64,000 nt of DNA, from NCBI GenBank assembly GCA_964364265.1, contig CAYILA010000004.1, positions 9,126-73,125 on the forward strand, written 5' to 3'. The stretch is from an uncultured Candidatus Saccharibacteria bacterium. Its GTDB lineage: Bacteria > Patescibacteriota > UBA1384 > XYA2-FULL-43-10 > 1-14-0-10-43-13. Of the stretch, positions 1 to 64,000 are shown in pieces (the stretch's first letter is position 1; every line of letters starts with the position of its first letter). The notes under the pieces were generated by a model. That model was not told the origin of the DNA, ran no database searches, and saw nothing but the letters and a program-made list of their open reading frames with translations. A program made the position numbers and the translations under genes.

Positions 1-12
1 AGAAAGAAACTG

Positions 13-1110
13 CTAAACCGTATCTTCGATTTTCTCTTCATTATCTCCTCCTTTGGCTGCCTCGATTATTTTTTCTTTAATTTTATCCGCTATCTTTTTG
101 TCTTTTTGTAGGAATACTCTAGCGCTGTCCTTGCCCTGACCCAGTTTCTCGCCCTCGTAGGAGACCCAGGAGCCGGCTTTCTCAATGATGTTGTATTTTA
201 TGCCAAGGTCCACCAATTCGCCCACATAATCGATTCCATCACCAAAGAGAAGGTCAAACTCGGCTGTTTTGAAGGGCGGGGCCACTTTGTTCTTGACCAC
301 TTTGACCATAACATGACTGCCGATGTCAACATCGCCTCTTTTCAAGGCCGCTTTCCTCCGGATATCAAGCCGAACCGAGGAGTAAAATTTTAAAGCGTTG
401 CCGCCGGTGGTTGTCTCCGGATTTCCGAACATGATACCGATCTTCATTCTAATCTGGTTAATGAAAATTAATATAGTTTTTGATTTTGAAACGATTCCGG
501 TTAATTTGCGCAGGGCTTGGCTCATCAACCTGGCTTGAACTCCCATCATGGAGTCGCCCATCTCTCCTTCAATCTCGGCGCGCGGCACCAGGGCGGCCAC
601 CGAATCGACGACGATTACATCGACGGCATTGGAACGCACCAATGTCTCGGTAATCTCCAAGGCCTGTTCGCCGGTATCCGGCTGGGAAATCAGGAGATTA
701 TTCAAATCCACTCCCAACTTAGCGGCGTGGTCCGGATCCAGAGCGTGCTCGGCGTCGATGAAAGCAACCGCTCCGCCCTTTTTTTGCGCCTGCGCAATCA
801 CATTCAAGGCCAAGGTCGTCTTGCCGGACGCCTCCGGTCCGTAAATCTCTACCACTCTTCCTCTCGGCAACCCGCCGACCCCCAGAGCCAAATCCAGGCC
901 CAATGACCCGGTCGGGACGACATCAACCTTCATCCTCGAGTTCTCGCCCATACTCATGATCGCGCCCTTGCCGAACTGTTTTTCAATCGACGACAGCGCC
1001 GCTTTCAGCGCTTCCTTTTTCCCCTCATTTGCCCGTTCGCGTGTTTCTGACCCCTCCTGAATTTCAGTTTTCTTTAGCATTTTTCTCCTACTAATATTGC
1101 TTAAACTCAT
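13..1110 (-). CDS. recA: Recombinase RecA
   Basis: 365-aa ORF with Walker [13 protein letters not shown] and full-length RecA-like sequence; RBS aggagggg upstream of the ATG at 1110; roughly 25-aa N-terminal extension. Confidence 0.95.
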
Positions 1111-1116
1111 TATAGC

Positions 1117-1207
1117 CTTCCCCTCCTAATGTAGGAGGGGGTGGGGAGGTATAATTGTTTTAAATTTATTCTACTCCCGCTTACTCCCCCTACTCTAGTG
1201 GGAGAAC
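1117..1207. repeat. Hairpin A (cccctcctaatgtaggagggg) plus hairpin B (cttactccccctactctagtgggag) pair; looks like the empty site of the DUF559 element at 44113-44548
   Basis: Both hairpins, 13 nt apart, match the two ends of the element at 44113-44548; related copies at 11836-11925 and 33355-33415. Confidence 0.5.
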
Positions 1208-1209
1208 CA

Positions 1210-1932
1210 TCAGAAACTATTTTCTGATGTTGTCGCCTCGGCCGTCTTCGGCCGATACTCGACGGTGTAAACCTCCGAGCTTTCCTTTTTGGCCTTATTG
1301 ATCGCCCTAACCTCGATTACATTCACCCCTTTATGCAATTTATAGGAAAGCGAGAAGTGGCCGTCGTTCGTAACCGGAATTTTTTCGGTGTTAACAGTTA
1401 CAAAGGAATCAATATCGGCCACACCGGTCAAGTCAATGGTATCATTCTCAACCGTAACATTGTTGTCCGGTGAGGTAATCCGTAAATTGGGACTGCCGGC
1501 AAAACCGAGCACCTGATAGAAGATATATGAAAACATTCCTAAAACGAAAACTCCCAGAGTGAAATAGGCCAAGGTCTTGGGAGTGACGCTCAATTTGTTT
1601 TCTTTAATCGGCCGACCGTATGAGAGTTCCGGCGATTCATCGTCCTTATATATACCGGCTTCCATATCAAACAGTTTTGAAATTTCCTCGATGTCCTGAT
1701 TCAAAAATCTGGCGTAGGCCAAGACAAAACCTCTGGCATAAGCCGTCGAGGGAAGGTCAGACCAAACCCCCTTTTCAATCGCAATCAGATATTTTGCCCG
1801 AACTTTTGTGGCAATCTCGGCGTCGTAGATCTTGATTTCCTTTTTGCGCCTGGCGGTCTTTAAAATCTCTCCCAGCGAGAGCCGTTTGGCCATTTTTTTT
1901 GTAGAAAAGACTGGATTCATAATTTTAATCAC
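1210..1932 (-). CDS. rodZ: RodZ-like cytoskeleton protein (XRE-type HTH, one TM, C-terminal domain)
   Basis: N-terminal HTH LSLGEILKTARRKKEIKIYDAEIATKVRAKYLIAIEKG, a single TM segment, and a C-terminal beta-rich domain: typical RodZ architecture. Confidence 0.6.
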   Translation of the reverse strand: MIKIMNPVFSTKKMAKRLSLGEILKTARRKKEIKIYDAEIATKVRAKYLIAIEKGVWSDLPSTAYARGFVLAYARFLNQDIEEISKLFDMEAGIYKDDESPELSYGRPIKENKLSVTPKTLAYFTLGVFVLGMFSYIFYQVLGFAGSPNLRITSPDNNVTVENDTIDLTGVADIDSFVTVNTEKIPVTNDGHFSLSYKLHKGVNVIEVRAINKAKKESSEVYTVEYRPKTAEATTSENSF

Positions 1933-2021
1933 TAGATATAAGATATAAGATACAAGACAAACGATAAACGATATATGCGAACCCCCACTTTTATCTTCTT
2001 AACTTTTATCTCATATCTATT

Positions 2022-4256
2022 TTAAAACCCGCCCTTATTGTATTGGTCCTCATTAAAATCATCTTCTCGCCGGTTGTTTCTGGGTTGGTAGCCGTCAGCG
2101 CTGATATTCGAGATTAAGACATCGCGAGGTTTTGCTCCGTCAGACGGTCCGATAACACCGTTCTCTTCTAATATATCGAGCAACCTTGCAGCTCTGGCAT
2201 AACCGACTCGAAGACGTCTCTGTAAGAGCGAGGCCGAGGCCTTGCCGGCCTGCATAACCGTCTCAACGGCGTCATCGTAAAGGTCATCATCGCCCGAACC
2301 CTCTCCGCTCGAAAAACCGCCGCCTGATTTTGCTGATCTGAATGTTAGAATTGATTCATCATATTGGGCCAGACTTTTTGACCGGAGAAAGTTATTGAGC
2401 TCTTCAATCTCCCCGTCCGAAACAAAACAACCCTGAATCCGTCTTGGTTTGTCGATACCGTTTGAAATGTAGAGCATGTCGCCGTTGCCCAGTAGTTTCT
2501 CGGCGCCGGACATATCCAATATGGTTCGGGAATCGACTTGAGAGGCAGTCGCGAAAGCGATCCTGGTTGAAATATTAGCTTTAATCAGGCCGGTCAAGAC
2601 ATCAACCGAGGGCCGCTGGGTGGCGACGATTAGGTGAATACCGGTCGCTCGCGCCATTTGGGCGATTCGAACAATTGAACTTTCAACATCTTTGGAAGAA
2701 GTGGCCATCAGGTCGGCCAACTCATCGATTATGATTACGATATATGGCAAAGATCCTTCCTCAGTCGGTTCGGCATTGTAGGCAAGAATATTTCTTTTGC
2801 CAGATTTTGAAAATATTTCATAGCGTCTTTCCATTTCGGAAACCGCCCATTTTAATGCCGAAACGATCTTATCCACCTCGGTTACGACGGGGGTGAGCAG
2901 ATGTGGAATACCGTTATAACCGGTCAGTTCGACTCTTTTCGGATCAACCAAAAGAAGTTTCAAATCTTCCGGAGAATTGTTGAATAGAAGAGCTATGATT
3001 ATTGAGTTGATGCAGACCGATTTGCCAGATCCGGTGGCGCCGGCTACAAGAGCGTGAGGCATCTTTTCTAGGTCGACCGAAATCGGATCGCCGGCCACAT
3101 CGCGGCCAAGAGCAATCGCTAATTTACTTTTGACAGATTTAAAATTGTTTGAATCCAAAACCTCTTTTAATGTCACTTTGGCGCCGATCTTGTTTGGAAT
3201 CTCCAAACCGACCAAGTCCTTGCCCGGAATCGGCGCCTCAACTCTTAAGCTCTTAGCTGAAAGCGCCAAGGCCAGATCGTTTTGGCGGGCAACGATCTGA
3301 TTTAATTTCACACCGGTATCCGGTTTCAAAGTATATTGAGTTACGGTCGGACCGACATTGACATCTTTCGTCGCCACTTTGATGCCGAAGTTCTCCAAGG
3401 TCTTTCTGATGATATCGGCGTTCTTCTCGATATTACCCGAGCTGGCAATGTCGTCCGACTCTTTCAAAATGTCGAGCGGCGGATACTCCCAAGCCATACC
3501 GCGGGTCGGTCGTTCCATTCGCTCCGGAGGCGCTACCTCAATGACCGGAGCGCGACCGCGGTTCGGGTTGCGACGCAAAAACTTTCTCTTCATCAGCTCA
3601 AAAACCGAAACCCTTTGGGGAACCGGATCGGAATTGCTGTTATTAATATTGACCTTGCTTCTTAGCTCTTCCTCCTCGTCACCGCCACGGAAGTACTTGG
3701 CCATTGAGACATTGAAAATCATTAATATTGAGACGAATATAGCCGCCACCACTGCCAGGAAGGACGGGAAGAGACCGATGCTATCTCGAAGCGGTGTGGT
3801 GATCATATAACCGACCGTTCCTCCGCCGCGGACAAGAGAGACGGCGTCTTTGGCGTCTTCTATCGGAATAAAAAGATGGAAGAAAGCCGGGAAAGAAGCC
3901 ATAAATAGGAATATTCCGATAAAGCGCGAGGGAGCGTATGCCTTTTCGCCCTTTTGAGTCACGAGTAAAATGTATCCGAAATAGAAAAAGGCAATTACAA
4001 AGAAGTAAACACCGAGCGGCCCAAAGATTTTAGCAGCCGCCTCCGAAATTGAGGAACCGATTTGTCCGGCACTGCCAAAAAATCCCAGCACTATAACTGT
4101 TGCTGTGATGATTGATATCAGACCAAAAATCGCTCTCCATACCTCTCCCGACATACCGAGCCCAATATCAAAGACAAAATCACCCCAATCGTTCTCCTTT
4201 TGGTACCACTTCGGCTTGGTTTGTTTGTGCTTCGGATGTTTTCTTTTTCTGCCCAC
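2022..4256 (-). CDS. ftsK: DNA translocase FtsK/SpoIIIE
   Basis: N-terminal TM segments, Walker A GATGSGKS in the motor domain, and a C-terminal gamma winged-helix (LLQRRLRVGYARAARLLDILEENGVIG). Confidence 0.9.
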   Translation of the reverse strand: MGRKRKHPKHKQTKPKWYQKENDWGDFVFDIGLGMSGEVWRAIFGLISIITATVIVLGFFGSAGQIGSSISEAAAKIFGPLGVYFFVIAFFYFGYILLVTQKGEKAYAPSRFIGIFLFMASFPAFFHLFIPIEDAKDAVSLVRGGGTVGYMITTPLRDSIGLFPSFLAVVAAIFVSILMIFNVSMAKYFRGGDEEEELRSKVNINNSNSDPVPQRVSVFELMKRKFLRRNPNRGRAPVIEVAPPERMERPTRGMAWEYPPLDILKESDDIASSGNIEKNADIIRKTLENFGIKVATKDVNVGPTVTQYTLKPDTGVKLNQIVARQNDLALALSAKSLRVEAPIPGKDLVGLEIPNKIGAKVTLKEVLDSNNFKSVKSKLAIALGRDVAGDPISVDLEKMPHALVAGATGSGKSVCINSIIIALLFNNSPEDLKLLLVDPKRVELTGYNGIPHLLTPVVTEVDKIVSALKWAVSEMERRYEIFSKSGKRNILAYNAEPTEEGSLPYIVIIIDELADLMATSSKDVESSIVRIAQMARATGIHLIVATQRPSVDVLTGLIKANISTRIAFATASQVDSRTILDMSGAEKLLGNGDMLYISNGIDKPRRIQGCFVSDGEIEELNNFLRSKSLAQYDESILTFRSAKSGGGFSSGEGSGDDDLYDDAVETVMQAGKASASLLQRRLRVGYARAARLLDILEENGVIGPSDGAKPRDVLISNISADGYQPRNNRREDDFNEDQYNKGGF

Positions 4257-4481
4257 CTACCCTCCAATGATAGTATTATGTATCAAGTATTATGTATTAT
4301 GGCTCGCAGCTGCCCCCTTCCAAACCCTTAATACTCAACACAAGATACTTGATACTTTTTAAGTTGGTTTATACACAAAAAAGTGCCCCTTTTGCTACAT
4401 TATAGAATATTAACTATCAAGAAGCAAATGCCCAAATAAAAGGAAGTCTGGTGCCGGGGCTTTTTTGTTTTATAAACACAG

Positions 4482-4520
4482 AAAGCGGCCTGAAATAATC
4501 GAGAGCCGCTTTCTGTTATA
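4482..4520. other. 12-bp perfect stem-loop (acagaaagcggc ... gccgctttctgt)
   Basis: Inverted repeat seen in the sequence downstream of the four-helix-bundle gene; no clear T-run on either side. Confidence 0.4.
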
Positions 4521-4635
4521 GAAGAGGGGGGGAAGAGGGGTGAAATGGGACGGGAGGGGAGTTAGAATGGGACGGGAGGGGTTAGATTGGAGGAATAAGT
4601 AAAGTGGGATAAATCTGTTCCCTCTTCTCACCCCT

Positions 4636-5157
4636 TTAACCCTTTTCTCCCTTTTGGATAATTTTGCCGTCATTTGATTTTTCCAACCCCGCTTCGGCAA
4701 GAAGTTTTTCAAAAATATCCCTGTCATCATCCTTCTGATTTTTAAGAATCAGAGATTTTTCGCGCGAAGGGAGCGTTCCCTCTCTTTCCATTTTCAAATA
4801 CAGGGATTTGCGCAGCTGATTTAGGAGAAAATCAAGCTCATTGCATTTATTTTCACAGAAGTCACGAGTAACTTCTGTGATTTTCTTGTCTAGGAAGAGA
4901 TCCTTAATATCTTCTTTAATCTCGGCCAGAGAACCGAGAGAGAAACTTAAAAAATCGAAGTACTCTTTGGTCGTGGTCCGCTTCCAACCCTCGACAATAT
5001 TTTGTTTAACGGAACGGGCGGAATCGATTAAGTGAACTTTACGCCGTCGCTCATCATAAGACAATTTGTCGGTCAACTTGACGATATTGAGTCTTAATTC
5101 ATCGGATCTTTTGTAGACAAGAAGTTCGCGAAAACCATCGGGTTTATGTTGTCTCAT
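4636..5157 (-). CDS. Four-helix-bundle protein (formerly the 23S rRNA intervening-sequence protein family)
   Basis: 173 aa; matches the family core (LLVYKRSDELRLNIVKLTDKL...RRRKVHLIDSARSVKQNIVEGWKR...FLSFSLGSLAEIKEDI). Confidence 0.75.
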   Translation of the reverse strand: MRQHKPDGFRELLVYKRSDELRLNIVKLTDKLSYDERRRKVHLIDSARSVKQNIVEGWKRTTTKEYFDFLSFSLGSLAEIKEDIKDLFLDKKITEVTRDFCENKCNELDFLLNQLRKSLYLKMEREGTLPSREKSLILKNQKDDDRDIFEKLLAEAGLEKSNDGKIIQKGEKG

Positions 5158-5320
5158 TAACCTCCTTATTACATAAAGGGTTAAATGGGCGAAAAGGGAT
5201 AGAGGGGAATCAAATATCCAGTTTTTATCAAGTCCTAACTAAACCGAGAAGATGGGTTAGATGGGTTAGATGGGTTAGATAAGCAGGGTGGGACAATTCC
5301 GTCCCCCTTTTCTCCCTTTT
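4640..5320. mobile_element. Candidate inserted element carrying the four-helix-bundle gene, bounded by perfect 16-bp direct repeats cccttttctccctttt (4640-4655 and 5305-5320)
   Basis: Perfect direct repeats counted in the sequence; internal tandem repeats atgggacgggagggg x2 (4545-4585) and gatgggtta x3 (5253-5282); sits between ftsK and rnj. Confidence 0.35.
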
Positions 5321-5334
5321 TGCCCCTCTCTCCC

Positions 5335-7227
5335 CTATACTTCTATAACTACCGGAATTACCATTGGTCTTCGTTCGGTTTCGGTATAGAGGAACTCGCC
5401 GACCTCATCGCGCAGTTTTTGCTTCAAGAGCGACCAGTCCACCTTCGGACCGTTCTTTTCCGGCGCGTGGTGAGAAAATATTTTTTTAATCTCGGCTCTG
5501 GCTTTGTGGACCAGCTCCTCGTTCTCGCGCATATAGATGAAACCGCGCGAAATGATATCGGGAGATGTTACAATATCGCCGTTCTCATGGTCGACCGTCA
5601 TAATGATGACGAAGATACCGTCTTGGGCCATCGCTTTTCGGTCGCGTAGAACGATATTTCCGACATCGCCCACGCCTAAGCCGTCAACCAAGACATATGA
5701 GGCGGGGACTCGTTTATTTGTAACCTCGCCTTTGCCGCTGTGGAATTCAATGACCTGGCCGTCATCGGCGACCAAACAGTGGGCTTCATCGGCAATTCCC
5801 ATATCTTGGGCAAATTGAGAGTGAAGCATCAGGCGGTGGCGTTCGCCGTGGATCGGGATGAAGTACTGCGGGCGGATCAGGGCCAGCATCAATTTCAAGT
5901 CCTCTTGGTTGGCGTGTCCGGAGGTGTGAACATCCATCAATTTTTGATAAACAACTTTGGCGCCTTCGCGGAACAGATTGTCCATCAAACCCGAAACTGA
6001 TCGTTCGTTGCCTGGAATCGGCGAAGAGGACAGGATGACCAAATCGCCGTGTTTGATCTTGATCTGGCGGTGCTCGCCGGCGGCGATTCGGGTCAGAGCC
6101 GCCTTGTCCTCGCCCTGCGAACCGGTACAGACGATTACGATTTTGTCATCGGCATAATGCCCCATATCCTTTACATCAACAATTGTGTTTGGCGGAACGA
6201 TTAGGGCATCCAATGAGATTGCAATCTCAACCGTGTTCAACATACTTCGTCCGACGAAGGTAACCTTGCGGCCCAATTTGTGGGAGACATTCAAAACCTG
6301 CTGGATTCGGGAAATGAGGGTCGAGAAAGTCGAGACGATAATTCTACCCTTGGCATATTCAACCAATTTGTGAAGCGAGTACTCGATTTCTCGTTCTGAT
6401 ATTGAGTTGCCCGGCTTCTCGACATTGGTTGAATCGGAGAATAAAGCTAGGGGTTTCTTGGCTCCAAGCATGGCCAAAGCCGAAAAATCAGCCGGGCGGC
6501 CGTCGGCTGGCGTATGGTCGAATTTCCAGTCAGTAGTGTAGACCAAGAGACCTTCCGGTGTCTCGATCGCAAAGCCCATCGCTTGAGGAATACTGTGAGT
6601 TAGACGAAATGTAGAAATCCTAAAAACGCCAAGTTGCAAAACATCCTCCCCGATCTTGATGCTTTCCAATTTCGCCTTGTCGGCCAAGCCGACTTCCTCC
6701 AACTTGCTTTTAATTAGTCCGATTGAGAGCGGCGCCGAATAGATTGTCGGCGAACCGATTTTTTCATAAACATAAGGTATGCCGCCAATGTGGTCCAAGT
6801 GGCCGTGGGTTACGATCAAACCTCGGATTTTGCTCTTGTTCTGCTCCAGATAAGTTACATCCGGGATAATGTAATCGACTCCCGGCATCGTTTCATCCGG
6901 AAAATCCAGACCCATATCAACGACAATAATATCGTTGCCGTATTCAATTACGGTCGTATTCTTGCCGCCGGTTTCCTCGACACCACCCAAAGGGATGATC
7001 CGAAGACGCGGACCGGTGAAGAACTTGCCGTTGTTGGGATCGACTCTTTGAGCCGTGAACCTCGGCTCCGATTTTGATTTTAAGGCAAGGGCGTCTTTCT
7101 GACGGTCGCCCTGGCGACGCTCGGCGTTTTTGATATCGCCGGCGGTTCTGGTCGCCTTGCCACTAGTAGAATAACTTCGTGTTGCCAAACTCGAAGTTCT
7201 AGGTATTCTTTTAGTTCTATTTTCCAT
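5335..7227 (-). CDS. rnj: Ribonuclease J (metallo-beta-lactamase / beta-CASP)
   Basis: HGHLDHIG motif and RNase J-like N-terminus (LRIIPLGGVEETGGKNTTVIEYGNDIIVVDMG); about 75-aa basic, Ser/Thr/Arg-rich N-terminal extension. Confidence 0.9.
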   Translation of the reverse strand: MENRTKRIPRTSSLATRSYSTSGKATRTAGDIKNAERRQGDRQKDALALKSKSEPRFTAQRVDPNNGKFFTGPRLRIIPLGGVEETGGKNTTVIEYGNDIIVVDMGLDFPDETMPGVDYIIPDVTYLEQNKSKIRGLIVTHGHLDHIGGIPYVYEKIGSPTIYSAPLSIGLIKSKLEEVGLADKAKLESIKIGEDVLQLGVFRISTFRLTHSIPQAMGFAIETPEGLLVYTTDWKFDHTPADGRPADFSALAMLGAKKPLALFSDSTNVEKPGNSISEREIEYSLHKLVEYAKGRIIVSTFSTLISRIQQVLNVSHKLGRKVTFVGRSMLNTVEIAISLDALIVPPNTIVDVKDMGHYADDKIVIVCTGSQGEDKAALTRIAAGEHRQIKIKHGDLVILSSSPIPGNERSVSGLMDNLFREGAKVVYQKLMDVHTSGHANQEDLKLMLALIRPQYFIPIHGERHRLMLHSQFAQDMGIADEAHCLVADDGQVIEFHSGKGEVTNKRVPASYVLVDGLGVGDVGNIVLRDRKAMAQDGIFVIIMTVDHENGDIVTSPDIISRGFIYMRENEELVHKARAEIKKIFSHHAPEKNGPKVDWSLLKQKLRDEVGEFLYTETERRPMVIPVVIEV

Positions 7228-7274
7228 TTCCTTCCTTTCTTAAAGGAGACTCTTAGTTCTATATCCCCTGTTTG

Positions 7275-7373
7275 TCATCTCGAGCTCCAAGAGGGGCACT
7301 TTGGGCTGATCCGAGAGATCTTTTAAAAGATTCCTCCGCTCCCCGACAAGTCGAGGTCGGTCAGAATGACATC
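7275..7373. repeat. PE-1 palindromic element (gtcatcYcga ... tcagaatgac), intergenic between rnj and pnp
   Basis: Inverted termini, internal ggatcttttaaaagattcctccgctcc core, nested ccaagaggggcactttggg GC hairpin. Confidence 0.7.
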
Positions 7374-7463
7374 AATCGTTAATATTAAAAAATTAGATTG
7401 CAGAGAACTATCGCTTATTAGTTAATTACACAATATCAGAGAATTTCCGATAAGTCAAGTTTT

Positions 7464-9590
7464 TTATTGCATTGCTTTAATTGAGAGACCGATCCGGCCC
7501 TTTTCCGGATCGACTTCCATAACTTTGGCGGTGACGACATCGCCAACCCGCAAGACATCGGATACCTTTTCAACTCTTTTCTCGGAAATCTGTGAGATGT
7601 GAACCATTCCATCCATTTTCGGTGTGATTTCAACGATGGCGCCGATCTCTTTGCCGGTCATCCGGTCTTTTTTGATTTCGATAATCTTTCCGGTGATAAT
7701 CTCGCCCGGAACGATATCTCTTGTCATCGACTTTACGGTCTGGATCGCCTTTTCGCCCGCCGCTGAATCGAGGGATGAAATCATAACGGTGCCGTCATCC
7801 TCGATATCGATCGAGACCAACTCCTTGCCGCCGCAATCCTCGATAATCTTTTTAATGTTTTTGCCGCCCGGCCCGATCAATTCACCGATTTTATCAGGAT
7901 TGATCTTAACCGCCTCGATTCTTGGGGCGTATTTAGATAAATCAGCCCGTGGTGTACTGATCGCTTCTTCGATCCGTCCCAAAATCTCCAAACGGCCTGT
8001 TTTGGCCTGCGTAAATGTATTTCTAATAATATCCATTGAAAGTCCGGCGATTTTGGTATCCATCTGAACCGCGGTCACACCGTCGCGGGTTCCGGCCACT
8101 TTGAAATCCATATCGCCGGCAAAATCTTCCACACCCTGAAGGTCGGAAAGAATTTTATAATCGCTTGCATCTTCATTCGTAACCAAGCCCATAGCAATTC
8201 CGGCCACCGGTTTTGTAATCGGAACACCGGCGTCCATTAAGGCCAAGGTCGCGCCGCAGGTGGCGGCCATCGAACTGGAACCGTTTGAGCTTAAAATCTC
8301 GGAAACCAATCTTATAGTATAGGGAAAATCTTCTTGTGAGGGGATAACCGGTTTTAGGGCCTTTTCGGCCAAATAACCGTGCCCGACCTCTCGGCGTCCG
8401 GCGCCGCGCATCGGTCGGACTTCACCGGTCGAAAATGGCGGGAAGTTGTAATGATGCATAAAACGCTTGGTCGATTCGCCCTCCATCGTGTCTATCAGCT
8501 GCTCCATTCCGGGCGAGGCCAAGGTGGCAACGGTCAGCGCCTGCGTCTGGCCGCGGGAAAAAAGGGCCGAGCCGTGGGTTCGAGGCAAGAGTCCGACTTC
8601 GATTCCGATCGGGCGAATTTCTTCGTTCTTTCGGCCGTCGGGGCGGACCCCCTCTTCTAGAATAATCCGTCTTACCTCTTTTTCAACTAATTTAGCAAAA
8701 GCGCCCCTGATATCGATTTGTTTATGGGTTCCCTCTAAACTTTGCAGAACTTCCGCTTCATAAGCGGCTAACTTGGCCTCTCTTGCCTCCTTGTCCATCT
8801 CGGCCAAGGCCTCTTTAATCTTGGAATCAGCCAAAGCTTTGACATCGGTATGAAGAGCCGAAACCTCATCCTCTTCGGTCGCGGCCGTTCTTTGGAAGTC
8901 CTCGGCGATTTTATGCTGGATATCGATAATCGGTTTGGCGATAGCGAAGGACTTTTCAATCGCTTCGACAATCTTTTCCTCCGAAACTTCCTTCGACTCG
9001 ACTTCCAGCATCATCATCCGGTCTTTGGTCATCGCAATCGAAAGATTGAGGTCGGATTTCTCCAATTCCTCTTCAGTCGGGTTAAATACCAGTTCTCCGT
9101 CAACCATTCCAACGCCAAGAGCGGCAATCGGCTCCTTGAACGGAGCGCAGGTCTGCATCAGGGCGGCCGATGAGGCGACAATGGCCATAATGTCGGGGTC
9201 AACCGTTCCGTCGTATGACAAAACAGTGATAATTATTTGAATATCATTGCGAAAGTTCTTTGGGAACAGCGGGCGAAGAGGCCGGTCAATCTTTCTGGCG
9301 GCCAAAACGGCGGCTTCGGAAGGTCGGCTTTCTCTTTTTATAAAACGGGAACCGGAGATTTTGCCGGAAGCGTAAAATCTTTCCTCAAAATCTACCATCA
9401 GGGGAAAGAAATCGACACCTTCGCGAGGCTCTTTTCCAATTACAACCGTAGCTAAAACAACCGTTTCATTGCATCTGGCGACCATCGAACCGGTCGCAAA
9501 CTCGGCCAATTTTCCGCTCTCCAAATAGAGAGTCTTGCCGGCAAAATCGACTTCGTACTTCTTGAGATCGAACTCTTTGTTCTTGATCAT
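7464..9590 (-). CDS. pnp: Polynucleotide phosphorylase
   Basis: 708 aa; two RNase PH domains plus KH and S1 domains; classic rpsO-pnp gene order. Confidence 0.95.
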   Translation of the reverse strand: MIKNKEFDLKKYEVDFAGKTLYLESGKLAEFATGSMVARCNETVVLATVVIGKEPREGVDFFPLMVDFEERFYASGKISGSRFIKRESRPSEAAVLAARKIDRPLRPLFPKNFRNDIQIIITVLSYDGTVDPDIMAIVASSAALMQTCAPFKEPIAALGVGMVDGELVFNPTEEELEKSDLNLSIAMTKDRMMMLEVESKEVSEEKIVEAIEKSFAIAKPIIDIQHKIAEDFQRTAATEEDEVSALHTDVKALADSKIKEALAEMDKEAREAKLAAYEAEVLQSLEGTHKQIDIRGAFAKLVEKEVRRIILEEGVRPDGRKNEEIRPIGIEVGLLPRTHGSALFSRGQTQALTVATLASPGMEQLIDTMEGESTKRFMHHYNFPPFSTGEVRPMRGAGRREVGHGYLAEKALKPVIPSQEDFPYTIRLVSEILSSNGSSSMAATCGATLALMDAGVPITKPVAGIAMGLVTNEDASDYKILSDLQGVEDFAGDMDFKVAGTRDGVTAVQMDTKIAGLSMDIIRNTFTQAKTGRLEILGRIEEAISTPRADLSKYAPRIEAVKINPDKIGELIGPGGKNIKKIIEDCGGKELVSIDIEDDGTVMISSLDSAAGEKAIQTVKSMTRDIVPGEIITGKIIEIKKDRMTGKEIGAIVEITPKMDGMVHISQISEKRVEKVSDVLRVGDVVTAKVMEVDPEKGRIGLSIKAMQ

Positions 9591-9603
9591 TAGTTTCCCA
9601 ATC

Positions 9604-9716
9604 TCCTACGAAATTACGAATCAAACGAAATTACTAAACTACTAAATTACGAATATTAAATGCGCTTTTCGTAATTTAGTATTTTTGTTGAATTCGTACT
9701 TTCGTAGGGTTATTAT
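9604..9716. promoter_or_regulatory. PE-3 palindromic leader element (cctacgaaattacgaat ... attcgtactttcgtagg) between rpsO and pnp
   Basis: Large imperfect inverted repeat with inner hairpin actaaattacgaa/ttcgtaatttagt; in the position of the rpsO-pnp intercistronic processing hairpin; family copies at 13905-14012, 38232-38380, 53909-53965. Confidence 0.5.
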
Positions 9717-10007
9717 TTATTTTCTTAAACCTAAATCAGTAATTAATTTACTGTACTTCTCTGCGTTTACTTTGTTCAGGTAATTTAGAAGTCGGCGTCT
9801 CTTGCCAACCATCATCAAAAGACCTCGGCGGGAATCAAAATCTTTCTTATGATTCTTCAAGTGTTTGGTCAAATCAGAGATCTTTTTAGTTAAAACCGCG
9901 ATTTGGACTTCGGTTGAACCGGTATCATCCTTGTGGGTCTGATATTTGGTAATCAAATCAACTCTGGCAGCTTTTCCTGTATTCTGCCCCTGTACTGTCT
10001 TTGGCAT
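9717..10007 (-). CDS. rpsO: 30S ribosomal protein S15
   Basis: 96 aa, full-length S15 similarity. Confidence 0.95.
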   Translation of the reverse strand: MPKTVQGQNTGKAARVDLITKYQTHKDDTGSTEVQIAVLTKKISDLTKHLKNHKKDFDSRRGLLMMVGKRRRLLNYLNKVNAEKYSKLITDLGLRK

Positions 10008-10258
10008 ATCTTCCTTTCGGCCGGCAATTCAAGAACAATTGTTCAATTGTTTCATTGTTTCATTGTTGAAACCGCAATGACAACTTACGCATCCCAACAA
10101 TTTAGCAATTTAGCAATTTAGCAATGAACCTGAAACTGGTCACTAATTTCTATTACGTTTTTTATGATACTATAATTTATTGATTTTTACAAGTCTAAAA
10201 TGAATTAGAGGCGCCCGATACAGGAGGGCGCCTCACGCTGTGCTGGAACAAACATGTT

Positions 10259-10474
10259 TCAGTCTGCTCCAAAAAATGGTCCCGGTCCATGGCTCCGGAT
10301 CACGTGGGCAACAAGAATGCCGTTGCCCAGAACCGGGTCGTTGACCTTGCGGGACAATTCACACGCCTGCAAAGCAGGCACGTCCCGAACCGGTCCCAGC
10401 CGCTCCAAAATCGCCAAACCATGAACTGTGGCGTGGCATTCCAGTACCTGACGTTCATACAATTCTCGTTTCAT
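10259..10474 (-). CDS. Hypothetical small protein, GC-rich (about 60% GC) relative to its surroundings
   Basis: 71-aa ORF; GC hairpin gaggcgccc...gggcgcctc (10209-10235) just downstream; no recognisable family. Confidence 0.3.
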   Translation of the reverse strand: MKRELYERQVLECHATVHGLAILERLGPVRDVPALQACELSRKVNDPVLGNGILVAHVIRSHGPGPFFGAD

Positions 10475-10584
10475 TATTTCCTCCCCATCGGCGCCGGATA
10501 TTTAATATTATTACCTTATATTGATAAAAAAACAACCGCTGGCGGGTTGTTTTTCTCAATACAAGAGAAACATTATTTACTATT

Positions 10585-11736
10585 TTAAATCCTATTGTTT
10601 TCTTTTAGATAGCTCTTAATTTTCCGGATGATTTCAATCGCCGCCGCCGAAAGGGTTTTGTCCGGCATCTGAAAAGCGGCCGCCATCATGTGACCGCCTC
10701 CGCCGAAGAGCTTGGCGATCTCGGCCACATCGATAGAGGGAACGGATGAACGCAAAGAACCGTGAACCTCACCGCTCTTTTCCGAAAGAAGGAGAGCAAA
10801 ATTGGCGCCGGAGGCGGTTTTCAAAAGCTCGTCAATCAGGCCGCCCGATTCGTCCTCAGTCGCGGAAACCTCGGCAAAATCGCGCTTTCTAAGCTCGGAC
10901 CAGACGAATTTGTAGGCCATTTCGTCGTGCAAGTTAGAAAGAGCCCGCCCCCACAGCCGCAAAGTGGAAAGGGTTTTGGTTTTATAGATATTTTTAATAA
11001 TATCCTGCTGGCGCCCGCCTGATGCCACTAATTGGGCCGCCACCGTCAGGGATTTTGGAGTCGTGTTGGCATTTTGGAATGAGTTCGTATCGGCGATAAT
11101 ACCGGTTAGGAGAGAGGTGGCGATCGGTTCGTCGATGAATTTCGGATCGCCGGTCATAGCTTCAAAGACCGAGACCAGTATTTCAGAGGTTGATGTGGCC
11201 GTCATATCGATCAGATTAATCTTTCCAAAGTGGGTGTTGCCCGAATGATGGTCGATGTTTACTAGCGGTAATGAATAAAAGAGTTCGGCATTTTTTTCAT
11301 AGACCTCGCCCAGTCGCTCCAAATCGGTCGAATCAAGACAGATCACGGCGTCGTAGCCAAATCCGCCCTCCGGAAAAGTGACCATATCCGGTTCAAACTG
11401 CCCCATTTTTGGTGAAATAATTATCTCGAGTTGGTTGTCTTTGACCTTATATAGAAGCTTGTCAGCTTTAATATCTGAAACATTCAAAGAGATCACAAAA
11501 TCTTTTGTCGCCTTGAACTGGTCCTTGATCTCGGTAATTTCTTTTAAATAATTGAAGACGGCCGGCATCGAATCGTTGCAGACGGCCGTCACCTCTTTGC
11601 CCAGCTTTTTCATAGCCAAAACCACGGCCAAAGTGCTTCCGATCGCATCGCCGTCCGGTGATTTGTGAGTAAAAATAATAAACTTCTGTTTATTTCGTAA
11701 AATGTCGACGACTTGTTGTTTGGGTGTAAGTTCCAT
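10585..11736 (-). CDS. nrnA: DHH/DHHA1 phosphoesterase, NrnA-like nanoRNase / pAp phosphatase
   Basis: DHH motif NIDHHSGN and DHHA1 GGGGH motif. Confidence 0.85.
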   Translation of the reverse strand: MELTPKQQVVDILRNKQKFIIFTHKSPDGDAIGSTLAVVLAMKKLGKEVTAVCNDSMPAVFNYLKEITEIKDQFKATKDFVISLNVSDIKADKLLYKVKDNQLEIIISPKMGQFEPDMVTFPEGGFGYDAVICLDSTDLERLGEVYEKNAELFYSLPLVNIDHHSGNTHFGKINLIDMTATSTSEILVSVFEAMTGDPKFIDEPIATSLLTGIIADTNSFQNANTTPKSLTVAAQLVASGGRQQDIIKNIYKTKTLSTLRLWGRALSNLHDEMAYKFVWSELRKRDFAEVSATEDESGGLIDELLKTASGANFALLLSEKSGEVHGSLRSSVPSIDVAEIAKLFGGGGHMMAAAFQMPDKTLSAAAIEIIRKIKSYLKENNRI

Positions 11737-11835
11737 GAGACTTGCCTCATGCCTCGGCCTCGTTTCACTAGGTGAGACGGAACGGGCAGAATATTTTTTG
11801 AACTGACAAATATAGTCCTTTCGTACACGAATGTC

Positions 11836-11925
11836 AAATAGTTCTCCTCCTAATGTAGGAGGAGTCAGAGGAGGTATAATCCACTATTTACAGAGGTATA
11901 ATCCACTATTTACATTGGAACGAGA
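11836..11925. repeat. Hairpin A copy (ctcctcctaatgtaggaggag) followed by tandem gaggtataatccactatttaca x2; possible promoter for rpsT
   Basis: Same hairpin A as 1121 and 44118; two TATAAT-like boxes. Confidence 0.4.
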
Positions 11926-12074
11926 ATATGTTAAAGTGTCTATTGTATTCCAAGCGCATCATTCCACTTCGTGTCATCCCGACCGAAGTGGAGGGATCTT
12001 TTAAAAGATTTCTCGACTCGATAGATTCACTCACTCGAAATGACAAACTAATTAGAAATATAGGAATTACTGTT

Positions 12075-12386
12075 ATGCCTCTAACAAAATCAGCAAAAAA
12101 GGCCCTTGCCGTCTCAAAACGAAGAAAATTGGAGAATGACAAGATTAGAGCCAGAGTAAAAGGCGCCACCAAAGGCGTTCGAATTGGTGTTAAATCCGGC
12201 GCAGCCGATAATGCCTTGAAGCTTCAGCTTGCCTACCGCGAGCTTGATATGGCCGCCAAGAAAAAAGTTATTCATAAGAACAAGGCCAGCCGGCTGAAAT
12301 CCCGCCTTGCCAAGGCTGTCGCCGCCACTCCGGTGGTCGCCGAAGCCAAGCCGAAGAAAGCCAAGGCAGTCAAAAAAGCTAAATAG
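12075..12386 (+). CDS. rpsT: 30S ribosomal protein S20
   Basis: MPLTKSAKKALAVSKRRKLENDKIRARVK... is S20-like; the upstream part of ORF 11928-12386 is a translated PE-1 fragment, so I place the start at the ATG at 12075 (agga 9 nt upstream). Confidence 0.85.
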   Translation: MPLTKSAKKALAVSKRRKLENDKIRARVKGATKGVRIGVKSGAADNALKLQLAYRELDMAAKKKVIHKNKASRLKSRLAKAVAATPVVAEAKPKKAKAVKKAK

Positions 12387-12409
12387 TTAGACACTGGACA
12401 ACAGACAAT

Positions 12410-12441
12410 AAAATGCCTCTCGGGAAACCGAAGGCATTTTT
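12410..12441 (+). terminator. Rho-independent terminator after rpsT
   Basis: aaaatgcct-loop-aggcatttt stem followed by a T-rich run. Confidence 0.7.
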
Positions 12442-12458
12442 ATTATTTACTTAATTGA

Positions 12459-12550
12459 TGTCATCCCGAGCCCCAAAGGGGGCCCTTTGGGCCGGGTCGA
12501 GGGATCTTTTAAAAGATTCCTCCGCTCCCTGCGGTTGGTCGGAATGACAG
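12459..12550. repeat. PE-1 palindromic element with nested GC hairpin (ccccaaagggggccctttggg)
   Basis: gtcatcccgag ... ggtcggaatgacag inverted termini with the family core. Confidence 0.7.
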
Positions 12551-12589
12551 CTACTATTAGTACTCAAATAGTATTGCAATATATCCTCA

Positions 12590-13237
12590 TTGTGCTATAA
12601 TTACTTTCGGCATCACACAAACACTTATCCAGGAAGGGGGGTGTTGGGTTTGAATTTTACATTGATGCTATCAGCAACCGGTTTAGCAATGTACCTGATT
12701 GTGTTCTGCTGGTACATGCGATTGGTTATTCGCGGAGGAATAAGCCCAAACGCCTCCACATGGCTGATATGGGCAGTTCTCGGCATACTGAATGCCGCAT
12801 CTTATCAGACTCTTTCGGGAGACTGGGTAAAAGCGGCGGCGGCCTATGGTGCCTGTCTAACGAACGCGGCAACTTTCATTATCGCGCTAAAACTCGGAAG
12901 ATTTTATCCTTTGAGTCGGCGTGATTGGTTGATCGCAATTGTCGGGCTAATTGCTGCGACACTCTGGGCATTGAACCCGAAGGCACCCTATGCCAATGGG
13001 TTAGTACTGAGCTGCATAGCCTTTTCGGCCATACCAACACTTGTAGGCGTTTGGATAGATCCCAGTAGAGAAAGACCTATCGTCTGGAATCTTCTCGCTG
13101 TGTCGTATATCTTTCAGCTGATTGTAATAGGGTTACGCTGGAAGAGTGGTTGGGACTTAATGTTCCCAATCACAGCAATGTCAGTGAACCTGAGTGTCGG
13201 TATCACCAGTGGCTTACGACGACGGTTTATTGGCTGA
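12590..13237 (+). CDS. Hypothetical polytopic membrane protein (about 6 TM)
   Basis: Hydrophobic segments throughout; true start may be the internal Met near 12665; no family recognised. Confidence 0.45.
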   Translation: MCYNYFRHHTNTYPGRGVLGLNFTLMLSATGLAMYLIVFCWYMRLVIRGGISPNASTWLIWAVLGILNAASYQTLSGDWVKAAAAYGACLTNAATFIIALKLGRFYPLSRRDWLIAIVGLIAATLWALNPKAPYANGLVLSCIAFSAIPTLVGVWIDPSRERPIVWNLLAVSYIFQLIVIGLRWKSGWDLMFPITAMSVNLSVGITSGLRRRFIG

Positions 13238-13312
13238 TGAGGTCTCTTCTCATCCCATATGACCGGGGCAGCTATTCAGAATCTGAAACCCCGGTAATGA
13301 CGAATAAGATGC

Positions 13313-13348
13313 TCAGAAAACCAAGCGCCTCCCTGTATTCAGGGAGGC
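13313..13348. terminator. Bidirectional rho-independent terminator (agcgcctccctg-tatt-cagggaggcgc)
   Basis: 11-bp GC stem with T/A runs on both sides, between convergent genes. Confidence 0.7.
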
Positions 13349-13357
13349 GCGATTTTA

Positions 13358-13900
13358 TTAAAGTGATAGCGACCGCATTCGGGGGTAGATGATGAAAAGG
13401 GCGTGGCCCAGGAAGAACCGCTTCTCAACCCCTCCGAAATAGCGGGAGTCATTTGAATTCGGCCGGTTGTCGCCCATCAGGAAGTATTCAACCGTCGAAA
13501 GGGTCCATTTGCCGTCCGGCTCACTGTTCACACCGTAGGGAATGTATAGTTCTTTCAATAATTTATTATTAATGTAGACCTTTCCACCCTTGGTCTCAAC
13601 CGTCTCGCCGGGAAGGCCGACCACTCTTTTCACATATCGTTTTTTGGCCGGGTCGCCTGGATACTGAACCACCACCACATCGCCTCGGATTGGATTTTTT
13701 TGCTTCGTATAGGCATTCTTTTGGAGCAACACCAGCTCCCGGTCGTGTAGATTCGGTTCCATCGAGAGTCCGTCCACCACAAATACCGTCATCCAGAAGG
13801 CGTTGACTAAAATTAAGACGATAATCAGCATAATCACGCCTCTGGCCAAATCAAAAACGATTCCTCCCCCGTAAACGATAGAACCAATAAATTTATTCAT
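13358..13900 (-). CDS. lepB: Signal peptidase I
   Basis: S26 motifs: GDSMEP-like box and GDNRPNSNDSRYFG. Confidence 0.9.
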   Translation of the reverse strand: MNKFIGSIVYGGGIVFDLARGVIMLIIVLILVNAFWMTVFVVDGLSMEPNLHDRELVLLQKNAYTKQKNPIRGDVVVVQYPGDPAKKRYVKRVVGLPGETVETKGGKVYINNKLLKELYIPYGVNSEPDGKWTLSTVEYFLMGDNRPNSNDSRYFGGVEKRFFLGHALFIIYPRMRSLSL

Positions 13901-13904
13901 AAAA

Positions 13905-14012
13905 TTACCTAACTCTTACCAAATTACAAATATGTCGAAAATACTAAATTACGAAAATACAAATGTTTTAGTAATTTCGTATTTTTGTTTAATTCGTACT
14001 TTCGTAGGGTTT
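13905..14012. promoter_or_regulatory. PE-3 leader element upstream of lepB
   Basis: tactaaattacgaaaatacaaatgttttagtaatttcgta ... attcgtactttcgtagggtt, near-identical to 9665-9716. Confidence 0.45.
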
Positions 14013-14018
14013 GCGTGA

Positions 14019-15542
14019 CTACTCAAACCCCGGTTCGCGTAAGGCGACAAAGCTGCGCGAGACATAAGAAATAATCGGAAAGAGCGACAAGCAAAAATCC
14101 TCCAAAGCCAAACCGCCCTTCTCGGTCAAGAACCAAGTCGGCATCTCAAAGTTGTGGTCCGAAAAGCGTTTTGCCCAGGCCGCCTCGCAGTCCATAACGA
14201 TGGCGTAGGGAAGGTAGTTTTGGAAAATGGCGGCCAGATTTTGGGAATAAACCATCGGTTCCGGACTGGAGAGAAACTTTTTGAAGGCAAGCCAGTTGGT
14301 CAGCTCTTCCTGGCCGAGCGGCGTCCGAATCGGGATGTAGGAGGCGGCTCCGGTGATTACCACCGCCGAAATCATCATCCCGATCCAGAAAAAGACGACA
14401 TAGGGCGGGTTCGGGAAGTAGGCGAAACTCAAACCGAAACCTGTTAACCCCAAAAGGAAAGCGAGTATTCCGAAAAATCGATATTTGGCATGGACGCTTT
14501 GGGGGTTCGTCTTAAAATATCCGAGCCGGGTGGTCAGGGCGTAAATGCCGGCTGAAACCAGCGAGATTTTCTTGCTGTAAAAATGGTTGTTAATCCGTTG
14601 TTCAATCTCAATTCGGTCGGCGCTTAAATTATTTCTAAATATTTTTGAAAGCAGTATCTTTTCGTATCCCAAGAGCCGTTTGTCAAATTTGCCCTTGCCG
14701 AAGGCAAATCCCCGCTCCCGGTCGATGATCAGAATGTCTCCCCGAATCGCCATATCAATCAGGGTGGCGGCTATCTCTCGCGAACGAACCTTCTGATGCA
14801 TTAAGACCCCGACCAGAGCCGGCGGGATCGCCATCGGCGGAGCGTTGATCGGTTTATCGGGAATCTCAATCTTCTGGCGTTTTGTTTGAATCAAAAGGAA
14901 AAAAACCATAAATACGAAGGTGAAGGAGGGCAAGGCGATGGCCGCAATCAGCCAGTAATTAAAACTTTTTGAAGCCAAATTGGTCTGTATCTGTTGAGTG
15001 ACATTCGCCTTAATCGTTCCTTTCGGCATCTTGGCCACAATTGAGACCGTGGCATAGCCGGAGACATCGTCGATTTCGTAGATTATTGTTTTTGAATCGG
15101 AGACATAGGAATTGGTAGCGCCGGCGCCGTGGATTGCCAAGACCTCATGACTTGTTTGGTAAGCGACATCGCCGGGTAAAGTCAGGGTAATCTTTAAACT
15201 CGGCATCGAAACACCCGATTGGTCGATTACCGGAGTTCTTAGTTCGTCTCCATCAGCCAAAAAGTTGATTTTCTTGTCCGATTCCTCCCCATCGATCGTC
15301 ACCGATCCTTCGGTTGATATACCGACTGCAATATCCTTGTCGCCGGTCGCGTCTCCGGATATTATCGGGGACTGATCCGCCTGCGAATTGTTGTTTGAAA
15401 CAAAGACATAAACAGCCCAACCGGCAAGTAAAAGCAACGAGAAAAAGAGGAATTTACGGCCGTAAAATCCCAAAATACTCCTTCGCGCTCTGGACCGCTT
15501 ATTCACAAGATCCCTCCGACAGTTACTAATCTGGAGTGTCAA
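14019..15542 (-). CDS. DUF2207-like membrane protein (N-terminal TM, extracellular domain, C-terminal multi-TM region)
   Basis: Topology and length consistent with DUF2207; assigned by architecture only. Confidence 0.5.
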   Translation of the reverse strand: MTLQISNCRRDLVNKRSRARRSILGFYGRKFLFFSLLLLAGWAVYVFVSNNNSQADQSPIISGDATGDKDIAVGISTEGSVTIDGEESDKKINFLADGDELRTPVIDQSGVSMPSLKITLTLPGDVAYQTSHEVLAIHGAGATNSYVSDSKTIIYEIDDVSGYATVSIVAKMPKGTIKANVTQQIQTNLASKSFNYWLIAAIALPSFTFVFMVFFLLIQTKRQKIEIPDKPINAPPMAIPPALVGVLMHQKVRSREIAATLIDMAIRGDILIIDRERGFAFGKGKFDKRLLGYEKILLSKIFRNNLSADRIEIEQRINNHFYSKKISLVSAGIYALTTRLGYFKTNPQSVHAKYRFFGILAFLLGLTGFGLSFAYFPNPPYVVFFWIGMMISAVVITGAASYIPIRTPLGQEELTNWLAFKKFLSSPEPMVYSQNLAAIFQNYLPYAIVMDCEAAWAKRFSDHNFEMPTWFLTEKGGLALEDFCLSLFPIISYVSRSFVALREPGFE

Positions 15543-15552
15543 AACTATTTTA

Positions 15553-16512
15553 TCATCTAAGACAAAATTCCGCCAGAACCAAATCGAGCGCTAGTCTTAC
15601 TTCAATCTGTCCGTTTTTTATCTCCTTATCAATATTTCCCAATCTTAAAAAAAAGTTTTGAATCTCTTTCTGGCCGCTGTTTTTCAGATTATTAATCGTT
15701 TTTGAAACGACAAAGGGATGCATTTTGACTATTTTGGCAATATTTCCTTGCGATTCTCCCCTTATGTAATAATCAAGGACTGAAAGCATCGTCCGGTATT
15801 GGTAAACGATCATTGAAAAAATCAGGTTTTCATTCACTCCTCCCTTAATTAGCTTGTCCATAACCATACAGGCTCTTTTTCCGTTCCTTGCCGCCACCGC
15901 ATCGATCAGGTCAAAATTAGTGCTGAAATTTTCCGGCGCCAGATTTTCCTCAATGTCTCCTATTGTAATGTTCTCACGCCCGTTTGCCATGGCATAAAGC
16001 GATAATTTTTCAATCTCGGAATTTATCCGCCAAAGGTCGGAGCCCGAAAATTCGGCAATTTTTTCAGCCTCTTTTTGACCAATCCTGATTCCCAAGCTCT
16101 TCCCCTTCCCGATAATCCAGCTGAATAATCTGGAACCGATAATCTGTTTGAATTCAAATGCTTGTTTTGGCTTATTTAATTTTTTGAATAGCGAACTTCT
16201 CTTGTCCGGCAGGCCTGATTCTCTAAATATTATCAATGTCGTATCTGGAATTTTTTCCAAATTTTTGCCAATATATTCGGCCAAAGTTTTATCCTTATTT
16301 TCAAGCAAAAAATTCCTGATTTCGACAATTTTTTTGGCCGAAAATATAGAGACGGCAAAAGCAACCTCATCAAATTGCGGTTTGGTCAGATCGTCTCCGT
16401 TTAGAACAAAAACCTCCGGCGGAAACTCCGCCTTCGCCAGAATCTGCTCTTTTAAGGAAACGATTTTTTCTTTGAGAGAGAATGTATCCTCTCCGTAAAA
16501 TAGATAAAACAT
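15553..16512 (-). CDS. holA: DNA polymerase III delta subunit
   Basis: N-terminus MFYLFYGEDTF and length typical of HolA. Confidence 0.75.
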   Translation of the reverse strand: MFYLFYGEDTFSLKEKIVSLKEQILAKAEFPPEVFVLNGDDLTKPQFDEVAFAVSIFSAKKIVEIRNFLLENKDKTLAEYIGKNLEKIPDTTLIIFRESGLPDKRSSLFKKLNKPKQAFEFKQIIGSRLFSWIIGKGKSLGIRIGQKEAEKIAEFSGSDLWRINSEIEKLSLYAMANGRENITIGDIEENLAPENFSTNFDLIDAVAARNGKRACMVMDKLIKGGVNENLIFSMIVYQYRTMLSVLDYYIRGESQGNIAKIVKMHPFVVSKTINNLKNSGQKEIQNFFLRLGNIDKEIKNGQIEVRLALDLVLAEFCLR

Positions 16513-16635
16513 AGTAAAAGTATTAAGTATCCAGTATTAAGTATCCAGTATCAAGGAATGTCATAGACACAATGTATTTTGTGGTTAACCCCCTAATACC
16601 AAATACCTGATACTTGATACTGCACTAAGCGAAGC

Positions 16636-17928
16636 TTAGTGCTTTGCTTCCAGCCAGTTCTTGCCGTAGGCGACCTCCACTTCAAGAGGAACACAAAGCT
16701 TAACCGCCCCTTCCATCACCTCTTTAATCATTTTCGATACCGATTCGGCATCTTCTTCCGGCGCTTCCGCCACCAGTTCGTCATGAACAGTCAGAATCAA
16801 TCTCGGTCGTCGGCCTGCCTCGCCGGTGGGCGGGTCGTCGGTCGTCGGTCGTCGGTTAATTTCTTTATCCAATTCGATCATTGCCAGTTTCAATATCTCC
16901 GCCGCCGTGCCCTGGACCGGCGTATTGATCGCCATTCGCTCTCCGGCATTGGCCGTCTGCCAATTTTCCGATTTCAATTCGGCGATGTTGCGGCGGAAGC
17001 CGAACAGCGTCTCAACATAGCCGTCCTTGTCCGCCTTGGCCCGCATATTTTTGACATACCGGGCGATGCCGGTGTGGACATCGAAATATTTATCGATATA
17101 ATTTTGGGCATCCTGCCGGTTGATTCCCAGCGCCTGTGACAAACCGTATGAGGTCTGGCCGTATAAAACCCCGAAGTTAACTGTTTTGGCCGCCCTGCGT
17201 TGTTCTTTGGTCACCTTGTCGGCCGGGACGCCGAAAATCTCCGATGCTGTTTTCGAGTGAATGTCGACTCCGCTCTCAAACGCCTTCAACATCACCTCGT
17301 CTTGCGCCAGACAGGCCACGATTCTAAGCTCAATCTGCGAATAATCGGCCGAGATCAAAACCATTCTCTCCGGCGCGATAAATGCTTTTCTGATCTCGTC
17401 GCCAAGCTCACCCTTGATCGGAATATTTTGCAGATTGGGATTTTTGGATGTCATTCGGCCGGTCGAAGTTTCCTGGCCGTAAGTGGTGTGAATCCGGCCG
17501 TCTTTAGTTACCAAGGCCGGCAGAGGTTTTAAATATGTCGAGACCAATTTTGAAAGTTCGCGGTATTCCAAAACCGGTTCGATAATTTTGTGTTTGCTTT
17601 TTAATTTAGACAGTTCCGGCGCCGCCGTAGAAATCCCCGACTTTGTTTTTTTAAGGTCAAAAATGGGAAGCTTGAGTTTTTTGAATAAAAGTTCCGCCAT
17701 TTGGCTCGGAGAATTGATATTAAACTTTTCTCCCGCCGCCTTGTATATTTCCTTTTCCAGTTTCGATATTCTGATTTCGAGTCTCCGCTGGAGCTCGCTC
17801 AAAACTTTTCTATCGATTAATATCCCGGCGTTCTCCATGGCGCGCAAAACCGGCTCGACTTGTCTGTCGATCTCTCCCGCACTGATATTCGGGATTTTGA
17901 CGCCCTTTTCACGTAGATGTGACCACAT
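16636..17928 (-). CDS. polA: DNA polymerase I, polymerase domain only
   Basis: Pol A motifs (ISADYSQIELRI, RRAAKTVNFGVLYG, HDELV); carries an in-frame PPTGEAGRRPR insertion from a GC palindrome at 16800-16860. Confidence 0.85.
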   Translation of the reverse strand: MWSHLREKGVKIPNISAGEIDRQVEPVLRAMENAGILIDRKVLSELQRRLEIRISKLEKEIYKAAGEKFNINSPSQMAELLFKKLKLPIFDLKKTKSGISTAAPELSKLKSKHKIIEPVLEYRELSKLVSTYLKPLPALVTKDGRIHTTYGQETSTGRMTSKNPNLQNIPIKGELGDEIRKAFIAPERMVLISADYSQIELRIVACLAQDEVMLKAFESGVDIHSKTASEIFGVPADKVTKEQRRAAKTVNFGVLYGQTSYGLSQALGINRQDAQNYIDKYFDVHTGIARYVKNMRAKADKDGYVETLFGFRRNIAELKSENWQTANAGERMAINTPVQGTAAEILKLAMIELDKEINRRPTTDDPPTGEAGRRPRLILTVHDELVAEAPEEDAESVSKMIKEVMEGAVKLCVPLEVEVAYGKNWLEAKH

Positions 17929-18049
17929 AATTTTAGAATATTGATTTCAGATTGTAGAAGTTAGAATGAGATTAGAGATTAGCAATTAGCAATTAGATTC
18001 TATATTATACATTCATTCTAAAATCTAATATCTATCCTCTAAATTCTAG

Positions 18050-19144
18050 TTATAGCTCCAATCTTAATTGACTATCCTTCTTCTTCTGTTCCTCGGTTAT
18101 TTTCCGTTGTTCTTCCGTCCGCCGGCCGGCGGATCCGTCCTTTCGTCTTTCAGTTTCCTTCGTAAATCTTTCAAGCAACGATTTAAACTGCAATTCCTCA
18201 AACAACTTCCGCAGTTCCCCCCTATCATACTGCCCCCATTTGGCATCTGCAAGAGAAAAATCAATCGGCACATTGCGTTCAATCGTGGCCAGCATTTGGG
18301 ATTGAAATGCCTGATCCTTGTGTTCGATCAACAACCTTAATATGCGAGGCTTTATATCCATTTGCTCGGCAAGCTTATCGATTGCTTCATTGTTCGATTG
18401 TTCGATTGTTAAATCAGCAATTGAGCAATTGAGCAATTGAGCAATCAGCCCATAAAGCTTCTCCAGCGTATCAAATTTAAGAATAAGATCAGTTGCAGTT
18501 TTGGGACCTATTGAAGGAACCCCGGGGATATTGTCCGAGGGATCCCCGGCAAGGGCTTTTAAGTCGACGAAATCCTCCGGATCGAGATTGTAAACCTCTT
18601 TCAAGTGTTTATGATCAAATATCTCCGCCTCCGAAAAGCCGCGCTTTAACATTAAAACTTTGACATGACCGTTTAGAAGTTGATAAACATCCTTGTCGCC
18701 CGAGGCGATGTAAATCATCAATTCTTCCTCTTGACTTTCGCCTTTCGCCTTTCGCCTTTCGCCTTTTAGGCATTTCTCTACTATTGTGCCGAGAATGTCG
18801 TCCGCCTCATATCCCTCTAGAGATAAAACCGGAATCCCGAAGGCCGCAAGCATCTCTTTTACCCGAGGAATCTGATCATAGAGTTCCTGATCGGCTTTAA
18901 CCCGCTTTGCTTTATATTCTTTATATTCGACATGCCGGAATGTCGGGCCGGCCAAATCAAAAGCGGCCGCGATGTAGTCGGGATGAAGTTCTTCGAGCAC
19001 CTTAATCAGCGCCAGAGCAAAACCGTAGGTTACATTAGTTAGTTCGCCCTTTGAATTCGATAAATTCTTAGGCAAAGCATGATAAGCCCGATGGATGATG
19101 GCGTTTGAATCGAGCAGGACTAAAGTTTTCATAACAAGATCCAA
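18050..19144 (-). CDS. 5'-3' exonuclease (Pol I N-terminal FEN-like domain) as a separate ORF
   Basis: 5'-nuclease domain with conserved acidic residues and H3TH; in-frame tandem-repeat insertions (caattgagcaat x3; cgcctttcgccttt x3). Confidence 0.85.
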   Translation of the reverse strand: MDLVMKTLVLLDSNAIIHRAYHALPKNLSNSKGELTNVTYGFALALIKVLEELHPDYIAAAFDLAGPTFRHVEYKEYKAKRVKADQELYDQIPRVKEMLAAFGIPVLSLEGYEADDILGTIVEKCLKGERRKAKGESQEEELMIYIASGDKDVYQLLNGHVKVLMLKRGFSEAEIFDHKHLKEVYNLDPEDFVDLKALAGDPSDNIPGVPSIGPKTATDLILKFDTLEKLYGLIAQLLNCSIADLTIEQSNNEAIDKLAEQMDIKPRILRLLIEHKDQAFQSQMLATIERNVPIDFSLADAKWGQYDRGELRKLFEELQFKSLLERFTKETERRKDGSAGRRTEEQRKITEEQKKKDSQLRLEL

Positions 19145-19208
19145 AGTAATGTTCTTGATACAGTGCGTTAAAAGAAGCGAAGCGCACTTATATTACGATT
19201 TTATCATA

Positions 19209-20570
19209 TTAACCTGCCGGGGCTTCGGCGGGAACATCGACCGGAGCATTCCGATGGTGTTCCAGATCGGCAAAGCGCATTTGCGAAGGATTGAAGAATA
19301 CCTGCAATTCGCCGGTCGGGCCGTTTCGGTGTTTCTTGATCAATACTTCGGTAATGCCCTTCTTCTCGGTATCAGGTTTGTAGTACTCCTCGCGATATAG
19401 GAACATCACGATGTCTGCATCCTGTTCGATCGAACCCGATTCTCTAAGGTCGGATAATTGCGGTCTTTTGTCGTCGCGGTGTTCCACCGCGCGAGAGAGC
19501 TGGGAGAGGGCGATCACCGGCACATTCAATTCCCGAGCCAAACCTTTTAACCCACGAGAAATCTCCGAAATTTCCTGGACTCTATTGTTGTCGCCCTTAC
19601 TGGAGTGCCCCTCCATCAACTGCAGATAATCAACCACAATCAAACCCAGGCCATGTTCCATCTGCAGGCGCCTTGCTTTGGCCCGAATCTCCATCACATT
19701 GGCTCCCGGCGAGTCGTCGATAAATATCGGCGCTTCGGATAAAACACCCATGGCATACCCGATTTTTGGAAAATCCTCATCGGAGAGGTTTCCGGTTCGA
19801 AGTTTCCAGGAATCGACTCCGGCCTGCGATGACAAAAGCCGATCGACAAGTTGTTCTTTACTCATTTCAAGTGAAAATACCCCGACCGGCACTTTCTCCT
19901 CGATCGCGGCGTGTTCGGCCAAGTTTAGAGCGAATGAAGTCTTACCCATCGAAGGACGCGCTGCGATAATTATCAAATCGGATTTCTGAAAACCGGCCGT
20001 TTTACTGTCCAGATCCTTAAATCCGGAGGGGATGCCACGGAGCGCTCCCTTATCCTTGTCGCGGTGGATTCTATCAATTCGGTCAAATGCTTCGGTCAGG
20101 ACATCACGAATCGGCTGGAATTTATCCTTTAGAAATTTTTGGGAAACGGCAAAGAGCGACTGTTCCGATTTATCAAGCGTCTGGGCGATCTCCTCATCCT
20201 CCTCGTAACCCATTTCGGCGATGCGGCTCCCGGCTGTAATCAAGCGGCGCAAAATCGCCTTGTCCCGAACAATTTGGGCGTAGTGGACAATGTTGGTGGC
20301 GGTCGGGGTTGAATTGACAATATCAGCTAGATAACCCGATCCGCCGGTTTCCTTGATCTTACCCTCCGCCTCCAGTATTTCTGAAAGTGTCACGATATCA
20401 ACCGGCATCCGCTTATCAAAAAGTTTCAGCATCGCTTCGAAGATGATAGAGTGGCGGCTCTCATAAAAATCATCGGCAATCAGAATATCAATCACTTTGA
20501 TAATGGCGTCTTTGTCCAGCAAAATAGCGCCCAAGACGCTTCGCTCCGCCTCCGGATTCTGCGGTGGCAT
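19209..20570 (-). CDS. dnaB: Replicative DNA helicase DnaB
   Basis: DnaB N-terminal domain plus Walker A/B RecA-like fold; start placed at MPPQNPEAERSVLGAIL rather than the ORF-track start at 20684. Confidence 0.9.
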   Translation of the reverse strand: MPPQNPEAERSVLGAILLDKDAIIKVIDILIADDFYESRHSIIFEAMLKLFDKRMPVDIVTLSEILEAEGKIKETGGSGYLADIVNSTPTATNIVHYAQIVRDKAILRRLITAGSRIAEMGYEEDEEIAQTLDKSEQSLFAVSQKFLKDKFQPIRDVLTEAFDRIDRIHRDKDKGALRGIPSGFKDLDSKTAGFQKSDLIIIAARPSMGKTSFALNLAEHAAIEEKVPVGVFSLEMSKEQLVDRLLSSQAGVDSWKLRTGNLSDEDFPKIGYAMGVLSEAPIFIDDSPGANVMEIRAKARRLQMEHGLGLIVVDYLQLMEGHSSKGDNNRVQEISEISRGLKGLARELNVPVIALSQLSRAVEHRDDKRPQLSDLRESGSIEQDADIVMFLYREEYYKPDTEKKGITEVLIKKHRNGPTGELQVFFNPSQMRFADLEHHRNAPVDVPAEAPAG

Positions 20571-20649
20571 CCGTAAACCACCGTATTTCGTGTTTCTCTC
20601 TGAATTTTGTTCTTTTCCTCGAGCCACAACTCTCCTTATCTGGACAAAA

Positions 20650-20785
20650 TAAATCCTAAGTACTAAATCCGAAATCCTAAACAAATTCCAATGTTCGAAT
20701 TACTAAATCAAAACAACTTTATTTTTGAATATTATTATTATTTTGAATTTTTTTAGGATTTAGAAATTAGAATTTAGAGTTTGTT
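20650..20785. repeat. PE-2 element (aaatcctaa ... tttaggattt family)
   Basis: Shared arms with 22560-22670, 38655-38745, 39336-39428, 58598-58716. Confidence 0.6.
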
Positions 20786-20793
20786 CTTTGATA

Positions 20794-22533
20794 CTATATA
20801 ACCTCGAACACTTCCCCTACCGCTTTCTGTAATTCGTCATCGCTGGCCGGCTTCGCATCAATCTTTTTCCCGTCCATAAGTTCGCACCCTATTATACACT
20901 TTAAACCGGTAACATCATTCCAAATTTTTTCTAAAATCTGGCGATTTTTCACCTCCGATATCCGATCCTTGTGGAATTTGAATTTCACGCCCAAAACAAT
21001 TTTTTCGTTGCTGACCGTCAATGGTTTGGCGTCGCGGAGCAGTGCCGCCAGCGAGTTATTTTCCTTTTTGGTGGCATCGATTACCTTCTGCCAAAGATCG
21101 CCTGTCATCTCAAAAACCGGCGCCGGTGCTAGATCAGAATTGTTCAATTGCCCCAAAGGGGACTCTTCGGGTCTCATTGCTGAATTGTTGTCAGTAACAT
21201 CAGATTGTTTGGCTCCCGATTTCTTTTCGCTGTCATTGCGAGCCGTAGGCGCGGCAATCTTTTCTTCAGTTATGATAGATTGCTTCGTCGTTTCACTTCT
21301 CGCAATGACATCTTCTTTTAGCTTCTCCTTCTTTGGTTCTTCGGTTCCTCGGTTCTTCGGTTCTTCGATTTTTGAATCTTCCTCTTTTTGTTTTTCCTTC
21401 CTGGGCTGTTCCGCGTCCTTGGAATCCTCCCTTGATACTTGATACTTGATACTTGATACTTCTATGTTCGTCAACTCCACCACCGCCATCTCCAACGGCA
21501 AAATCGGGTTTGAGAGATCGCGGAGCAATCTCCCGCTTCCGATGAAGGTATCAATTGCTTTTTTGACCGTCTCATAATCGCAGTCAGAGGCCAATTTTTT
21601 GATTCTCTCGGTCCGCTCTTTCGTTTCCTCGAACAAGACACTGCCTGAAATTTGGTAAAGAAGTATTTTTCGCAGTGCTTCAATTACTTCGCGGATAAAC
21701 TGACTCGGATCGACTCCCTGTTCGTACAATTTTGAAATGATCGAAAGTCCTTTTTTCTGCTCTTTTGAAATTATCGCCTCGATCAGATCGAGGGCGCTCT
21801 CGCCGAATGATAGTCCCAGGAGGTTTTCGGCATCCTCTTTACTGATCTTACCGCCAAAACCGGCGACCTGCTCGAACAAGACGACTGAATCGCGAAAACC
21901 GCCCGCCGCCGCCGTGGCGATAGCGTCAAGCGCTCCGTCGTCTATGCTGATTTTCTCGGCCCTGGCTATCATTTTCAAATTTTTTATAATGTCCTCCTTG
22001 CCGACCCGCTTAAAATCGTAGCGCTGGGTCCGGGAGATGATAGTCGAAGGCAGTTTATGAATTTCGGTCGTCGCCAGGATGAAGACGACATGATCCGGCG
22101 GCTCCTCCAGCGTTTTGAGCAAGGCATTGAATGCCCCCTTCGAGAGCATATGAACTTCGTCGATGATATAAATCTTTTTGGAGGCCGAGGTCGGCGCCAA
22201 GCGGGCTTTGTCGATGATATCGCGGATATTGTCGACTCCCGTATGGGAGGCGGCGTCAATTTCGATTACATCAAGGGCGCTTCCGACCGCAATGGCCAGG
22301 CATTGATCGCACTTGTCGCAGGGTTCTCCGACCGCCAAATCCAAATTTTGGCAGTTGATCGCCTTAGCCAGAAGTCGGGCAGTGGTCGTCTTGCCGGTTC
22401 CGCGCGGACCGGTTAAGAGAAAGGCATGGGAAAGCCGGCCTAACTTGATTGCCGCCAGCAGGGTTTTACTGATGTGATCCTGGCCGATCAGGTCGGAGAA
22501 CTTTTGAGGACGGTATTTTTGATAAAAAGCCAT
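20794..22533 (-). CDS. dnaX: DNA polymerase III gamma/tau subunit
   Basis: AAA+ clamp-loader N-terminus (LLTGPRGTGKTT); in-frame tandem repeats ggttcttcggttcctcgg and atacttgat x3. Confidence 0.9.
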   Translation of the reverse strand: MAFYQKYRPQKFSDLIGQDHISKTLLAAIKLGRLSHAFLLTGPRGTGKTTTARLLAKAINCQNLDLAVGEPCDKCDQCLAIAVGSALDVIEIDAASHTGVDNIRDIIDKARLAPTSASKKIYIIDEVHMLSKGAFNALLKTLEEPPDHVVFILATTEIHKLPSTIISRTQRYDFKRVGKEDIIKNLKMIARAEKISIDDGALDAIATAAAGGFRDSVVLFEQVAGFGGKISKEDAENLLGLSFGESALDLIEAIISKEQKKGLSIISKLYEQGVDPSQFIREVIEALRKILLYQISGSVLFEETKERTERIKKLASDCDYETVKKAIDTFIGSGRLLRDLSNPILPLEMAVVELTNIEVSSIKYQVSREDSKDAEQPRKEKQKEEDSKIEEPKNRGTEEPKKEKLKEDVIARSETTKQSIITEEKIAAPTARNDSEKKSGAKQSDVTDNNSAMRPEESPLGQLNNSDLAPAPVFEMTGDLWQKVIDATKKENNSLAALLRDAKPLTVSNEKIVLGVKFKFHKDRISEVKNRQILEKIWNDVTGLKCIIGCELMDGKKIDAKPASDDELQKAVGEVFEVI

Positions 22534-22559
22534 ATTGAAATTTCCAGTAAATTCTAAGC

Positions 22560-22670
22560 ACTAAATCCTAAGCTCTAAACAAATTAACAATTATTCAAAT
22601 TACAATAAACAATAAATATTTTGGATTTAATTAGGATTTAGAAATTAGGATTTAGGATTTGTTCACCTGT
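22560..22670. repeat. PE-2 element upstream of dnaX
   Basis: ctaaatcctaagc ... ttaggatttagaaattaggatttaggattt. Confidence 0.6.
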
Positions 22671-22909
22671 TCAATTGTTAGACATTAGTCAGTGTCCTAA
22701 CACTACCACAAACTTATATATTATTTTACGACTTTATATCAACAAAGAATCCACAGGGTTATAAACACTAGCGAATAAGCTACTATCAATAACCTTCTGC
22801 TCTTTGCTTACCTGGCCCGGGCCAAAGGCCTCCCTTCGGGAAAGGGCACCCTTTGGGTCTTACATGCTTACCTGCTTACTATATTTCCCCTTTTTTCCAC
22901 ACAAAACAA

Positions 22910-22939
22910 TTGTTATATTATTGCTTTTAATGCTACAAT
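22910..22939 (+). promoter_or_regulatory. Sigma-70-like promoter (TTGTTA, 18-nt spacer, TACAAT) with RBS ggagggg
   Basis: Seen in the sequence 19 to 48 nt upstream of the ATG at 22958. Confidence 0.5.
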
Positions 22940-22957
22940 ACTTTTGGAGGGGAAGTA

Positions 22958-25375
22958 ATGACAAGAAAAGAGCTGGCGCGAGAAATCGCCCAAAAAAGCG
23001 GACTAAGCTACAACCAGGCCGAAAGTTTGGTTGTCGCTTTAGGCGATGTAATCAGAGAGTGCTTGGCCAAAGGCGACCGAGTCGTCTATTCTAATTTTGG
23101 CACTTTTTACACCGTCCACTACCCCTCAAAAGTGATCAACCACCCCAAATACGGGGCCCAAAAGAAGATAATAATGCTGCCGACCAATGTCGCTAAGTGG
23201 ATGCCCTCGGGAAACATCAAAAGCATGGTCGGTCAAGGCGAAGAAAGGGAGTCTGTGACTGCCCACGGTTTGAAGGGCGTCAAAAAGGCCGAACCGATTT
23301 CAAGCCCGAATCAGGAGTCAAATTTCAGTCAAAATTACTTCCGCAACGACCCGGAAAACTCAAATGATGAAAATAATAATCCCGACCTATCAAATACTGG
23401 CCGGATGACACCGGCATCCGAAGAACAACCAAAAACCAATGCCAATGTTTATGAAGAACTGATGAATGACGGCGGCCGCGAGGAAGCGACCTTTGACGGC
23501 GTAATCCGTCTACATGAGAGAAAACCGTTTTGGAAAAGAATCTTCCAAAAGGATTCCGAAACGACAGCCGACTCGGAGAGCCAGGGAATGGTCGGCTCCG
23601 GCATCTTCAATAAGGAAAACACCGAACTTCCCGATCACAATCCCTCCGCGCAACATCCGCCCGAACAACATACTTCAGCTTTTGCCAACCAACCTCATGA
23701 AGCGAAAGCTTACATCCAGCAACCGGCTTCCGGGCATACCGGGTTTGAATTTAGTCCCAAACCGGTTGATCCAACCGCTACAGCGGAACCAAAAGAACGA
23801 GATATGACTCCGTTCAAAGCGCCGGCCGGCCAGATTACCTATACCGATCTTTCCAGAAAAGTGGTGCCCAAAGAACTTCTCGCCAAAATTCCCGAGAAAA
23901 TCGCCCGCCAGTTTATGGCGGTGCCGGTCGAGGAAACTCCGACCGAGATGATTGTCGGCATGATCGATCCGGAGGATATTGAAGCGCGCGAATTAATAAA
24001 GAAATTAGTCCAAAAGACGGTTGTCCCGAAGCTGGCGACCGAGGAAGATGTCAACCACATTCTGGATCAATATCAGGGGCTGGAGTCCGAGGTCAAAGAG
24101 GCAATCGAGGAGGCGAAAGAAGAAGACGATCTGGTGATCAAGAAATCGGAGAATAGTAAAACCCTCTTTGATATCGCCGCCGACGACGCTCCGGCCGCCC
24201 GAATTGTCGGTTCGCTTCTGAAGCGGGCGATTCGCGATAAGGCCTCTGACATCCACATCGAACCGCTTGAAACCGAGATTCAGGTCCGGTTTCGAATTGA
24301 CGGCGTTTTGCAGAAGAAAATCACTCTGCCCAAGGATATCCTCTCGGCAGTCGTGTCGCGGGTCAAGATTATGTCAAACCTAAAAATCGACGAGCAACGG
24401 CTTCCCCAGGACGGTCGATTTTCAATCCATATGGATGAAAGGAAGGTTGATTTCCGTGTTTCAAGTATGCCGACCGCTTTCGGCGAAAAAGTTGTTATGA
24501 GAATATTGGATAAGATGACCGGTATTCTGACCGTCGAACAGCTCGGTCTGGAGGGCTCCGGCTTGGAGAAATTAAAAAACAATCTGGAGAAATCCCATGG
24601 CATGATTCTGGTGACCGGACCGACCGGTTCAGGCAAAACCACAACACTCTACGCCCTCATCGACCGACTCTTTGCCGAGGGAGTAAATATCGTAACCTTA
24701 GAGGATCCGATCGAATACCAGATTCCGGGTATCAATCAAAGCCAGGTCAATCCCGATATTAAATACACTTTTGCCAACGGCCTGCGCTCCATCGTCCGCC
24801 AGGACCCGGATATCATTATGATTGGCGAAATCCGCGACGGCGAGACGGCCGAGATGGCGGTCCAGTCGGCTCTGACCGGCCACATCGTCCTTTCTACGCT
24901 TCATACGAACGACGCCGCCGGCGCCTCCCCCCGACTGATCGATATGGGAGTCGAGCCGTTCCTGCTAACTTCATCCGCCAATGTGATTATCGGCCAAAGA
25001 TTGGCTCGAAAAATCTGTCCTGATTGTAAAGAACAGGTTACTTTGCCTGTGTCTGAAATTGAAAAGATTAAAGAGATTGTCAATAAAATGCCTGAAAAAG
25101 AGCGGACCGCAGTTTTAAGCAAGCCCCCCGTTTTCTATCACGGCAAGGGATGCAAAAGCTGTAACGATTCCGGCTATACCGGCCGGCTCGGTATCTTTGA
25201 GGCTCTGGAGATGACTGAAAAAGTCAAGGAGTCGATCTTAAAAAAAATATCATCCAGCCAAATCCAGGAACTGGCCATTTCGGAGGGAATGGTCACTATG
25301 ATCCAGGATGGCATAATCAAAGCCCTAAAGGGTATGACCTCAATCGATGAGGTCTGGAGAGTAACCAAGGACTAG
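22958..25375 (+). CDS. pilB: HU/IHF-like DNA-binding domain fused through a ~200-aa disordered linker to a type IV pilus assembly ATPase PilB/GspE
   Basis: Residues 1-92 resemble HU; the C-terminal part has a T2SSE N-domain, Walker A GPTGSGKTTT and a tetracysteine motif; one uninterrupted 805-aa frame. Confidence 0.8.
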   Translation: MTRKELAREIAQKSGLSYNQAESLVVALGDVIRECLAKGDRVVYSNFGTFYTVHYPSKVINHPKYGAQKKIIMLPTNVAKWMPSGNIKSMVGQGEERESVTAHGLKGVKKAEPISSPNQESNFSQNYFRNDPENSNDENNNPDLSNTGRMTPASEEQPKTNANVYEELMNDGGREEATFDGVIRLHERKPFWKRIFQKDSETTADSESQGMVGSGIFNKENTELPDHNPSAQHPPEQHTSAFANQPHEAKAYIQQPASGHTGFEFSPKPVDPTATAEPKERDMTPFKAPAGQITYTDLSRKVVPKELLAKIPEKIARQFMAVPVEETPTEMIVGMIDPEDIEARELIKKLVQKTVVPKLATEEDVNHILDQYQGLESEVKEAIEEAKEEDDLVIKKSENSKTLFDIAADDAPAARIVGSLLKRAIRDKASDIHIEPLETEIQVRFRIDGVLQKKITLPKDILSAVVSRVKIMSNLKIDEQRLPQDGRFSIHMDERKVDFRVSSMPTAFGEKVVMRILDKMTGILTVEQLGLEGSGLEKLKNNLEKSHGMILVTGPTGSGKTTTLYALIDRLFAEGVNIVTLEDPIEYQIPGINQSQVNPDIKYTFANGLRSIVRQDPDIIMIGEIRDGETAEMAVQSALTGHIVLSTLHTNDAAGASPRLIDMGVEPFLLTSSANVIIGQRLARKICPDCKEQVTLPVSEIEKIKEIVNKMPEKERTAVLSKPPVFYHGKGCKSCNDSGYTGRLGIFEALEMTEKVKESILKKISSSQIQELAISEGMVTMIQDGIIKALKGMTSIDEVWRVTKD

Positions 25376-25376
25376 G

Positions 25377-26567
25377 ATGCAATTCACATATTCCGCCAGA
25401 GACAATTTAAGCCAGATTAAAAAAGGCGCGATTGAGGCAACCGATCAAAACGCCGCTATTTCGGTTCTCCGCAGCCGGGGTCTTTATCCGATTGAAGTCA
25501 AGGCAACAAATGCGGGAAGAAAATGGTTTCACCGCAAAGTCGGTCTCAAAGACAAGATCATCTTCACCGATCAGCTTGAGATTATGATCCGGTCAGGCCT
25601 TTCAATCATTGAGGCCCTAAAATCAATGCGGGAGGAGACCGAAAATAAATACTTTGCCGGCCAGATTAACCAGATCGTCTCCGATGTCGAAGGCGGCGAG
25701 CCTCTCTCCGAAGCCCTCTCCAAACACCCCGACACCTTCAACGAAATCTATATCAATTTGGTAAAGTCCGGCGAACGCTCCGGCAAAGTCGATATCGTTT
25801 TAAAGAGATTGTCGGGACAACTGGAAAAGGATTACGAGCTAAACAGAAAAATCCGGGGAGCGATGGCTTATCCGGCCTTCGTCATGCTTGCCCTGGCAGC
25901 GGTTATGGTTTTAGTCCTTGTAGTTATCATTCCCCAACTGAAAGTTATTTTCGATGACGCCGGCGTCGAACTTCCGATTTTGACCCGCGCCATTATCAAA
26001 GCCAGCCAATTGATTGTTGACTATGGCCTTTATCTTCTGGTTATCGTAATTCTGTCGGTAATCGGTTTGTCGCGCTGGAGAAAGACCGATTCCGGCCGCC
26101 ATTTCTTTGATTCAATGGTCACGAAGATTCCAGTTATCGGCACGCTTTTAAAAAAATCATATATGGCTCGGTTCACCCGCACCTTTGCTTCGCTTGCCTC
26201 CTCCGGTTTACCTCTCTTGGAGATATTCAAGGTTACAAGCGGGGTAGTCGGAAATGTAATCTATAAAAAAGAGATCGATGAAATGGCCGTCAAAATTAAA
26301 AATGGCGTCAGCATCTCCAGGTCGCTCAAAGAAAGCAAACTGTTCCCGGGGGTGATTGCCCAGCTGGCCTCGGTTGGAGAAAAGTCCGGAAGTTTGGATG
26401 ATGTCTTTGATTCACTGGCCAACTTCTTCGACCGCGATGTCGATTCAATCACTTCCAATCTTTCAACGCTTCTTGAACCGGTTTTGTTGGTGATTATGGG
26501 CATCGGAATCGGCGCGATTATTATTTCCGTTCTTCAACCGATTTACGGCCTCGTCAATGCGATATAA
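25377..26567 (+). CDS. pilC: Type IV pilus assembly protein PilC (GspF family)
   Basis: Two GspF repeats and 3 TM segments. Confidence 0.9.
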   Translation: MQFTYSARDNLSQIKKGAIEATDQNAAISVLRSRGLYPIEVKATNAGRKWFHRKVGLKDKIIFTDQLEIMIRSGLSIIEALKSMREETENKYFAGQINQIVSDVEGGEPLSEALSKHPDTFNEIYINLVKSGERSGKVDIVLKRLSGQLEKDYELNRKIRGAMAYPAFVMLALAAVMVLVLVVIIPQLKVIFDDAGVELPILTRAIIKASQLIVDYGLYLLVIVILSVIGLSRWRKTDSGRHFFDSMVTKIPVIGTLLKKSYMARFTRTFASLASSGLPLLEIFKVTSGVVGNVIYKKEIDEMAVKIKNGVSISRSLKESKLFPGVIAQLASVGEKSGSLDDVFDSLANFFDRDVDSITSNLSTLLEPVLLVIMGIGIGAIIISVLQPIYGLVNAI

Positions 26568-26591
26568 TAAGTCAAAAGGTAAAAGTCACGA

Positions 26592-26657
26592 ATGTCATCC
26601 CGAGCGAGTATAACGAGCCGAGGGATCCCTCCGTTCGCTCCGCTCAGTCGGGATGAC
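26592..26657. repeat. PE-1 palindromic element
   Basis: gtcatcccgagcgag ... ctcagtcgggatgacac. Confidence 0.65.
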
Positions 26658-26748
26658 ACTAATGTATTACTTTAAGGACTTTATAGACTTTCGACTATAA
26701 TTTCATTAATGTTATAATTACCAATAGAAATGAATTGCTAGGAGGGTA

Positions 26749-27726
26749 ATGGGTATGTTTGGAGGCGAGGCTAGTTTCGGGCTTGATATCGGATTCGAAA
26801 CCCTAAAACTGGTCCAACTTAATAGAGGCAGAAACATCGCGCTTCGAGGAGCGGTTGATTTTCCGATTACCGCTCGCCTTTTGGAAAAAGACCGTTTCCG
26901 CGATAAGCAGGTTACCGCCGATATGATTAAAAAGGCCTGCGCCGCCGCAAAACCGCATCAGATCACAGCCAAAAAAATCATTTCAGCCCTTCCGGAAACC
27001 TTTGTTTTTTCAAAGACAATCCAAATGCCGAAAATGTCAGACAAAGAGTATCAAACCGCCGTTCCTTCGGAAGCGACCAAGTATCTGCCGATACCGATTG
27101 ACGAGGTCTATATTGATTACCAAAAGTTAATCGTCCACCCCGACGAACCTCTGATCGACCTTCTGCTTGTTGCCGCTCCAAAAAGATTGGTAGACGACTA
27201 TGTCGAGGTCGCCAAGATGGCCGGATGCGAACTGGCCGCTCTTGAAACAAAACCTCTCGCCGTCGGACGCGCCCTGATACCAGCCAGGAATAACCGCGGA
27301 ATCTTAATCTTGGAAATTGGAACCGAGGTTTCCCGCATTTCAATCTGGGATTCAGGCAAGATCCGCCTTGCCACCACCGTCGGTGTCGGTAAAAATCAGA
27401 TTGCCAATGCGGTCGGTATATCGCCCAATCAAGGGCTGAACGACGGCAGTTTTGAGGAGCCAATCCGAAAGAGCGGCGTCTTAAAGCCGATCATCGATGA
27501 GATCACTGTTACCATCCGCTATCACCAAAACCGCGACTATCATCCCAAACCGATTGAGGAGATTATGCTTTGCGGATCGGGATCAAAGTTCTTGGGCATC
27601 GACAAATTTATCCAATCCGAAACAAAAATCAAAACCAATATCATATCGCCCCATCTCTCGGGCGACAGTAAATTGGACACCAGTTTTACCACCGCTTATG
27701 GTTTGGCCTTAAGAAAAGAGATCTGA
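26749..27726 (+). CDS. pilM: Type IV pilus assembly protein PilM (actin-like)
   Basis: Actin/HSP70-fold, PilM-like N-terminus FGLDIGFETLKLVQL. Confidence 0.85.
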   Translation: MGMFGGEASFGLDIGFETLKLVQLNRGRNIALRGAVDFPITARLLEKDRFRDKQVTADMIKKACAAAKPHQITAKKIISALPETFVFSKTIQMPKMSDKEYQTAVPSEATKYLPIPIDEVYIDYQKLIVHPDEPLIDLLLVAAPKRLVDDYVEVAKMAGCELAALETKPLAVGRALIPARNNRGILILEIGTEVSRISIWDSGKIRLATTVGVGKNQIANAVGISPNQGLNDGSFEEPIRKSGVLKPIIDEITVTIRYHQNRDYHPKPIEEIMLCGSGSKFLGIDKFIQSETKIKTNIISPHLSGDSKLDTSFTTAYGLALRKEI

Positions 27727-28265
27727 TGTCAGTCAACATCCTGCCGCCACAAATTAAACAGGAGAAAGAAACCGGCAAAAAAATCCGCCGCTCGATTTTC
27801 TACGTTTTTTTATTGACTATTTTGCTCCTGGTGATTGGAGGCGGACTATACTTATACAATCTGGAGCTCGGTCTGAAAATCCAAAACTTAAACAGCCGTC
27901 AAGACCAATTAGCCAAGGACGCTAAACAATACGAACAGGTCGCCACCCAAATCGCTACTATCAATAAAAAACTGACCAAGATTGACGATATCAATAAAAA
28001 CCGTATCATCTGGAGTCTGATTCTTTCCAATATGGCCCGCTCCACCCCCACCCAGGTCAAACTTTCTACGCTTTCTCTTGATAAGAGTACTAAAAAAGTT
28101 ACCATGACCGGAGAGGCGGAATCTCGCATGGAAATAGCCAGATTTAAGGAGAAATTAGAAAGTTCCGATTATTTTAAAAATGTGATCTTCTCTTCATCGT
28201 CACACAATCAACAGGAAGATAATTTTACATTCAATCTAACCGCCGAATTGGAGAAAACAAACTGA
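27726..28265 (+). CDS. pilN: PilN-like pilus assembly protein
   Basis: Single N-terminal TM plus coiled coil; gene order M-N-O. Confidence 0.7.
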   Translation: MSVNILPPQIKQEKETGKKIRRSIFYVFLLTILLLVIGGGLYLYNLELGLKIQNLNSRQDQLAKDAKQYEQVATQIATINKKLTKIDDINKNRIIWSLILSNMARSTPTQVKLSTLSLDKSTKKVTMTGEAESRMEIARFKEKLESSDYFKNVIFSSSSHNQQEDNFTFNLTAELEKTN

Positions 28266-28861
28266 TGAAAGTATTCGGTTTTACAAAAAAATATTTTATC
28301 TTTGTCGCTTTGCTTTCGCTTTTTTTGGGCGGAGTGGTTTGGTTTGGTGTCGTCGCCCAGATCCAGACCATTATTTCGAACAATACTCTTATCAAGCAAA
28401 AAATCAGCGACAACACAAAGACCGAGGAGCGGATCGCCAAGTTGAAAGAGGCAAGTTCTAATTCTGCCGAGGTTACAAAAGCTTTTGACACAGTCAACAA
28501 TCTTTGGCCGGACAAAGAAGATGTCAGCAAGTTCATCGTTCAATCGGAGGGTTTGGCCTCGGAGAAACAAATCGTATTAGATAGTATCACTGTCGCCGAA
28601 ATGGTTGTCAAAGATACCAAAAGCACTGCTAAAACCAGTAAGGACGCCGAATCAATCGACAGCTCTGTTTCTAAAAAAGTTACCAAGGAAACCGGTATTA
28701 AATTTTCTTTTCAAACCGTAGCTCCCTACAACCAACTATTTGATTTTATCGTCGGCATGGAACGGCTAGCCAGATTTAACTCCGAAAGCCAGATCAGCAT
28801 TTCAGGGGCGGCTGGTAATGAATTAACCTTGCGATTAACCGGCTATATCTATGCAAAATAA
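28265..28861 (+). CDS. pilO: PilO-like pilus assembly protein
   Basis: N-terminal TM plus coiled coil, operon position. Confidence 0.55.
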   Translation: MKVFGFTKKYFIFVALLSLFLGGVVWFGVVAQIQTIISNNTLIKQKISDNTKTEERIAKLKEASSNSAEVTKAFDTVNNLWPDKEDVSKFIVQSEGLASEKQIVLDSITVAEMVVKDTKSTAKTSKDAESIDSSVSKKVTKETGIKFSFQTVAPYNQLFDFIVGMERLARFNSESQISISGAAGNELTLRLTGYIYAK

Positions 28862-29099
28862 GTTACCAAAAAACATATTGGCGGTTGTCCTGATTTTGGC
28901 GCTTTTAGGAAGCGTTTATTTCGCCTACACCAAAATGTATCCCAAGAAGAAAACCGCCACGGGGAGCACCGATACCTCCAGCTATCAAATCAACAACAAC
29001 ATCTATAAAAGCATCGCCAACCCGAAGGACTTTGGCGGCGCAATCTCGACTGATGCCGCCGGATTCGGACGGGAAAATCCCTTCGCCGATTACAAATAA
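28851..29099 (+). CDS. Small membrane protein (PilP-like position)
   Basis: 82 aa, one TM; operon position only. Confidence 0.35.
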   Translation: MQNKLPKNILAVVLILALLGSVYFAYTKMYPKKKTATGSTDTSSYQINNNIYKSIANPKDFGGAISTDAAGFGRENPFADYK

Positions 29100-29177
29100 T
29101 AAATACGGATGACGAATCATAAGGATAACTAATAACAAATCTGTTATTCGTCATCCCAATAATCTGTTATCCGTATT

Positions 29178-29621
29178 TTATGAATCCTTTACTTCTTCAG
29201 CCGGATATTCCTCTCTCGTCTCCTCTTTTGCGGGTTCTGCGGCTGCACCGCCGGCCTTGCCAAGTGATTCCTCTATCTTCTTGACTACATCGCCGGGCAT
29301 AATATCGCTTTTGATAAGGTAGTCATCCCCCGGCTTCATCATCTCCTTTACCTTGTCAATCTCGCGGACCAGGGCGGTCAGAAGAATTATCGGGATATGG
29401 GCGATCTCGTGATTGGCTCTGACCTTTTTCATAACATCGATGCCGTTCATCTTCGGCATCATAATGTCGAGCAGGATCAGATCGGGTTTTTCTTTTTCGA
29501 TCTTTTCGTATGTTTCTTCGCCGTCGGCGGCCGAAACCACGGTGTAACCGCCCTCCTTTAATCGGGTCTCATACATTTCTTTTAAGATCATATCATCATC
29601 CGCAATCAATATTTTAGCCAT
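29178..29621 (-). CDS. Single-domain response regulator (CheY-like receiver)
   Basis: Receiver-domain acidic pocket DDD...D and conserved Lys; no output domain. Confidence 0.8.
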   Translation of the reverse strand: MAKILIADDDMILKEMYETRLKEGGYTVVSAADGEETYEKIEKEKPDLILLDIMMPKMNGIDVMKKVRANHEIAHIPIILLTALVREIDKVKEMMKPGDDYLIKSDIMPGDVVKKIEESLGKAGGAAAEPAKEETREEYPAEEVKDS

Positions 29622-29665
29622 ATTCCTCCCAAAAGTTTAATTGCCTTCATTATACACCAAAACAA

Positions 29666-30706
29666 TTACTCCGCTTTATAAAGCACATAATCAAACAAAT
29701 CATACAAGCTTCCCGACTGGCGGTCAACTTTTGCCACCAACCCTCGCCTAATTCCCATATAATATCCGTTGGCGGTAATAACATTGCCGGAGCCAAGCAT
29801 GCCCTGATCGTCGCCATCCGGAGTATACCCGATGGCAAACCTGACATCGGCCCCGATCGGTTTGATAAATATCTCCGCGTCTTTACTTAAATTCTCCGAC
29901 CCCCAAATACTGCTTTTTAGACCGAGAATAGTGTAATAGCTGTTGCCGGACATCGGATAATAATTTCCGTAGCTTTCGCGCGGCGCGCGAAGATCGATGA
30001 CATCGTTGGCGGAGTACTTGGTCTGGCAGTCGGATGAACCGTTGAAAAAAAGTTTTTTCTTCTCCCGCAAGGGATATATGTTCGCGCCGCCGGACGCGAC
30101 ATAGCTATTATTGCCCACGATTTTTATTTCCAGGACAACACATTTTGAATCGGAAAAGATGGCGCTCGAACCGCCTTCGGAACCGAGAACCGGCTTGAAA
30201 TAGAGGTCGTAAAATATATTGGTTTTGGAAAAATCCAAATCAAACTTTTTTGATTCGTCTCTTCTAATTGAAAATTCAGGAGATGTCGAGGTTGTTATAC
30301 CCTCGCTCGGACTCGCCCCTTCGCCGATAAAGCGGACTCTCGGGTTCATCCGAAGATCGTAAATCTGATCGAAAATATTGCTGACCGGCTCGTTTGCCGA
30401 GATGCCGTTGCCGGAAACACCGGTCGATATCACCGAGACTTGAGTCAGATTGTTTCTAAAAGCGTAATCATTTTTATATGAGAATTCATCGCCGTAGGGG
30501 AGATTGGCGCCTTGATTGTAGCGGTAGCGCAAGAAACCCTCCTCGATTCCCGATTCGGCCGCGTAATAGGCGTAAACGCCTTTTTCGTAGGCGTTGGCCG
30601 AACCGATTTGGAGGTAAATTAATCTTCCGATACCAAGAGCGACGCTGCCAACAGCGCTAATGATAAAAACGGCAATAATCAGGGCCGATCCCATCTGGTG
30701 CTTCAT
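29666..30706 (-). CDS. PilX-like minor pilin / pilus-associated protein
   Basis: N-terminus MKHQMGSALIIAVFIISAVGSVALGI resembles the PilX N-domain; remainder is Gly/Ser/Asn-rich and beta-rich. Confidence 0.5.
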   Translation of the reverse strand: MKHQMGSALIIAVFIISAVGSVALGIGRLIYLQIGSANAYEKGVYAYYAAESGIEEGFLRYRYNQGANLPYGDEFSYKNDYAFRNNLTQVSVISTGVSGNGISANEPVSNIFDQIYDLRMNPRVRFIGEGASPSEGITTSTSPEFSIRRDESKKFDLDFSKTNIFYDLYFKPVLGSEGGSSAIFSDSKCVVLEIKIVGNNSYVASGGANIYPLREKKKLFFNGSSDCQTKYSANDVIDLRAPRESYGNYYPMSGNSYYTILGLKSSIWGSENLSKDAEIFIKPIGADVRFAIGYTPDGDDQGMLGSGNVITANGYYMGIRRGLVAKVDRQSGSLYDLFDYVLYKAE

Positions 30707-30802
30707 AATTGCTTCTTGCCTTAATTATAACAAAATCCTGAATACAATAAAATATTTCCGAACAATTGTAGTATAATTGGTTTGACTTGAAAAAGGAGGC
30801 AA

Positions 30803-31321
30803 ATGGAATCAGAGAACAATATCTTAATAGTGTTGGCTAACAAGGATTTCCGCGACGAGGAATACAACATCCCGGAGGCGATCTATAAGGAAAATGGCAT
30901 TGGCATCAAGGTGGCGGCAGCCGACCCGAACGATTGTATCGGCACAGGCGGGACAATAATTTCTCCCGACCTAACCTTTGATCAGGTCAACGAGGATCAA
31001 TTTGACGCCATAATGTTTGTGGGAGGGTTGGGAGTCGAACGATATTTTGCCGATGAGTCGGCAATCGGCTTAGCCAAGCAATTCTATCAAGACAAAAGAA
31101 TCGTCTCGGCCATCTGTTGGGCTCCAGTGATACTGGCCAAGGCAGGGATAGTTTCCGGAAAAAGGGTTACCGGGTCGAGCGACTCGAAAAACGATTTGGT
31201 GGCGGCCGGCGGAAATTACACCGGCGCGGAAGTCGAAATCGATAGCAACATCATCACCGGCAACGGACCGGAAGCATCGGAAAAATTTGCCCAAACCGTA
31301 ACAGACGCGATTATCAAATAA
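30803..31321 (+). CDS. DJ-1/PfpI family protein
   Basis: Class I glutamine amidotransferase-like fold with a nucleophile-elbow Cys (SAICWAP). Confidence 0.8.
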   Translation: MESENNILIVLANKDFRDEEYNIPEAIYKENGIGIKVAAADPNDCIGTGGTIISPDLTFDQVNEDQFDAIMFVGGLGVERYFADESAIGLAKQFYQDKRIVSAICWAPVILAKAGIVSGKRVTGSSDSKNDLVAAGGNYTGAEVEIDSNIITGNGPEASEKFAQTVTDAIIK

Positions 31322-31370
31322 CGATTGAAAATCACTCGAGTTTGTGTTAAAATCACATGGTATTTTTTAT

Positions 31371-31447
31371 GCCGCGTTCGTCTAGTGGTCCAGGACATCG
31401 CCCTCTCACGGCGAAGATCATGGGTTCGACTCCCATACGCGGTACCA
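31371..31447 (+). tRNA. tRNA-Glu (anticodon CTC), CCA encoded
   Basis: Cloverleaf folded by hand: acceptor gccgcgt/acgcggt, anticodon loop cuCUCac, T-arm atggg-ttcgact-cccat; resembles E. coli tRNA-Glu. Confidence 0.85.
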
Positions 31448-31454
31448 AAATTAT

Positions 31455-31528
31455 TCCGAGATCGTCTAGCGGCAGGACAGCGGATTCTGGCTCCGCCAAC
31501 CTAGGTTCGAATCCTAGTCTCGGAACCA
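31455..31528 (+). tRNA. tRNA-Gln (anticodon CTG), CCA encoded
   Basis: Acceptor tccgaga/tctcgga with U1:A72, anticodon stem gcgga/tccgc with loop ttCTGgc, T-arm ctagg-ttcgaat-cctag. Confidence 0.85.
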
Positions 31529-31542
31529 TACATTCTTTACTT

Positions 31543-31661
31543 TCTAATATCCTTTGATGCAGTCTAGCGGTCCGCCTGCCCTCCGGGCAGAGCGAGATCT
31601 CGCCCGAAGGGCGGACAGGACAGCGGATTCTGGCTCCGCCAACCTAGGTTCGAATCCTAGT
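31543..31661 (+). pseudogene. tRNA-Gln duplicate with a 43-nt palindromic insertion in the D-loop and a degenerate 5' acceptor strand
   Basis: From gtctagcgg onward identical to tRNA-Gln (31455-31528) except for the insert tccgcctgccctccgggcagagcgagatctcgcccgaagggcgg at 31561-31603; 5' strand tttgatg pairs poorly. Confidence 0.4.
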
Positions 31662-31698
31662 CTCGGAACCAAAAAAAACGAATACCCTCTCGGTAGTC
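31661..31698 (+). terminator. Rho-independent terminator after the tRNA cluster
   Basis: aaaaaaaacgaatacc-ctctc-ggtagtcgtttttt. Confidence 0.75.
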
Positions 31699-31856
31699 GT
31701 TTTTTAAATGAAGAGAAACTGTTTTCGCTTATCGCTAAAGTAAATTCAATCGGGGAGCGTCAAAGTCGCCCAACATTAAAAGGATGGTCGGCCTCGGGCC
31801 AAGACTTGCTTACTAGCTAATTTGCTGATGCGCTGACTAGCTGATAAGCTAATCTT

Positions 31857-32414
31857 ATGAACACCCCGATTTTTGTCATTTCCGGACCCTCCGGATCGGG
31901 CAAGGACTCTGTCATTGCCCCCTATAAAAATAATCCGGCTTTTTCGATTTTGGTGACCTGCACCACTCGTCCTATCCGCGAGGGTGAGATCGCCGACAGG
32001 GATTACCATTTCCTGTCAGACGATGAGTTCGAAAAAGAAATCCAAAACGACCACTTTCTCGAATGGGAACCGGTTTTTAATGACAAATACGGCAGTCGGA
32101 AAAACGATCTGGAGAATTTATTAAAATTAGGCCGTCCGGTAATCGCAAAACTCGATGTCAAGGGGGCGATGAACATAAAAAAGCGCTATCCCGATGCTGC
32201 GACCGTTTTCATAATGCCGCCCGATATCAAAGACGCTGAAAAACGGCTCGAAAAGCGTTCGACCGAGAGCGAAGAAGCGATCTGCGTCCGCAAATCCCGC
32301 TATCGACTCGAGCTCGGTTACAAGGATAAATTTGATTTTGTAATCATCAACGACGATCTTAAAAAAGCGCAAGAGGAGTTTGCGTCAATAATCCAGCGCT
32401 TTATCAACATTTGA
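31857..32414 (+). CDS. gmk: Guanylate kinase
   Basis: P-loop ISGPSGSGKDS and GMP-binding region. Confidence 0.85.
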   Translation: MNTPIFVISGPSGSGKDSVIAPYKNNPAFSILVTCTTRPIREGEIADRDYHFLSDDEFEKEIQNDHFLEWEPVFNDKYGSRKNDLENLLKLGRPVIAKLDVKGAMNIKKRYPDAATVFIMPPDIKDAEKRLEKRSTESEEAICVRKSRYRLELGYKDKFDFVIINDDLKKAQEEFASIIQRFINI

Positions 32415-32445
32415 CGAAAACTATTTCCGACAGTAAGATAAACAT

Positions 32446-32871
32446 ATGAATAATACTGATAAAAATGATATGACCGTTTCCGAGCTTGCCCGGATAATGG
32501 ACAAAAAGTTTGACGGATTGACCGAGATTATGATCTCCGGTTTTGACCGTTTGGAAAAACGATCGGACGATATAGAGAGCGATGTAGAGATCATCAAATC
32601 CGATGTCGGAGTACTCAAGTCTGATGTTGGCACGCTCAAGTCTGATGTTGGCACGCTCAAGTCTGATGTTGGCACGCTCAAGTCTGATGTTGGCACGCTC
32701 AAGTCTAGTATGATAGATGTTCAATTAACTCAGAGAAAACATACTGAAACGCTTGCCGAACATTCAAAAATCCTTCACCGGATAGAAGGCGATGTAGAGA
32801 TGCTGATCGACCGCGACCTCAATCATGAAACGCGTATCGGAAGATTGGAAAAAATCGCCAAACCGATTTAA
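32446..32871 (+). CDS. Coiled-coil protein with 4 tandem 7-aa repeats (KSDVGTL) from a 21-nt DNA repeat
   Basis: caagtctgatgttggcacgct x4 at 32618-32701; heptad periodicity. Confidence 0.5.
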   Translation: MNNTDKNDMTVSELARIMDKKFDGLTEIMISGFDRLEKRSDDIESDVEIIKSDVGVLKSDVGTLKSDVGTLKSDVGTLKSDVGTLKSSMIDVQLTQRKHTETLAEHSKILHRIEGDVEMLIDRDLNHETRIGRLEKIAKPI

Positions 32872-32879
32872 TTATTGTT

Positions 32880-32925
32880 CGAGCGAGGTCGCCACGGCGA
32901 CCGAATCGAGAACTCCTCGTCCACT
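32880..32925. repeat. ttgttcgagc-hairpin-tcgagaac element (family copies at 52140-52200 and 53950-54005)
   Basis: gttcgagcgaggtcgccacggcgaccgaatcgagaac. Confidence 0.5.
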
Positions 32926-33059
32926 GTCATTTCGAGTGATCCGCCAGCTGGCGGAGAACCGAGAAATCTTCTGATTAATGTGATCAAACAAAAAAGACCC
33001 CGTCATTCGACAGGGTCCTTTTGCTTCTTCCGTATAGCTTAACAAATTAAGCAATTCGG

Positions 33060-33340
33060 GGAAGCGGCCGCCCACGGGGGGCGGCACGCTGTTCTGCTAG
33101 GTTTGAACGACGGCCCTAGCAAGCCTAAGACCAGAAGGATCAAATATTGATCACTTTGGTCTTGCCTCAATCCGGATTAGATTAAGGCAGGTGACGAGCG
33201 GGACGCGCCCCGACCCCATATAGGGGATGGCAAGCGGGGGCAATACCCACGGCGCTCCATAGAGCGTGTCCGCACTCGGAGACAAAGCTTGCTTTCGCAT
33301 GGTTCCTTGCCTCGAGGGTCCTCCTCCTGGATCAGGAGGA
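33060..33340. ncRNA. Candidate structured ncRNA of unknown class inside a 780-bp gene-free region
   Basis: Five or more consecutive stable hairpins (gccgccc-acgg-gggcggc, gctagg...cctagc, aagaccagaagg...cactttggtctt, cccc-atat-agggg, gcgctc-cata-gagcgt); no ORF; RNase P, tmRNA and SRP signature motifs not convincingly found. Confidence 0.25.
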
Positions 33341-33354
33341 GTTAGAGGAGGTAG

Positions 33355-33415
33355 TTAAATAGATTTTTCTATCTTACTACCCTCACTAACTCTCCCTAAT
33401 CTAGGGAGAGAACAT
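33355..33415. repeat. Hairpin B copy (ctccctaatctagggagag) of the DUF559-element family
   Basis: cttactaccctcactaactctccctaatctagggagag. Confidence 0.4.
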
Positions 33416-33626
33416 ATCGAGACAAAGCGACTTGGCGCGAATGTGCGCCAGATCAGCATGCTACGCGTCTATGCTTACTTGCCCCAAAGGGGACCCCTTG
33501 GGTCTTACCAGCTTACGCGCTTACAAGCTTTATTATGTTGTTAAAGAACTGATTGAACCCTGGAGGGCCCAATCCCACTCTCATCATTGATGCAGATATT
33601 ACCACATATCGCATCATTTGTCAACC

Positions 33627-33655
33627 ATAAAAATAGCCCTTTGGGGGCTATTTAT
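33627..33655 (-). terminator. Rho-independent terminator of the GT4 gene
   Basis: On the minus strand, atagcccccaaagggctat followed by ttttt. Confidence 0.7.
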
Positions 33656-33665
33656 CTTCACGCTC

Positions 33666-34793
33666 TTACTTACCTATTAGATTCGTAAAAACTGGCTCGT
33701 ACTCTCGGCTGATATCGCTCCAGAGGAACTCATTTGCCCGTTTTAGGCCATTTTTTGCATATTTTTCGTATTTTCGCTTGTCATTTAACACACTCACAAT
33801 AGCCTCGGCGAGTGCCTTCGTATCGGCCGGTTTTATGAGCTCTCCAGACTCATTATTTTCAATAATATCCTTGAGGCCGCCCACACTCGAGGCGATCACC
33901 GGAATGCCCGCCGAAAGCCCCTCCAGGGCAACGATTCCAAATGGCTCGTTTAGAGAGGGAACTATGAGTAAATCCCACTCTTTCAAGTACTTATCTGCCT
34001 CTGTTTTTCTTCCCAGCAGCTTCACCTGCCCTTCCAGCTTCAGTTTACGAATGATTGATTCCAATCGCTTACGATCCCCCCCCTCGCCGATAATCTCCAG
34101 TTTGACTGATGGGATCTTTTCCAATATCGCCGGCATTGCCTCTACTAGATATCTAAATCCTTTGCGCTCATTCAGCTGTCCGATTGCGCCGATAACCGGC
34201 TTTTGGTTAGCTTCAGTTTTAGCCTTGTCTGATATCAATTTTTCAATTCCGTTTGGAATCACCGTAGTCCGCTCCGGATCGGCCATTTTGTTCTCAACTA
34301 AATATTCCTTGACCGAATTGGAGACGGCGATAATCAGGTCGGTTTTCTGATTCAGGCGTGACAACAACATTTTTTGTAAATAATGATTGATAGGATTTCT
34401 TATTCTGTACCCATAATCAAAGATATGTTCGGTATAAATATACTTAGCCCCGTGAACTTTGAGTATCCGGCCCAGAAACCCGGCCCGCGGCCCGTGAAGA
34501 TGGATGATTACCGGTCCAAAGGGATCTTTTGACTCGGCTCTTATCTTATCGATCAATCGATGCAGGGCATAGGCGGAAATGAGATCGTATTTTGATTTAA
34601 ATTCAAGGTTTTTGATATCAAGACGGGTCAGCTTCCGCGCTTCATCATTCAAATACCCTTCGGGACAGATCAAGGTACACTCGAATGATTCTCTGTTGAT
34701 GCCGGATAGCAAACCCAGAATATGCTTCGGACCCCCGCCCAAAGCAGAATCACCGATTACCTCAATCAGTTTTATCTTCCTCTTTGTTTTCAT
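33666..34793 (-). CDS. Glycosyltransferase family 4 (GT-B fold)
   Basis: C-terminal GT1/GT4 EX7E-type motif region (EPFGIVALEGLSAGIPVIAS). Confidence 0.85.
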   Translation of the reverse strand: MKTKRKIKLIEVIGDSALGGGPKHILGLLSGINRESFECTLICPEGYLNDEARKLTRLDIKNLEFKSKYDLISAYALHRLIDKIRAESKDPFGPVIIHLHGPRAGFLGRILKVHGAKYIYTEHIFDYGYRIRNPINHYLQKMLLSRLNQKTDLIIAVSNSVKEYLVENKMADPERTTVIPNGIEKLISDKAKTEANQKPVIGAIGQLNERKGFRYLVEAMPAILEKIPSVKLEIIGEGGDRKRLESIIRKLKLEGQVKLLGRKTEADKYLKEWDLLIVPSLNEPFGIVALEGLSAGIPVIASSVGGLKDIIENNESGELIKPADTKALAEAIVSVLNDKRKYEKYAKNGLKRANEFLWSDISREYEPVFTNLIGK

Positions 34794-34796
34794 AGA

Positions 34797-36176
34797 TTAT
34801 AAGAGCTTCGCGATTGCGTAGTCGATTCTTTTCAATGATTCGGTTCGGTCGAGTGCGATTAACAGCTCGACCGGAGAAGGCGATTTTTCCTTGCCCGAAA
34901 GCGCCACGCGCACCGGCCAGAAGACATCGCCGTTCGTCATTTCGCTTCCAGCCACAGTTTCCGATAATAGATTTTGCAGCTCTTCTTCGCTCCAGACGCT
35001 GGCGGTTGCCAATTTCTGGCGGGCGACATTTAACCCTTTTTGTGTTGTTGGCGCATCTGATTTATTGAATATTAATAACTCTCTCTGATAGTCGGGCTCG
35101 GCGCGCAGTTTTTTTAGATAATCGGCAATTTCAACAAGGGTCTTGAACCCGCCCCGTTTTGCCAAGGCAATCTCCCCGTCGGTTAAATCATTGATATTCG
35201 CCGCCTCTTGCAATTCATTTTTCAACTGGCCGAAATCGCGCCCGCGGATATAGCTTTCGTTGATATGGTTTAATTTATCGATATCGAAGATAGCGGGGGA
35301 TTTATTTACATTTTCGAGCCTAAAATCGCTGATTAGCCGCTCGGCCGAGAACTCCTCGCACTCATCGCCCGGATTCCAGCCCAGAAGAGCCAAGAAATTG
35401 ACGACTGCGTCCGGCAGATACCCTATTGTCTTGTACTCGAGAACCGCTGTCGCGCCATGGCGCTTGGAAAGCTTCTTCTTGTCCGTGCCCAGAATCATCG
35501 GTAGATGGGCAAAGGCCGGCGCCTGCCAATCGAAAGCTTGATACAAGGTAATATGTTTGGGCGTGGACGAAAGCCACTCTTCGGCTCGGATCACATGGCT
35601 GATTTCCATTTCGTGATCATCGACGACAGAAGCTAGGTGGTATGTTGGAAATCCGTCTGATTTTAATATCACCGGGTCGTCCACGAGTTTGCCGTCAAAC
35701 TTGACTTTGCCTCGGATCAGATCGTCGACCACGATATCATTCGTTGGCATCTTGAGCCGGATTACACAACCCTCTTTATATTCTAAATTTTTATCGACAC
35801 AGGCACGATCATACATCGGCGCCTGTTTATTGGCGTTTTGCGTATTGCGCAAAGCCAGAAGCCGTTCTTTGGAGCATTCGCAGACATAGGCGGCGCCTTT
35901 CTCGACTAATGTAAGGGCGTGTTTTTTATAAATCTCGGTGCGCTCGGACTGAACCAGGATATCGTCGTAGTTGTCCGGCCGGATTCCCAGCCATTGAAGC
36001 GATTCTTTGATTCCGTCGACCGAGCCCTCCACATACCTCTCGCGGTCGGTGTCCTCAATCCGAAGATAGAATTGGCCATTTTCGTGCTTGGCAAAAAGAT
36101 AAGAGAATAGGGCGGTTCTGACTCCGCCGATATGAAGCTCGCCTGTGGGACTTGGAGCAAATCGTGTTCGTATCAT
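34797..36176 (-). CDS. gltX: Glutamyl-tRNA synthetase
   Basis: HIGH-class motif PSPTGELHIGG, KMSK-like KLSKR. Confidence 0.95.
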   Translation of the reverse strand: MIRTRFAPSPTGELHIGGVRTALFSYLFAKHENGQFYLRIEDTDRERYVEGSVDGIKESLQWLGIRPDNYDDILVQSERTEIYKKHALTLVEKGAAYVCECSKERLLALRNTQNANKQAPMYDRACVDKNLEYKEGCVIRLKMPTNDIVVDDLIRGKVKFDGKLVDDPVILKSDGFPTYHLASVVDDHEMEISHVIRAEEWLSSTPKHITLYQAFDWQAPAFAHLPMILGTDKKKLSKRHGATAVLEYKTIGYLPDAVVNFLALLGWNPGDECEEFSAERLISDFRLENVNKSPAIFDIDKLNHINESYIRGRDFGQLKNELQEAANINDLTDGEIALAKRGGFKTLVEIADYLKKLRAEPDYQRELLIFNKSDAPTTQKGLNVARQKLATASVWSEEELQNLLSETVAGSEMTNGDVFWPVRVALSGKEKSPSPVELLIALDRTESLKRIDYAIAKLL

Positions 36177-36223
36177 AGTTTAACAATATCAAATTATTCT
36201 ATCCCTGTCATCAAACCCCCCTT

Positions 36224-36304
36224 CTGTCATTCCGACCGAAGTGGAGGGATCTCTTTGATTCTATCACAAAGGGATTCTCACGTCGCTTCGCTCCTCAGAA
36301 TGAC
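36224..36304. repeat. PE-1 palindromic element
   Basis: ctgtcattccgaccgaagtggagggatc ... cagaatgacgc. Confidence 0.65.
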
Positions 36305-36385
36305 GCATTGAGAGAGGATATAGCGCTTACTTGCTTACTTGCCCTGAAAGGGCCCCTTTCCCAAAGGGAAGCCTTCGGCTTGGGG

Positions 36386-36766
36386 TTAATATACTGCGTT
36401 AATCAGGTGATCAATCACTTCCTGGCCCTCAAAATCGTACTCAACCCCGACAACATCAATCCTCACAGTTCTGTCTGGATATTTCTGTTCAATCGCCCGA
36501 GCCAATAATTTCAGTTTATTTTGCTTTTTATAACGCACCAACTCTTGCGCCGATCCAAAACCGGTTCCTCGCACCGATTTCACTTCGACAATTACAATTG
36601 CCTTTTTATCCTGCGCCAAAATATCAATCTCGCCGCAAAACAATTTATAGTTCCGTTTTAATATTTTATAGCCGAGGCCTTTTAAATAAATTTCCGCCTC
36701 ATTTTCCCCGGCCTCTCCCGTTTTTTTATTTCTTGTTTTATCCATAAACAAAATACCTCTTGACAA
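36386..36766 (-). CDS. yraN: YraN family (UPF0102) endonuclease-like protein
   Basis: GEIDILAQD...VIVEVK core typical of YraN. Confidence 0.75.
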   Translation of the reverse strand: MSRGILFMDKTRNKKTGEAGENEAEIYLKGLGYKILKRNYKLFCGEIDILAQDKKAIVIVEVKSVRGTGFGSAQELVRYKKQNKLKLLARAIEQKYPDRTVRIDVVGVEYDFEGQEVIDHLINAVY

Positions 36767-36923
36767 CTGCCGCGCCTTCAGGAATGCCCCCTATCGACCT
36801 GGCCAAGCCGCAATGATGGTTTGCCAATGTAAATTGTTCGGGAACCTACCCTCCATTACTCTGTAATGACTGCATTATACACTTTGTTATCAATTGCCTG
36901 CAAATTACCTGACTCTTGCGTCT

Positions 36924-37463
36924 TCACTTTTTGCGTTTTTTAGCACATTCTAAAATCATCTGCTTCGTTATAAGCACGGTCTCTGAACAATTTGCCTTCA
37001 GGGCTCTGCTAATTGATTTATCAAAACCAACATAAATTATTTTCTTGCCTGCTTTTTGAGCGTCAAGTATAGCAGGAATAATGTCTGTATCTGATGAAAC
37101 CAGAAAACACCGGCTGTATTCGTTCTTTAGCGCGCCGCGGACAATATCAATCGCAATCTGGACATCTACGCCTTTTTCGTGGTATTGCAAATGGCGCAAC
37201 ATATAGCCCTTCTTGACAACTACACCCTGTTGCTCGAGATGATAAAAGAGCGACTGCTGGTTGGCGTAAAGGGTTTGAGATTTTATATCTCTTTTATTCT
37301 GCCTAATTTCTCCAACACAATATTCAATGCTACAATTGTCTCCTCCCGCAATAAGCTTGACCAATTTTTCGTAATCAAAATCAATCAAGTGCGTCCGCAA
37401 AGATAATTGCTTAGCACCATGATAAAAGTTACTTCCATCAAAAATTACAAGATCTTTCTTCAC
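36924..37463 (-). CDS. NYN domain (LabA/DUF88-like) protein
   Basis: LVIFDGSNFYH N-terminus with SSDTD acidic motif. Confidence 0.7.
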   Translation of the reverse strand: MKKDLVIFDGSNFYHGAKQLSLRTHLIDFDYEKLVKLIAGGDNCSIEYCVGEIRQNKRDIKSQTLYANQQSLFYHLEQQGVVVKKGYMLRHLQYHEKGVDVQIAIDIVRGALKNEYSRCFLVSSDTDIIPAILDAQKAGKKIIYVGFDKSISRALKANCSETVLITKQMILECAKKRKK

Positions 37464-37489
37464 CTTTTCAGTTTACAATTTCATTGGCA

Positions 37490-37530
37490 AAAATAAAACC
37501 CCCAGCTCCTTGTGAGAACTGGGGGGATTT
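37490..37530 (-). terminator. Rho-independent terminator after rplS
   Basis: cccccagctc...gaactggggg stem with a T-run on the minus strand. Confidence 0.65.
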
Positions 37531-37731
37531 AGCATATTGACGGTGAAATCACCATCTTAATAGTATCAAAGTCGCCCATTTGTTGTCAATAGTACAAAAA
37601 TGCCCCGGCTTTTTGCTAACCAGAATATCTTGTGATATCTGGCTTCGCGCAAGCTAGGGCATTTGTTGTTTGCTTAAATGTATATTGTTCGAGCTTGCCT
37701 GCGGCAGGCAGGTTATCCGTCTTTGGTTTGG

Positions 37732-38229
37732 TTACTCCTTGACTCGGTCGCCGGCGGCAGCTTTTGCTTTTCTTTCCAGTTCCTCTTCCTCGGCTTTCTT
37801 TTTGGCTTCGGCTATCTCTGCCTCTTTCGCCTTTTCTTCGGCGATCTTAGCCAATTCTTCTTCGGCGTCTTTTTCCTCCCAAACTTTGTGGTCGCGGTTG
37901 GTTTCCTTTAGGCGGGCATTCTTGCCGGAAAGCTCGCGGATGAAGTAAAGTTTGCTCCTGCGAACCCTGGACTGTTTGATTCTTTCAATCTTAACAATTC
38001 TTGGGCTGTGAATCGGGAAGACCCGCTCAACTCCGATTCCGAACGATTCTTTTCTGACTGTAAAAGTGCCGTCAAGCGTAGTGCCGTGTCTGGCGCCAAT
38101 CACAAGACCTTCAAAGATCTGGATTCTTTCCTTGCCGCCCTCGCGGACCTTGATATGAACTTTGACCGTGTCACCGGTCGAAATCTGGGGAATATTTTTT
38201 TTATTATATTTTTCTAAAATCTTTTGCAT
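37732..38229 (-). CDS. rplS: 50S ribosomal protein L19 with a Lys/Glu/Ala-rich C-terminal extension
   Basis: L19 core over residues 1-115; the extension is encoded by low-complexity gaagc/ggc repeats. Confidence 0.9.
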
Positions 38230-38231
38230 AA

Positions 38232-38380
38232 ATTTCCTAACTCCTACGAAATTACGAATCTACCGAAAGTACGAATCTTACAAATACTGCAATAGGATCT
38301 TAATCATTCGTAATATTTGTAATTTCGAGCAATTCGTAGATTGGTAGTAGCGAATCTACGAAGTAGATTCGACGTGAACA
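38232..38380. promoter_or_regulatory. PE-3 leader element upstream of rplS
   Basis: cctaactcctacgaaattacgaat ... gaatctacgaagtagattcg. Confidence 0.45.
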
Positions 38381-38637
38381 TACATTCTTTTCTGTCTGTT
38401 GCCGGAAAAACCGGTAACTCTTTTTTCCTGGAATTTGACTGTGCCGGCCGCTAACGCAAAAAGAGTGTCATCGCCCGATCGGCTGACATTTTCACCCGGA
38501 TGATATTTTGTTCCACGCTGGCGAACGATGATTCCACCGGCATTAATCTGCTGGTCTCCAAAGACCTTCACGCCCAATCTTTTGGAAACGGAATCTCGTC
38601 CTAATCTGGTACTGCCAGCCGCTTTCTTATGAGCCAT
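38356..38637 (-). CDS. rpmA: 50S ribosomal protein L27
   Basis: [24 protein letters not shown] matches the L27 N-terminus. Confidence 0.9.
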
Positions 38638-38654
38638 TACAAACTCCGTTTGAA

Positions 38655-38745
38655 AATTCTAATATCGAATATCTAAATCCGAAACAATTTTCAAAATTCG
38701 AATTTCTAATTTGTTTCGATATTCGGATTTCGAGTTTCGTATTTA
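38655..38745. repeat. PE-2 element; also encodes the C-terminus (ETRNPNIETN) of the methyltransferase ORF
   Basis: atctaaatccgaaacaattttcaaaattcgaatttctaatttgtttcgatattcggatttcg. Confidence 0.6.
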
Positions 38746-40250
38746 AGAAATACAATCTCTCTTTTTACGACTTGATAATCTCTGCCATAAATCAATGGCG
38801 GACGCTCTTCAATATATCCTAAACTTTTAATTTCGTCAACACTCTCCCAATACAAACTGTAGCGTTTATTTTCCGTTGTCTCGATGAGTGGAAATACGAT
38901 ACAGACCGCCTCAATCTTTTTATCCAACTTTTTGATATTTTTCAAGAAATTGATGTAAGTATCCTTCACTTTCCGGTACTCACCTGCGGCGGCGCTCTGT
39001 GAAGGCATAAACTTCTTTGGCTCACCCAAGTAAGGTTCCGTAACCAGAACCATATTAGAATCTAGATTTTTGCCATGCCTGCCGGCAGGCAGGATTTTAG
39101 AATTTAGAATATTAATAAGTTCAGATGAAGTTGCATCTTCCTTAAAAAATCCTAAATTCGTACTTCTAGAATCTAGCATCTTCTCTTTTAGCCATTCCAA
39201 ATTCTTTTTTGTGTCTGATACCGCCTTCTCACTGATATCAGAGCCGATTACATCGCACCACAGCATCGCGGCTTCCATTAAAATATTACCGGAACCGCAG
39301 AAGGGATCTACCACCGCACAACGGTGGAAATCCAAATCCCTAATATCTAAATCCGAAACAATTTTTGAATTTTCAAAATTCGAATTTTTGATTTCTTTAG
39401 GATTTAGGATTTCGGATTTCGGATTTGCGTATGCGAGTGCAATGTTAACCATTGCACGAGCTAATTTATGTGGCATCATTCCCGAATATTTGTCAAAAGC
39501 CGGTTTTTCGTAGTCTCGCTCTGACCATTCTTCCGCATCGCTCAAACCGACGAGAACCCCCGCTGCCACCCCCGGTGTGGCAGCGGGGGTGTCGAACAAT
39601 CCTATCTCGATGCCTTTCCCGACAAGGTCGTTTTTAAGGGAAACGATGGATGAAAGAGCGTCCTCTTGACGAGATTCAATAAATCTTGCGGGGTGAGCGC
39701 CTTTTAACAAACGTTTTACCTCCAACCCCAAAGTATATATTTCACTCTTTTTAGCTGCGCCGAAATATTGGGAGATTCCAAAATTAATCTTACCGGTCCG
39801 CCCCATCTTCTCACGCTTAATTATGTCAGCTATTGCTATAGCCAATCCATGACTTGTCATCCCGACCGTTCCTCCTGTCATCCCGACCGAAGTGGAGGGA
39901 TCTTTTGATAGGAGACGTCGTCCCGAGCTTGCCGAGGGATTCCTCGGCTTCTTTTCATTTCGCTCGGAATGACAATTAATGAGACGGAATATTTTTATAG
40001 TGCCGCCAAGTATTTCGGAGAGCTTCGCCACTTCATCAGCTTCAATATTTTCTATGTTGATGACGGCAACATTTCCCGTTACTATGGGTTTATCAAAACA
40101 AAAACCAAGACGGCCCAAAGTCGCCTCCAACTCGACGAGCGCAATCTCTTTTTCTCGTCCCAAAACAAAAGCATATGTTCTATAGGTTTGGCTATTGTCC
40201 ATAATCGTATAATCATACCAGAAACACTTTATCCTGTCACGAGTAATCAA
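38706..40250 (-). CDS. Putative THUMP-type RNA (guanine-N2/adenine-N6) methyltransferase carrying four in-frame repeat-element insertions
   Basis: SAM motif VVDPFCGSGN; PE-1 x2 (39855-39974), PE-2 (39336-39428), GC palindrome (39068-39100) and a terminal PE-2 all read through in frame. Confidence 0.55.
   Translation of the reverse strand: MITRDRIKCFWYDYTIMDNSQTYRTYAFVLGREKEIALVELEATLGRLGFCFDKPIVTGNVAVINIENIEADEVAKLSEILGGTIKIFRLINCHSERNEKKPRNPSASSGRRLLSKDPSTSVGMTGGTVGMTSHGLAIAIADIIKREKMGRTGKINFGISQYFGAAKKSEIYTLGLEVKRLLKGAHPARFIESRQEDALSSIVSLKNDLVGKGIEIGLFDTPAATPGVAAGVLVGLSDAEEWSERDYEKPAFDKYSGMMPHKLARAMVNIALAYANPKSEILNPKEIKNSNFENSKIVSDLDIRDLDFHRCAVVDPFCGSGNILMEAAMLWCDVIGSDISEKAVSDTKKNLEWLKEKMLDSRSTNLGFFKEDATSSELINILNSKILPAGRHGKNLDSNMVLVTEPYLGEPKKFMPSQSAAAGEYRKVKDTYINFLKNIKKLDKKIEAVCIVFPLIETTENKRYSLYWESVDEIKSLGYIEERPPLIYGRDYQVVKREIVFLKYETRNPNIETN
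39336..39428. repeat. PE-2 element inside the methyltransferase CDS, in frame
   Basis: Encodes NPKSEILNPKEIKNSNFENSKIVSDL. Confidence 0.7.
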
Positions 40251-40395
40251 TAGAGACTAATTACAAATTTCTAATTCCTCATCAAATCTCAATTGTAAAA
40301 TTAAATAATTGGTGTTTGGTCATTATTTAGAAATTAGAAATTCTGATTTAGAAATTTAAGGGATCCCTCCGCTTCGGTCGGGATGACAGCAATTT

Positions 40396-43300
40396 ATGCC
40401 AGATGAATCTAAAACTGAAGAGTTCAAGCCTTCTCCCTTCGTCCACCTCCATGTGCACAGTCATTATTCGATGCTGGACGGTATGGGCAAGATCCCCGAT
40501 CTGGTCGCTAAGGCCAAAGCCGACGGTCAAACCGCCCTTGCTATTACCGACCACGGCGTCATGCATGGGGCGATTGAGTTCTATGAAGAATGTGAAAAAG
40601 AGGGCATTTTGCCCCTGATCGGGGTCGAGATATATATGGCGCCCCGGACACTCAAGGACAAAACCCCCCGGATCGACGCCAACCCCTATCACCTCGTTCT
40701 GATCGCCAAGAACGAAGAGGGTTATAAGAATCTATTAAAAATCACGACAATCGCCCATCTGGAGGGATATTATTACAAACCGAGAATCGATAAGGCCACG
40801 CTCAAGAAACACTCCGCCGGTTTGATTGCCCTTTCCGCCTGTTTGCAGGGCGAAATCCCGCGCAAAGCGCTTGAAAATATGGACAGAGCAAGAGGAGCAA
40901 TCTTGGAATACAAGGAGATATTTCCAAACGGCGATTTTTATCTCGAAGTCCAAAAACACCCCTCGATCCAGATTCAAGACCGGGTCAATAAATTGATATT
41001 ACAACTTGCCAAAGAAACTGGTCTCAAAGTAGTCGCCACCTGCGACACCCATTATGTCAATCCGGACGACGCCATTGCCCAAGACGCTCTCATCTGCCTC
41101 CAGACCGGCCGTATTCTCTCCGATACCAACCGTATGTCGATGAAGGGGGATGATTACTCCTTAAAGACCACCGCCGAGATGATGGCCAATTTCCCCGATA
41201 ATCCCGAGACAATCACTAACACCCAAGAGATCGCGGAGAAGTGCAACCTTCACCTCGAGCTCGGCGGAATGATCTTTCCGGTCTTTCCTGTCCCGGAGAA
41301 CTATAGCATTGAATCTTATTTTATGGAGAAGGCCTATCTCGGGCTGAACTGGCGCTACGGAAGCGAGAAGATCAATAAAGATGATCTATATGCCGCTATT
41401 GATGTCATTCCCACCTCCTCTCCTGTCATCCCGACCGAAGCGGAGGGATCCCTCGACTCGCAAACCACACTCTCTCGGGATGACATTTTTAATGTTCAAT
41501 TCAAGAAAATAACGGCAGATATATTAAAAATATCACCTGAAATCTGGGAACGAGCCGAATACGAACTGGGCGTGATTAATAAAATGGGCTATCAGGGCTA
41601 TTTCTTAATTGTGGCCGACTATGTCAACTGGGCCAAGGAGCAGGGAATAGCCGTCGGTCCGGGCCGCGGCTCGGCCGCCGGTTCAATCATCGCTTTCGGC
41701 ATGAATATCACCAATCTTGACCCGTTGCAGTTCGATCTCCTCTTTGAACGATTTTTGAACCCCGATCGAATAAGCATGCCGGATGTTGATATGGATTTTG
41801 CCGATTCCAGACGGGGTGAGGTAATTGAATATGTTTGTTCCAAATATGGCCGCGATCATGTCGCCCAGATTATCACCTTTGGCACCATGGCTGCCAGGAT
41901 GGCGATACGCGATGTCGGGCGGGTTTTGGGCATGAGCTATGCCGAGGTTGACCTGATAGCCAAGCTAATTCCCCTTGGCATGCATCTGCAGGAGTCGATC
42001 GATTTCGTCTCCGAGCTCAAGGATCTCTACTCGGCTAATGCTCAAGTCAAGGAGTGTCTCGATATCGCCAAGAAGCTGGAGGGTGTTGTCCGCCACGCCT
42101 CCGTTCACGCCGCAGGCGTGGTCATTTCAAAGGAAAGATTGACCGAATATGTCCCCCTCCAGGAAGCTGCCAAAGGTGATATTTCAGTCGTAACCCAGTA
42201 CTCGATGAACCCGATCGAACACCTCGGCCTTTTGAAAATGGACTTTCTCGGCCTTTCCAACCTCACCATCATCCAAAATGCTCTTCGTATCATTCGCAAA
42301 ACTAAAAATACCGAGCTCGATATTGATAGTATCCCCTTGGATGATAAAGAAAGTTACAAGCTCCTCTCCCGCGCCGAAACGATCGGCATCTTCCAATTGG
42401 AATCGGAGGGCATGCGCCGCTACCTGAAAGAACTCAAACCGAATGTCTTTGAAGATATTATCGCTATGGTCGCTCTCTATCGTCCCGGCCCGATGCAATG
42501 GATTGACTCCTTCATCGCCCGCAAACACGGCAAAGAGCCGATCAGCTACGCTCACGAAAAAGCCAAGGCCTCGCTTGAAAATACCTACGGAATCATTGTC
42601 TATCAGGAACAGTTGATGCAGATGGCCAAGGATATGGCCAATTTCAGCGGCGGCCAGGCCGACACTCTCCGCAAAGCGACCGGCAAGAAAATCAAGGAAT
42701 TGATGGTTAAGGTCGGCAAAGAGTTTGTCGAAGGTTGTATTAATAACGAGATTGATAAGAAAATCGCCGAAGAGCTTTACCACGCTATGCAGGATTTCGC
42801 CCAATACTCCTTCAACAAATCCCATGCCGCCTGCTACGCCCTAATCTCTTATCAGACCGCCTATCTTAAAGCCCACTATCCCTCCGAATTTATGGCTTCT
42901 TTAATGACCTCGAACCAGGGCGATCTCGATAAGCTGGCGATTGACATTTCCGAATGCGAGCGGATGGACATTAAAGTCCTCCCCCCTTCGGTTAATGAAT
43001 CCTTCGTCGAGTTCGGTGTGGTCAAGGAAACCGGTAATGTCCGCTTCGGCCTTTCGGCTATCAAGAATGTCGGTGCGGCCGTGGCCGAAGAGATCGTCGA
43101 GGAGAGGAAGAATAATGGAATCTATGCCGACCTCAAAAGTTTGATAACGCGGCTTGATGCCAAAGTAATAAACAAGAAATCACTCGAAGCCCTGATTATG
43201 GCCGGCGCTTTGGATGACCTGGGGGAGAGAGCCGAATTGATATACAATCTGGAACGGATTTTGAGCTTTGCCAATTCTTTTTCAAAAAACAAGACCTCGG

Positions 43301-44124
43301 GCCAGAATTCGCTCTTCGGTGAATCGGAGATTCAAATCGGCGATATTGAATTGGAAAAAACCAAACCGGCGGACCGCAAACAACGGCTGACCTGGGAGCG
43401 TGAACTTTTGGGAATGTATGTCTCGGAACACCCCCTGCAGGGAATCGCCCACACTCTTGAACCAAACCGAAACAAGAAGATGAACGAGATCACAGAAGAT
43501 ATTGAAGGCGAATTCATCCGCGTCGCCGGCATCATTACCACAATCCAAAAGATTCTAACCCGCTCCAACCAAAACATGGTCTTTGCCAAACTGGAGGATT
43601 TAAACGGCAATGTTGAAATTCTGGCTTTTCCCAAAGTTCTGGAAGCTAATCCGCTTCTCTGGCTGGCTGATAAGATCGTGGCTGTTGACGGTTATGTCTC
43701 GTTTAAGGACGGCGCGCCCAAGATTTTGGCCGAAGCGATCCATGAAATATCAGAAACTAAGAATGCCCCCGCTTTTGAACCCAGGGCTAAGAAAAAAAGG
43801 GAATTTGGTTCTCCTCCTAGGGTAGGGGGAGTTAGTAGGGGTACGAATGCACCTGATGGCCCCCAAAATGCCGTTAGTGTAGCTTCTATCACCTCCCGGA
43901 CCCCCAAATTAATAACTATTACCGTTCCGGCCGGTTCCCACATGGATATCCTGCAGGATATTAAAGAGATTTTGCAAAAGCACCCGGGCGAAACTGCCGT
44001 AACATTAAAAATCCCCAACAACGGATCGGGTTATAAAGAGATTAAAATCAAAACTAAAGTCGAGCGCAATCCGGTGCTTCTGCGCCAGTTAAAAGAATTG
44101 GTCGGCAAAGAAAATGTTGTTTAA
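40396..44124 (+). CDS. dnaE: DNA polymerase III alpha subunit
   Basis: PHP domain (HLHVHSHYSMLDG), polymerase core and OB domain; about 110-aa C-terminal extension; in-frame PE-1 insertion at 41423-41484 (PVIPTEAEGSLD...LSRDD). Confidence 0.95.
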   Translation: MPDESKTEEFKPSPFVHLHVHSHYSMLDGMGKIPDLVAKAKADGQTALAITDHGVMHGAIEFYEECEKEGILPLIGVEIYMAPRTLKDKTPRIDANPYHLVLIAKNEEGYKNLLKITTIAHLEGYYYKPRIDKATLKKHSAGLIALSACLQGEIPRKALENMDRARGAILEYKEIFPNGDFYLEVQKHPSIQIQDRVNKLILQLAKETGLKVVATCDTHYVNPDDAIAQDALICLQTGRILSDTNRMSMKGDDYSLKTTAEMMANFPDNPETITNTQEIAEKCNLHLELGGMIFPVFPVPENYSIESYFMEKAYLGLNWRYGSEKINKDDLYAAIDVIPTSSPVIPTEAEGSLDSQTTLSRDDIFNVQFKKITADILKISPEIWERAEYELGVINKMGYQGYFLIVADYVNWAKEQGIAVGPGRGSAAGSIIAFGMNITNLDPLQFDLLFERFLNPDRISMPDVDMDFADSRRGEVIEYVCSKYGRDHVAQIITFGTMAARMAIRDVGRVLGMSYAEVDLIAKLIPLGMHLQESIDFVSELKDLYSANAQVKECLDIAKKLEGVVRHASVHAAGVVISKERLTEYVPLQEAAKGDISVVTQYSMNPIEHLGLLKMDFLGLSNLTIIQNALRIIRKTKNTELDIDSIPLDDKESYKLLSRAETIGIFQLESEGMRRYLKELKPNVFEDIIAMVALYRPGPMQWIDSFIARKHGKEPISYAHEKAKASLENTYGIIVYQEQLMQMAKDMANFSGGQADTLRKATGKKIKELMVKVGKEFVEGCINNEIDKKIAEELYHAMQDFAQYSFNKSHAACYALISYQTAYLKAHYPSEFMASLMTSNQGDLDKLAIDISECERMDIKVLPPSVNESFVEFGVVKETGNVRFGLSAIKNVGAAVAEEIVEERKNNGIYADLKSLITRLDAKVINKKSLEALIMAGALDDLGERAELIYNLERILSFANSFSKNKTSGQNSLFGESEIQIGDIELEKTKPADRKQRLTWERELLGMYVSEHPLQGIAHTLEPNRNKKMNEITEDIEGEFIRVAGIITTIQKILTRSNQNMVFAKLEDLNGNVEILAFPKVLEANPLLWLADKIVAVDGYVSFKDGAPKILAEAIHEISETKNAPAFEPRAKKKREFGSPPRVGGVSRGTNAPDGPQNAVSVASITSRTPKLITITVPAGSHMDILQDIKEILQKHPGETAVTLKIPNNGSGYKEIKIKTKVERNPVLLRQLKELVGKENVV

Positions 44125-44548
44125 TTCCCTCCCCTAAATTAGGGGAGGATAGGTGGGGTACTATGAATAAATATCATTTTAATAACTCAGACATTAAAAT
44201 AATTAGACAAGTATTACGAAGAAATATGCCTCAACCGGAGGTGATCCTCTGGAATAGGATACGGGGCAAACAGTTGGGATATAAATTCAGAAGACAGTTT
44301 AGCATTATTAATTACATAATCGATTTTTATTGCCCGGAAAAACATCTTGCAATTGAAATTGATGGAGAATCTCATTTCCGACCAAGAAATATTGAATGCG
44401 ATAATATTAGAGACAATAACCTGAGAACAATTGGGATTAAAGTTTTAAGATTTACAAACATTGAGATTAAAGACAACATGGATGGGGTGATAACAGCTAT
44501 ACTTTCAGAGCTCAATACCCCCTCTTACTCCCCCTAATCTAGGGGAAG
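44113..44548. mobile_element. Hairpin A / hairpin B bounded element carrying a DUF559 gene
   Basis: Hairpin A cctcccctaaattaggggagg at 44118-44140 and hairpin B cttactccccctaatctaggggaag at 44520-44545 match the empty pair at 1117-1207. Confidence 0.5.
44163..44537 (+). CDS. DUF559 endonuclease-like protein (Vsr / restriction-endonuclease-like fold)
   Basis: QLGYKFRRQFSIINYIIDFYCPEKHLAIEIDGESH ... GIKVLRFTNIEI is the canonical DUF559 core. Confidence 0.8.
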   Translation: MNKYHFNNSDIKIIRQVLRRNMPQPEVILWNRIRGKQLGYKFRRQFSIINYIIDFYCPEKHLAIEIDGESHFRPRNIECDNIRDNNLRTIGIKVLRFTNIEIKDNMDGVITAILSELNTPSYSP

Positions 44549-44588
44549 CAAACTATTATAATTAATTAATGATTGTTATAATGTTTTT

Positions 44589-45125
44589 ATGAGCGAAAAC
44601 CAATTTGATAAAATCAAGGAGAAAGACGAGATCCTTTTGTCGGTTTACCGCAAGAGCATTCTTCCCTATTACAGCCAGTTGATACTGGGCCTGATCTGCG
44701 GTCTCGGCTCGATTATACTGACCTCCTTTTTTCCCGACCTGGCTTACGCCGCTTGGATCTTCGGCATCGGCTTCACCCTGATGGCCTATTTCATTCTACG
44801 CGCCTGGTACTGCTGGAACAAAAGCCTGTTCTTTATCACCAACTTGCGGGTGATCGCCCTGACACAGGAGGGGATTTTCTCACAGAAAAAGGAGGAATCA
44901 TATCTCGAGGACATCTGCCAGACCGCCGCCAAGGTGAAGGGCTTCAGACAGTCAATATTCCACTACGGCCGCGTCCTGGTCCAAACCGAAGCCGAACTCT
45001 GGCTTGAAGATATCGAGAGGCCGCATGAGGTTAATGACGCTATTTTCGACGCCGTCCGCAAGCATGTCCATCAACACACAAATACGCTTCCAAACAAATT
45101 CTGGAAGATGAAGGACAAGAAATAA
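44589..45125 (+). CDS. Hypothetical membrane protein (2 TM plus cytoplasmic domain)
   Basis: Architecture similar to ORF 48489-48992; no motif recognised. Confidence 0.4.
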   Translation: MSENQFDKIKEKDEILLSVYRKSILPYYSQLILGLICGLGSIILTSFFPDLAYAAWIFGIGFTLMAYFILRAWYCWNKSLFFITNLRVIALTQEGIFSQKKEESYLEDICQTAAKVKGFRQSIFHYGRVLVQTEAELWLEDIERPHEVNDAIFDAVRKHVHQHTNTLPNKFWKMKDKK

Positions 45126-45180
45126 AACAAAGCCTATCAGCATATCAGCCCCAACGGGGACCTTTCGGGTCTGGTCAGCT

Positions 45181-45209
45181 AATCAGCCTAATTACAGGCT
45201 GATTTTTTT
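45181..45209. terminator. Bidirectional rho-independent terminator (aatcagcct-aattac-aggctgatt plus T7) overlapping the 3' end of the GT4 phospho-sugar transferase gene
   Basis: Seen in the sequence. Confidence 0.7.
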
Positions 45210-46283
45210 AGTTCTGATATTAAGAAATTTAATCAGGACCACAAGCGCGACTAGGAGCACAAAAGCAAAAATTACTTTGTCCAGAGTTTTTAGTTCCAGG
45301 GCGGCGTAGCCGAAGCCGGCCGAGATTAAATATAAAAATACGATTGACTGCCGGGCCGAAAAGCCGGCCGAGAGAAACCGATGATGAAGATGGGTCTTGT
45401 CGGGGGTGGTAAATGGATTTTTATGTCGCAGAATCCGCCCGCCTGCCACCAAGACGCCGTCCAGTATCGGAAATCCCAGGACTAAAAATGCCGTTGCCAG
45501 CTTCCCGCCGGAGATGATTGCCAAAATCGCCAAGATGTAGCCCAGGAACATACTGCCGGAGTCGCCCATAAAGATTTTGGCCGGCGGAAAGTTCCAGACC
45601 AGGAACCCGGCCGCCACGCCGGCGACAATTATTGAAAGCATTGCCGTAGCCGGTTGGTTTACTCCCAAACTTATTGATAAGAAAAATATCGTCAAAGCCG
45701 AAATGCCGGCGATTCCGCCCGCCAGTCCATCCACCCCATCGACAAAATTGATCACATTCATCATCCCGACCAGCCAGATTAGAGTCAAAAGGTCGGATAT
45801 GAGCGAAAAGTGATAAGTGATGCCATGATAGGTCAATATTGGAATGTACACAGTGTTCAGATTAATCGGATTGCCGAAGGGATTTGAGAGCAGATCAATC
45901 CCGACGCCGGAGGCGATTACCATCAGCGCGGCTAATATCTGAAATGACAATTTCTGCCAGGCCCTAAGGCCGCGGATATCATCGATTAGCATCGAAAGGA
46001 CAATTATCGTCGCTCCAAACCAGATGCCGACCAAGTGTTTATCTAAAGTTAGCCAATTGCCATTTCCAAACCTCGCTTCGGTCAAATAAAGATAGGCGAT
46101 CAAGGAGGTGATCAGGAAGGACAGGAATATGGCCACACCCCCGACTCTGGGAACCGGTATTATATGAACATCCCGTTTGCGCGGTCTTCTGACTATGCCA
46201 AAACGAGCGCCCGCATTGCGCGCTAACCATGTGAGTGTAAGAGATAAACCGAAAGCTATGACAAATGCTACAAAATAATTCAT
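45192..46283 (-). CDS. Glycosyltransferase family 4 phospho-N-acetylhexosamine-1-phosphate transferase (MraY/WecA family)
   Basis: NVINFVDGVDGLAGG, IFMGDSGS and HLHHRF motifs; about 10 TM. Confidence 0.75.
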   Translation of the reverse strand: MNYFVAFVIAFGLSLTLTWLARNAGARFGIVRRPRKRDVHIIPVPRVGGVAIFLSFLITSLIAYLYLTEARFGNGNWLTLDKHLVGIWFGATIIVLSMLIDDIRGLRAWQKLSFQILAALMVIASGVGIDLLSNPFGNPINLNTVYIPILTYHGITYHFSLISDLLTLIWLVGMMNVINFVDGVDGLAGGIAGISALTIFFLSISLGVNQPATAMLSIIVAGVAAGFLVWNFPPAKIFMGDSGSMFLGYILAILAIISGGKLATAFLVLGFPILDGVLVAGGRILRHKNPFTTPDKTHLHHRFLSAGFSARQSIVFLYLISAGFGYAALELKTLDKVIFAFVLLVALVVLIKFLNIRTKKISL

Positions 46284-46336
46284 AATTTCTAATGACTAAT
46301 TTCTAATCAAACCCCAATGAACAAATAACCACTCAT

Positions 46337-46420
46337 CCATCTTGTCATTCCGGCCTAGAAGCTTGAGAGCCGGAATCTTTCTCAAGATTCCCGATCAGGT
46401 CGGGAATGACATCACTTGAT
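46337..46420. repeat. PE-1 palindromic element
   Basis: cttgtcattccggcctag ... ggtcgggaatgacatc. Confidence 0.65.
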
Positions 46421-46497
46421 TGAATTGCTAATTTGGTAATTGGTTGTTGATTAGTAATTAGAAATTCTTAATTCGACATTTGCAATGTTTAGTTCTA

Positions 46498-47100
46498 CTA
46501 AAACATTGCGGAGTGGTCTGCGCGCTCGTAATCGTATATTTCCTCTTCCGAGAACCAATGGGCAATTTCGTGCTTGGCTTCCTCTTTGTTTTCAGAAGCG
46601 TGAATCAAATTTTTGATAGCTCGACCGGATAAATTTGCAGCGGCTGGAGAGTCAATCGAGTAATCACCGCGGATTGTGCCGATCTCCGCATTGTGCGGCA
46701 AAGTAGCGCCGACGATCTTTCTAACCATGTCTACGGCGTGCACTCCCTCAACCACCATCGCCACCACCGGGGCGTCGGCAATGAAATTGACCAGCCACTC
46801 CCGAACCATCCTGCCGGCTTCCTTTTTGTCGTCGGTTCCCATTACATCCTTTGGGTTCATTCCATATTCGGCAAAAGTATTGAAACCCTTTTCTCCCAAA
46901 CGCTCAATCCAGGTCTCGTCCTTGGGATAGTGTGCGTCAACATGCTCGATCGAGGGCTTCATCATCTTCATGGCCGCAATCTTTAATCCGCGGCGCTCGA
47001 ACCTGGAAACGATATCTCCGATTAATCCTCGCTCGACACCGTCTGGTTTAACCATCACAAAAGTTCTATCCAACACGATTTCAGGTATTCGCTTATCCAT
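46498..47100 (-). CDS. ndk: Nucleoside diphosphate kinase with a ~45-aa C-terminal extension
   Basis: NDK active-site region NAEIGTIRGDY... and overall fold. Confidence 0.9.
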   Translation of the reverse strand: MDKRIPEIVLDRTFVMVKPDGVERGLIGDIVSRFERRGLKIAAMKMMKPSIEHVDAHYPKDETWIERLGEKGFNTFAEYGMNPKDVMGTDDKKEAGRMVREWLVNFIADAPVVAMVVEGVHAVDMVRKIVGATLPHNAEIGTIRGDYSIDSPAAANLSGRAIKNLIHASENKEEAKHEIAHWFSEEEIYDYERADHSAMF

Positions 47101-47107
47101 GCATCTC

Positions 47108-48394
47108 CTATAACATAAATAGATTTGTAATATCTTTCTCTTCGAGTGCCGGTCCGATGTACGCCAAAGACATTCGGTTGTCCACCAAATATTTCTTCGC
47201 TATTTTCAATATATCACTCGGTCTGACTTTTTCATACTCTTTCAAAATTTCCTCCGGTGATTTCGTAACACCGGCGATTGTCTCGTATCGGGCGTAGTGG
47301 TCGGCTACCTCGAATGAGTCCTCAAGGTCAATCATGGTCTGACCGTTTAAAATCTCCTTTACTCTGCTTAATTCTGACTCTGTTACCTCTTTTTCAGTCA
47401 CTTTCCGGTATTCATCCAATATCGCTTTGATCGTTTCTTTAACTTTTGAATGCGGCACCCCCGCCTGCGTTTCAATCGATCCCGCCTCGCGGTAACAGCC
47501 GAACGATGTCCGGACGGCGTAGGCCAACCCTCTTTTCTCCCGCACCTCGACGAACATTCTCGAACTCATCGATCCGCCCAAAATCACGCCAAGTAATTTC
47601 AAGGCGCTTCTGTCTTCGGAGACAAACGGAGGACCGAAGAAGCCAATCATCAAGTGGGACTGTTCCGTCTTTTTGGGAACGATAATTACAGATTTACTCT
47701 GATTAAGGACAATCTGTTCCGGATTCTCCGGACTGCCTGCCTTGGAGACAGCCTTTGTGCCGGTAAAAACAAATTTTTCCTCAATCAATTTTTCAATTTG
47801 CGCCTCGGTCGTCTCGCCGAAATTTCCGGCCATCGCCACAACGCAGTTCTCGGCCGTGTAGTGGTGTTTGCGATACTCCAATAAGTCATCCCTCTCCAAG
47901 CCCGACACGCTCTCCTTCGTTCCGATAATGTCGCGGCCGAGGGCGTTTTTACCAAATAGAGCTTCCTCGAATTTGTTATCGATATTCTCCATCGGTTGGT
48001 CTTCGTACATATTGATCTCTTCGATAATGACTCCTTTTTCCTTTTTCAGTTCCTCCGAGTCGTATGTCGAGTGTAAGACATTGTCGGAAACGAAATCGAC
48101 CCCCTTCTCCAAATGCTTGGGCGTGACCTTTGTGTAATAGGCGGTGTACTCCTTGCCGGTGAAGGCGTTGTGTTCGCCCCCGATCGACTCGATAAATTCC
48201 GCCACTTCCAGAAATGTCGGGCGTTTCAAGGTCCCCTTGTAGTTCATATGCTCGAGCAGATGCGAGATTCCGGCCAGTTTATCTGATTCGTGTCTGCTTC
48301 CGACTCCGAACATCGTCATAATCGTGACCACGCCGGTGGATTTATTCGGCATCAGCATCAGCCGAACCCCGTTCTTCAGAACAATCTTTTTCAT
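47108..48394 (-). CDS. M16 family zinc peptidase (insulinase-like)
   Basis: Inverted zinc motif HLLEHM at the N-terminus. Confidence 0.8.
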   Translation of the reverse strand: MKKIVLKNGVRLMLMPNKSTGVVTIMTMFGVGSRHESDKLAGISHLLEHMNYKGTLKRPTFLEVAEFIESIGGEHNAFTGKEYTAYYTKVTPKHLEKGVDFVSDNVLHSTYDSEELKKEKGVIIEEINMYEDQPMENIDNKFEEALFGKNALGRDIIGTKESVSGLERDDLLEYRKHHYTAENCVVAMAGNFGETTEAQIEKLIEEKFVFTGTKAVSKAGSPENPEQIVLNQSKSVIIVPKKTEQSHLMIGFFGPPFVSEDRSALKLLGVILGGSMSSRMFVEVREKRGLAYAVRTSFGCYREAGSIETQAGVPHSKVKETIKAILDEYRKVTEKEVTESELSRVKEILNGQTMIDLEDSFEVADHYARYETIAGVTKSPEEILKEYEKVRPSDILKIAKKYLVDNRMSLAYIGPALEEKDITNLFML

Positions 48395-48410
48395 TTATGC
48401 TCCATTCTGG

Positions 48411-48483
48411 TATGCCTGGGAGGACTTGAACCTCCGACCCCCAGCTCCGCAAGCTGGTGCTCTATCCGCTGAGCTACAGGCAC
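48411..48483 (-). tRNA. tRNA-Arg (anticodon GCG as read; unusual)
   Basis: Minus-strand cloverleaf: acceptor gtgcctg/caggcat, D-arm gctc-agcggat-agagc, anticodon stem ccagc/gctgg with loop ttGCGga, T-arm ggagg-ttcaagt-cctcc. Confidence 0.75.
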
Positions 48484-48488
48484 ATATC

Positions 48489-48992
48489 TTAAAATCTCAA
48501 GAAGCGATTAAAGAAATCTCCGACATCTTCGCCTCTCGGTTCCTCTTCCGGAAGATGTTTGACGAGCAACTCTCGAACCTTATCGATATCTATCTTTTCA
48601 AGAGGCATCGTGATCTCGCCGGATAATCTGCCCAGGAGTTTGAATTTAATCTTCGGGATTTCGCCGGTTGTCAGCCAGAATGATTTGAACTGCTCATACT
48701 TGTACGGCTTTGATTCGATAATGACTCCCTGCTGGAATATCTCGCAATGAATTTCTTTAGGTTTGACTACCGACATAATGGCGAAAACGGCCGTGGCCGC
48801 AACGACTACAATCGAACCGCTCAATTGGCCGAAATAGTAAAGTCCGGCCGCAATGACGATGCCGGCCAGAGAAACCAACACATACCAATTATTGCTCTTG
48901 CTGTAATGAACATACTCTGCCGAATCCCATGAGAGAATTGGTTTCTGCATCTGCTCGTTCAATTTCTTGTCTTCAATCTTTTCTTCAGCCAT
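48489..48992 (-). CDS. Hypothetical membrane protein (2 TM)
   Basis: 167 aa; hydrophobic pair followed by a soluble domain. Confidence 0.4.
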   Translation of the reverse strand: MAEEKIEDKKLNEQMQKPILSWDSAEYVHYSKSNNWYVLVSLAGIVIAAGLYYFGQLSGSIVVVAATAVFAIMSVVKPKEIHCEIFQQGVIIESKPYKYEQFKSFWLTTGEIPKIKFKLLGRLSGEITMPLEKIDIDKVRELLVKHLPEEEPRGEDVGDFFNRFLRF

Positions 48993-49014
48993 ATTTCCTC
49001 CTTTTATGTGAATG

Positions 49015-49050
49015 GCGGGACGCTAAGCGTCCCTTTCGCCACGCTTAGCG
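49015..49050. other. Two adjacent perfect palindromes (gggacgc-taa-gcgtccc and cgccacgc-tta-gcgtggcg) immediately 3' of tRNA-Ser
   Basis: Seen in the sequence; likely transcript 3' structure. Confidence 0.5.
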
Positions 49051-49143
49051 TGGCGGAGAGAATGGGATTCGAACCCATGTGGCGGCTTTTAGACCACCGA
49101 CGGTTTAGCAAACCGTTCCCTTAAGCCTCTCGGGCATCTCTCC
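49051..49143 (-). tRNA. tRNA-Ser (anticodon GCT), long variable arm, CCA encoded
   Basis: Acceptor ggagaga/tctctcc, anticodon stem acggt/accgt with loop ttGCTaa, variable arm cggtggtctaaaagccgccac, T-arm atggg-ttcgaat-cccat. Confidence 0.85.
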
Positions 49144-49147
49144 ATAA

Positions 49148-49399
49148 TTATTTCATTAATCTTTTGAAAGCTTCACCGCCTTTATAAGATTTGATTTGTT
49201 TTTCCCGTCTCATCGCTTCTGACCTTGTTTCAAAGATCTCCGTGTATTTGACTATCCAAGGAATGCCGTTCTTAGTAGACCGAGTCATGCCATCGTTGTG
49301 TCTCTCTAATCTGACTGTCATATCCTCGCACGATCCGATATAAAATCTTCCGTGTTTTTTACTTTGAATCACATAAGCATAAAACGACATATAATCCAC
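49148..49399 (-). CDS. GIY-YIG nuclease family small protein
   Basis: YAYVIQSKKHGRFYIGSCEDMTVRLERHN...REKQIK matches the GIY-YIG core; likely start is the ATG at 49390, since the GTG at 49399 lies inside the tRNA-fragment repeat. Confidence 0.8.
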   Translation of the reverse strand: MDYMSFYAYVIQSKKHGRFYIGSCEDMTVRLERHNDGMTRSTKNGIPWIVKYTEIFETRSEAMRREKQIKSYKGGEAFKRLMK

Positions 49400-49442
49400 C
49401 GACGGTTTAGTCCCGCCAACGGCGGGATTCCCTTATCCGCAT
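49391..49442. repeat. Diverged duplicate of the 5' half of tRNA-Ser flanking the GIY-YIG gene
   Basis: ggagagatgc ... aagggaa ... ctaaaccgtcggtgg is shared with the 5' part of tRNA-Ser at 49099-49143. Confidence 0.5.
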
Positions 49443-49594
49443 CTCTCCATTTGTAACACTAAACAAGAGAACTTTGCTATGTTCCCGGTTGCTTGGCTCT
49501 TGTTTTCAGTAACCAAATTACCACAAGTTGACATAATTGTATACTGCAGATGCGTAGTAGTGAGTGCGTACCAAAATATTTCACTTATCTAATT

Positions 49595-49625
49595 CTTGAC
49601 GGCAGTACTACGGAATAGTATATAA
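49595..49625 (+). promoter_or_regulatory. Strong sigma-70-like promoter (TTGACG, 17-nt spacer, TATATAAT) giving a leaderless or near-leaderless transcript for ORF 49634
   Basis: Consensus boxes read directly; ATG 9 nt after the -10 with no RBS. Confidence 0.55.
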
Positions 49626-49633
49626 TCAAACCC

Positions 49634-50158
49634 ATGAAGAAATTACTCCTAATTGCATTATTGAGTTCTGGTTTTGTACCGCTCTCTGCAGGTCAAGCTT
49701 ACGCCCAATGTCCTGTCTGCACCGCCGCCGCGCTGGGCGGCGTCGGCCTGGCCAGGTGGCTGAAAATTGATGATCTGGTGACCGGACTCTGGGTCGGCGG
49801 GGCTCTTGCCTCAACCACAGCCTGGACAATCAACTGGCTAAACAAGAAGAATATCAAATTTGTAGGCAGGAAGATTCTTATAGCTCTCATCACTTACGGA
49901 TTCGTCCTTGTTCCTTTCCACTACAAGGGGATTATCACTCACCCGCGCAATAAATACATCGGCGATTTTTACCTCGGAATCGATAAACTGGTCCTTGGGA
50001 TAATTATCGGCACTATTTTTCTGGCCGTAGCTGTCATGGCTTACGAAACGGTCAAGAGAAAGAACGCCGGCCACGCCCATTTCCCATTCGAAAAAGTTGC
50101 TTTCCCGATCGGCGCTTTGGCAATAATGAGCGTCATATTTTATTTCATAACCAAATAG
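49634..50158 (+). CDS. Hypothetical secreted/membrane protein (signal peptide plus about 4 TM)
   Basis: N-terminal signal-like MKKLLLIALLSSGFVPLSAGQAYA; no family recognised. Confidence 0.45.
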   Translation: MKKLLLIALLSSGFVPLSAGQAYAQCPVCTAAALGGVGLARWLKIDDLVTGLWVGGALASTTAWTINWLNKKNIKFVGRKILIALITYGFVLVPFHYKGIITHPRNKYIGDFYLGIDKLVLGIIIGTIFLAVAVMAYETVKRKNAGHAHFPFEKVAFPIGALAIMSVIFYFITK

Positions 50159-50165
50159 GAACAAG

Positions 50166-50687
50166 ATGGCGATATCCAATCCAGACGACCTGCTCAAAAA
50201 AATCAAATTAAGCAAAGAGAACAAGCTCGACCTTTCGGCCGATGAAGACCTTTCAATTGCTATCATGAACTTGATCTCAATCGAGGAGCACTTCTTCTTC
50301 ACCGCCAAGAAAACCGGCAAAGCCAAGTATTTTGATCTGCTCAAAGAAGTTCGCGAGATGCGGAAAGACCTGCTAAAAAGAATTGTGAAGGACTCCGAAG
50401 GCGAGGTCTGGTGCATCTCCAAGCACCTTTTAGCTTCATCGATGCGCCTGATGGAGGTCGGGACTAAGGAGCTAGGTCGCGGCCGCAAAAAAGAAGCCGA
50501 GGATTTATTCGAAAAGGCCTATAATCTTTATTCCCTGTTCTGGGGCATCAACTTGAATGCTATCGACATTGGAGATGTCAAAAAGATCGACGACGATAAA
50601 ATTGATAAAAACGATACTAAAAAGAACTCCGTAATGAGTAAATTGGGAAGTTTAGTAAAGCGCGCGATAGACTGTTGCATAGAATAA
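50166..50687 (+). CDS. Hypothetical helical cytoplasmic protein
   Basis: Adjacent to the preceding ORF on the same strand (8-nt gap); no family recognised. Confidence 0.45.
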   Translation: MAISNPDDLLKKIKLSKENKLDLSADEDLSIAIMNLISIEEHFFFTAKKTGKAKYFDLLKEVREMRKDLLKRIVKDSEGEVWCISKHLLASSMRLMEVGTKELGRGRKKEAEDLFEKAYNLYSLFWGINLNAIDIGDVKKIDDDKIDKNDTKKNSVMSKLGSLVKRAIDCCIE

Positions 50688-50739
50688 ATCTGTCTTGCCC
50701 TGCGTAGCTCGAAGAGCGAAGTGGGGTTGCATAGAATAA

Positions 50740-51717
50740 CTAATATGGAGCTGGGATCAAGTTGGCGATTATTTTGATGATCGTGTCCTTATCTTTTGGG
50801 TTGCTGATAGCCACCAGTAATGCCAAAGCGACCAAAGTATCTTTGTCGATGCGCAGGAAACCATTTTGATCTAAATAATAGACGAATAGAAGCGAGGCAA
50901 TCCGTTTGTTGCCGTCAAAGAACGGGTGGTCTTTGACCACAAAGTAGAGCAGATGAGATGCTTTCTCGGCTGCAGTCGGATAAAGATCCACCCCATCAAA
51001 ACTTTGATATAAGTTGCCGATAATGCCAGGCAAGCGGTCACCATTATCGCGGCCAAAAAGATCGCCGGCCTCTTTTTTTGATGTGAGGTCATTTTTCAGT
51101 TCCGCTATGATTTTCTGGCAATCTTCATATTCAAGGTGATATTTGCCTTTCGTTCCCTTCGGAAGTTTAAGATTCCCTTCGTCATATTTGTACAACAAAG
51201 AAAACGAATCGGTGTAGTTGTCGATAATTTGAATCAGATCACCCTTTTTGCCTTCCAGCAAATCCGAATCGGCTGAATTCCGGATGAATTTGATAGCGTT
51301 TTGCAGTTCCAGGAATGCTTGCCTTTGCTCAAGCAGACGCTTCTCGTTGACGGCATAGCCCTTCACCAGATAATCCCGCAGTATTTTATTCGCCCAGATA
51401 CGGAATTGCGTCCCTTGTTTTGATTTGACGCGAAAACCGACCGAAATGATGACATCGAGATTGTAATACGCCACCTCGTATGTTTTCCCGTCCGCAGCAG
51501 TTGTTGCAAATTTTGCAACAACTGAATTCTTGGATAGTTCTTTCTCGCGAAAGATATTGCTGATGTGCCGTGAAATTACCGACTTATCACGACAGAAAAG
51601 TTCGGCCATCTGGTCTAAACTTAGCCAAACCGTTTCACCGAGTAATCTAACTTCAATCTTCGCTTTGCCTAAAGCATAGATTTTAACTTCACCCTTTTTG
51701 AGTTCTTCCTTTTTCAT
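50740..51717 (-). CDS. Fic/Doc family protein with an N-terminal RhuM-like domain
   Basis: RhuM-like N-terminus (TVWLSLDQMAELFCRDKSVISRHISNIF ... YNLDVIISVGFRVKS ... GTQFRIWA) and Fic motif HPFFDGNKRIASLLF. Confidence 0.85.
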   Translation of the reverse strand: MKKEELKKGEVKIYALGKAKIEVRLLGETVWLSLDQMAELFCRDKSVISRHISNIFREKELSKNSVVAKFATTAADGKTYEVAYYNLDVIISVGFRVKSKQGTQFRIWANKILRDYLVKGYAVNEKRLLEQRQAFLELQNAIKFIRNSADSDLLEGKKGDLIQIIDNYTDSFSLLYKYDEGNLKLPKGTKGKYHLEYEDCQKIIAELKNDLTSKKEAGDLFGRDNGDRLPGIIGNLYQSFDGVDLYPTAAEKASHLLYFVVKDHPFFDGNKRIASLLFVYYLDQNGFLRIDKDTLVALALLVAISNPKDKDTIIKIIANLIPAPY

Positions 51718-51837
51718 AACACCCCTCCTTAAATATTAAGACGATCATACCGAACATATACCAAACATGTCAACACATAGTTATAGAAAAGGCGGCTGGC
51801 TGGAGATAAGCTCCAACACAGCCGCCTGAATTGCGGT

Positions 51838-52047
51838 TCACCCGCCGCGTTTTGCCGCCGCCCGTTTGAACGAGCGGCGCACTCGCAAGGGAACAAATGT
51901 TTCCGGGTTGCTTCTGCAAGTCCCCGGGCAAGGACAGAGTGTTTTAACCTGATAACCCGAGGCATTGGGCATATACCGAACATGAATATGCCCGTCGCAA
52001 TATACGGCAGACAAGCCGTATGCTGCTCGCTCAATCATCTGAACCAT
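51838..52047 (-). CDS. Hypothetical small Cys-rich protein in a GC-rich patch (about 58% GC)
   Basis: 69-aa ORF with RBS gagagg; its own terminator hairpin ggcggctg...cagccgcc plus T-run at 51792-51830 on the minus strand. Confidence 0.3.
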   Translation of the reverse strand: MVQMIERAAYGLSAVYCDGHIHVRYMPNASGYQVKTLCPCPGTCRSNPETFVPLRVRRSFKRAAAKRGG

Positions 52048-52270
52048 CGAGACCTCCTCTCAAGGGCGCGTCCAGTCGAAATGATAGTACATTATGGCTC
52101 TCAAATTAGTCAACAAAAAAGCTGGGTGACCGCAAGGTTAAAAGGCTCTTTTCCTATTGATAGTTCTCGACCCCGCCTTGGCGGGGCTCGAACAATAATG
52201 AAGCTGGATTCCCGCTGGAGTTTATCCCGTACTCCGATACGGGGCGGGAATGACTCGACAAAATATCGCC

Positions 52271-53521
52271 TTAAATTTTCCCTCGTAACTTGGCGGCGGA
52301 GAGGATGCGTTTCATAGCTATAATGTAGGCCGCGGTGCGGTAGTCGGTTTTTGATTCCTTCGCCTGATCGGAAACCCGCTTCCAGGCGTCTTTCATCATT
52401 AGTTCAAGCTTCTTCTTCAGGTACTCCGGATCAAGGATATTTCCGGTCCGATTCTGCGCCCACTCAAAGTAGGAGACAACCACGCCTCCGGCGTTGGCTA
52501 GGATATCAGGAACGATCGCCACACCTTTTTCAAACAATATCTTGTCCGCTTCAGGCGTAATTGGCCCGTTTGCAAGTTCAATTATGTACTTGGCTTTAAT
52601 CTTGCCGGCGTTCTCCTTCGTAATCTGATTTTCAAGCGCCGCCAATATCAGGACATCAACATCCAATTCCAATAATTCATCATTGGAAATCTGCCGGCCC
52701 ATTGGACATTCACAGCTTTTGACGGTACCCTCTTTTTCCTTCAAAGCCGTTAGTTTATCAAAGCAGATCTTTTTTTGGCAGTTCATCCCCCCTCGGCTGT
52801 CCGAAACGCCGACTATCCGGTATCCGGCATCAAGGAGCATCTTGGCAAAGTTATGCCCGGCGTTGCCGAACCCTTGAATTGCGATTTTTAAGTCCTTTTT
52901 ATTCGTAAGATCCCTCGACTTCGCTCGGGATGACAGGGAGGAGATAAGCTCCTCGAATATTAGATAGGCACCGCGCGCAGTTGAATCCGATCGCAAAGCG
53001 ATTCCGCCAAGGTCGATTGGCTTGCCGGTTATCATCCCCGGCTCATGATGCCCGACTTTCTTCTCGTATTCATCCAAAATCCAAGCCATAATCTGGCCGT
53101 CGGTATAAACATCTGGCGCCGGTATATCGGTGTCCTGTCCCAAGACCTTGTAGAAGGCGCGAGAATAGCTTCTGGAAACTTTTTCTAGGTATTTTTGGCT
53201 CTTGCCCTTCGGATTAAATTTCACTCCGCCTTTTGCGCCGCCGTACGGGAGACCAAGCAAAGAATTTTTCATACTCATCCAAAATGAGAGCGATTTGACC
53301 TCGTCTTCCGATACTTCGGGGTGAAATCTGATCCCGCCCTTGCCCGGTCCCAAATCATTGTTGTGAACAATTCGCCAACTCGGCAGCTTATCGCCTTCAA
53401 TATTCAATATCGATTTGCTGACCTGATGGTGCTTTAATAAATATTTGATCTCGTTGTCATTAAATCCGGCAATATCTTTAATTTTATCTAATCTATCAAT
53501 AATCGAGTTGAATGTGGACAT
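52271..53521 (-). CDS. gdhA: Glutamate dehydrogenase (Glu/Leu/Phe/Val dehydrogenase family)
   Basis: GGIRFHP ... GGAKGG catalytic region and NAD(P)-binding Rossmann motif GFGNAG; in-frame PE-1 half-insertion (LSSRAKSRDL). Confidence 0.9.
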   Translation of the reverse strand: MSTFNSIIDRLDKIKDIAGFNDNEIKYLLKHHQVSKSILNIEGDKLPSWRIVHNNDLGPGKGGIRFHPEVSEDEVKSLSFWMSMKNSLLGLPYGGAKGGVKFNPKGKSQKYLEKVSRSYSRAFYKVLGQDTDIPAPDVYTDGQIMAWILDEYEKKVGHHEPGMITGKPIDLGGIALRSDSTARGAYLIFEELISSLSSRAKSRDLTNKKDLKIAIQGFGNAGHNFAKMLLDAGYRIVGVSDSRGGMNCQKKICFDKLTALKEKEGTVKSCECPMGRQISNDELLELDVDVLILAALENQITKENAGKIKAKYIIELANGPITPEADKILFEKGVAIVPDILANAGGVVVSYFEWAQNRTGNILDPEYLKKKLELMMKDAWKRVSDQAKESKTDYRTAAYIIAMKRILSAAKLRGKI

Positions 53522-53570
53522 AAAACCTTATTTATAGTTAATCAGCTTACCTGCTTACCAGCTGTTACGC

Positions 53571-53903
53571 TTATTTCACTGCCTCCAATATTTTTTCTTT
53601 CAGATCGGCAGCCGGGCGGGCGCCGGTAATTTCCGATACTACTTTGCCTCCCTTGAAAACCCGCAAATTTGGCACGCTCATTATCCGTAATTCGTTCGCC
53701 AAATCCATATTCTCGTCTTTGTCTATTTGCAACTTGGCAATCTTCACAACACCCTCTAGTCCCTTGTCCTTCGCAAGTTCGTCGATAATCGGGTTCATCA
53801 TCTGGCAGGGCTGGCACCAGCTCGCCCAAAAGTCTACAAAAACAGGCGCTTCTGAATCAAGCACCTCTGTCTTAAAGTTTTTTGCATCCAGTTCTATTGG
53901 CAT
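53571..53903 (-). CDS. trxA: Thioredoxin
   Basis: WCQPC active site (variant of WCGPC). Confidence 0.9.
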   Translation of the reverse strand: MPIELDAKNFKTEVLDSEAPVFVDFWASWCQPCQMMNPIIDELAKDKGLEGVVKIAKLQIDKDENMDLANELRIMSVPNLRVFKGGKVVSEITGARPAADLKEKILEAVK

Positions 53904-53908
53904 ATAGT

Positions 53909-53965
53909 CTCCTAACTCCTACTAAATTACGAATTTATTCAAAATTACGAAATTACGAATTATTT
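53909..53965. promoter_or_regulatory. PE-3 leader element upstream of trxA
   Basis: cctaactcctactaaattacgaatttattcaaaattacgaaattacgaat. Confidence 0.45.
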
Positions 53966-54247
53966 ATTGTTCGAGCCCCGCCAAGGCGGGGTCGAGAACT
54001 ATCTCTAATATGATCTCGACATTACATGCCTACCGATAGGCAGACCTGCCTGCGGCAGGCAGGTTCGAAGAATAAGTAATAGATATTTTAACAATAGATT
54101 GGAAACAATACAATACAAAAAGTTATCAACAACAAAACTTAAACCAACATGTAAAATAAATTTATATCCTCTAAAATTGGCTTCTGCTCTAATCAATTAA
54201 AAAACTATCTTTTGTGTTTGCAAAAACAAGTTGTCGCGGTAATAACT

Positions 54248-54448
54248 TTATGCCTCTTTTTCTTTGCTCCAGAAGGCAACTGCGACATAGATTGCCGCTA
54301 GGCCGACAAGCGTGTAAACGACTCTAGTCACCGTTGACAGATCACCAAATATTGCCGCGACCAAATCATACTTGAACAAGCCGACAAGTCCCCAGTTCAA
54401 CCCGCCGATTATCAAAAGAACGATTGATGTTACGTACATTTTTTTCAC
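54248..54448 (-). CDS. DUF378 family small membrane protein
   Basis: GGLNWGLVGLF motif. Confidence 0.7.
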   Translation of the reverse strand: MKKMYVTSIVLLIIGGLNWGLVGLFKYDLVAAIFGDLSTVTRVVYTLVGLAAIYVAVAFWSKEKEA

Positions 54449-54544
54449 CTCCCTTCGTAACTTAATGATTTAATTATATCACTACCTGCAATAATTAAAA
54501 CAATATCTGGTAATTTATGCCGTTTTATTGTAGAATCATTCGAC

Positions 54545-55840
54545 ATGAAGAAAGTATTTATTGCAATGAGCGGTGGGGTAGACAGTTCTGTGGCCGCGGC
54601 TCTCCTCAAAGATCAGGGATACGATGTTACCGGCGTATTCATGAAGTTCTGGAGCCCCAACTTCGCTTCCGCCTCCGGCGGAGCTTCGCTGGGCGAGCCC
54701 GACGACAATCAGAGCTCTTTTTGCCTATGGAAGAAGGAGCGCGAAGATGCCCTGCGCGTCGCCGCCATCATAGATATTCCACTTTTAACTTGGGATTTCA
54801 CTAAGGAATACGAGAGTAAGGTTGTTGATTATATGATTGATGCCTACAAACAGGGTATAACTCCCAATCCCGATCTGATGTGTAACAAAGAGATCAAGTT
54901 CGGAATGTTCTTTAATAAAGCTCTTGCCGAAGGCGCCGATTTAATCGCGACCGGACATTACGCGCAAATTAGAATTAAGAATCAAGAATTAAGAATCAAG
55001 GGTAGTTGTCATTCCTGCGAAAGCAGGAATCTTAAGATCCCTGATCTAGTCAGGGATGACAGTCATAACGGATACGAACTGTTAAAGGCGAAAGATCTCA
55101 ATAAAGATCAAAGCTATTTCCTATACACGCTTAACCAGAAACATCTAAGCAAGACCTTGTTCCCAATCGGAAAATACACCAAACCACAAGTGCGTGAACT
55201 TGCAAAGAAGTTCGGTCTCCCGACAGCCGAGAAGAAGGATAGCCAGGGCGTCTGCTTTATCGGACCACTCAAAGTCAGGGAATTTCTGAAGGAGAGAATC
55301 AAACCGAAAAAAGGCAGCATAGTCAAAATTAGTAAATCAGCCCCGAAGGGGAGCCTTCGGCTCCATCAGCTAATCAGTAAATCAGTTATAAAATCTGATC
55401 CGCTTGTTTTTGGTACTCACGACGGAGTTTATTACTACACTATCGGCCAGCGGCACGGTATGGACATTAAAAACGGCGGCGGTCCATACTTTGTGACCAG
55501 AAAAGATGTTAAGAAAAATATTCTCTATGTCGGAGAAGAGAAAGATCTCTATTCCGATACGGCCATTGTGCCTAATGTAACTTGGGTTGGGGCAATGCCA
55601 ATACTACCCGCCGAAATTGGAGTTAAGATTAGGTATAGAAGCGAGTCCATTCCGTGTGTGCTGGAAAACAATGAAGCAATTGAACAATTGAACAATGACG
55701 GGCTTTGTACTGCTGAATCAGAGAGATATAATCATTCACTAAAACTACGATTTCATAAAAGAGCAAGAGCCATCACACCCGGACAGGCTGCTGTCTTCTA
55801 TGACGATGATAAAGTCCTCGGAGGCGGGACAATTATTTAA
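54545..55840 (+). CDS. mnmA: tRNA-specific 2-thiouridylase MnmA
   Basis: PP-loop SGGVDSS; in-frame inserts: aattaagaatcaag tandem, PE-1 (55006-55062, CHSCESRNLKIPDLVRDDS), and a caattgaacaat tandem (NNEAIEQLNN). Confidence 0.9.
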   Translation: MKKVFIAMSGGVDSSVAAALLKDQGYDVTGVFMKFWSPNFASASGGASLGEPDDNQSSFCLWKKEREDALRVAAIIDIPLLTWDFTKEYESKVVDYMIDAYKQGITPNPDLMCNKEIKFGMFFNKALAEGADLIATGHYAQIRIKNQELRIKGSCHSCESRNLKIPDLVRDDSHNGYELLKAKDLNKDQSYFLYTLNQKHLSKTLFPIGKYTKPQVRELAKKFGLPTAEKKDSQGVCFIGPLKVREFLKERIKPKKGSIVKISKSAPKGSLRLHQLISKSVIKSDPLVFGTHDGVYYYTIGQRHGMDIKNGGGPYFVTRKDVKKNILYVGEEKDLYSDTAIVPNVTWVGAMPILPAEIGVKIRYRSESIPCVLENNEAIEQLNNDGLCTAESERYNHSLKLRFHKRARAITPGQAAVFYDDDKVLGGGTII

Positions 55841-57401
55841 TCGGCAGGGAGAAGGCGAAGGTGCTGCCTTTGCCCTTTTCCGACTTCAGCCAGATATCAC
55901 CGCCGTGTAATTTAATGATGCTTTTGCAGATGTATAAGCTCAAACCGGTGCCCTGCTGTTCCTGCGGATGATCTTCGTCAAACCTTCCTGGCTGGTAGAA
56001 TTTCTCAAAGAGATGCTCTTGGTCGGTCTCGGAAATCCCGACGCCGCTGTCCGAGATGGAAATAACTACGCGGTCGTCCTCTAAGCGAGAGTTGATGATG
56101 ATTTTGCCTTTGGATGTGAACTTGTTGGCATTGCTGATTAAATTCTCCAGAACCTGCTTAATCTTGTCCCGATCAAAAGCAATTTTAACATTTAAATCTT
56201 TGAGACCGTAAAATTCCAGGACATTGTTATTCTTGACAATCTCGCGCTCAAAACCGGATGCGATATCCCTGACAAAACTATTAATATCCGTCTCAACCGG
56301 ACGAAGCTCAATCTTTTTCTGGTCAAGTTGTATTACATCAAGCGTGTCTTTCACCATCTTAGCCAGACGACCAGAATCGGCTAAAACGGGCAAAAGAAAC
56401 CTGCTCTGGTCGGGAGTCAAATGTGAAAGATTCTCGTGTATCGCCATATCGAGCCGACCGCGGATCGCCGTAATCGGCGTATTCAATTCGTGCGTCGCCA
56501 TATCGATAAACTCGTCTTTCATCTTGTCAAGCTTCTCCAGCTCCTCTTTATCCTTTTCGAGTTGGATATTTTTCTGCCGCAAAGCGGCGTTTGCCTTTGA
56601 TTCGGAAAGAACGGAGTTCACCAGCAAGGCGCTGCCAATCGCAATCATGCCCAATATCACAAATTCCAGCGTGCCGTGACTGATTGAAACCGATGCGATC
56701 GCCGCCAATATCAAAAGCAATGCCCAAACCTCGGAAAGCACGACGCGCGGTTCCCAAATGTGATGCTTGGTCGCCATATAGGCAGTCGCCATGCTCCAGG
56801 GTAAAATGGTGAGGGGGCCGTAGCCGGTGTAGTCGTAGATTTTCATCATCGGCAGAATCATATTAGTCAAAGTTGTAATTCCCAATGTAAAAGCAAATCC
56901 GGCCGAGAGATAATTCAATTGAACCCGTTTTATGCCGGTTAGGGTCTTATAACCGATATAAATTACCTTGATCAGCCAAGCAACATAAAAGAAATAAAGA
57001 ATTTCAAAAATCAGCAGGAGCGGTCCGGCTCCCTCGGTCACAATGCTCCCCTGTATTATCTCCATTTTAGGAAAGAGCATCCCCTCTGTCGGCGCCAGCA
57101 ATGCCACAACGAACGGCGGGGCGAATAAAAGCGTCGCCTGCCACTTTGCAATAATTCGACCGGCCAGCAGCTTCAAAAAGACAATGCAACTCGGTATCGC
57201 AAAAATGCCGAACGAGAAAGTCAGCCGGCCGAAGAAAGTGCTTTGATAGATTGAGGTCAAAACGATGCTGCCGGCCCAAAAAGCAAGCAGAAGCAAGGCC
57301 AAACATATCAGTTTATTCATAACCGACTTGCGGTTGGAAAATAACACCAAAAGGGCGATGACAAAAGTCGTGCCCACGCTGATTATTTCAATTATGGTCA
57401 A
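55833..57401 (-). CDS. Sensor histidine kinase (polytopic N-terminus, HisKA, HATPase_c)
   Basis: H-box HELNTPITAI; G-boxes in the C-terminus. Confidence 0.85.
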   Translation of the reverse strand: MTIIEIISVGTTFVIALLVLFSNRKSVMNKLICLALLLLAFWAGSIVLTSIYQSTFFGRLTFSFGIFAIPSCIVFLKLLAGRIIAKWQATLLFAPPFVVALLAPTEGMLFPKMEIIQGSIVTEGAGPLLLIFEILYFFYVAWLIKVIYIGYKTLTGIKRVQLNYLSAGFAFTLGITTLTNMILPMMKIYDYTGYGPLTILPWSMATAYMATKHHIWEPRVVLSEVWALLLILAAIASVSISHGTLEFVILGMIAIGSALLVNSVLSESKANAALRQKNIQLEKDKEELEKLDKMKDEFIDMATHELNTPITAIRGRLDMAIHENLSHLTPDQSRFLLPVLADSGRLAKMVKDTLDVIQLDQKKIELRPVETDINSFVRDIASGFEREIVKNNNVLEFYGLKDLNVKIAFDRDKIKQVLENLISNANKFTSKGKIIINSRLEDDRVVISISDSGVGISETDQEHLFEKFYQPGRFDEDHPQEQQGTGLSLYICKSIIKLHGGDIWLKSEKGKGSTFAFSLPIK

Positions 57402-57430
57402 AATATTTTCGATACACCCCTCCTAGGCCT

Positions 57431-60076
57431 TTATTTCGGCCACTTTGCGATCATAATCGATTCCGATAGTTTCGGATAAATCTGGCGCAAATCCTGCCAG
57501 ACAGCTTCGGTTACAAACGGCATGAATGGGTGAAGCATAATTAGAGTTTCTGAAAGAACTTTCATTAAGATTTTCTTCGTATTTGTGATCACCTCAATAG
57601 ATTCATTGTCATTCGGTTTTCGGTTTTCGGTTACGAGACCCGTTTCGGTTACGTCGGACGTTTTACGTGACCGCTCGACGATACGGACTTCGCCTGCCTC
57701 GCCGGTAGGCGGGTTACCGTTACCGCATGACGGTTGTAGCTGTGCCTTCGATGCTTCGATGTAAACATCGGCAAAGCTGTGCCAGAAGTACTCGTACAGC
57801 TTCTCACCCGCAAGCGAAAATTTATATTCATCGAGTAAGCGTGTTACTTCATTTTTGATCTCTTCATGCTCTTTCAAGATTGCTTTGTCGGCATCTGTCA
57901 ACCCGGGGACAGTCCCCGAGGGGGACAGTCCCCTTGCAATCCTTGATTCTCCAATGTCACCGCTCTGTAAGTCACCGTCTGAAACTCGCAGGATCACATA
58001 GCGCGAGGCGTTCCATATTTTATTCGAGAAATTTCGATATCCCTTGATTTTCGCCTCGCCAATGGGAATATCCTGGCCGGGCGTTGAGCCCACCACAAGT
58101 GCCATACGCATGGCGTCCGTACCGTATTTGGGTATTAAATCAAGAGGATCAAGGACATTGCCCAAAGATTTGCTCATCTTGCGGTTCTGCTCATCGCGCA
58201 CTAAACCATGGAGATAAACAGTCTCAAAGGGCGCTTTACCTGTAAATTCCAGTCCAAACATTATCATTCTAGCTACCCAGAAGAAGAGGATGTCGTAGCC
58301 GGTCTCCATCACACTCGTCGGATAGAAATATTGATAATCGCAATTAGTTATTCCCGACGCATAGGAGAATGGATGACTATTGCAATTTTCTTCGCTGTCA
58401 TCCTCGGGCTTGACCCGGGGATCTTTCGAAAGATTCCCGATCTGGTCGGGAATGACATCGCTGGACTGAGGCCAGCCAAGAGTTGAGAACGGCCAAAGAG
58501 CAGAGGAGAACCAGGTATCAAGCACATCCTCGTCCTGAACCCAGCCATCGCCTTCCGGCGGTTCAACGCCGACATAGATCTCGCTGTCGCTCGACAAATC
58601 CGAATCTCTAATATCTAAACCTACCTGTCCGGTAGGCAGGTCCGAAACAATTTTTGAATTTTCAAAATTCGAATTTCTAATTTCTTTAGGATTTAGGATT
58701 TCGGATTTCGGATTTCCTGCCTGTCTGTACCAAACCGGTATCTGATGTCCCCACCAGAGCTGACGCGAAACACACCAGTCGCGGATATTATCCATCCACT
58801 GGTAATACACTTTATCGAACCTGTTTGGAATTATTTTAATCTCACCGCTCTCAACCGCTTCTTTCGCCTTGTCGGCCAACGGCCGCATCTTTACAAACCA
58901 CTGTTTGGATGGAATCGGCTCAATCGATCCCCCACACCTATAACACTTGGATAAGTTATTCGTAATCTCCTGCTCCTTTTCAAGCAGTCCCTGGCTCTTC
59001 AAGTATTCAACCAATTTCTCGCGTGCCTCCGACACTTTTATACCGGTATATTTCCCGGCTTCATCCGTCATCTTGCCGTATTCATCAATAACTTTGATGA
59101 CAGGCAAACCGTTATCCTCGGCCATTTTCCAATCGGCGAATGAGTGCGCCGGCGTCAAACCGACCGCGCCTGTTCCGAATTCCTTATCTATCGATCGATT
59201 GGCGATAATTTTAATAGTCCTTTTGACTCCATCAATATCAACTTCATATGATTTACCCACAAATTCCTGATATCGCCGGTCATCCGGGTTTACGGCCACG
59301 CCGGTGTCGCCCAATTTTGTTTCGGGACGGGTGGTGGCGATGGTTACGGGAAAATTTTTATCGTATTTGAAGTAATATAATTTAGCGTTTTGTTCCTCGT
59401 ATTCCACCTCATCATCGGAAATTGCCGTCTGGCAACGCGAACACCAATTCACTACCCGCAACCCTCGATAGATGAGGCCTTTTTCGTATAGCTGGACGAA
59501 AGCTTCGCGCACGGCGCGGTTTAAGCCCTCATCCAATGTAAAGCGCTCTCTTGACCAATCGCAAGACGCTCCGAGGCGCTTTATCTGCTCGGTGATGATA
59601 CCTCCGTACCGCTCCTTCCACTCCCAAACTTTTTCGACAAATTTCTCCCGCCCAAGATCGTGCCTATTGATCCCCTGTTTCCGTAATTCTTTATCAACCA
59701 CTGTTTGAGTGGCAATACCGGCATGATCCGTGCCTGGCAGCCACAGAGTCGGCTCGCCTTTCAAACGATGATATCGAGTCAAAATATCTTCCAAGGTGAC
59801 AAACATGGCGTGACCCATATGCAATTTACCTGTAACATTCGGCGGCGGCATTGAAATCACAAAGGGCTTGCCGTCTTTGTCTCGATCATAGCTGAAGGAA
59901 CAACCACCAACCTTGTCATCCTCGGGCTTGACCCGGGGATCTTTTGCAACAAGATTCCCGCTTTCGCGGGAATGACAATAAGAAGTCTCCGGTTTAAAAT
60001 AACCTTTTTCTTCCCATTGTTTATAGAGTTCGGTTTCAAAATTTTGCGGTTCATATGCCTTTGGTATGTTTTTCAT
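57431..60076 (-). CDS. valS: Valyl-tRNA synthetase with three in-frame repeat-element insertions
   Basis: HIGH-class motif PPPNVTGKLHMGHA and KMSKS; PE-1 at 59914-59977 and 58405-58470; PE-2 with a nested GC palindrome at 58598-58716. Confidence 0.95.
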   Translation of the reverse strand: MKNIPKAYEPQNFETELYKQWEEKGYFKPETSYCHSRESGNLVAKDPRVKPEDDKVGGCSFSYDRDKDGKPFVISMPPPNVTGKLHMGHAMFVTLEDILTRYHRLKGEPTLWLPGTDHAGIATQTVVDKELRKQGINRHDLGREKFVEKVWEWKERYGGIITEQIKRLGASCDWSRERFTLDEGLNRAVREAFVQLYEKGLIYRGLRVVNWCSRCQTAISDDEVEYEEQNAKLYYFKYDKNFPVTIATTRPETKLGDTGVAVNPDDRRYQEFVGKSYEVDIDGVKRTIKIIANRSIDKEFGTGAVGLTPAHSFADWKMAEDNGLPVIKVIDEYGKMTDEAGKYTGIKVSEAREKLVEYLKSQGLLEKEQEITNNLSKCYRCGGSIEPIPSKQWFVKMRPLADKAKEAVESGEIKIIPNRFDKVYYQWMDNIRDWCVSRQLWWGHQIPVWYRQAGNPKSEILNPKEIRNSNFENSKIVSDLPTGQVGLDIRDSDLSSDSEIYVGVEPPEGDGWVQDEDVLDTWFSSALWPFSTLGWPQSSDVIPDQIGNLSKDPRVKPEDDSEENCNSHPFSYASGITNCDYQYFYPTSVMETGYDILFFWVARMIMFGLEFTGKAPFETVYLHGLVRDEQNRKMSKSLGNVLDPLDLIPKYGTDAMRMALVVGSTPGQDIPIGEAKIKGYRNFSNKIWNASRYVILRVSDGDLQSGDIGESRIARGLSPSGTVPGLTDADKAILKEHEEIKNEVTRLLDEYKFSLAGEKLYEYFWHSFADVYIEASKAQLQPSCGNGNPPTGEAGEVRIVERSRKTSDVTETGLVTENRKPNDNESIEVITNTKKILMKVLSETLIMLHPFMPFVTEAVWQDLRQIYPKLSESIMIAKWPK
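58598..58716. repeat. PE-2 element inside valS, in frame, with a nested GC palindrome
   Basis: Encodes NPKSEILNPKEIRNSNFENSKIVSDL then PTGQVG. Confidence 0.7.
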
Positions 60077-60178
60077 AAGATTAGTATTATGTATTATGTA
60101 TTATGTAAAACACTATCATATTAAATAATGATTTTCTATATCTTGCTTGATACTTACTACATTAATACTAAATACCGG

Positions 60179-61480
60179 CTAAAGCTCGGCGTTTGAATCA
60201 ATATTTATCTCGTTCCACTTGGCAATATCGTCTCTTTTGATATGGTAATAGGCCGCGATTCCAATCATGGCGGCATTGTCGCCGCAGAGGGAAAGCGGGG
60301 GAATCAAGAGTCTTTTTCCTGATTGTTTGAAAACCGCCTCATCAAGCGTTTTACGCAATTTCTCGTTTGCCGACACACCGCCGGCCAATACAAAGGTATT
60401 TGGCTTCAATTTATCATACGCCTTCATACTTTTAGACACCAGGACATCGACGACCGCGTCTTCAAAAGCGGCCGAGATCTCTTGTTTTTTATCCTCATCT
60501 AAATATTTTGAATCAATCACTTCCCGAAGCACCGCTGTTTTAAGACCGGAGAAGGAGAAATTAAAGTTGTTCTCCTTTAATAATGGCCGTGGGAAAATGA
60601 TTGTGCCTGAAATGTTTTTCTGTCTGAATATCATCGCTTTCTTAGATATTTTCGGTCCGCCCGGATAGCCCAATTTCAGCAGCTTTGCCACTTTATCAAA
60701 TGCCTCGCCGGCGGCATCATCAAGAGTTTCCCCGATTACTTGGTACTTTCCCTCACTTTTTGCGTATATCAAAGATGTATGTCCACCCGATACCACCAAT
60801 GCAAGTAGCGGATATTGATAATTTTCCATACATTCATATATTTGCCTTTCGACTTTTGCCTTTTGTCTTTCGGCACAAAGTGCCGAAAAGATGTGTCCCT
60901 CAATGTGATTTATCGGAATAACCGGTAAATCTTTCGCGTAGGCGAGTGACTTTGCCGCATTGAAACCGACTAATAATGATCCGATCAGCCCCGGACCGTT
61001 TGTTACAGCAATGTGGGTTAAATCACTAAATAAATCCATGGCAGACGGCTTACGGTTCACGGTAACGATGCCCGTATCGGTCGCCGTTATTCGTTTTCCG
61101 GCCTGCCTGTCGGCAGACATGGCCGTATACCGCTCACCGCTAGACGATACGGGTTTCGTAACCCTTAAACGATTACCGAGTTCCTGTGTTTCTCTGGCTG
61201 TTTCTAGGGCTTCTTGTATCACCGGCATTATTGCCTCCATATGAGCTCTGCTGGCCACTTCCGGTACAACCCCGCCGGTTTTGGCATGCAGATCGATTTG
61301 TGAGGATACTATGTTCGATAGAATAACCGGACGATTGCCTACCGACGACAGACTACCGCTTGATTTTCGTTCTTGTCCTGTTGTCTGTCGTCCGTCGACT
61401 GTTGTCTCTGTAATCACGGCCGCCGCCGTTTCATCGCAAGAACTTTCGATCGCAAGAATTTTTATTGTTTGTTCCTTCAT
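60179..61480 (-). CDS. tsaD: tRNA N6-adenosine threonylcarbamoyltransferase TsaD (Kae1/Gcp family) with low-complexity insertions
   Basis: ASKHD/ACTIN fold with metal-binding His pair (HIEGH); about 90 extra residues versus typical TsaD, including a palindrome-derived segment at 61090-61120. Confidence 0.9.
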   Translation of the reverse strand: MKEQTIKILAIESSCDETAAAVITETTVDGRQTTGQERKSSGSLSSVGNRPVILSNIVSSQIDLHAKTGGVVPEVASRAHMEAIMPVIQEALETARETQELGNRLRVTKPVSSSGERYTAMSADRQAGKRITATDTGIVTVNRKPSAMDLFSDLTHIAVTNGPGLIGSLLVGFNAAKSLAYAKDLPVIPINHIEGHIFSALCAERQKAKVERQIYECMENYQYPLLALVVSGGHTSLIYAKSEGKYQVIGETLDDAAGEAFDKVAKLLKLGYPGGPKISKKAMIFRQKNISGTIIFPRPLLKENNFNFSFSGLKTAVLREVIDSKYLDEDKKQEISAAFEDAVVDVLVSKSMKAYDKLKPNTFVLAGGVSANEKLRKTLDEAVFKQSGKRLLIPPLSLCGDNAAMIGIAAYYHIKRDDIAKWNEINIDSNAEL

Positions 61481-61532
61481 TCGTTAGGTGATACTACCAT
61501 TTTTTCTTGTTTTTCTCAAGCTCAACATATGC

Positions 61533-61650
61533 GATATATTGTTTTGTCATCCCGAGTGAAACGAAGTGTAACCGAGGGATCTTTGTATAGTAAACTCGAT
61601 TTATTTATAAGATTCCTCCGCTCTCGCGACACACCGGTCGGAATGACAAT
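61533..61650. repeat. PE-1 palindromic element
   Basis: gtcatcccgagtgaaacg ... gattcctccgctctcg ... ggtcggaatgacaat. Confidence 0.65.
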
Positions 61651-61662
61651 TCGGATATATCT

Positions 61663-62628
61663 GTGATAGAATATACCTACATGGAAAACATATTCCAATC
61701 CGATGAGTGGGCTGATTTTAAGTTGGCAACCGGATATCAGGAGAGCTTCCGGATCAATAGCATTTTAATATTAAAAAAAATCCTCCCGTTCGGCCGCTCG
61801 ATGCTCTACTCGCCGATGGTGTCCGGTTCGCAGGTTGCGGGACTTAGGGCGCAGACATTCATTGACCAAGTAAATTCTATCGTTTTGAAATCTAAATCAA
61901 TTTTTTTTCGTCTGGAGTTAGATGTGCCTAGCGACAATGAAGCAATTAAACAATTTAACAATTTGCGAAAGCCGGGCTTTCGCAAGGCATTTGAGGAAAT
62001 GCAGCCCGAAAACTCACTTGTAATTGACCTCGCAAAGACCGAAGAAGAGATTTTATCCGGTATGAAGCAAAAGGGTCGCTATAATATCAAAATCGCCCGG
62101 AACGCCGGCCTTCTTATTTCATCGGACAATAAGAAAGGGGAGATGCTTGACAATTTTTACTGGCTTTATACCGAGACCGCCAAACGGCAGAAGATCACCT
62201 TTAGAGCCAAGGCATATTTTGAAAAGCTACTTGATAATTTAGGTGGAAAGGATTATGCTCGCCTGTACAATGTTTACGCCAGAAATCCGGACGATGGGAA
62301 AGTCTTGTCAGCCGCAATCGTCGTCTATTCGGGGGAGAAAGCGATATATCTTTTCGGCGCTTCCTCCGACGAACACCGGAATCTGATGGCGCCATACCTG
62401 ATGCAATGGCAGATGATTAGAGACGCCAAAGAGAAGGGTTATAAAACATACGATTTCTTCGGGATTGCTCCCAACGACGACGAAAATCACCCTTGGGCCG
62501 GCATAACCAGATTCAAAAAGCAATTCGGAGGCGAAGAGATAAAGATTTTGGGCAGTTACGACCTTGTCTTTAAACCATTTGAGTACAAAGTGTTTAAAAT
62601 GGCTGAAAAACTTAGGAGAAAGAGCTAA
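61663..62628 (+). CDS. FemAB family peptidoglycan interpeptide-bridge aminoacyltransferase (likely start at the MEN Met near 61681)
   Basis: FemAB-type GNAT-like halves; in-frame caattaaacaatttaacaat repeat (DNEAIKQFNN). Confidence 0.7.
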   Translation: MIEYTYMENIFQSDEWADFKLATGYQESFRINSILILKKILPFGRSMLYSPMVSGSQVAGLRAQTFIDQVNSIVLKSKSIFFRLELDVPSDNEAIKQFNNLRKPGFRKAFEEMQPENSLVIDLAKTEEEILSGMKQKGRYNIKIARNAGLLISSDNKKGEMLDNFYWLYTETAKRQKITFRAKAYFEKLLDNLGGKDYARLYNVYARNPDDGKVLSAAIVVYSGEKAIYLFGASSDEHRNLMAPYLMQWQMIRDAKEKGYKTYDFFGIAPNDDENHPWAGITRFKKQFGGEEIKILGSYDLVFKPFEYKVFKMAEKLRRKS

Positions 62629-62666
62629 TTGCTCAATGGCTCGATTGCTCGATTGTTAGGATAACA

Positions 62667-64000
62667 ATGGAACAGTCGAACAATAGAACAATGGAGCTTA
62701 TGAAGCGTTTTTTATCCAACATTCTTCCCCAGTCTACAAAAAACAAGTATCACAAAGCCCAAGCCAAATGGGCTCGTATTAGGTATGGAAACCCGAGTCG
62801 CGACCTAACAATTATCGGCGTCACCGGCACCAAAGGCAAAACAACCGTCTGCTCGATGATCTCGGCAATTTTAGACGCCGCCGGGCTTCATAACGCCATG
62901 GAGACCACAATCTCCACCAAGATCGGCAACTTGGTTACTCCACACAGGGTCAAAGACAAGTGGGTGACCACCCCGCCGGCTTCGGTGATCAATAAATTCT
63001 TTAGGCAAGCACTCGACGCAGGTTGCAAGTATCTGATTATGGAAGTAACCTCACAAGCGATTGACCAATACCGCGTCTTCGGGATTGAATTTGATGTTTT
63101 GGTCTATACCAATCTTTCTCACGACCACCTTGACTACCACAAAACCAAGGAGAACTATCTTGCCGCCAAAATGAAAGTGTTTGAAGACAATCCGAACGCT
63201 ATATTCGTAATTAATCGTGACGACGCTCACTGGAATAAGTTTTACGATCTTCCAGCCAAGGAGAAATTTCTTTATTCGGTGAAGACCCCGATTGAGCACG
63301 GTGCAGTAGCCAGAAAGATATTGAAGACATCCGACACCGCTACCTTTACCGCCGCCTATGATGACGGTCAATTTGCCGGTCAAATCACAGTTGCCCTAAA
63401 CCTCCCGGGAGTGTTCAATGTTCAAAACGCTCTTTCCGCTTTCTGTGTCGGCCGTGCCTTGGCCATCGAACCGGAAATAATCAAGAAGGGACTGGAAAGT
63501 ATTGAAACAGTTACCGGCCGGATGGAATCAATCAGAGTCTCCCAAAAGCAGGATTTTACAGTCCTGGTTGACTACGCTCACAACCCGGATTCGCTCAAAA
63601 ATGTCTACGAAACGGTCCGCGAGAGCATCGACAAGACAGGCGGACGGATAATTGCCGTCTTGGGCGCTACCGGCCGCCGCGACCGGACAAAACGGCCGAT
63701 TATGGGTGCCTTGGCCGGTTGTTATGCCGATTATGTTATTTTTACGAATGAGGATCCTTACGATGAGGCACCCGAAGCTATTATGGAAGAGGTAGCCGAG
63801 GGTATTCACAGGGGAAGCAAAAAGCATCAATGGTACCTAAACCGCAATTATTGGAAGGTACTTGACAGAGGCCAGGCGATTCACAAGGCGATTAAAGAGG
63901 CAAAGAAGAATGATGTCGTCATTATAACCGGCAAGGGTGCTGAAGAGGTGATGGCTGTCGGCCGTGACAAGTTTGTGCCTTTTTCCGACCGCAAGATCGC
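62667..64000 (+). CDS. Mur ligase family (MurE/MurF-like UDP-MurNAc-peptide ligase), 3'-truncated by the window end
   Basis: Translated by hand: IGVTGTKGKTT P-loop and DYAHNPDS motif; absent from the ORF track only because there is no stop before position 64000. Confidence 0.75.
   Translation, partial: MEQSNNRTMELMKRFLSNILPQSTKNKYHKAQAKWARIRYGNPSRDLTIIGVTGTKGKTTVCSMISAILDAAGLHNAMETTISTKIGNLVTPHRVKDKWVTTPPASVINKFFRQALDAGCKYLIMEVTSQAIDQYRVFGIEFDVLVYTNLSHDHLDYHKTKENYLAAKMKVFEDNPNAIFVINRDDAHWNKFYDLPAKEKFLYSVKTPIEHGAVARKILKTSDTATFTAAYDDGQFAGQITVALNLPGVFNVQNALSAFCVGRALAIEPEIIKKGLESIETVTGRMESIRVSQKQDFTVLVDYAHNPDSLKNVYETVRESIDKTGGRIIAVLGATGRRDRTKRPIMGALAGCYADYVIFTNEDPYDEAPEAIMEEVAEGIHRGSKKHQWYLNRNYWKVLDRGQAIHKAIKEAKKNDVVIITGKGAEEVMAVGRDKFVPFSDRKI

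Follow-up and report, generated by a model that had tools for sequence, protein, structure and literature searches.

GC-rich mini-palindromes nested in the repeats of a groundwater Patescibacteria genome: probable very small insertion elements

Introduction

Short palindromes which settle inside other sequences are known from several systems. In Nostocaceae, the elements SDR1-8, which Elhai and colleagues are said to have described in 2008, reportedly measure 21-27 nt and often lie within tandem heptamer arrays or mini-transposons. Some of them are said to be nested within themselves, their insertion is reportedly precise and their stems reportedly covary. To our knowledge no transposase is associated with them, and they are reported as confined to one cyanobacterial (Nostocaceae) subgroup. 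Larger palindromes of ~100-150 nt, the Rickettsia RPE-1 attributed to Ogata and colleagues (2000, reportedly), are said to lie in frame within essential genes as tolerated surface peptides. The mobile GC clusters of yeast mitochondria and the double-hairpin elements of fungal mitochondria are short GC-rich palindromes which invade AT-rich DNA, sometimes in coding regions. They can lie in tandem or be nested, and the yeast clusters are reported to generate target duplications. For mosaics of palindromic modules, the systems of comparison are the BIMEs of E. coli and the NIMEs of Neisseria.

The CGTC/TGTC-tagged REP superfamily, with Neisseria dRS3 and Rickettsia RPE-4 and RPE-6 among its members, is defined by an unpaired terminal CGTC tag (often TGTC or CCTC), a stem of 8-9 bp starting with complementary A/T, a loop of 4-5 nt and a short CCA-type 3′ tail (Di Nocera, De Gregorio and Rocco 2013, PMC3733652). 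Its members are mainly head-to-head dimers with the tags outside, and some are intragenic, often in replication/repair and aminoacyl-tRNA synthetase genes. In the REP/REPIN-RAYT and BIME systems, numerous dispersed copies of short palindromes form mosaics (Bertels and Rainey 2011, PMC3116915). REPs are believed to move as single-stranded hairpins and to leave no target duplication (PMC3116915; Ton-Hoang et al. 2012).

Here, we analyse a stretch of 64,000 nt (the window) of a CPR/Patescibacteria genome from Hainich groundwater, placed near Berkelbacteria. In it, we distinguish at least three GC mini-palindrome families (P1, P2 and P3). We propose that they are probably very small non-autonomous insertion elements which target loops and slippage-prone DNA.

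Palindrome families of the window

P1 (CCTGCCTG-loop-CAGGCAGG) spans 19-22 nt, P2 (CCCCAAAGGGGNCCCYTTGGG) 20-23 nt and P3 (CCGCCAGCTGGCGG) 14 nt; the consensus sequences of P1 and P2 are CCTGCCTGCCGGCAGGCAGG and CCCCAAAGGGGTCCCTTTGGG. With up to three mismatches, the P1 19-mer is found at two loci of the window (0.00 expected from shuffles). The 21-mer consensus of P1 is matched at 58620, again with 0.00 expected, and the P2 scan returned six matches at four loci (0.01 expected). P1 shows an internal CCTG/CAGG tetramer periodicity, and its centre varies (CGG, CCGG, TCCGG and others). Most copies in the window are degraded by unpaired substitutions. No convincing compensatory covariation was found in the P1 stems, so that a structural requirement is not demonstrated. 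Likewise, P1 sites display no conserved target sequence or tag, apart from a slight preference for A at -1 and for T or C at +1.

The palindromes listed in a preliminary description of this DNA exist and lie within a few bases of the positions given there (Table 1). Its in-frame P1 copies in polA, valS, tsaD and a methyltransferase gene are borne out, all in uninterrupted ORFs, and the ORFs which host P1, P2 or PE copies remain open throughout. In polA, the array carrying P1 accounts for 11 residues absent from Bst Pol I, directly preceding motif C. A further copy, placed at 22790, is indeed P2, but its true site lies slightly downstream and is split by a 22-nt hairpin-bearing insert, which on the reading of the sequence gives three levels of nesting. 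The P1 copy assigned to a tRNA-Gln gene fragment is doubtful. This partial copy (31562-31671) shares its last 56 nt, without a difference, with the intact tRNA-Gln at 31455-31528, and it holds a compound palindrome whose outer arms (TCCGCC...GGCGGA) resemble P3 and are only loosely P1-like.

Since the source is a metagenomic assembly and palindromes can yield chimeric joins, an assembly or sequencing artefact has to be considered. It is effectively refuted: four independent assemblies have the tsaD copy of P1 without a difference, a second assembly likewise has identical valS copies, every host ORF is in frame, and the same palindromes occur in isolate genomes and in megabase-scale contigs of other phyla.

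Table 1. Positions of the mini-palindromes, their host repeats and neighbouring arrays within the window
Feature	Coordinates	Sequence, location or strand (-, reverse strand)	Remarks
PE-1 dimer	7273-7371	same subfamily as 12459 copy	degraded P2 (7285-7305) at same loop position; 86% identical to 12459 copy
PE-1 dimer	11972-12045	TGTCATCCCGA, CCGAAGTGGAGGGATC	first hairpin loop empty (between the two sequences given); reference empty site for P2
PE-1 dimer	12459-12549		P2 (12471-12491) in loop of first hairpin
TCGTCGG heptamer array carrying P1	16803-16855	-	polA; peptide RRPTTDDPPTGEAGRRPR
P1	16814-16834	polA	peptide PPTGEAG
P2	21151-21171	dnaX	in frame; missed by preliminary description
PE-1 dimer	21231-21310	near dnaX P2
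CTTGATA array	21426-21460	near dnaX P2
P2 composite	22815-22859	inside GCTTACCT array	divergent promoter region
Compound palindrome, 45 nt	31571-31615	D-loop of partial tRNA-Gln copy
TGTC-tagged REP hairpin	32925-32968		loop holds P3 (32941-32954)
P2	33482-33502	inside GCTTACTT octamer array	free-standing
P2	36342		family member
P1	37694-37712	intergenic, downstream of rplS	one mismatch to 19-mer
PE-2, third copy	38651-38767	3′ end of methyltransferase ORF	divergent; without P1
P1	39074-39093	CATGCCTGCCGGCAGGCAGG; methyltransferase ORF	peptide LPAGRHG; within TTTAGAA-type AT-rich array
PE-2	39325-39427	-	methyltransferase ORF; without P1 (empty site); reading frame as in valS copy
P2	45149-45169	inside CAGCATAT array	between convergent genes
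TGTC-type REP hairpin	52206-52254	-	GTCATTCCCGC...GCGGGAATCC
P1	54045-54063	intergenic	perfect, 19 nt; abutted by short P1-like hairpin (54029-54043)
P2	55341	mnmA	missed by preliminary description
PE-3	57600-57745	-	valS; TTTTCGG/GTTACCG-type array; C-terminal ValRS insertion of ~45 aa
P1 in valS PE-3	57693-57713	CCTGCCTCGCCGGTAGGCGGG	peptide PPTGEAG; downstream of ACCGCTCGACGATACGG motif
PE-2	58594-58716	-	valS; translated NPKSEILNPKEIRNSNFENSKIVSDL...DIRDSDL
P1 in valS PE-2	58620-58640	CCTACCTGTCCGGTAGGCAGG	left arm; read as PTGQVG(L)
PE-3	61036-61185	-	tsaD; inverted repeat, P1 in central loop
P1 in tsaD PE-3	61102-61122	CCTGCCTGTCGGCAGACATGG	peptide SADRQAG; upstream of ACCGCTAGACGATACGG motif

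P1 in the array-type palindromes PE-2 and PE-3

PE-2 is 103-123 nt long, with fold z values of about -3.2 to -3.3. In valS, PE-2 is an AT-rich palindrome (DNA fold z = -3.2; two of six frames open) whose arms are AAATCCG/AAATCCT heptamer arrays. Compared with the two other copies, it contains P1 as a clean 21-nt extra between CTAAA and TCCGAAAC, and the three-copy alignment reveals no target duplication or duplicated flank at this position. The valS and methyltransferase copies share 97% identity over the 75-nt right arm, and two of 24 bases differ in the left arm (manual count on the alignment). Since these near-identical copies differ in the presence of P1, P1 entered the valS copy after PE-2 had been duplicated.

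PE-3 provides a second comparison. The valS and tsaD copies are recognisably related (blastn E = 5e-5 to 3e-6) and have a 17-mer in common (0.08 expected), and P1 lies on opposite sides of this 17-mer in the two genes. The view that P1 is secondary to its hosts and outside their consensus therefore stands on both elements: PE-2 offers one filled and two empty copies with a clean 21-nt difference, and in PE-3 the position of P1 differs between the two copies.

The strong association of the palindromes with tandem arrays raises the question whether they arose in situ, by slippage or template switching within the arrays (quasi-palindrome formation), the families being convergent products. The tetramer periodicity of P1 and its variable centre, as from an imprecise junction, would fit such an origin. 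Nevertheless, we consider it very improbable. The array units (TCGTCGG, TTTAGAA, GCTTACTT, GAGTGAT and others) are unrelated to one another and none could template CCTGCCTG, and the P1 arms are underivable from the flanks in all copies of the window. Moreover, the same 20-mer is found in REP loops and in unique DNA, and its identity across phyla is far above chance.

The consequences of insertion are visible in the proteins. ValRS of this genome has 881 aa, whereas insertion-free orthologues have 717-726 aa and lack the PE-2 insert; the PE-3 insert is absent from shorter orthologues. Four insertion hot spots are shared with ValRS of other species, in which they are occupied by different repeat-derived peptides. 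TsaD follows the same pattern: its PE-3 insertion region varies among orthologues and its length ranges from 399 to 585 aa. The length and variability of the housekeeping proteins of this CPR lineage, both well above those of their core, thus find a concrete explanation in repeat insertions piled up at a small number of permissive loops. The differing insert content of orthologous ValRS and TsaD proteins upholds the recurrent activity claimed in the preliminary description, as does the density of P1 across related genomes, which is lineage-specific (0 to 5 copies per 16-22 kb) and fits selfish spread. No presence/absence polymorphism was seen at an orthologous site; ValRS identity to the nearest relatives is no higher than 62-65%, and because of this distance the case for mobility is built on comparisons of paralogous copies.

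P2 and P3 in REP hairpin loops

PE-1 is a head-to-head dimer of TGTC-tagged REP hairpins. TGTCAT...ATGACA dimers occur at 13 sites of the window, and copies lie in frame in dnaE, dnaX, valS (two), mnmA, gdh and the methyltransferase gene. Five perfect hairpins fit the superfamily, among them TGTC-ATTCCCGC-GAAA-GCGGGAAT and TGTC-ATTCCCGA-CCAGA-TCGGGAAT; the remaining ones are imperfect or have loops enlarged by nested inserts. In the 52206-52254 hairpin, for instance, a 28-nt insert with its own hairpin replaces the canonical GAAA loop, and another REP loop houses P3 (Table 1).

In two PE-1 copies, P2 cleanly extends the hairpin loop by 21 nt. It is absent from other PE-1 hairpins whose arms are nearly the same, and the loop of the hairpin at 52935 is empty as well. 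Alignment thus confirms the nesting proposed earlier, both through these empty loops and through the two of three PE-2 copies which lack the 21 nt. The two P2-bearing copies carry P2 at one position and with similar divergence (18/22), which points to a single insertion followed by spread of the composite, that is, one event seen twice. On that reading, P2 counts as part of the consensus of this PE-1 subfamily. The earlier proposition that the guests lie outside the consensus of their hosts consequently holds for PE-2 and PE-3, but not for the P2-bearing PE-1 subfamily with its shared position. By the same comparison, P2 seemingly entered PE-1 before the composite was duplicated. The notion that nesting shows the families to have moved at different times is thus right only in part: nesting orders events at a single locus, and both orders are found here.

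PE-1 is also clearly modular: left hairpin, spacer and right hairpin are recombined in different copies. This feature would suit an explanation without any insertion, in which mosaic modules are shuffled by recombination or gene conversion among repeats, or lost by deletion. The common position of P2 in both PE-1 copies is compatible with it, the 97% identity of distant PE-2 copies could be due to concerted evolution, and both REPs in regular association with other palindromes and mosaic regions of Neisseria have been described (Di Nocera et al. 2013, PMC3733652). Gene conversion, however, requires flanking homology, and the flanks of P1 are unrelated. P1 resides in PE-2, in PE-3, in TCGTCGG/TTTAGAA arrays, in unique intergenic DNA and, in other genomes, in tRNA fragments. 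The difference between PE-2 copies is exactly the palindrome, without flanking repeats, which makes slippage deletion unlikely, and the P1 positions differ between the PE-3 copies. Shuffling is in our judgement an unlikely account of the nesting, and we retain insertion of small elements as the preferred one.

Occurrence in other genomes

A genome scan yielded at least 78 exact occurrences of the 20-mer CCTGCCTGCCGGCAGGCAGG, against ~0.5 expected. Among the matches listed, the loci have a median GC of 0.43 and belong to many CPR lineages, Bacteroidota isolates, Planctomycetes, Proteobacteria and Omnitrophota. Exact copies of P1 and P2 greatly exceed their expected number in many phyla and also in viral contigs, which was unexpected; the viral matches come chiefly from contigs rich in GC, in which matches by chance are likelier.

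The sites occupied elsewhere resemble those of the window. P1 is found in arrays, in the loops of TGTC-tagged REPs (four loci), in its own loop (five loci) and in tRNA D-arms (three loci); in one of the latter, removal of P1 in silico restores a tRNA-Val call. P2 behaves in the same way in metagenomes, where at one locus it cleanly interrupts the GAAA loop of an otherwise canonical REP, and P3 recurs six times in unrelated P1-bearing loci. Direct repeats of at least 7 nt flank 20% of the P1 sites versus 5% of controls, and inverted repeats 14% versus 6%, although the control positions are mostly coding and part of the enrichment may reflect intergenic location.

The near invariance of P1 and P2 across phyla could also signify function. 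As terminators, mRNA-stabilising stem-loops, protein-binding sites or DNA-uptake-type signals, the hairpins would be kept by selection, and cross-phylum identity would reflect a conserved binding partner. REPs in general are thought to work as RNA elements, and the P2 copies at 45149, 36342 and 12471 are located immediately 3′ of genes or between convergent ones. We nonetheless judge this explanation quite improbable. A terminator would be harmful inside ORFs such as valS, tsaD, polA, dnaX, mnmA and the methyltransferase gene, and outside the window, too, long open frames contain about a third of the P1 and P2 copies. In the flanks inspected by eye, no T-run follows the hairpins. Further copies sit in divergent promoter regions (22815) and within other repeats, the degradation of most window copies is by unpaired substitutions, and the copy number fluctuates from 0 to 5 among close relatives.

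Identical palindromes in distant phyla and phage contigs are hard to reconcile with vertical descent; their identity suggests horizontal spread or a universal sequence-specific process. It is conceivable, and we put it forward tentatively, that P1, P2 and probably P3 are pan-bacterial, phage-borne, ultra-small mobile palindromes of nearly invariant sequence, which insert without target duplication into single-stranded loops: those of REP hairpins, their own, tandem arrays, tRNA D-arms and permissive loops in essential proteins. If so, a conserved and unrecognised copying mechanism would exist, relying on a widespread trans-acting enzyme or on a property of replication and repair, and such palindromes would be a general source of the lineage-specific insertions which lengthen CPR housekeeping proteins. 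Cultivable carriers, for example Winogradskyella echinorum KCTC 22026 and Flagellimonas yonaguniensis, offer experimental access.

A proposed model of guest insertion

The proposed process distinguishes hosts from guests. Hosts would be the TGTC-tagged REP dimers (PE-1), the AT-rich heptamer-array palindromes (PE-2, PE-3) and simple heptamer or octamer arrays. The guests P1, P2 and P3 would be defined by their sequence, a complete copy being written into each new site without target-site duplication and without flanking homology. Preferred sites would be those at which DNA may become single-stranded or form loops, namely REP hairpin loops, the loop of another mini-palindrome, slippage-prone tandem arrays and tRNA D-arms. 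Within genes, copies would survive only in permissive protein loops and with an open frame, which would explain why the ORFs of valS, tsaD, polA, dnaX and mnmA are intact and longer. A host carrying its guest may then be copied as one unit.

Filled and empty sites, differing positions in sister copies, open frames and recurrence in other phyla are direct observations. We infer that single-stranded or looped DNA is the substrate of insertion and that the driving activity is either encoded elsewhere or supplied by the replication and repair of the host; the annotated window ORFs of at least 100 aa contain no transposase domain. No transposase is known for such small insertions, and the CGTC REPs are likewise without one. 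Elements of 19-22 nt which behave as discrete insertions, aimed at the loops and arrays of other repeats, therefore provide a testable handle on the mechanism.

Comparison with known systems

PE-1 is no new element but belongs to the described TGTC/CGTC-tagged REP superfamily. All 13 or more units begin with TGTC and end with GACA. The hairpins have an unpaired TGTC tag, an 8-bp stem starting from AT and a loop of 4-5 nt. They form head-to-head dimers and also lie within replication genes and a tRNA synthetase gene, as in the superfamily, and the hairpin GTCATTCCCGCGAAAGCGGGAATC is identical to a published one of Neisseria gonorrhoeae. The 3′ tail differs (CTT, CC/CCC or CTC instead of CCA), which is a minor feature of the family, and the CPR are not among the phyla reported for it (PMC3733652). 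In addition, REP loops serve here as receptacles for mini-palindromes, a case absent from the published description of the superfamily, which gives the reverse, REPs inside other palindromes (PMC3733652).

PE-2 and PE-3 recall RPE-1 in that they are palindromic and in frame in valS, tsaD and the methyltransferase gene, and short ValRS orthologues lack PE-2. Their arms are heptamer arrays, however, and this composition suggests no sequence relationship. The hosts also differ, a free-living or episymbiotic groundwater CPR as opposed to an intracellular alphaproteobacterium, and unlike RPE-1 the in-gene elements carry nested guests.

The mini-palindromes P1, P2 and P3 share with REP/REPIN systems their short and dispersed palindromic nature, the mosaic arrangement and the presumed arrival without target duplication. 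The GTAG tag of these systems is absent from CCTGCCTGCCGGCAGGCAGG, CCCCAAAGGGGTCCCTTTGGG and their flanks, the 64-kb window contains no RAYT (Y1 transposase) gene, and the REPs of REP/REPIN-RAYT are mostly extragenic, in contrast to the in-gene copies of P1 and P2. The mitochondrial GC clusters and double-hairpin elements are organellar and have different sequences.

By description, SDRs resemble P1 and P2 in size, in their array and REP-loop contexts and in precise insertion, and P1 in self-nesting. With 14 nt, P3 falls below the SDR size range; P1 differs by the lack of convincing stem covariation. P1 and P2 extend over many phyla and viral contigs, P1 occurring in CPR, Bacteroidota, Planctomycetes and Proteobacteria, among others. 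By analogy, P1, P2 and P3 appear to work like SDRs, and we do not class them as members of that group.

Genomic setting

The window has a GC content of ~46%. Exact matches to its TsaD lie in Hainich groundwater metagenome contigs (well H51, 0.1 µm fraction; ENA ERZ1292623, ERZ1292627 and ERZ1292643) and in a Logan assembly. The nearest named relatives of its ValRS are Patescibacteria and Candidatus Berkelbacteria MAGs, and the closest ValRS proteins, 62–65% identical at best, are too distant to supply orthologous empty sites, that is host repeats without a guest palindrome. Pfam annotation bears out the gene names of the preliminary description (see the table) and also gives dnaE, dnaX, mnmA and others. 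Among the annotated ORFs of at least 100 aa, none carries a transposase domain.

Two gene arrangements deserve mention. DNA polymerase I is split (16636–19144) into a polymerase-domain ORF (430 aa) and a separate 5′–3′ exonuclease ORF (364 aa), and Pfam finds a 3′–5′ exonuclease domain in neither; the exonuclease ORF holds an in-frame GCAATTGA octamer array (18409–18453). In addition, a type IV pilus/T2SS ATPase ORF (22958–25375, 805 aa) joins an N-terminal HU-type DNA-binding domain (PF00216) to MshEN and T2SSE, which is an unusual fusion.

Coordinates of the principal genes, P1 copies and host repeats (window positions)
Feature	Gene or context	Position	Strand	Remark
valS		57431–60076	minus	Pfam
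tsaD		60179–61480	minus	Pfam
polA		16636–17928	minus	Pfam; polymerase domain only
methyltransferase		38706–40250	minus	Pfam
P1, clear copy	polA	16814–16834		
P1, clear copy		37694–37712		
P1, clear copy	methyltransferase	39074–39093		
P1, clear copy		54045–54063		short relative at 54029–54043
P1, clear copy	valS	57693–57713		
P1, clear copy	valS	58620–58640		
P1, clear copy	tsaD	61102–61122		
PE-2	valS	58594–58716		alignment
PE-2	methyltransferase	39325–39427		alignment
PE-2, divergent		38651–38767		alignment
PE-3	valS	57600–57745		
PE-3	tsaD	61036–61185		

The mini-palindromes

Three families of GC mini-palindromes, P1, P2 and P3, act as guests. All sequences quoted in the preliminary description were recovered, at most a few bases from where it had placed them. 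The ideal form of P1 is CCTGCCTG-loop-CAGGCAGG (19–21 nt). A loose regular expression for P1-like hairpins gave 24 matches against ~8 in simulations and was too permissive; the stricter scans used instead recover P1 copies where shuffles lead one to expect 0.00. P2 (CCCCAAAGGGGNCCCYTTGGG) has six matches at four loci against 0.01 expected and, with degraded copies included, is found at 7285, 12471, 21151, 22815, 33482, 36342, 45149 and 55341. Every in-gene copy leaves its ORF uninterrupted, and the peptides encoded are those originally quoted.

Among P1 stems there were only three fully compensated variants, which resemble unrelated hairpins, and the loci were chosen for perfect stems, an ascertainment bias. 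As convincing compensatory changes are lacking, the family is defined by its sequence and not by a demonstrated structure. Rfam returns no family at gathering score, the best being proV RNA with 23.9 bits against the 88.5 needed. String searches found the palindromes, P1 included, in none of the papers covered, and searches on CPR with palindromic or MITE elements found nothing relevant. That the palindromes are functional hairpins, with P1 serving as an uptake signal or a terminator pair, has a low probability.

In polA, P1 lies inside a TCGTCGG heptamer array, and array and palindrome together add 11 residues compared with Bst Pol I, directly before motif C. The methyltransferase copy lies inside a TTTAGAA-type array. 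Target-site duplication was considered as a general feature, as P1 is flanked by TCGTCGG (7 nt) in polA and by CGTCGTC in the UppP gene of the related genome L007; it was rejected because the remaining copies have no duplicated flanks. A different palindrome, with 12-bp arms CCGACGACAGAC and GTCTGTCGTCGG, encodes an N-terminal insertion of TsaD (TVDGRQTTGQERKSSGSLSSVGN, 61330–61400); its arms consist of the same GTCGTCG-type heptamer as is found on the flanks of P1 in polA and L007 UppP.

Larger repeats as hosts

PE-2 is an AT-rich palindrome of ~105 nt whose arms are AAATCCG/AAATCCT heptamer arrays (DNA fold z-score about −3.2 to −3.3). One of the three aligned copies, that of valS, holds 21 extra nucleotides (CCTACCTGTCCGGTAGGCAGG) exactly between CTAAA and TCCGAAAC, and the flank is not duplicated. 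Since this P1 is present in the valS copy only, it is not part of the PE-2 consensus. A PE-2 peptide profile run against a protein database retrieved only tiny spurious ORFs with NPKSEILNPKQIQNSK-type heptamer translations and did not match the window's own proteins either. The PE-2 gap pattern had no match in a collection of genome contigs, which evidently does not contain the source genome. The two copies of a further host family, PE-3, have in common the left arm and a 17-mer, ACCGCT[C/A]GACGATACGG. P1 lies on the downstream side of this 17-mer in the valS copy and on the upstream side in the tsaD copy, two placements independent of each other.

The methyltransferase ORF also contains a 35-nt near-perfect palindrome in frame (39556–39590; 14-bp stem, ACCCCCGCTGCCAC-CCCCGGT-GTGGCAGCGGGGGT). 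The same ORF holds PE-1, PE-2 and P1, and repeats appear to have supplied about one third of the 514-aa protein.

The TGTCAT...ATGACA double hairpins of PE-1 make up a large family, of which the window holds at least 13 copies. Alignment shows an empty loop in the hairpins at 11972 and 52935 (reverse strand), which read TGTCATCCCGA and, directly after it, (C/G)CGAAGT(G/C)GAGGGATC. At this very position, 21 extra nucleotides, namely P2, are present in the hairpins at 12459 and 7273, and the hairpin at 32925 carries P3 (CCGCCAGCTGGCGG, 32941–32954) at the same loop. In the hairpin at 52206–52254, the canonical GAAA loop is replaced by an insert of 28 nt that itself contains a hairpin. Furthermore, the P2 copy at 22815–22859, as read from the sequence, sits within a GCTTACCT array and is in turn divided by an insert of 22 nt that bears a hairpin, which amounts to three nesting levels.

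CGTC-tagged REPs are defined by an unpaired CGTC tag, often TGTC, an 8–9-bp stem starting with A/T and a 4–5-nt loop (Di Nocera et al. 2013, PMC3733652). They are mostly head-to-head dimers, their intragenic units occur chiefly in replication/repair genes and tRNA synthetases, a dedicated transposase is not known, and Neisseria dRS3 and Rickettsia RPE-4 and RPE-6 have been equated with the superfamily (PMC3733652). PE-1 matches this definition in all but the CCA tail, as exemplified by TGTC-ATTCCCGC-GAAA-GCGGGAAT and TGTC-ATTCCCGA-CCAGA-TCGGGAAT. It therefore belongs to a known superfamily, and CPR is a phylum for which this superfamily had no previous listing. One window hairpin, GTCATTCCCGCGAAAGCGGGAATC, is identical to one printed from Neisseria gonorrhoeae (PMC7593972).

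Order of events

The valS and methyltransferase copies of PE-2 share 97% identity in the 75-nt right arm, and their left arms show 2 differences in 24 bases (manual count). P1 is present in just one of these near-identical copies and was thus inserted after the PE-2 duplication. The two PE-1 copies that bear P2 share 86% identity; in both, P2 occupies the same position and has diverged about equally (18/22), which argues for a single entry of P2 and subsequent copying of the composite. As both orders are present, the families overlapped in activity and did not belong to separate eras.

The preliminary description had proposed that nested families moved at different times. The PE-2, PE-3 and PE-1 alignments confirm that GC palindromes are nested in larger repeats, and the insertions are indeed secondary and recurrent, but the claim about timing is too strong given that both orders are found. 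Nesting as such is ordinary in mosaic bacterial repeats. What is new is the CPR setting, the stacking of guests in in-frame elements of essential genes, and the near-identity of the mini-palindromes across phyla.

Tolerance within reading frames

ValRS comprises 881 aa here versus 717–726 aa in insertion-free relatives. Alignment reveals four insertion hot spots (after FKPE, PVWY[KR], STLGWP and SKxQL) at which the repeat-derived peptides differ by species; some are derived from P1 (LPAGRHG, LTDRQAGE, DLPAGEAG) and others from REP hairpins (VIPAKAGIQ, VIARSETTKQS). TsaD has similar insertions (433 aa here, 399–585 aa in four syntenic relatives). Only two of the six frames of PE-2 are open, and both in-gene copies are in the same frame, an outcome that would be expected of selection for translatability.

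The nested copies might in principle have arisen as assembly artefacts. This is excluded because the tsaD P1 copy is identical across four independent assemblies and the valS copies are identical in a second assembly.

Occurrence in other genomes

In the related genome L007, five P1 copies lie within 15.7 kb, two of them in tandem with CGTCGTC heptamers between, in frame in UppP; another related genome, L005, has no P1 copy. One genome per GTDB species (596 Gb) was scanned for CCTGCCTG-N(0–3)-CGGCAGGCAGG, with at least 120 matches. The perfect 20-mer CCTGCCTGCCGGCAGGCAGG has at least 78 copies in a scan of this scope, against a chance estimate of ~0.5 in 596 Gb and of fewer than 10 even with the whole collection at 65% GC; the median GC of the listed loci is 0.43. 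The taxa among the matches listed are many CPR lineages, Omnitrophota, Planctomycetes, Gamma- and Deltaproteobacteria, Acidobacteriota, Ignavibacteriota, Nitrospira, Chloroflexia and also Bacteroidota, including isolate genomes and megabase-scale contigs.

The contexts among these matches are of the same kinds as in the window: tandem arrays (loci L084, L094, L074, L058, L107, L118, L121), loops of TGTC-tagged hairpins (L040, L083, L111, L054, L037, L105), the centre of another P1 (L038, L042, L051, L070, L128) and tRNA D-arms (L033, L053, L064). Direct repeats of at least 7 nt flank 20% of the listed sites versus 5% of controls, and inverted repeats 14% versus 6%, the control positions being mostly coding in both comparisons. 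The flanks show a weak preference for A at −1 and T or C at +1, with no target duplication. P2 has at least 146 copies in JGI metagenomes, in arrays and REP loops as for P1, and at locus L132 a canonical REP hairpin has it cleanly inserted in its GAAA loop; the P2-T variant has conserved flanks (TTG...ACAA). P3 occurs six times, in five of the unrelated P1-bearing loci.

Removal of P1 from L053 restores a tRNA-Val call, and an intact tRNA-Val adjoins. This case parallels a partial tRNA-Gln of the window (31562–31671), located 34 nt after the intact tRNA-Gln (31455–31528). The last 56 nt of the partial copy are 100% identical to the intact gene, the matching 5′ acceptor strand is absent, and the D-loop holds a 45-nt compound palindrome (31571–31615) which, despite its earlier assignment, is not clearly P1. 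A tRNA fragment with a mini-palindrome beside an intact tRNA is also found in the CPR genomes L053, L033 and L064.

P1 was found in 78 viral contig stretches, mostly GC-rich. Since most of the matches lie in such contigs, within long open frames, some may be chance occurrences or coding repeats. Several copies are present in some IMG/VR contigs (L249, L261, L290/L299/L302, L307), and at least six in the 29.5-kb IMGVR_UViG_3300037242_000417. To judge from these sequences, phages might disseminate the palindromes or might themselves be targets of their invasion.

Other repeats of the window

Tandem octamer/heptamer arrays (AAATTACG-type, family D6) at 9595–9647, 13905–13957, 38233–38285 and 53908–53960 adjoin the start codons of four minus-strand genes, pnp, lepB, rplS and trx, and extend into the Shine-Dalgarno region (..GTAGGAG..). 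AT-rich arrays of a similar kind (TAGGATT/TAGAAAT) lie upstream of dnaB, dnaX, dnaE and the methyltransferase gene, and the whole genome appears to favour arrays in 5′ leaders. At 44128–44548, a gene for a DUF559 protein (Vsr-like endonuclease; 44163–44537) lies between hairpins CCTCCCCTAAATTAGGGGAGG (44128) and CTCCCCCTAATCTAGGGGAAG (44528) of a further family, which recurs at 1120, 11844, 33321, 33390 and 43808, once in frame in dnaE. Direct repeats of ~76 nt with 72% identity (4576–4651, 5260–5334), which start with GGTTAGAT arrays, enclose a gene (4636–5157) whose product belongs to the '23S rRNA intervening sequence protein' family; the unit resembles a small cassette, and homologues of the gene occupy another syntenic position in the relatives L007 and L008. 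Lastly, six tandem 21-nt units (GATGTTGGCACGCTCAAGTCT, 32581–32706) lie inside a small coiled-coil-like ORF (32446–32871). This period corresponds to three heptamers or seven codons and equals the length of clean P1 and P2 inserts.

Interpretation and comparison with known systems

On the evidence, P1, P2 and P3 are best read as non-autonomous insertion elements of very small size. By the mechanism that we infer, guests would be written into DNA able to loop out or to be single-stranded, without target duplication or flanking homology, and the larger repeats would be their preferred hosts. Composites of host and guest would then be propagated, and selection would purge in-gene copies unless they lie in open frames and in permissive loops. 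Among the annotated ORFs of the window, none was recognised as a mobilising gene.

The strongest rival is module shuffling by recombination between mosaic repeats; however, it leaves unexplained the identical guests in hosts with unrelated flanks. An origin of the palindromes by local slippage is a weaker explanation than recombination. Read as insertion elements, the three families resemble the SDRs of cyanobacteria, which Elhai et al. in 2008 reportedly described in this way. The likeness is one of description, and P1 and P2 differ from SDRs in that they are not confined to one clade.
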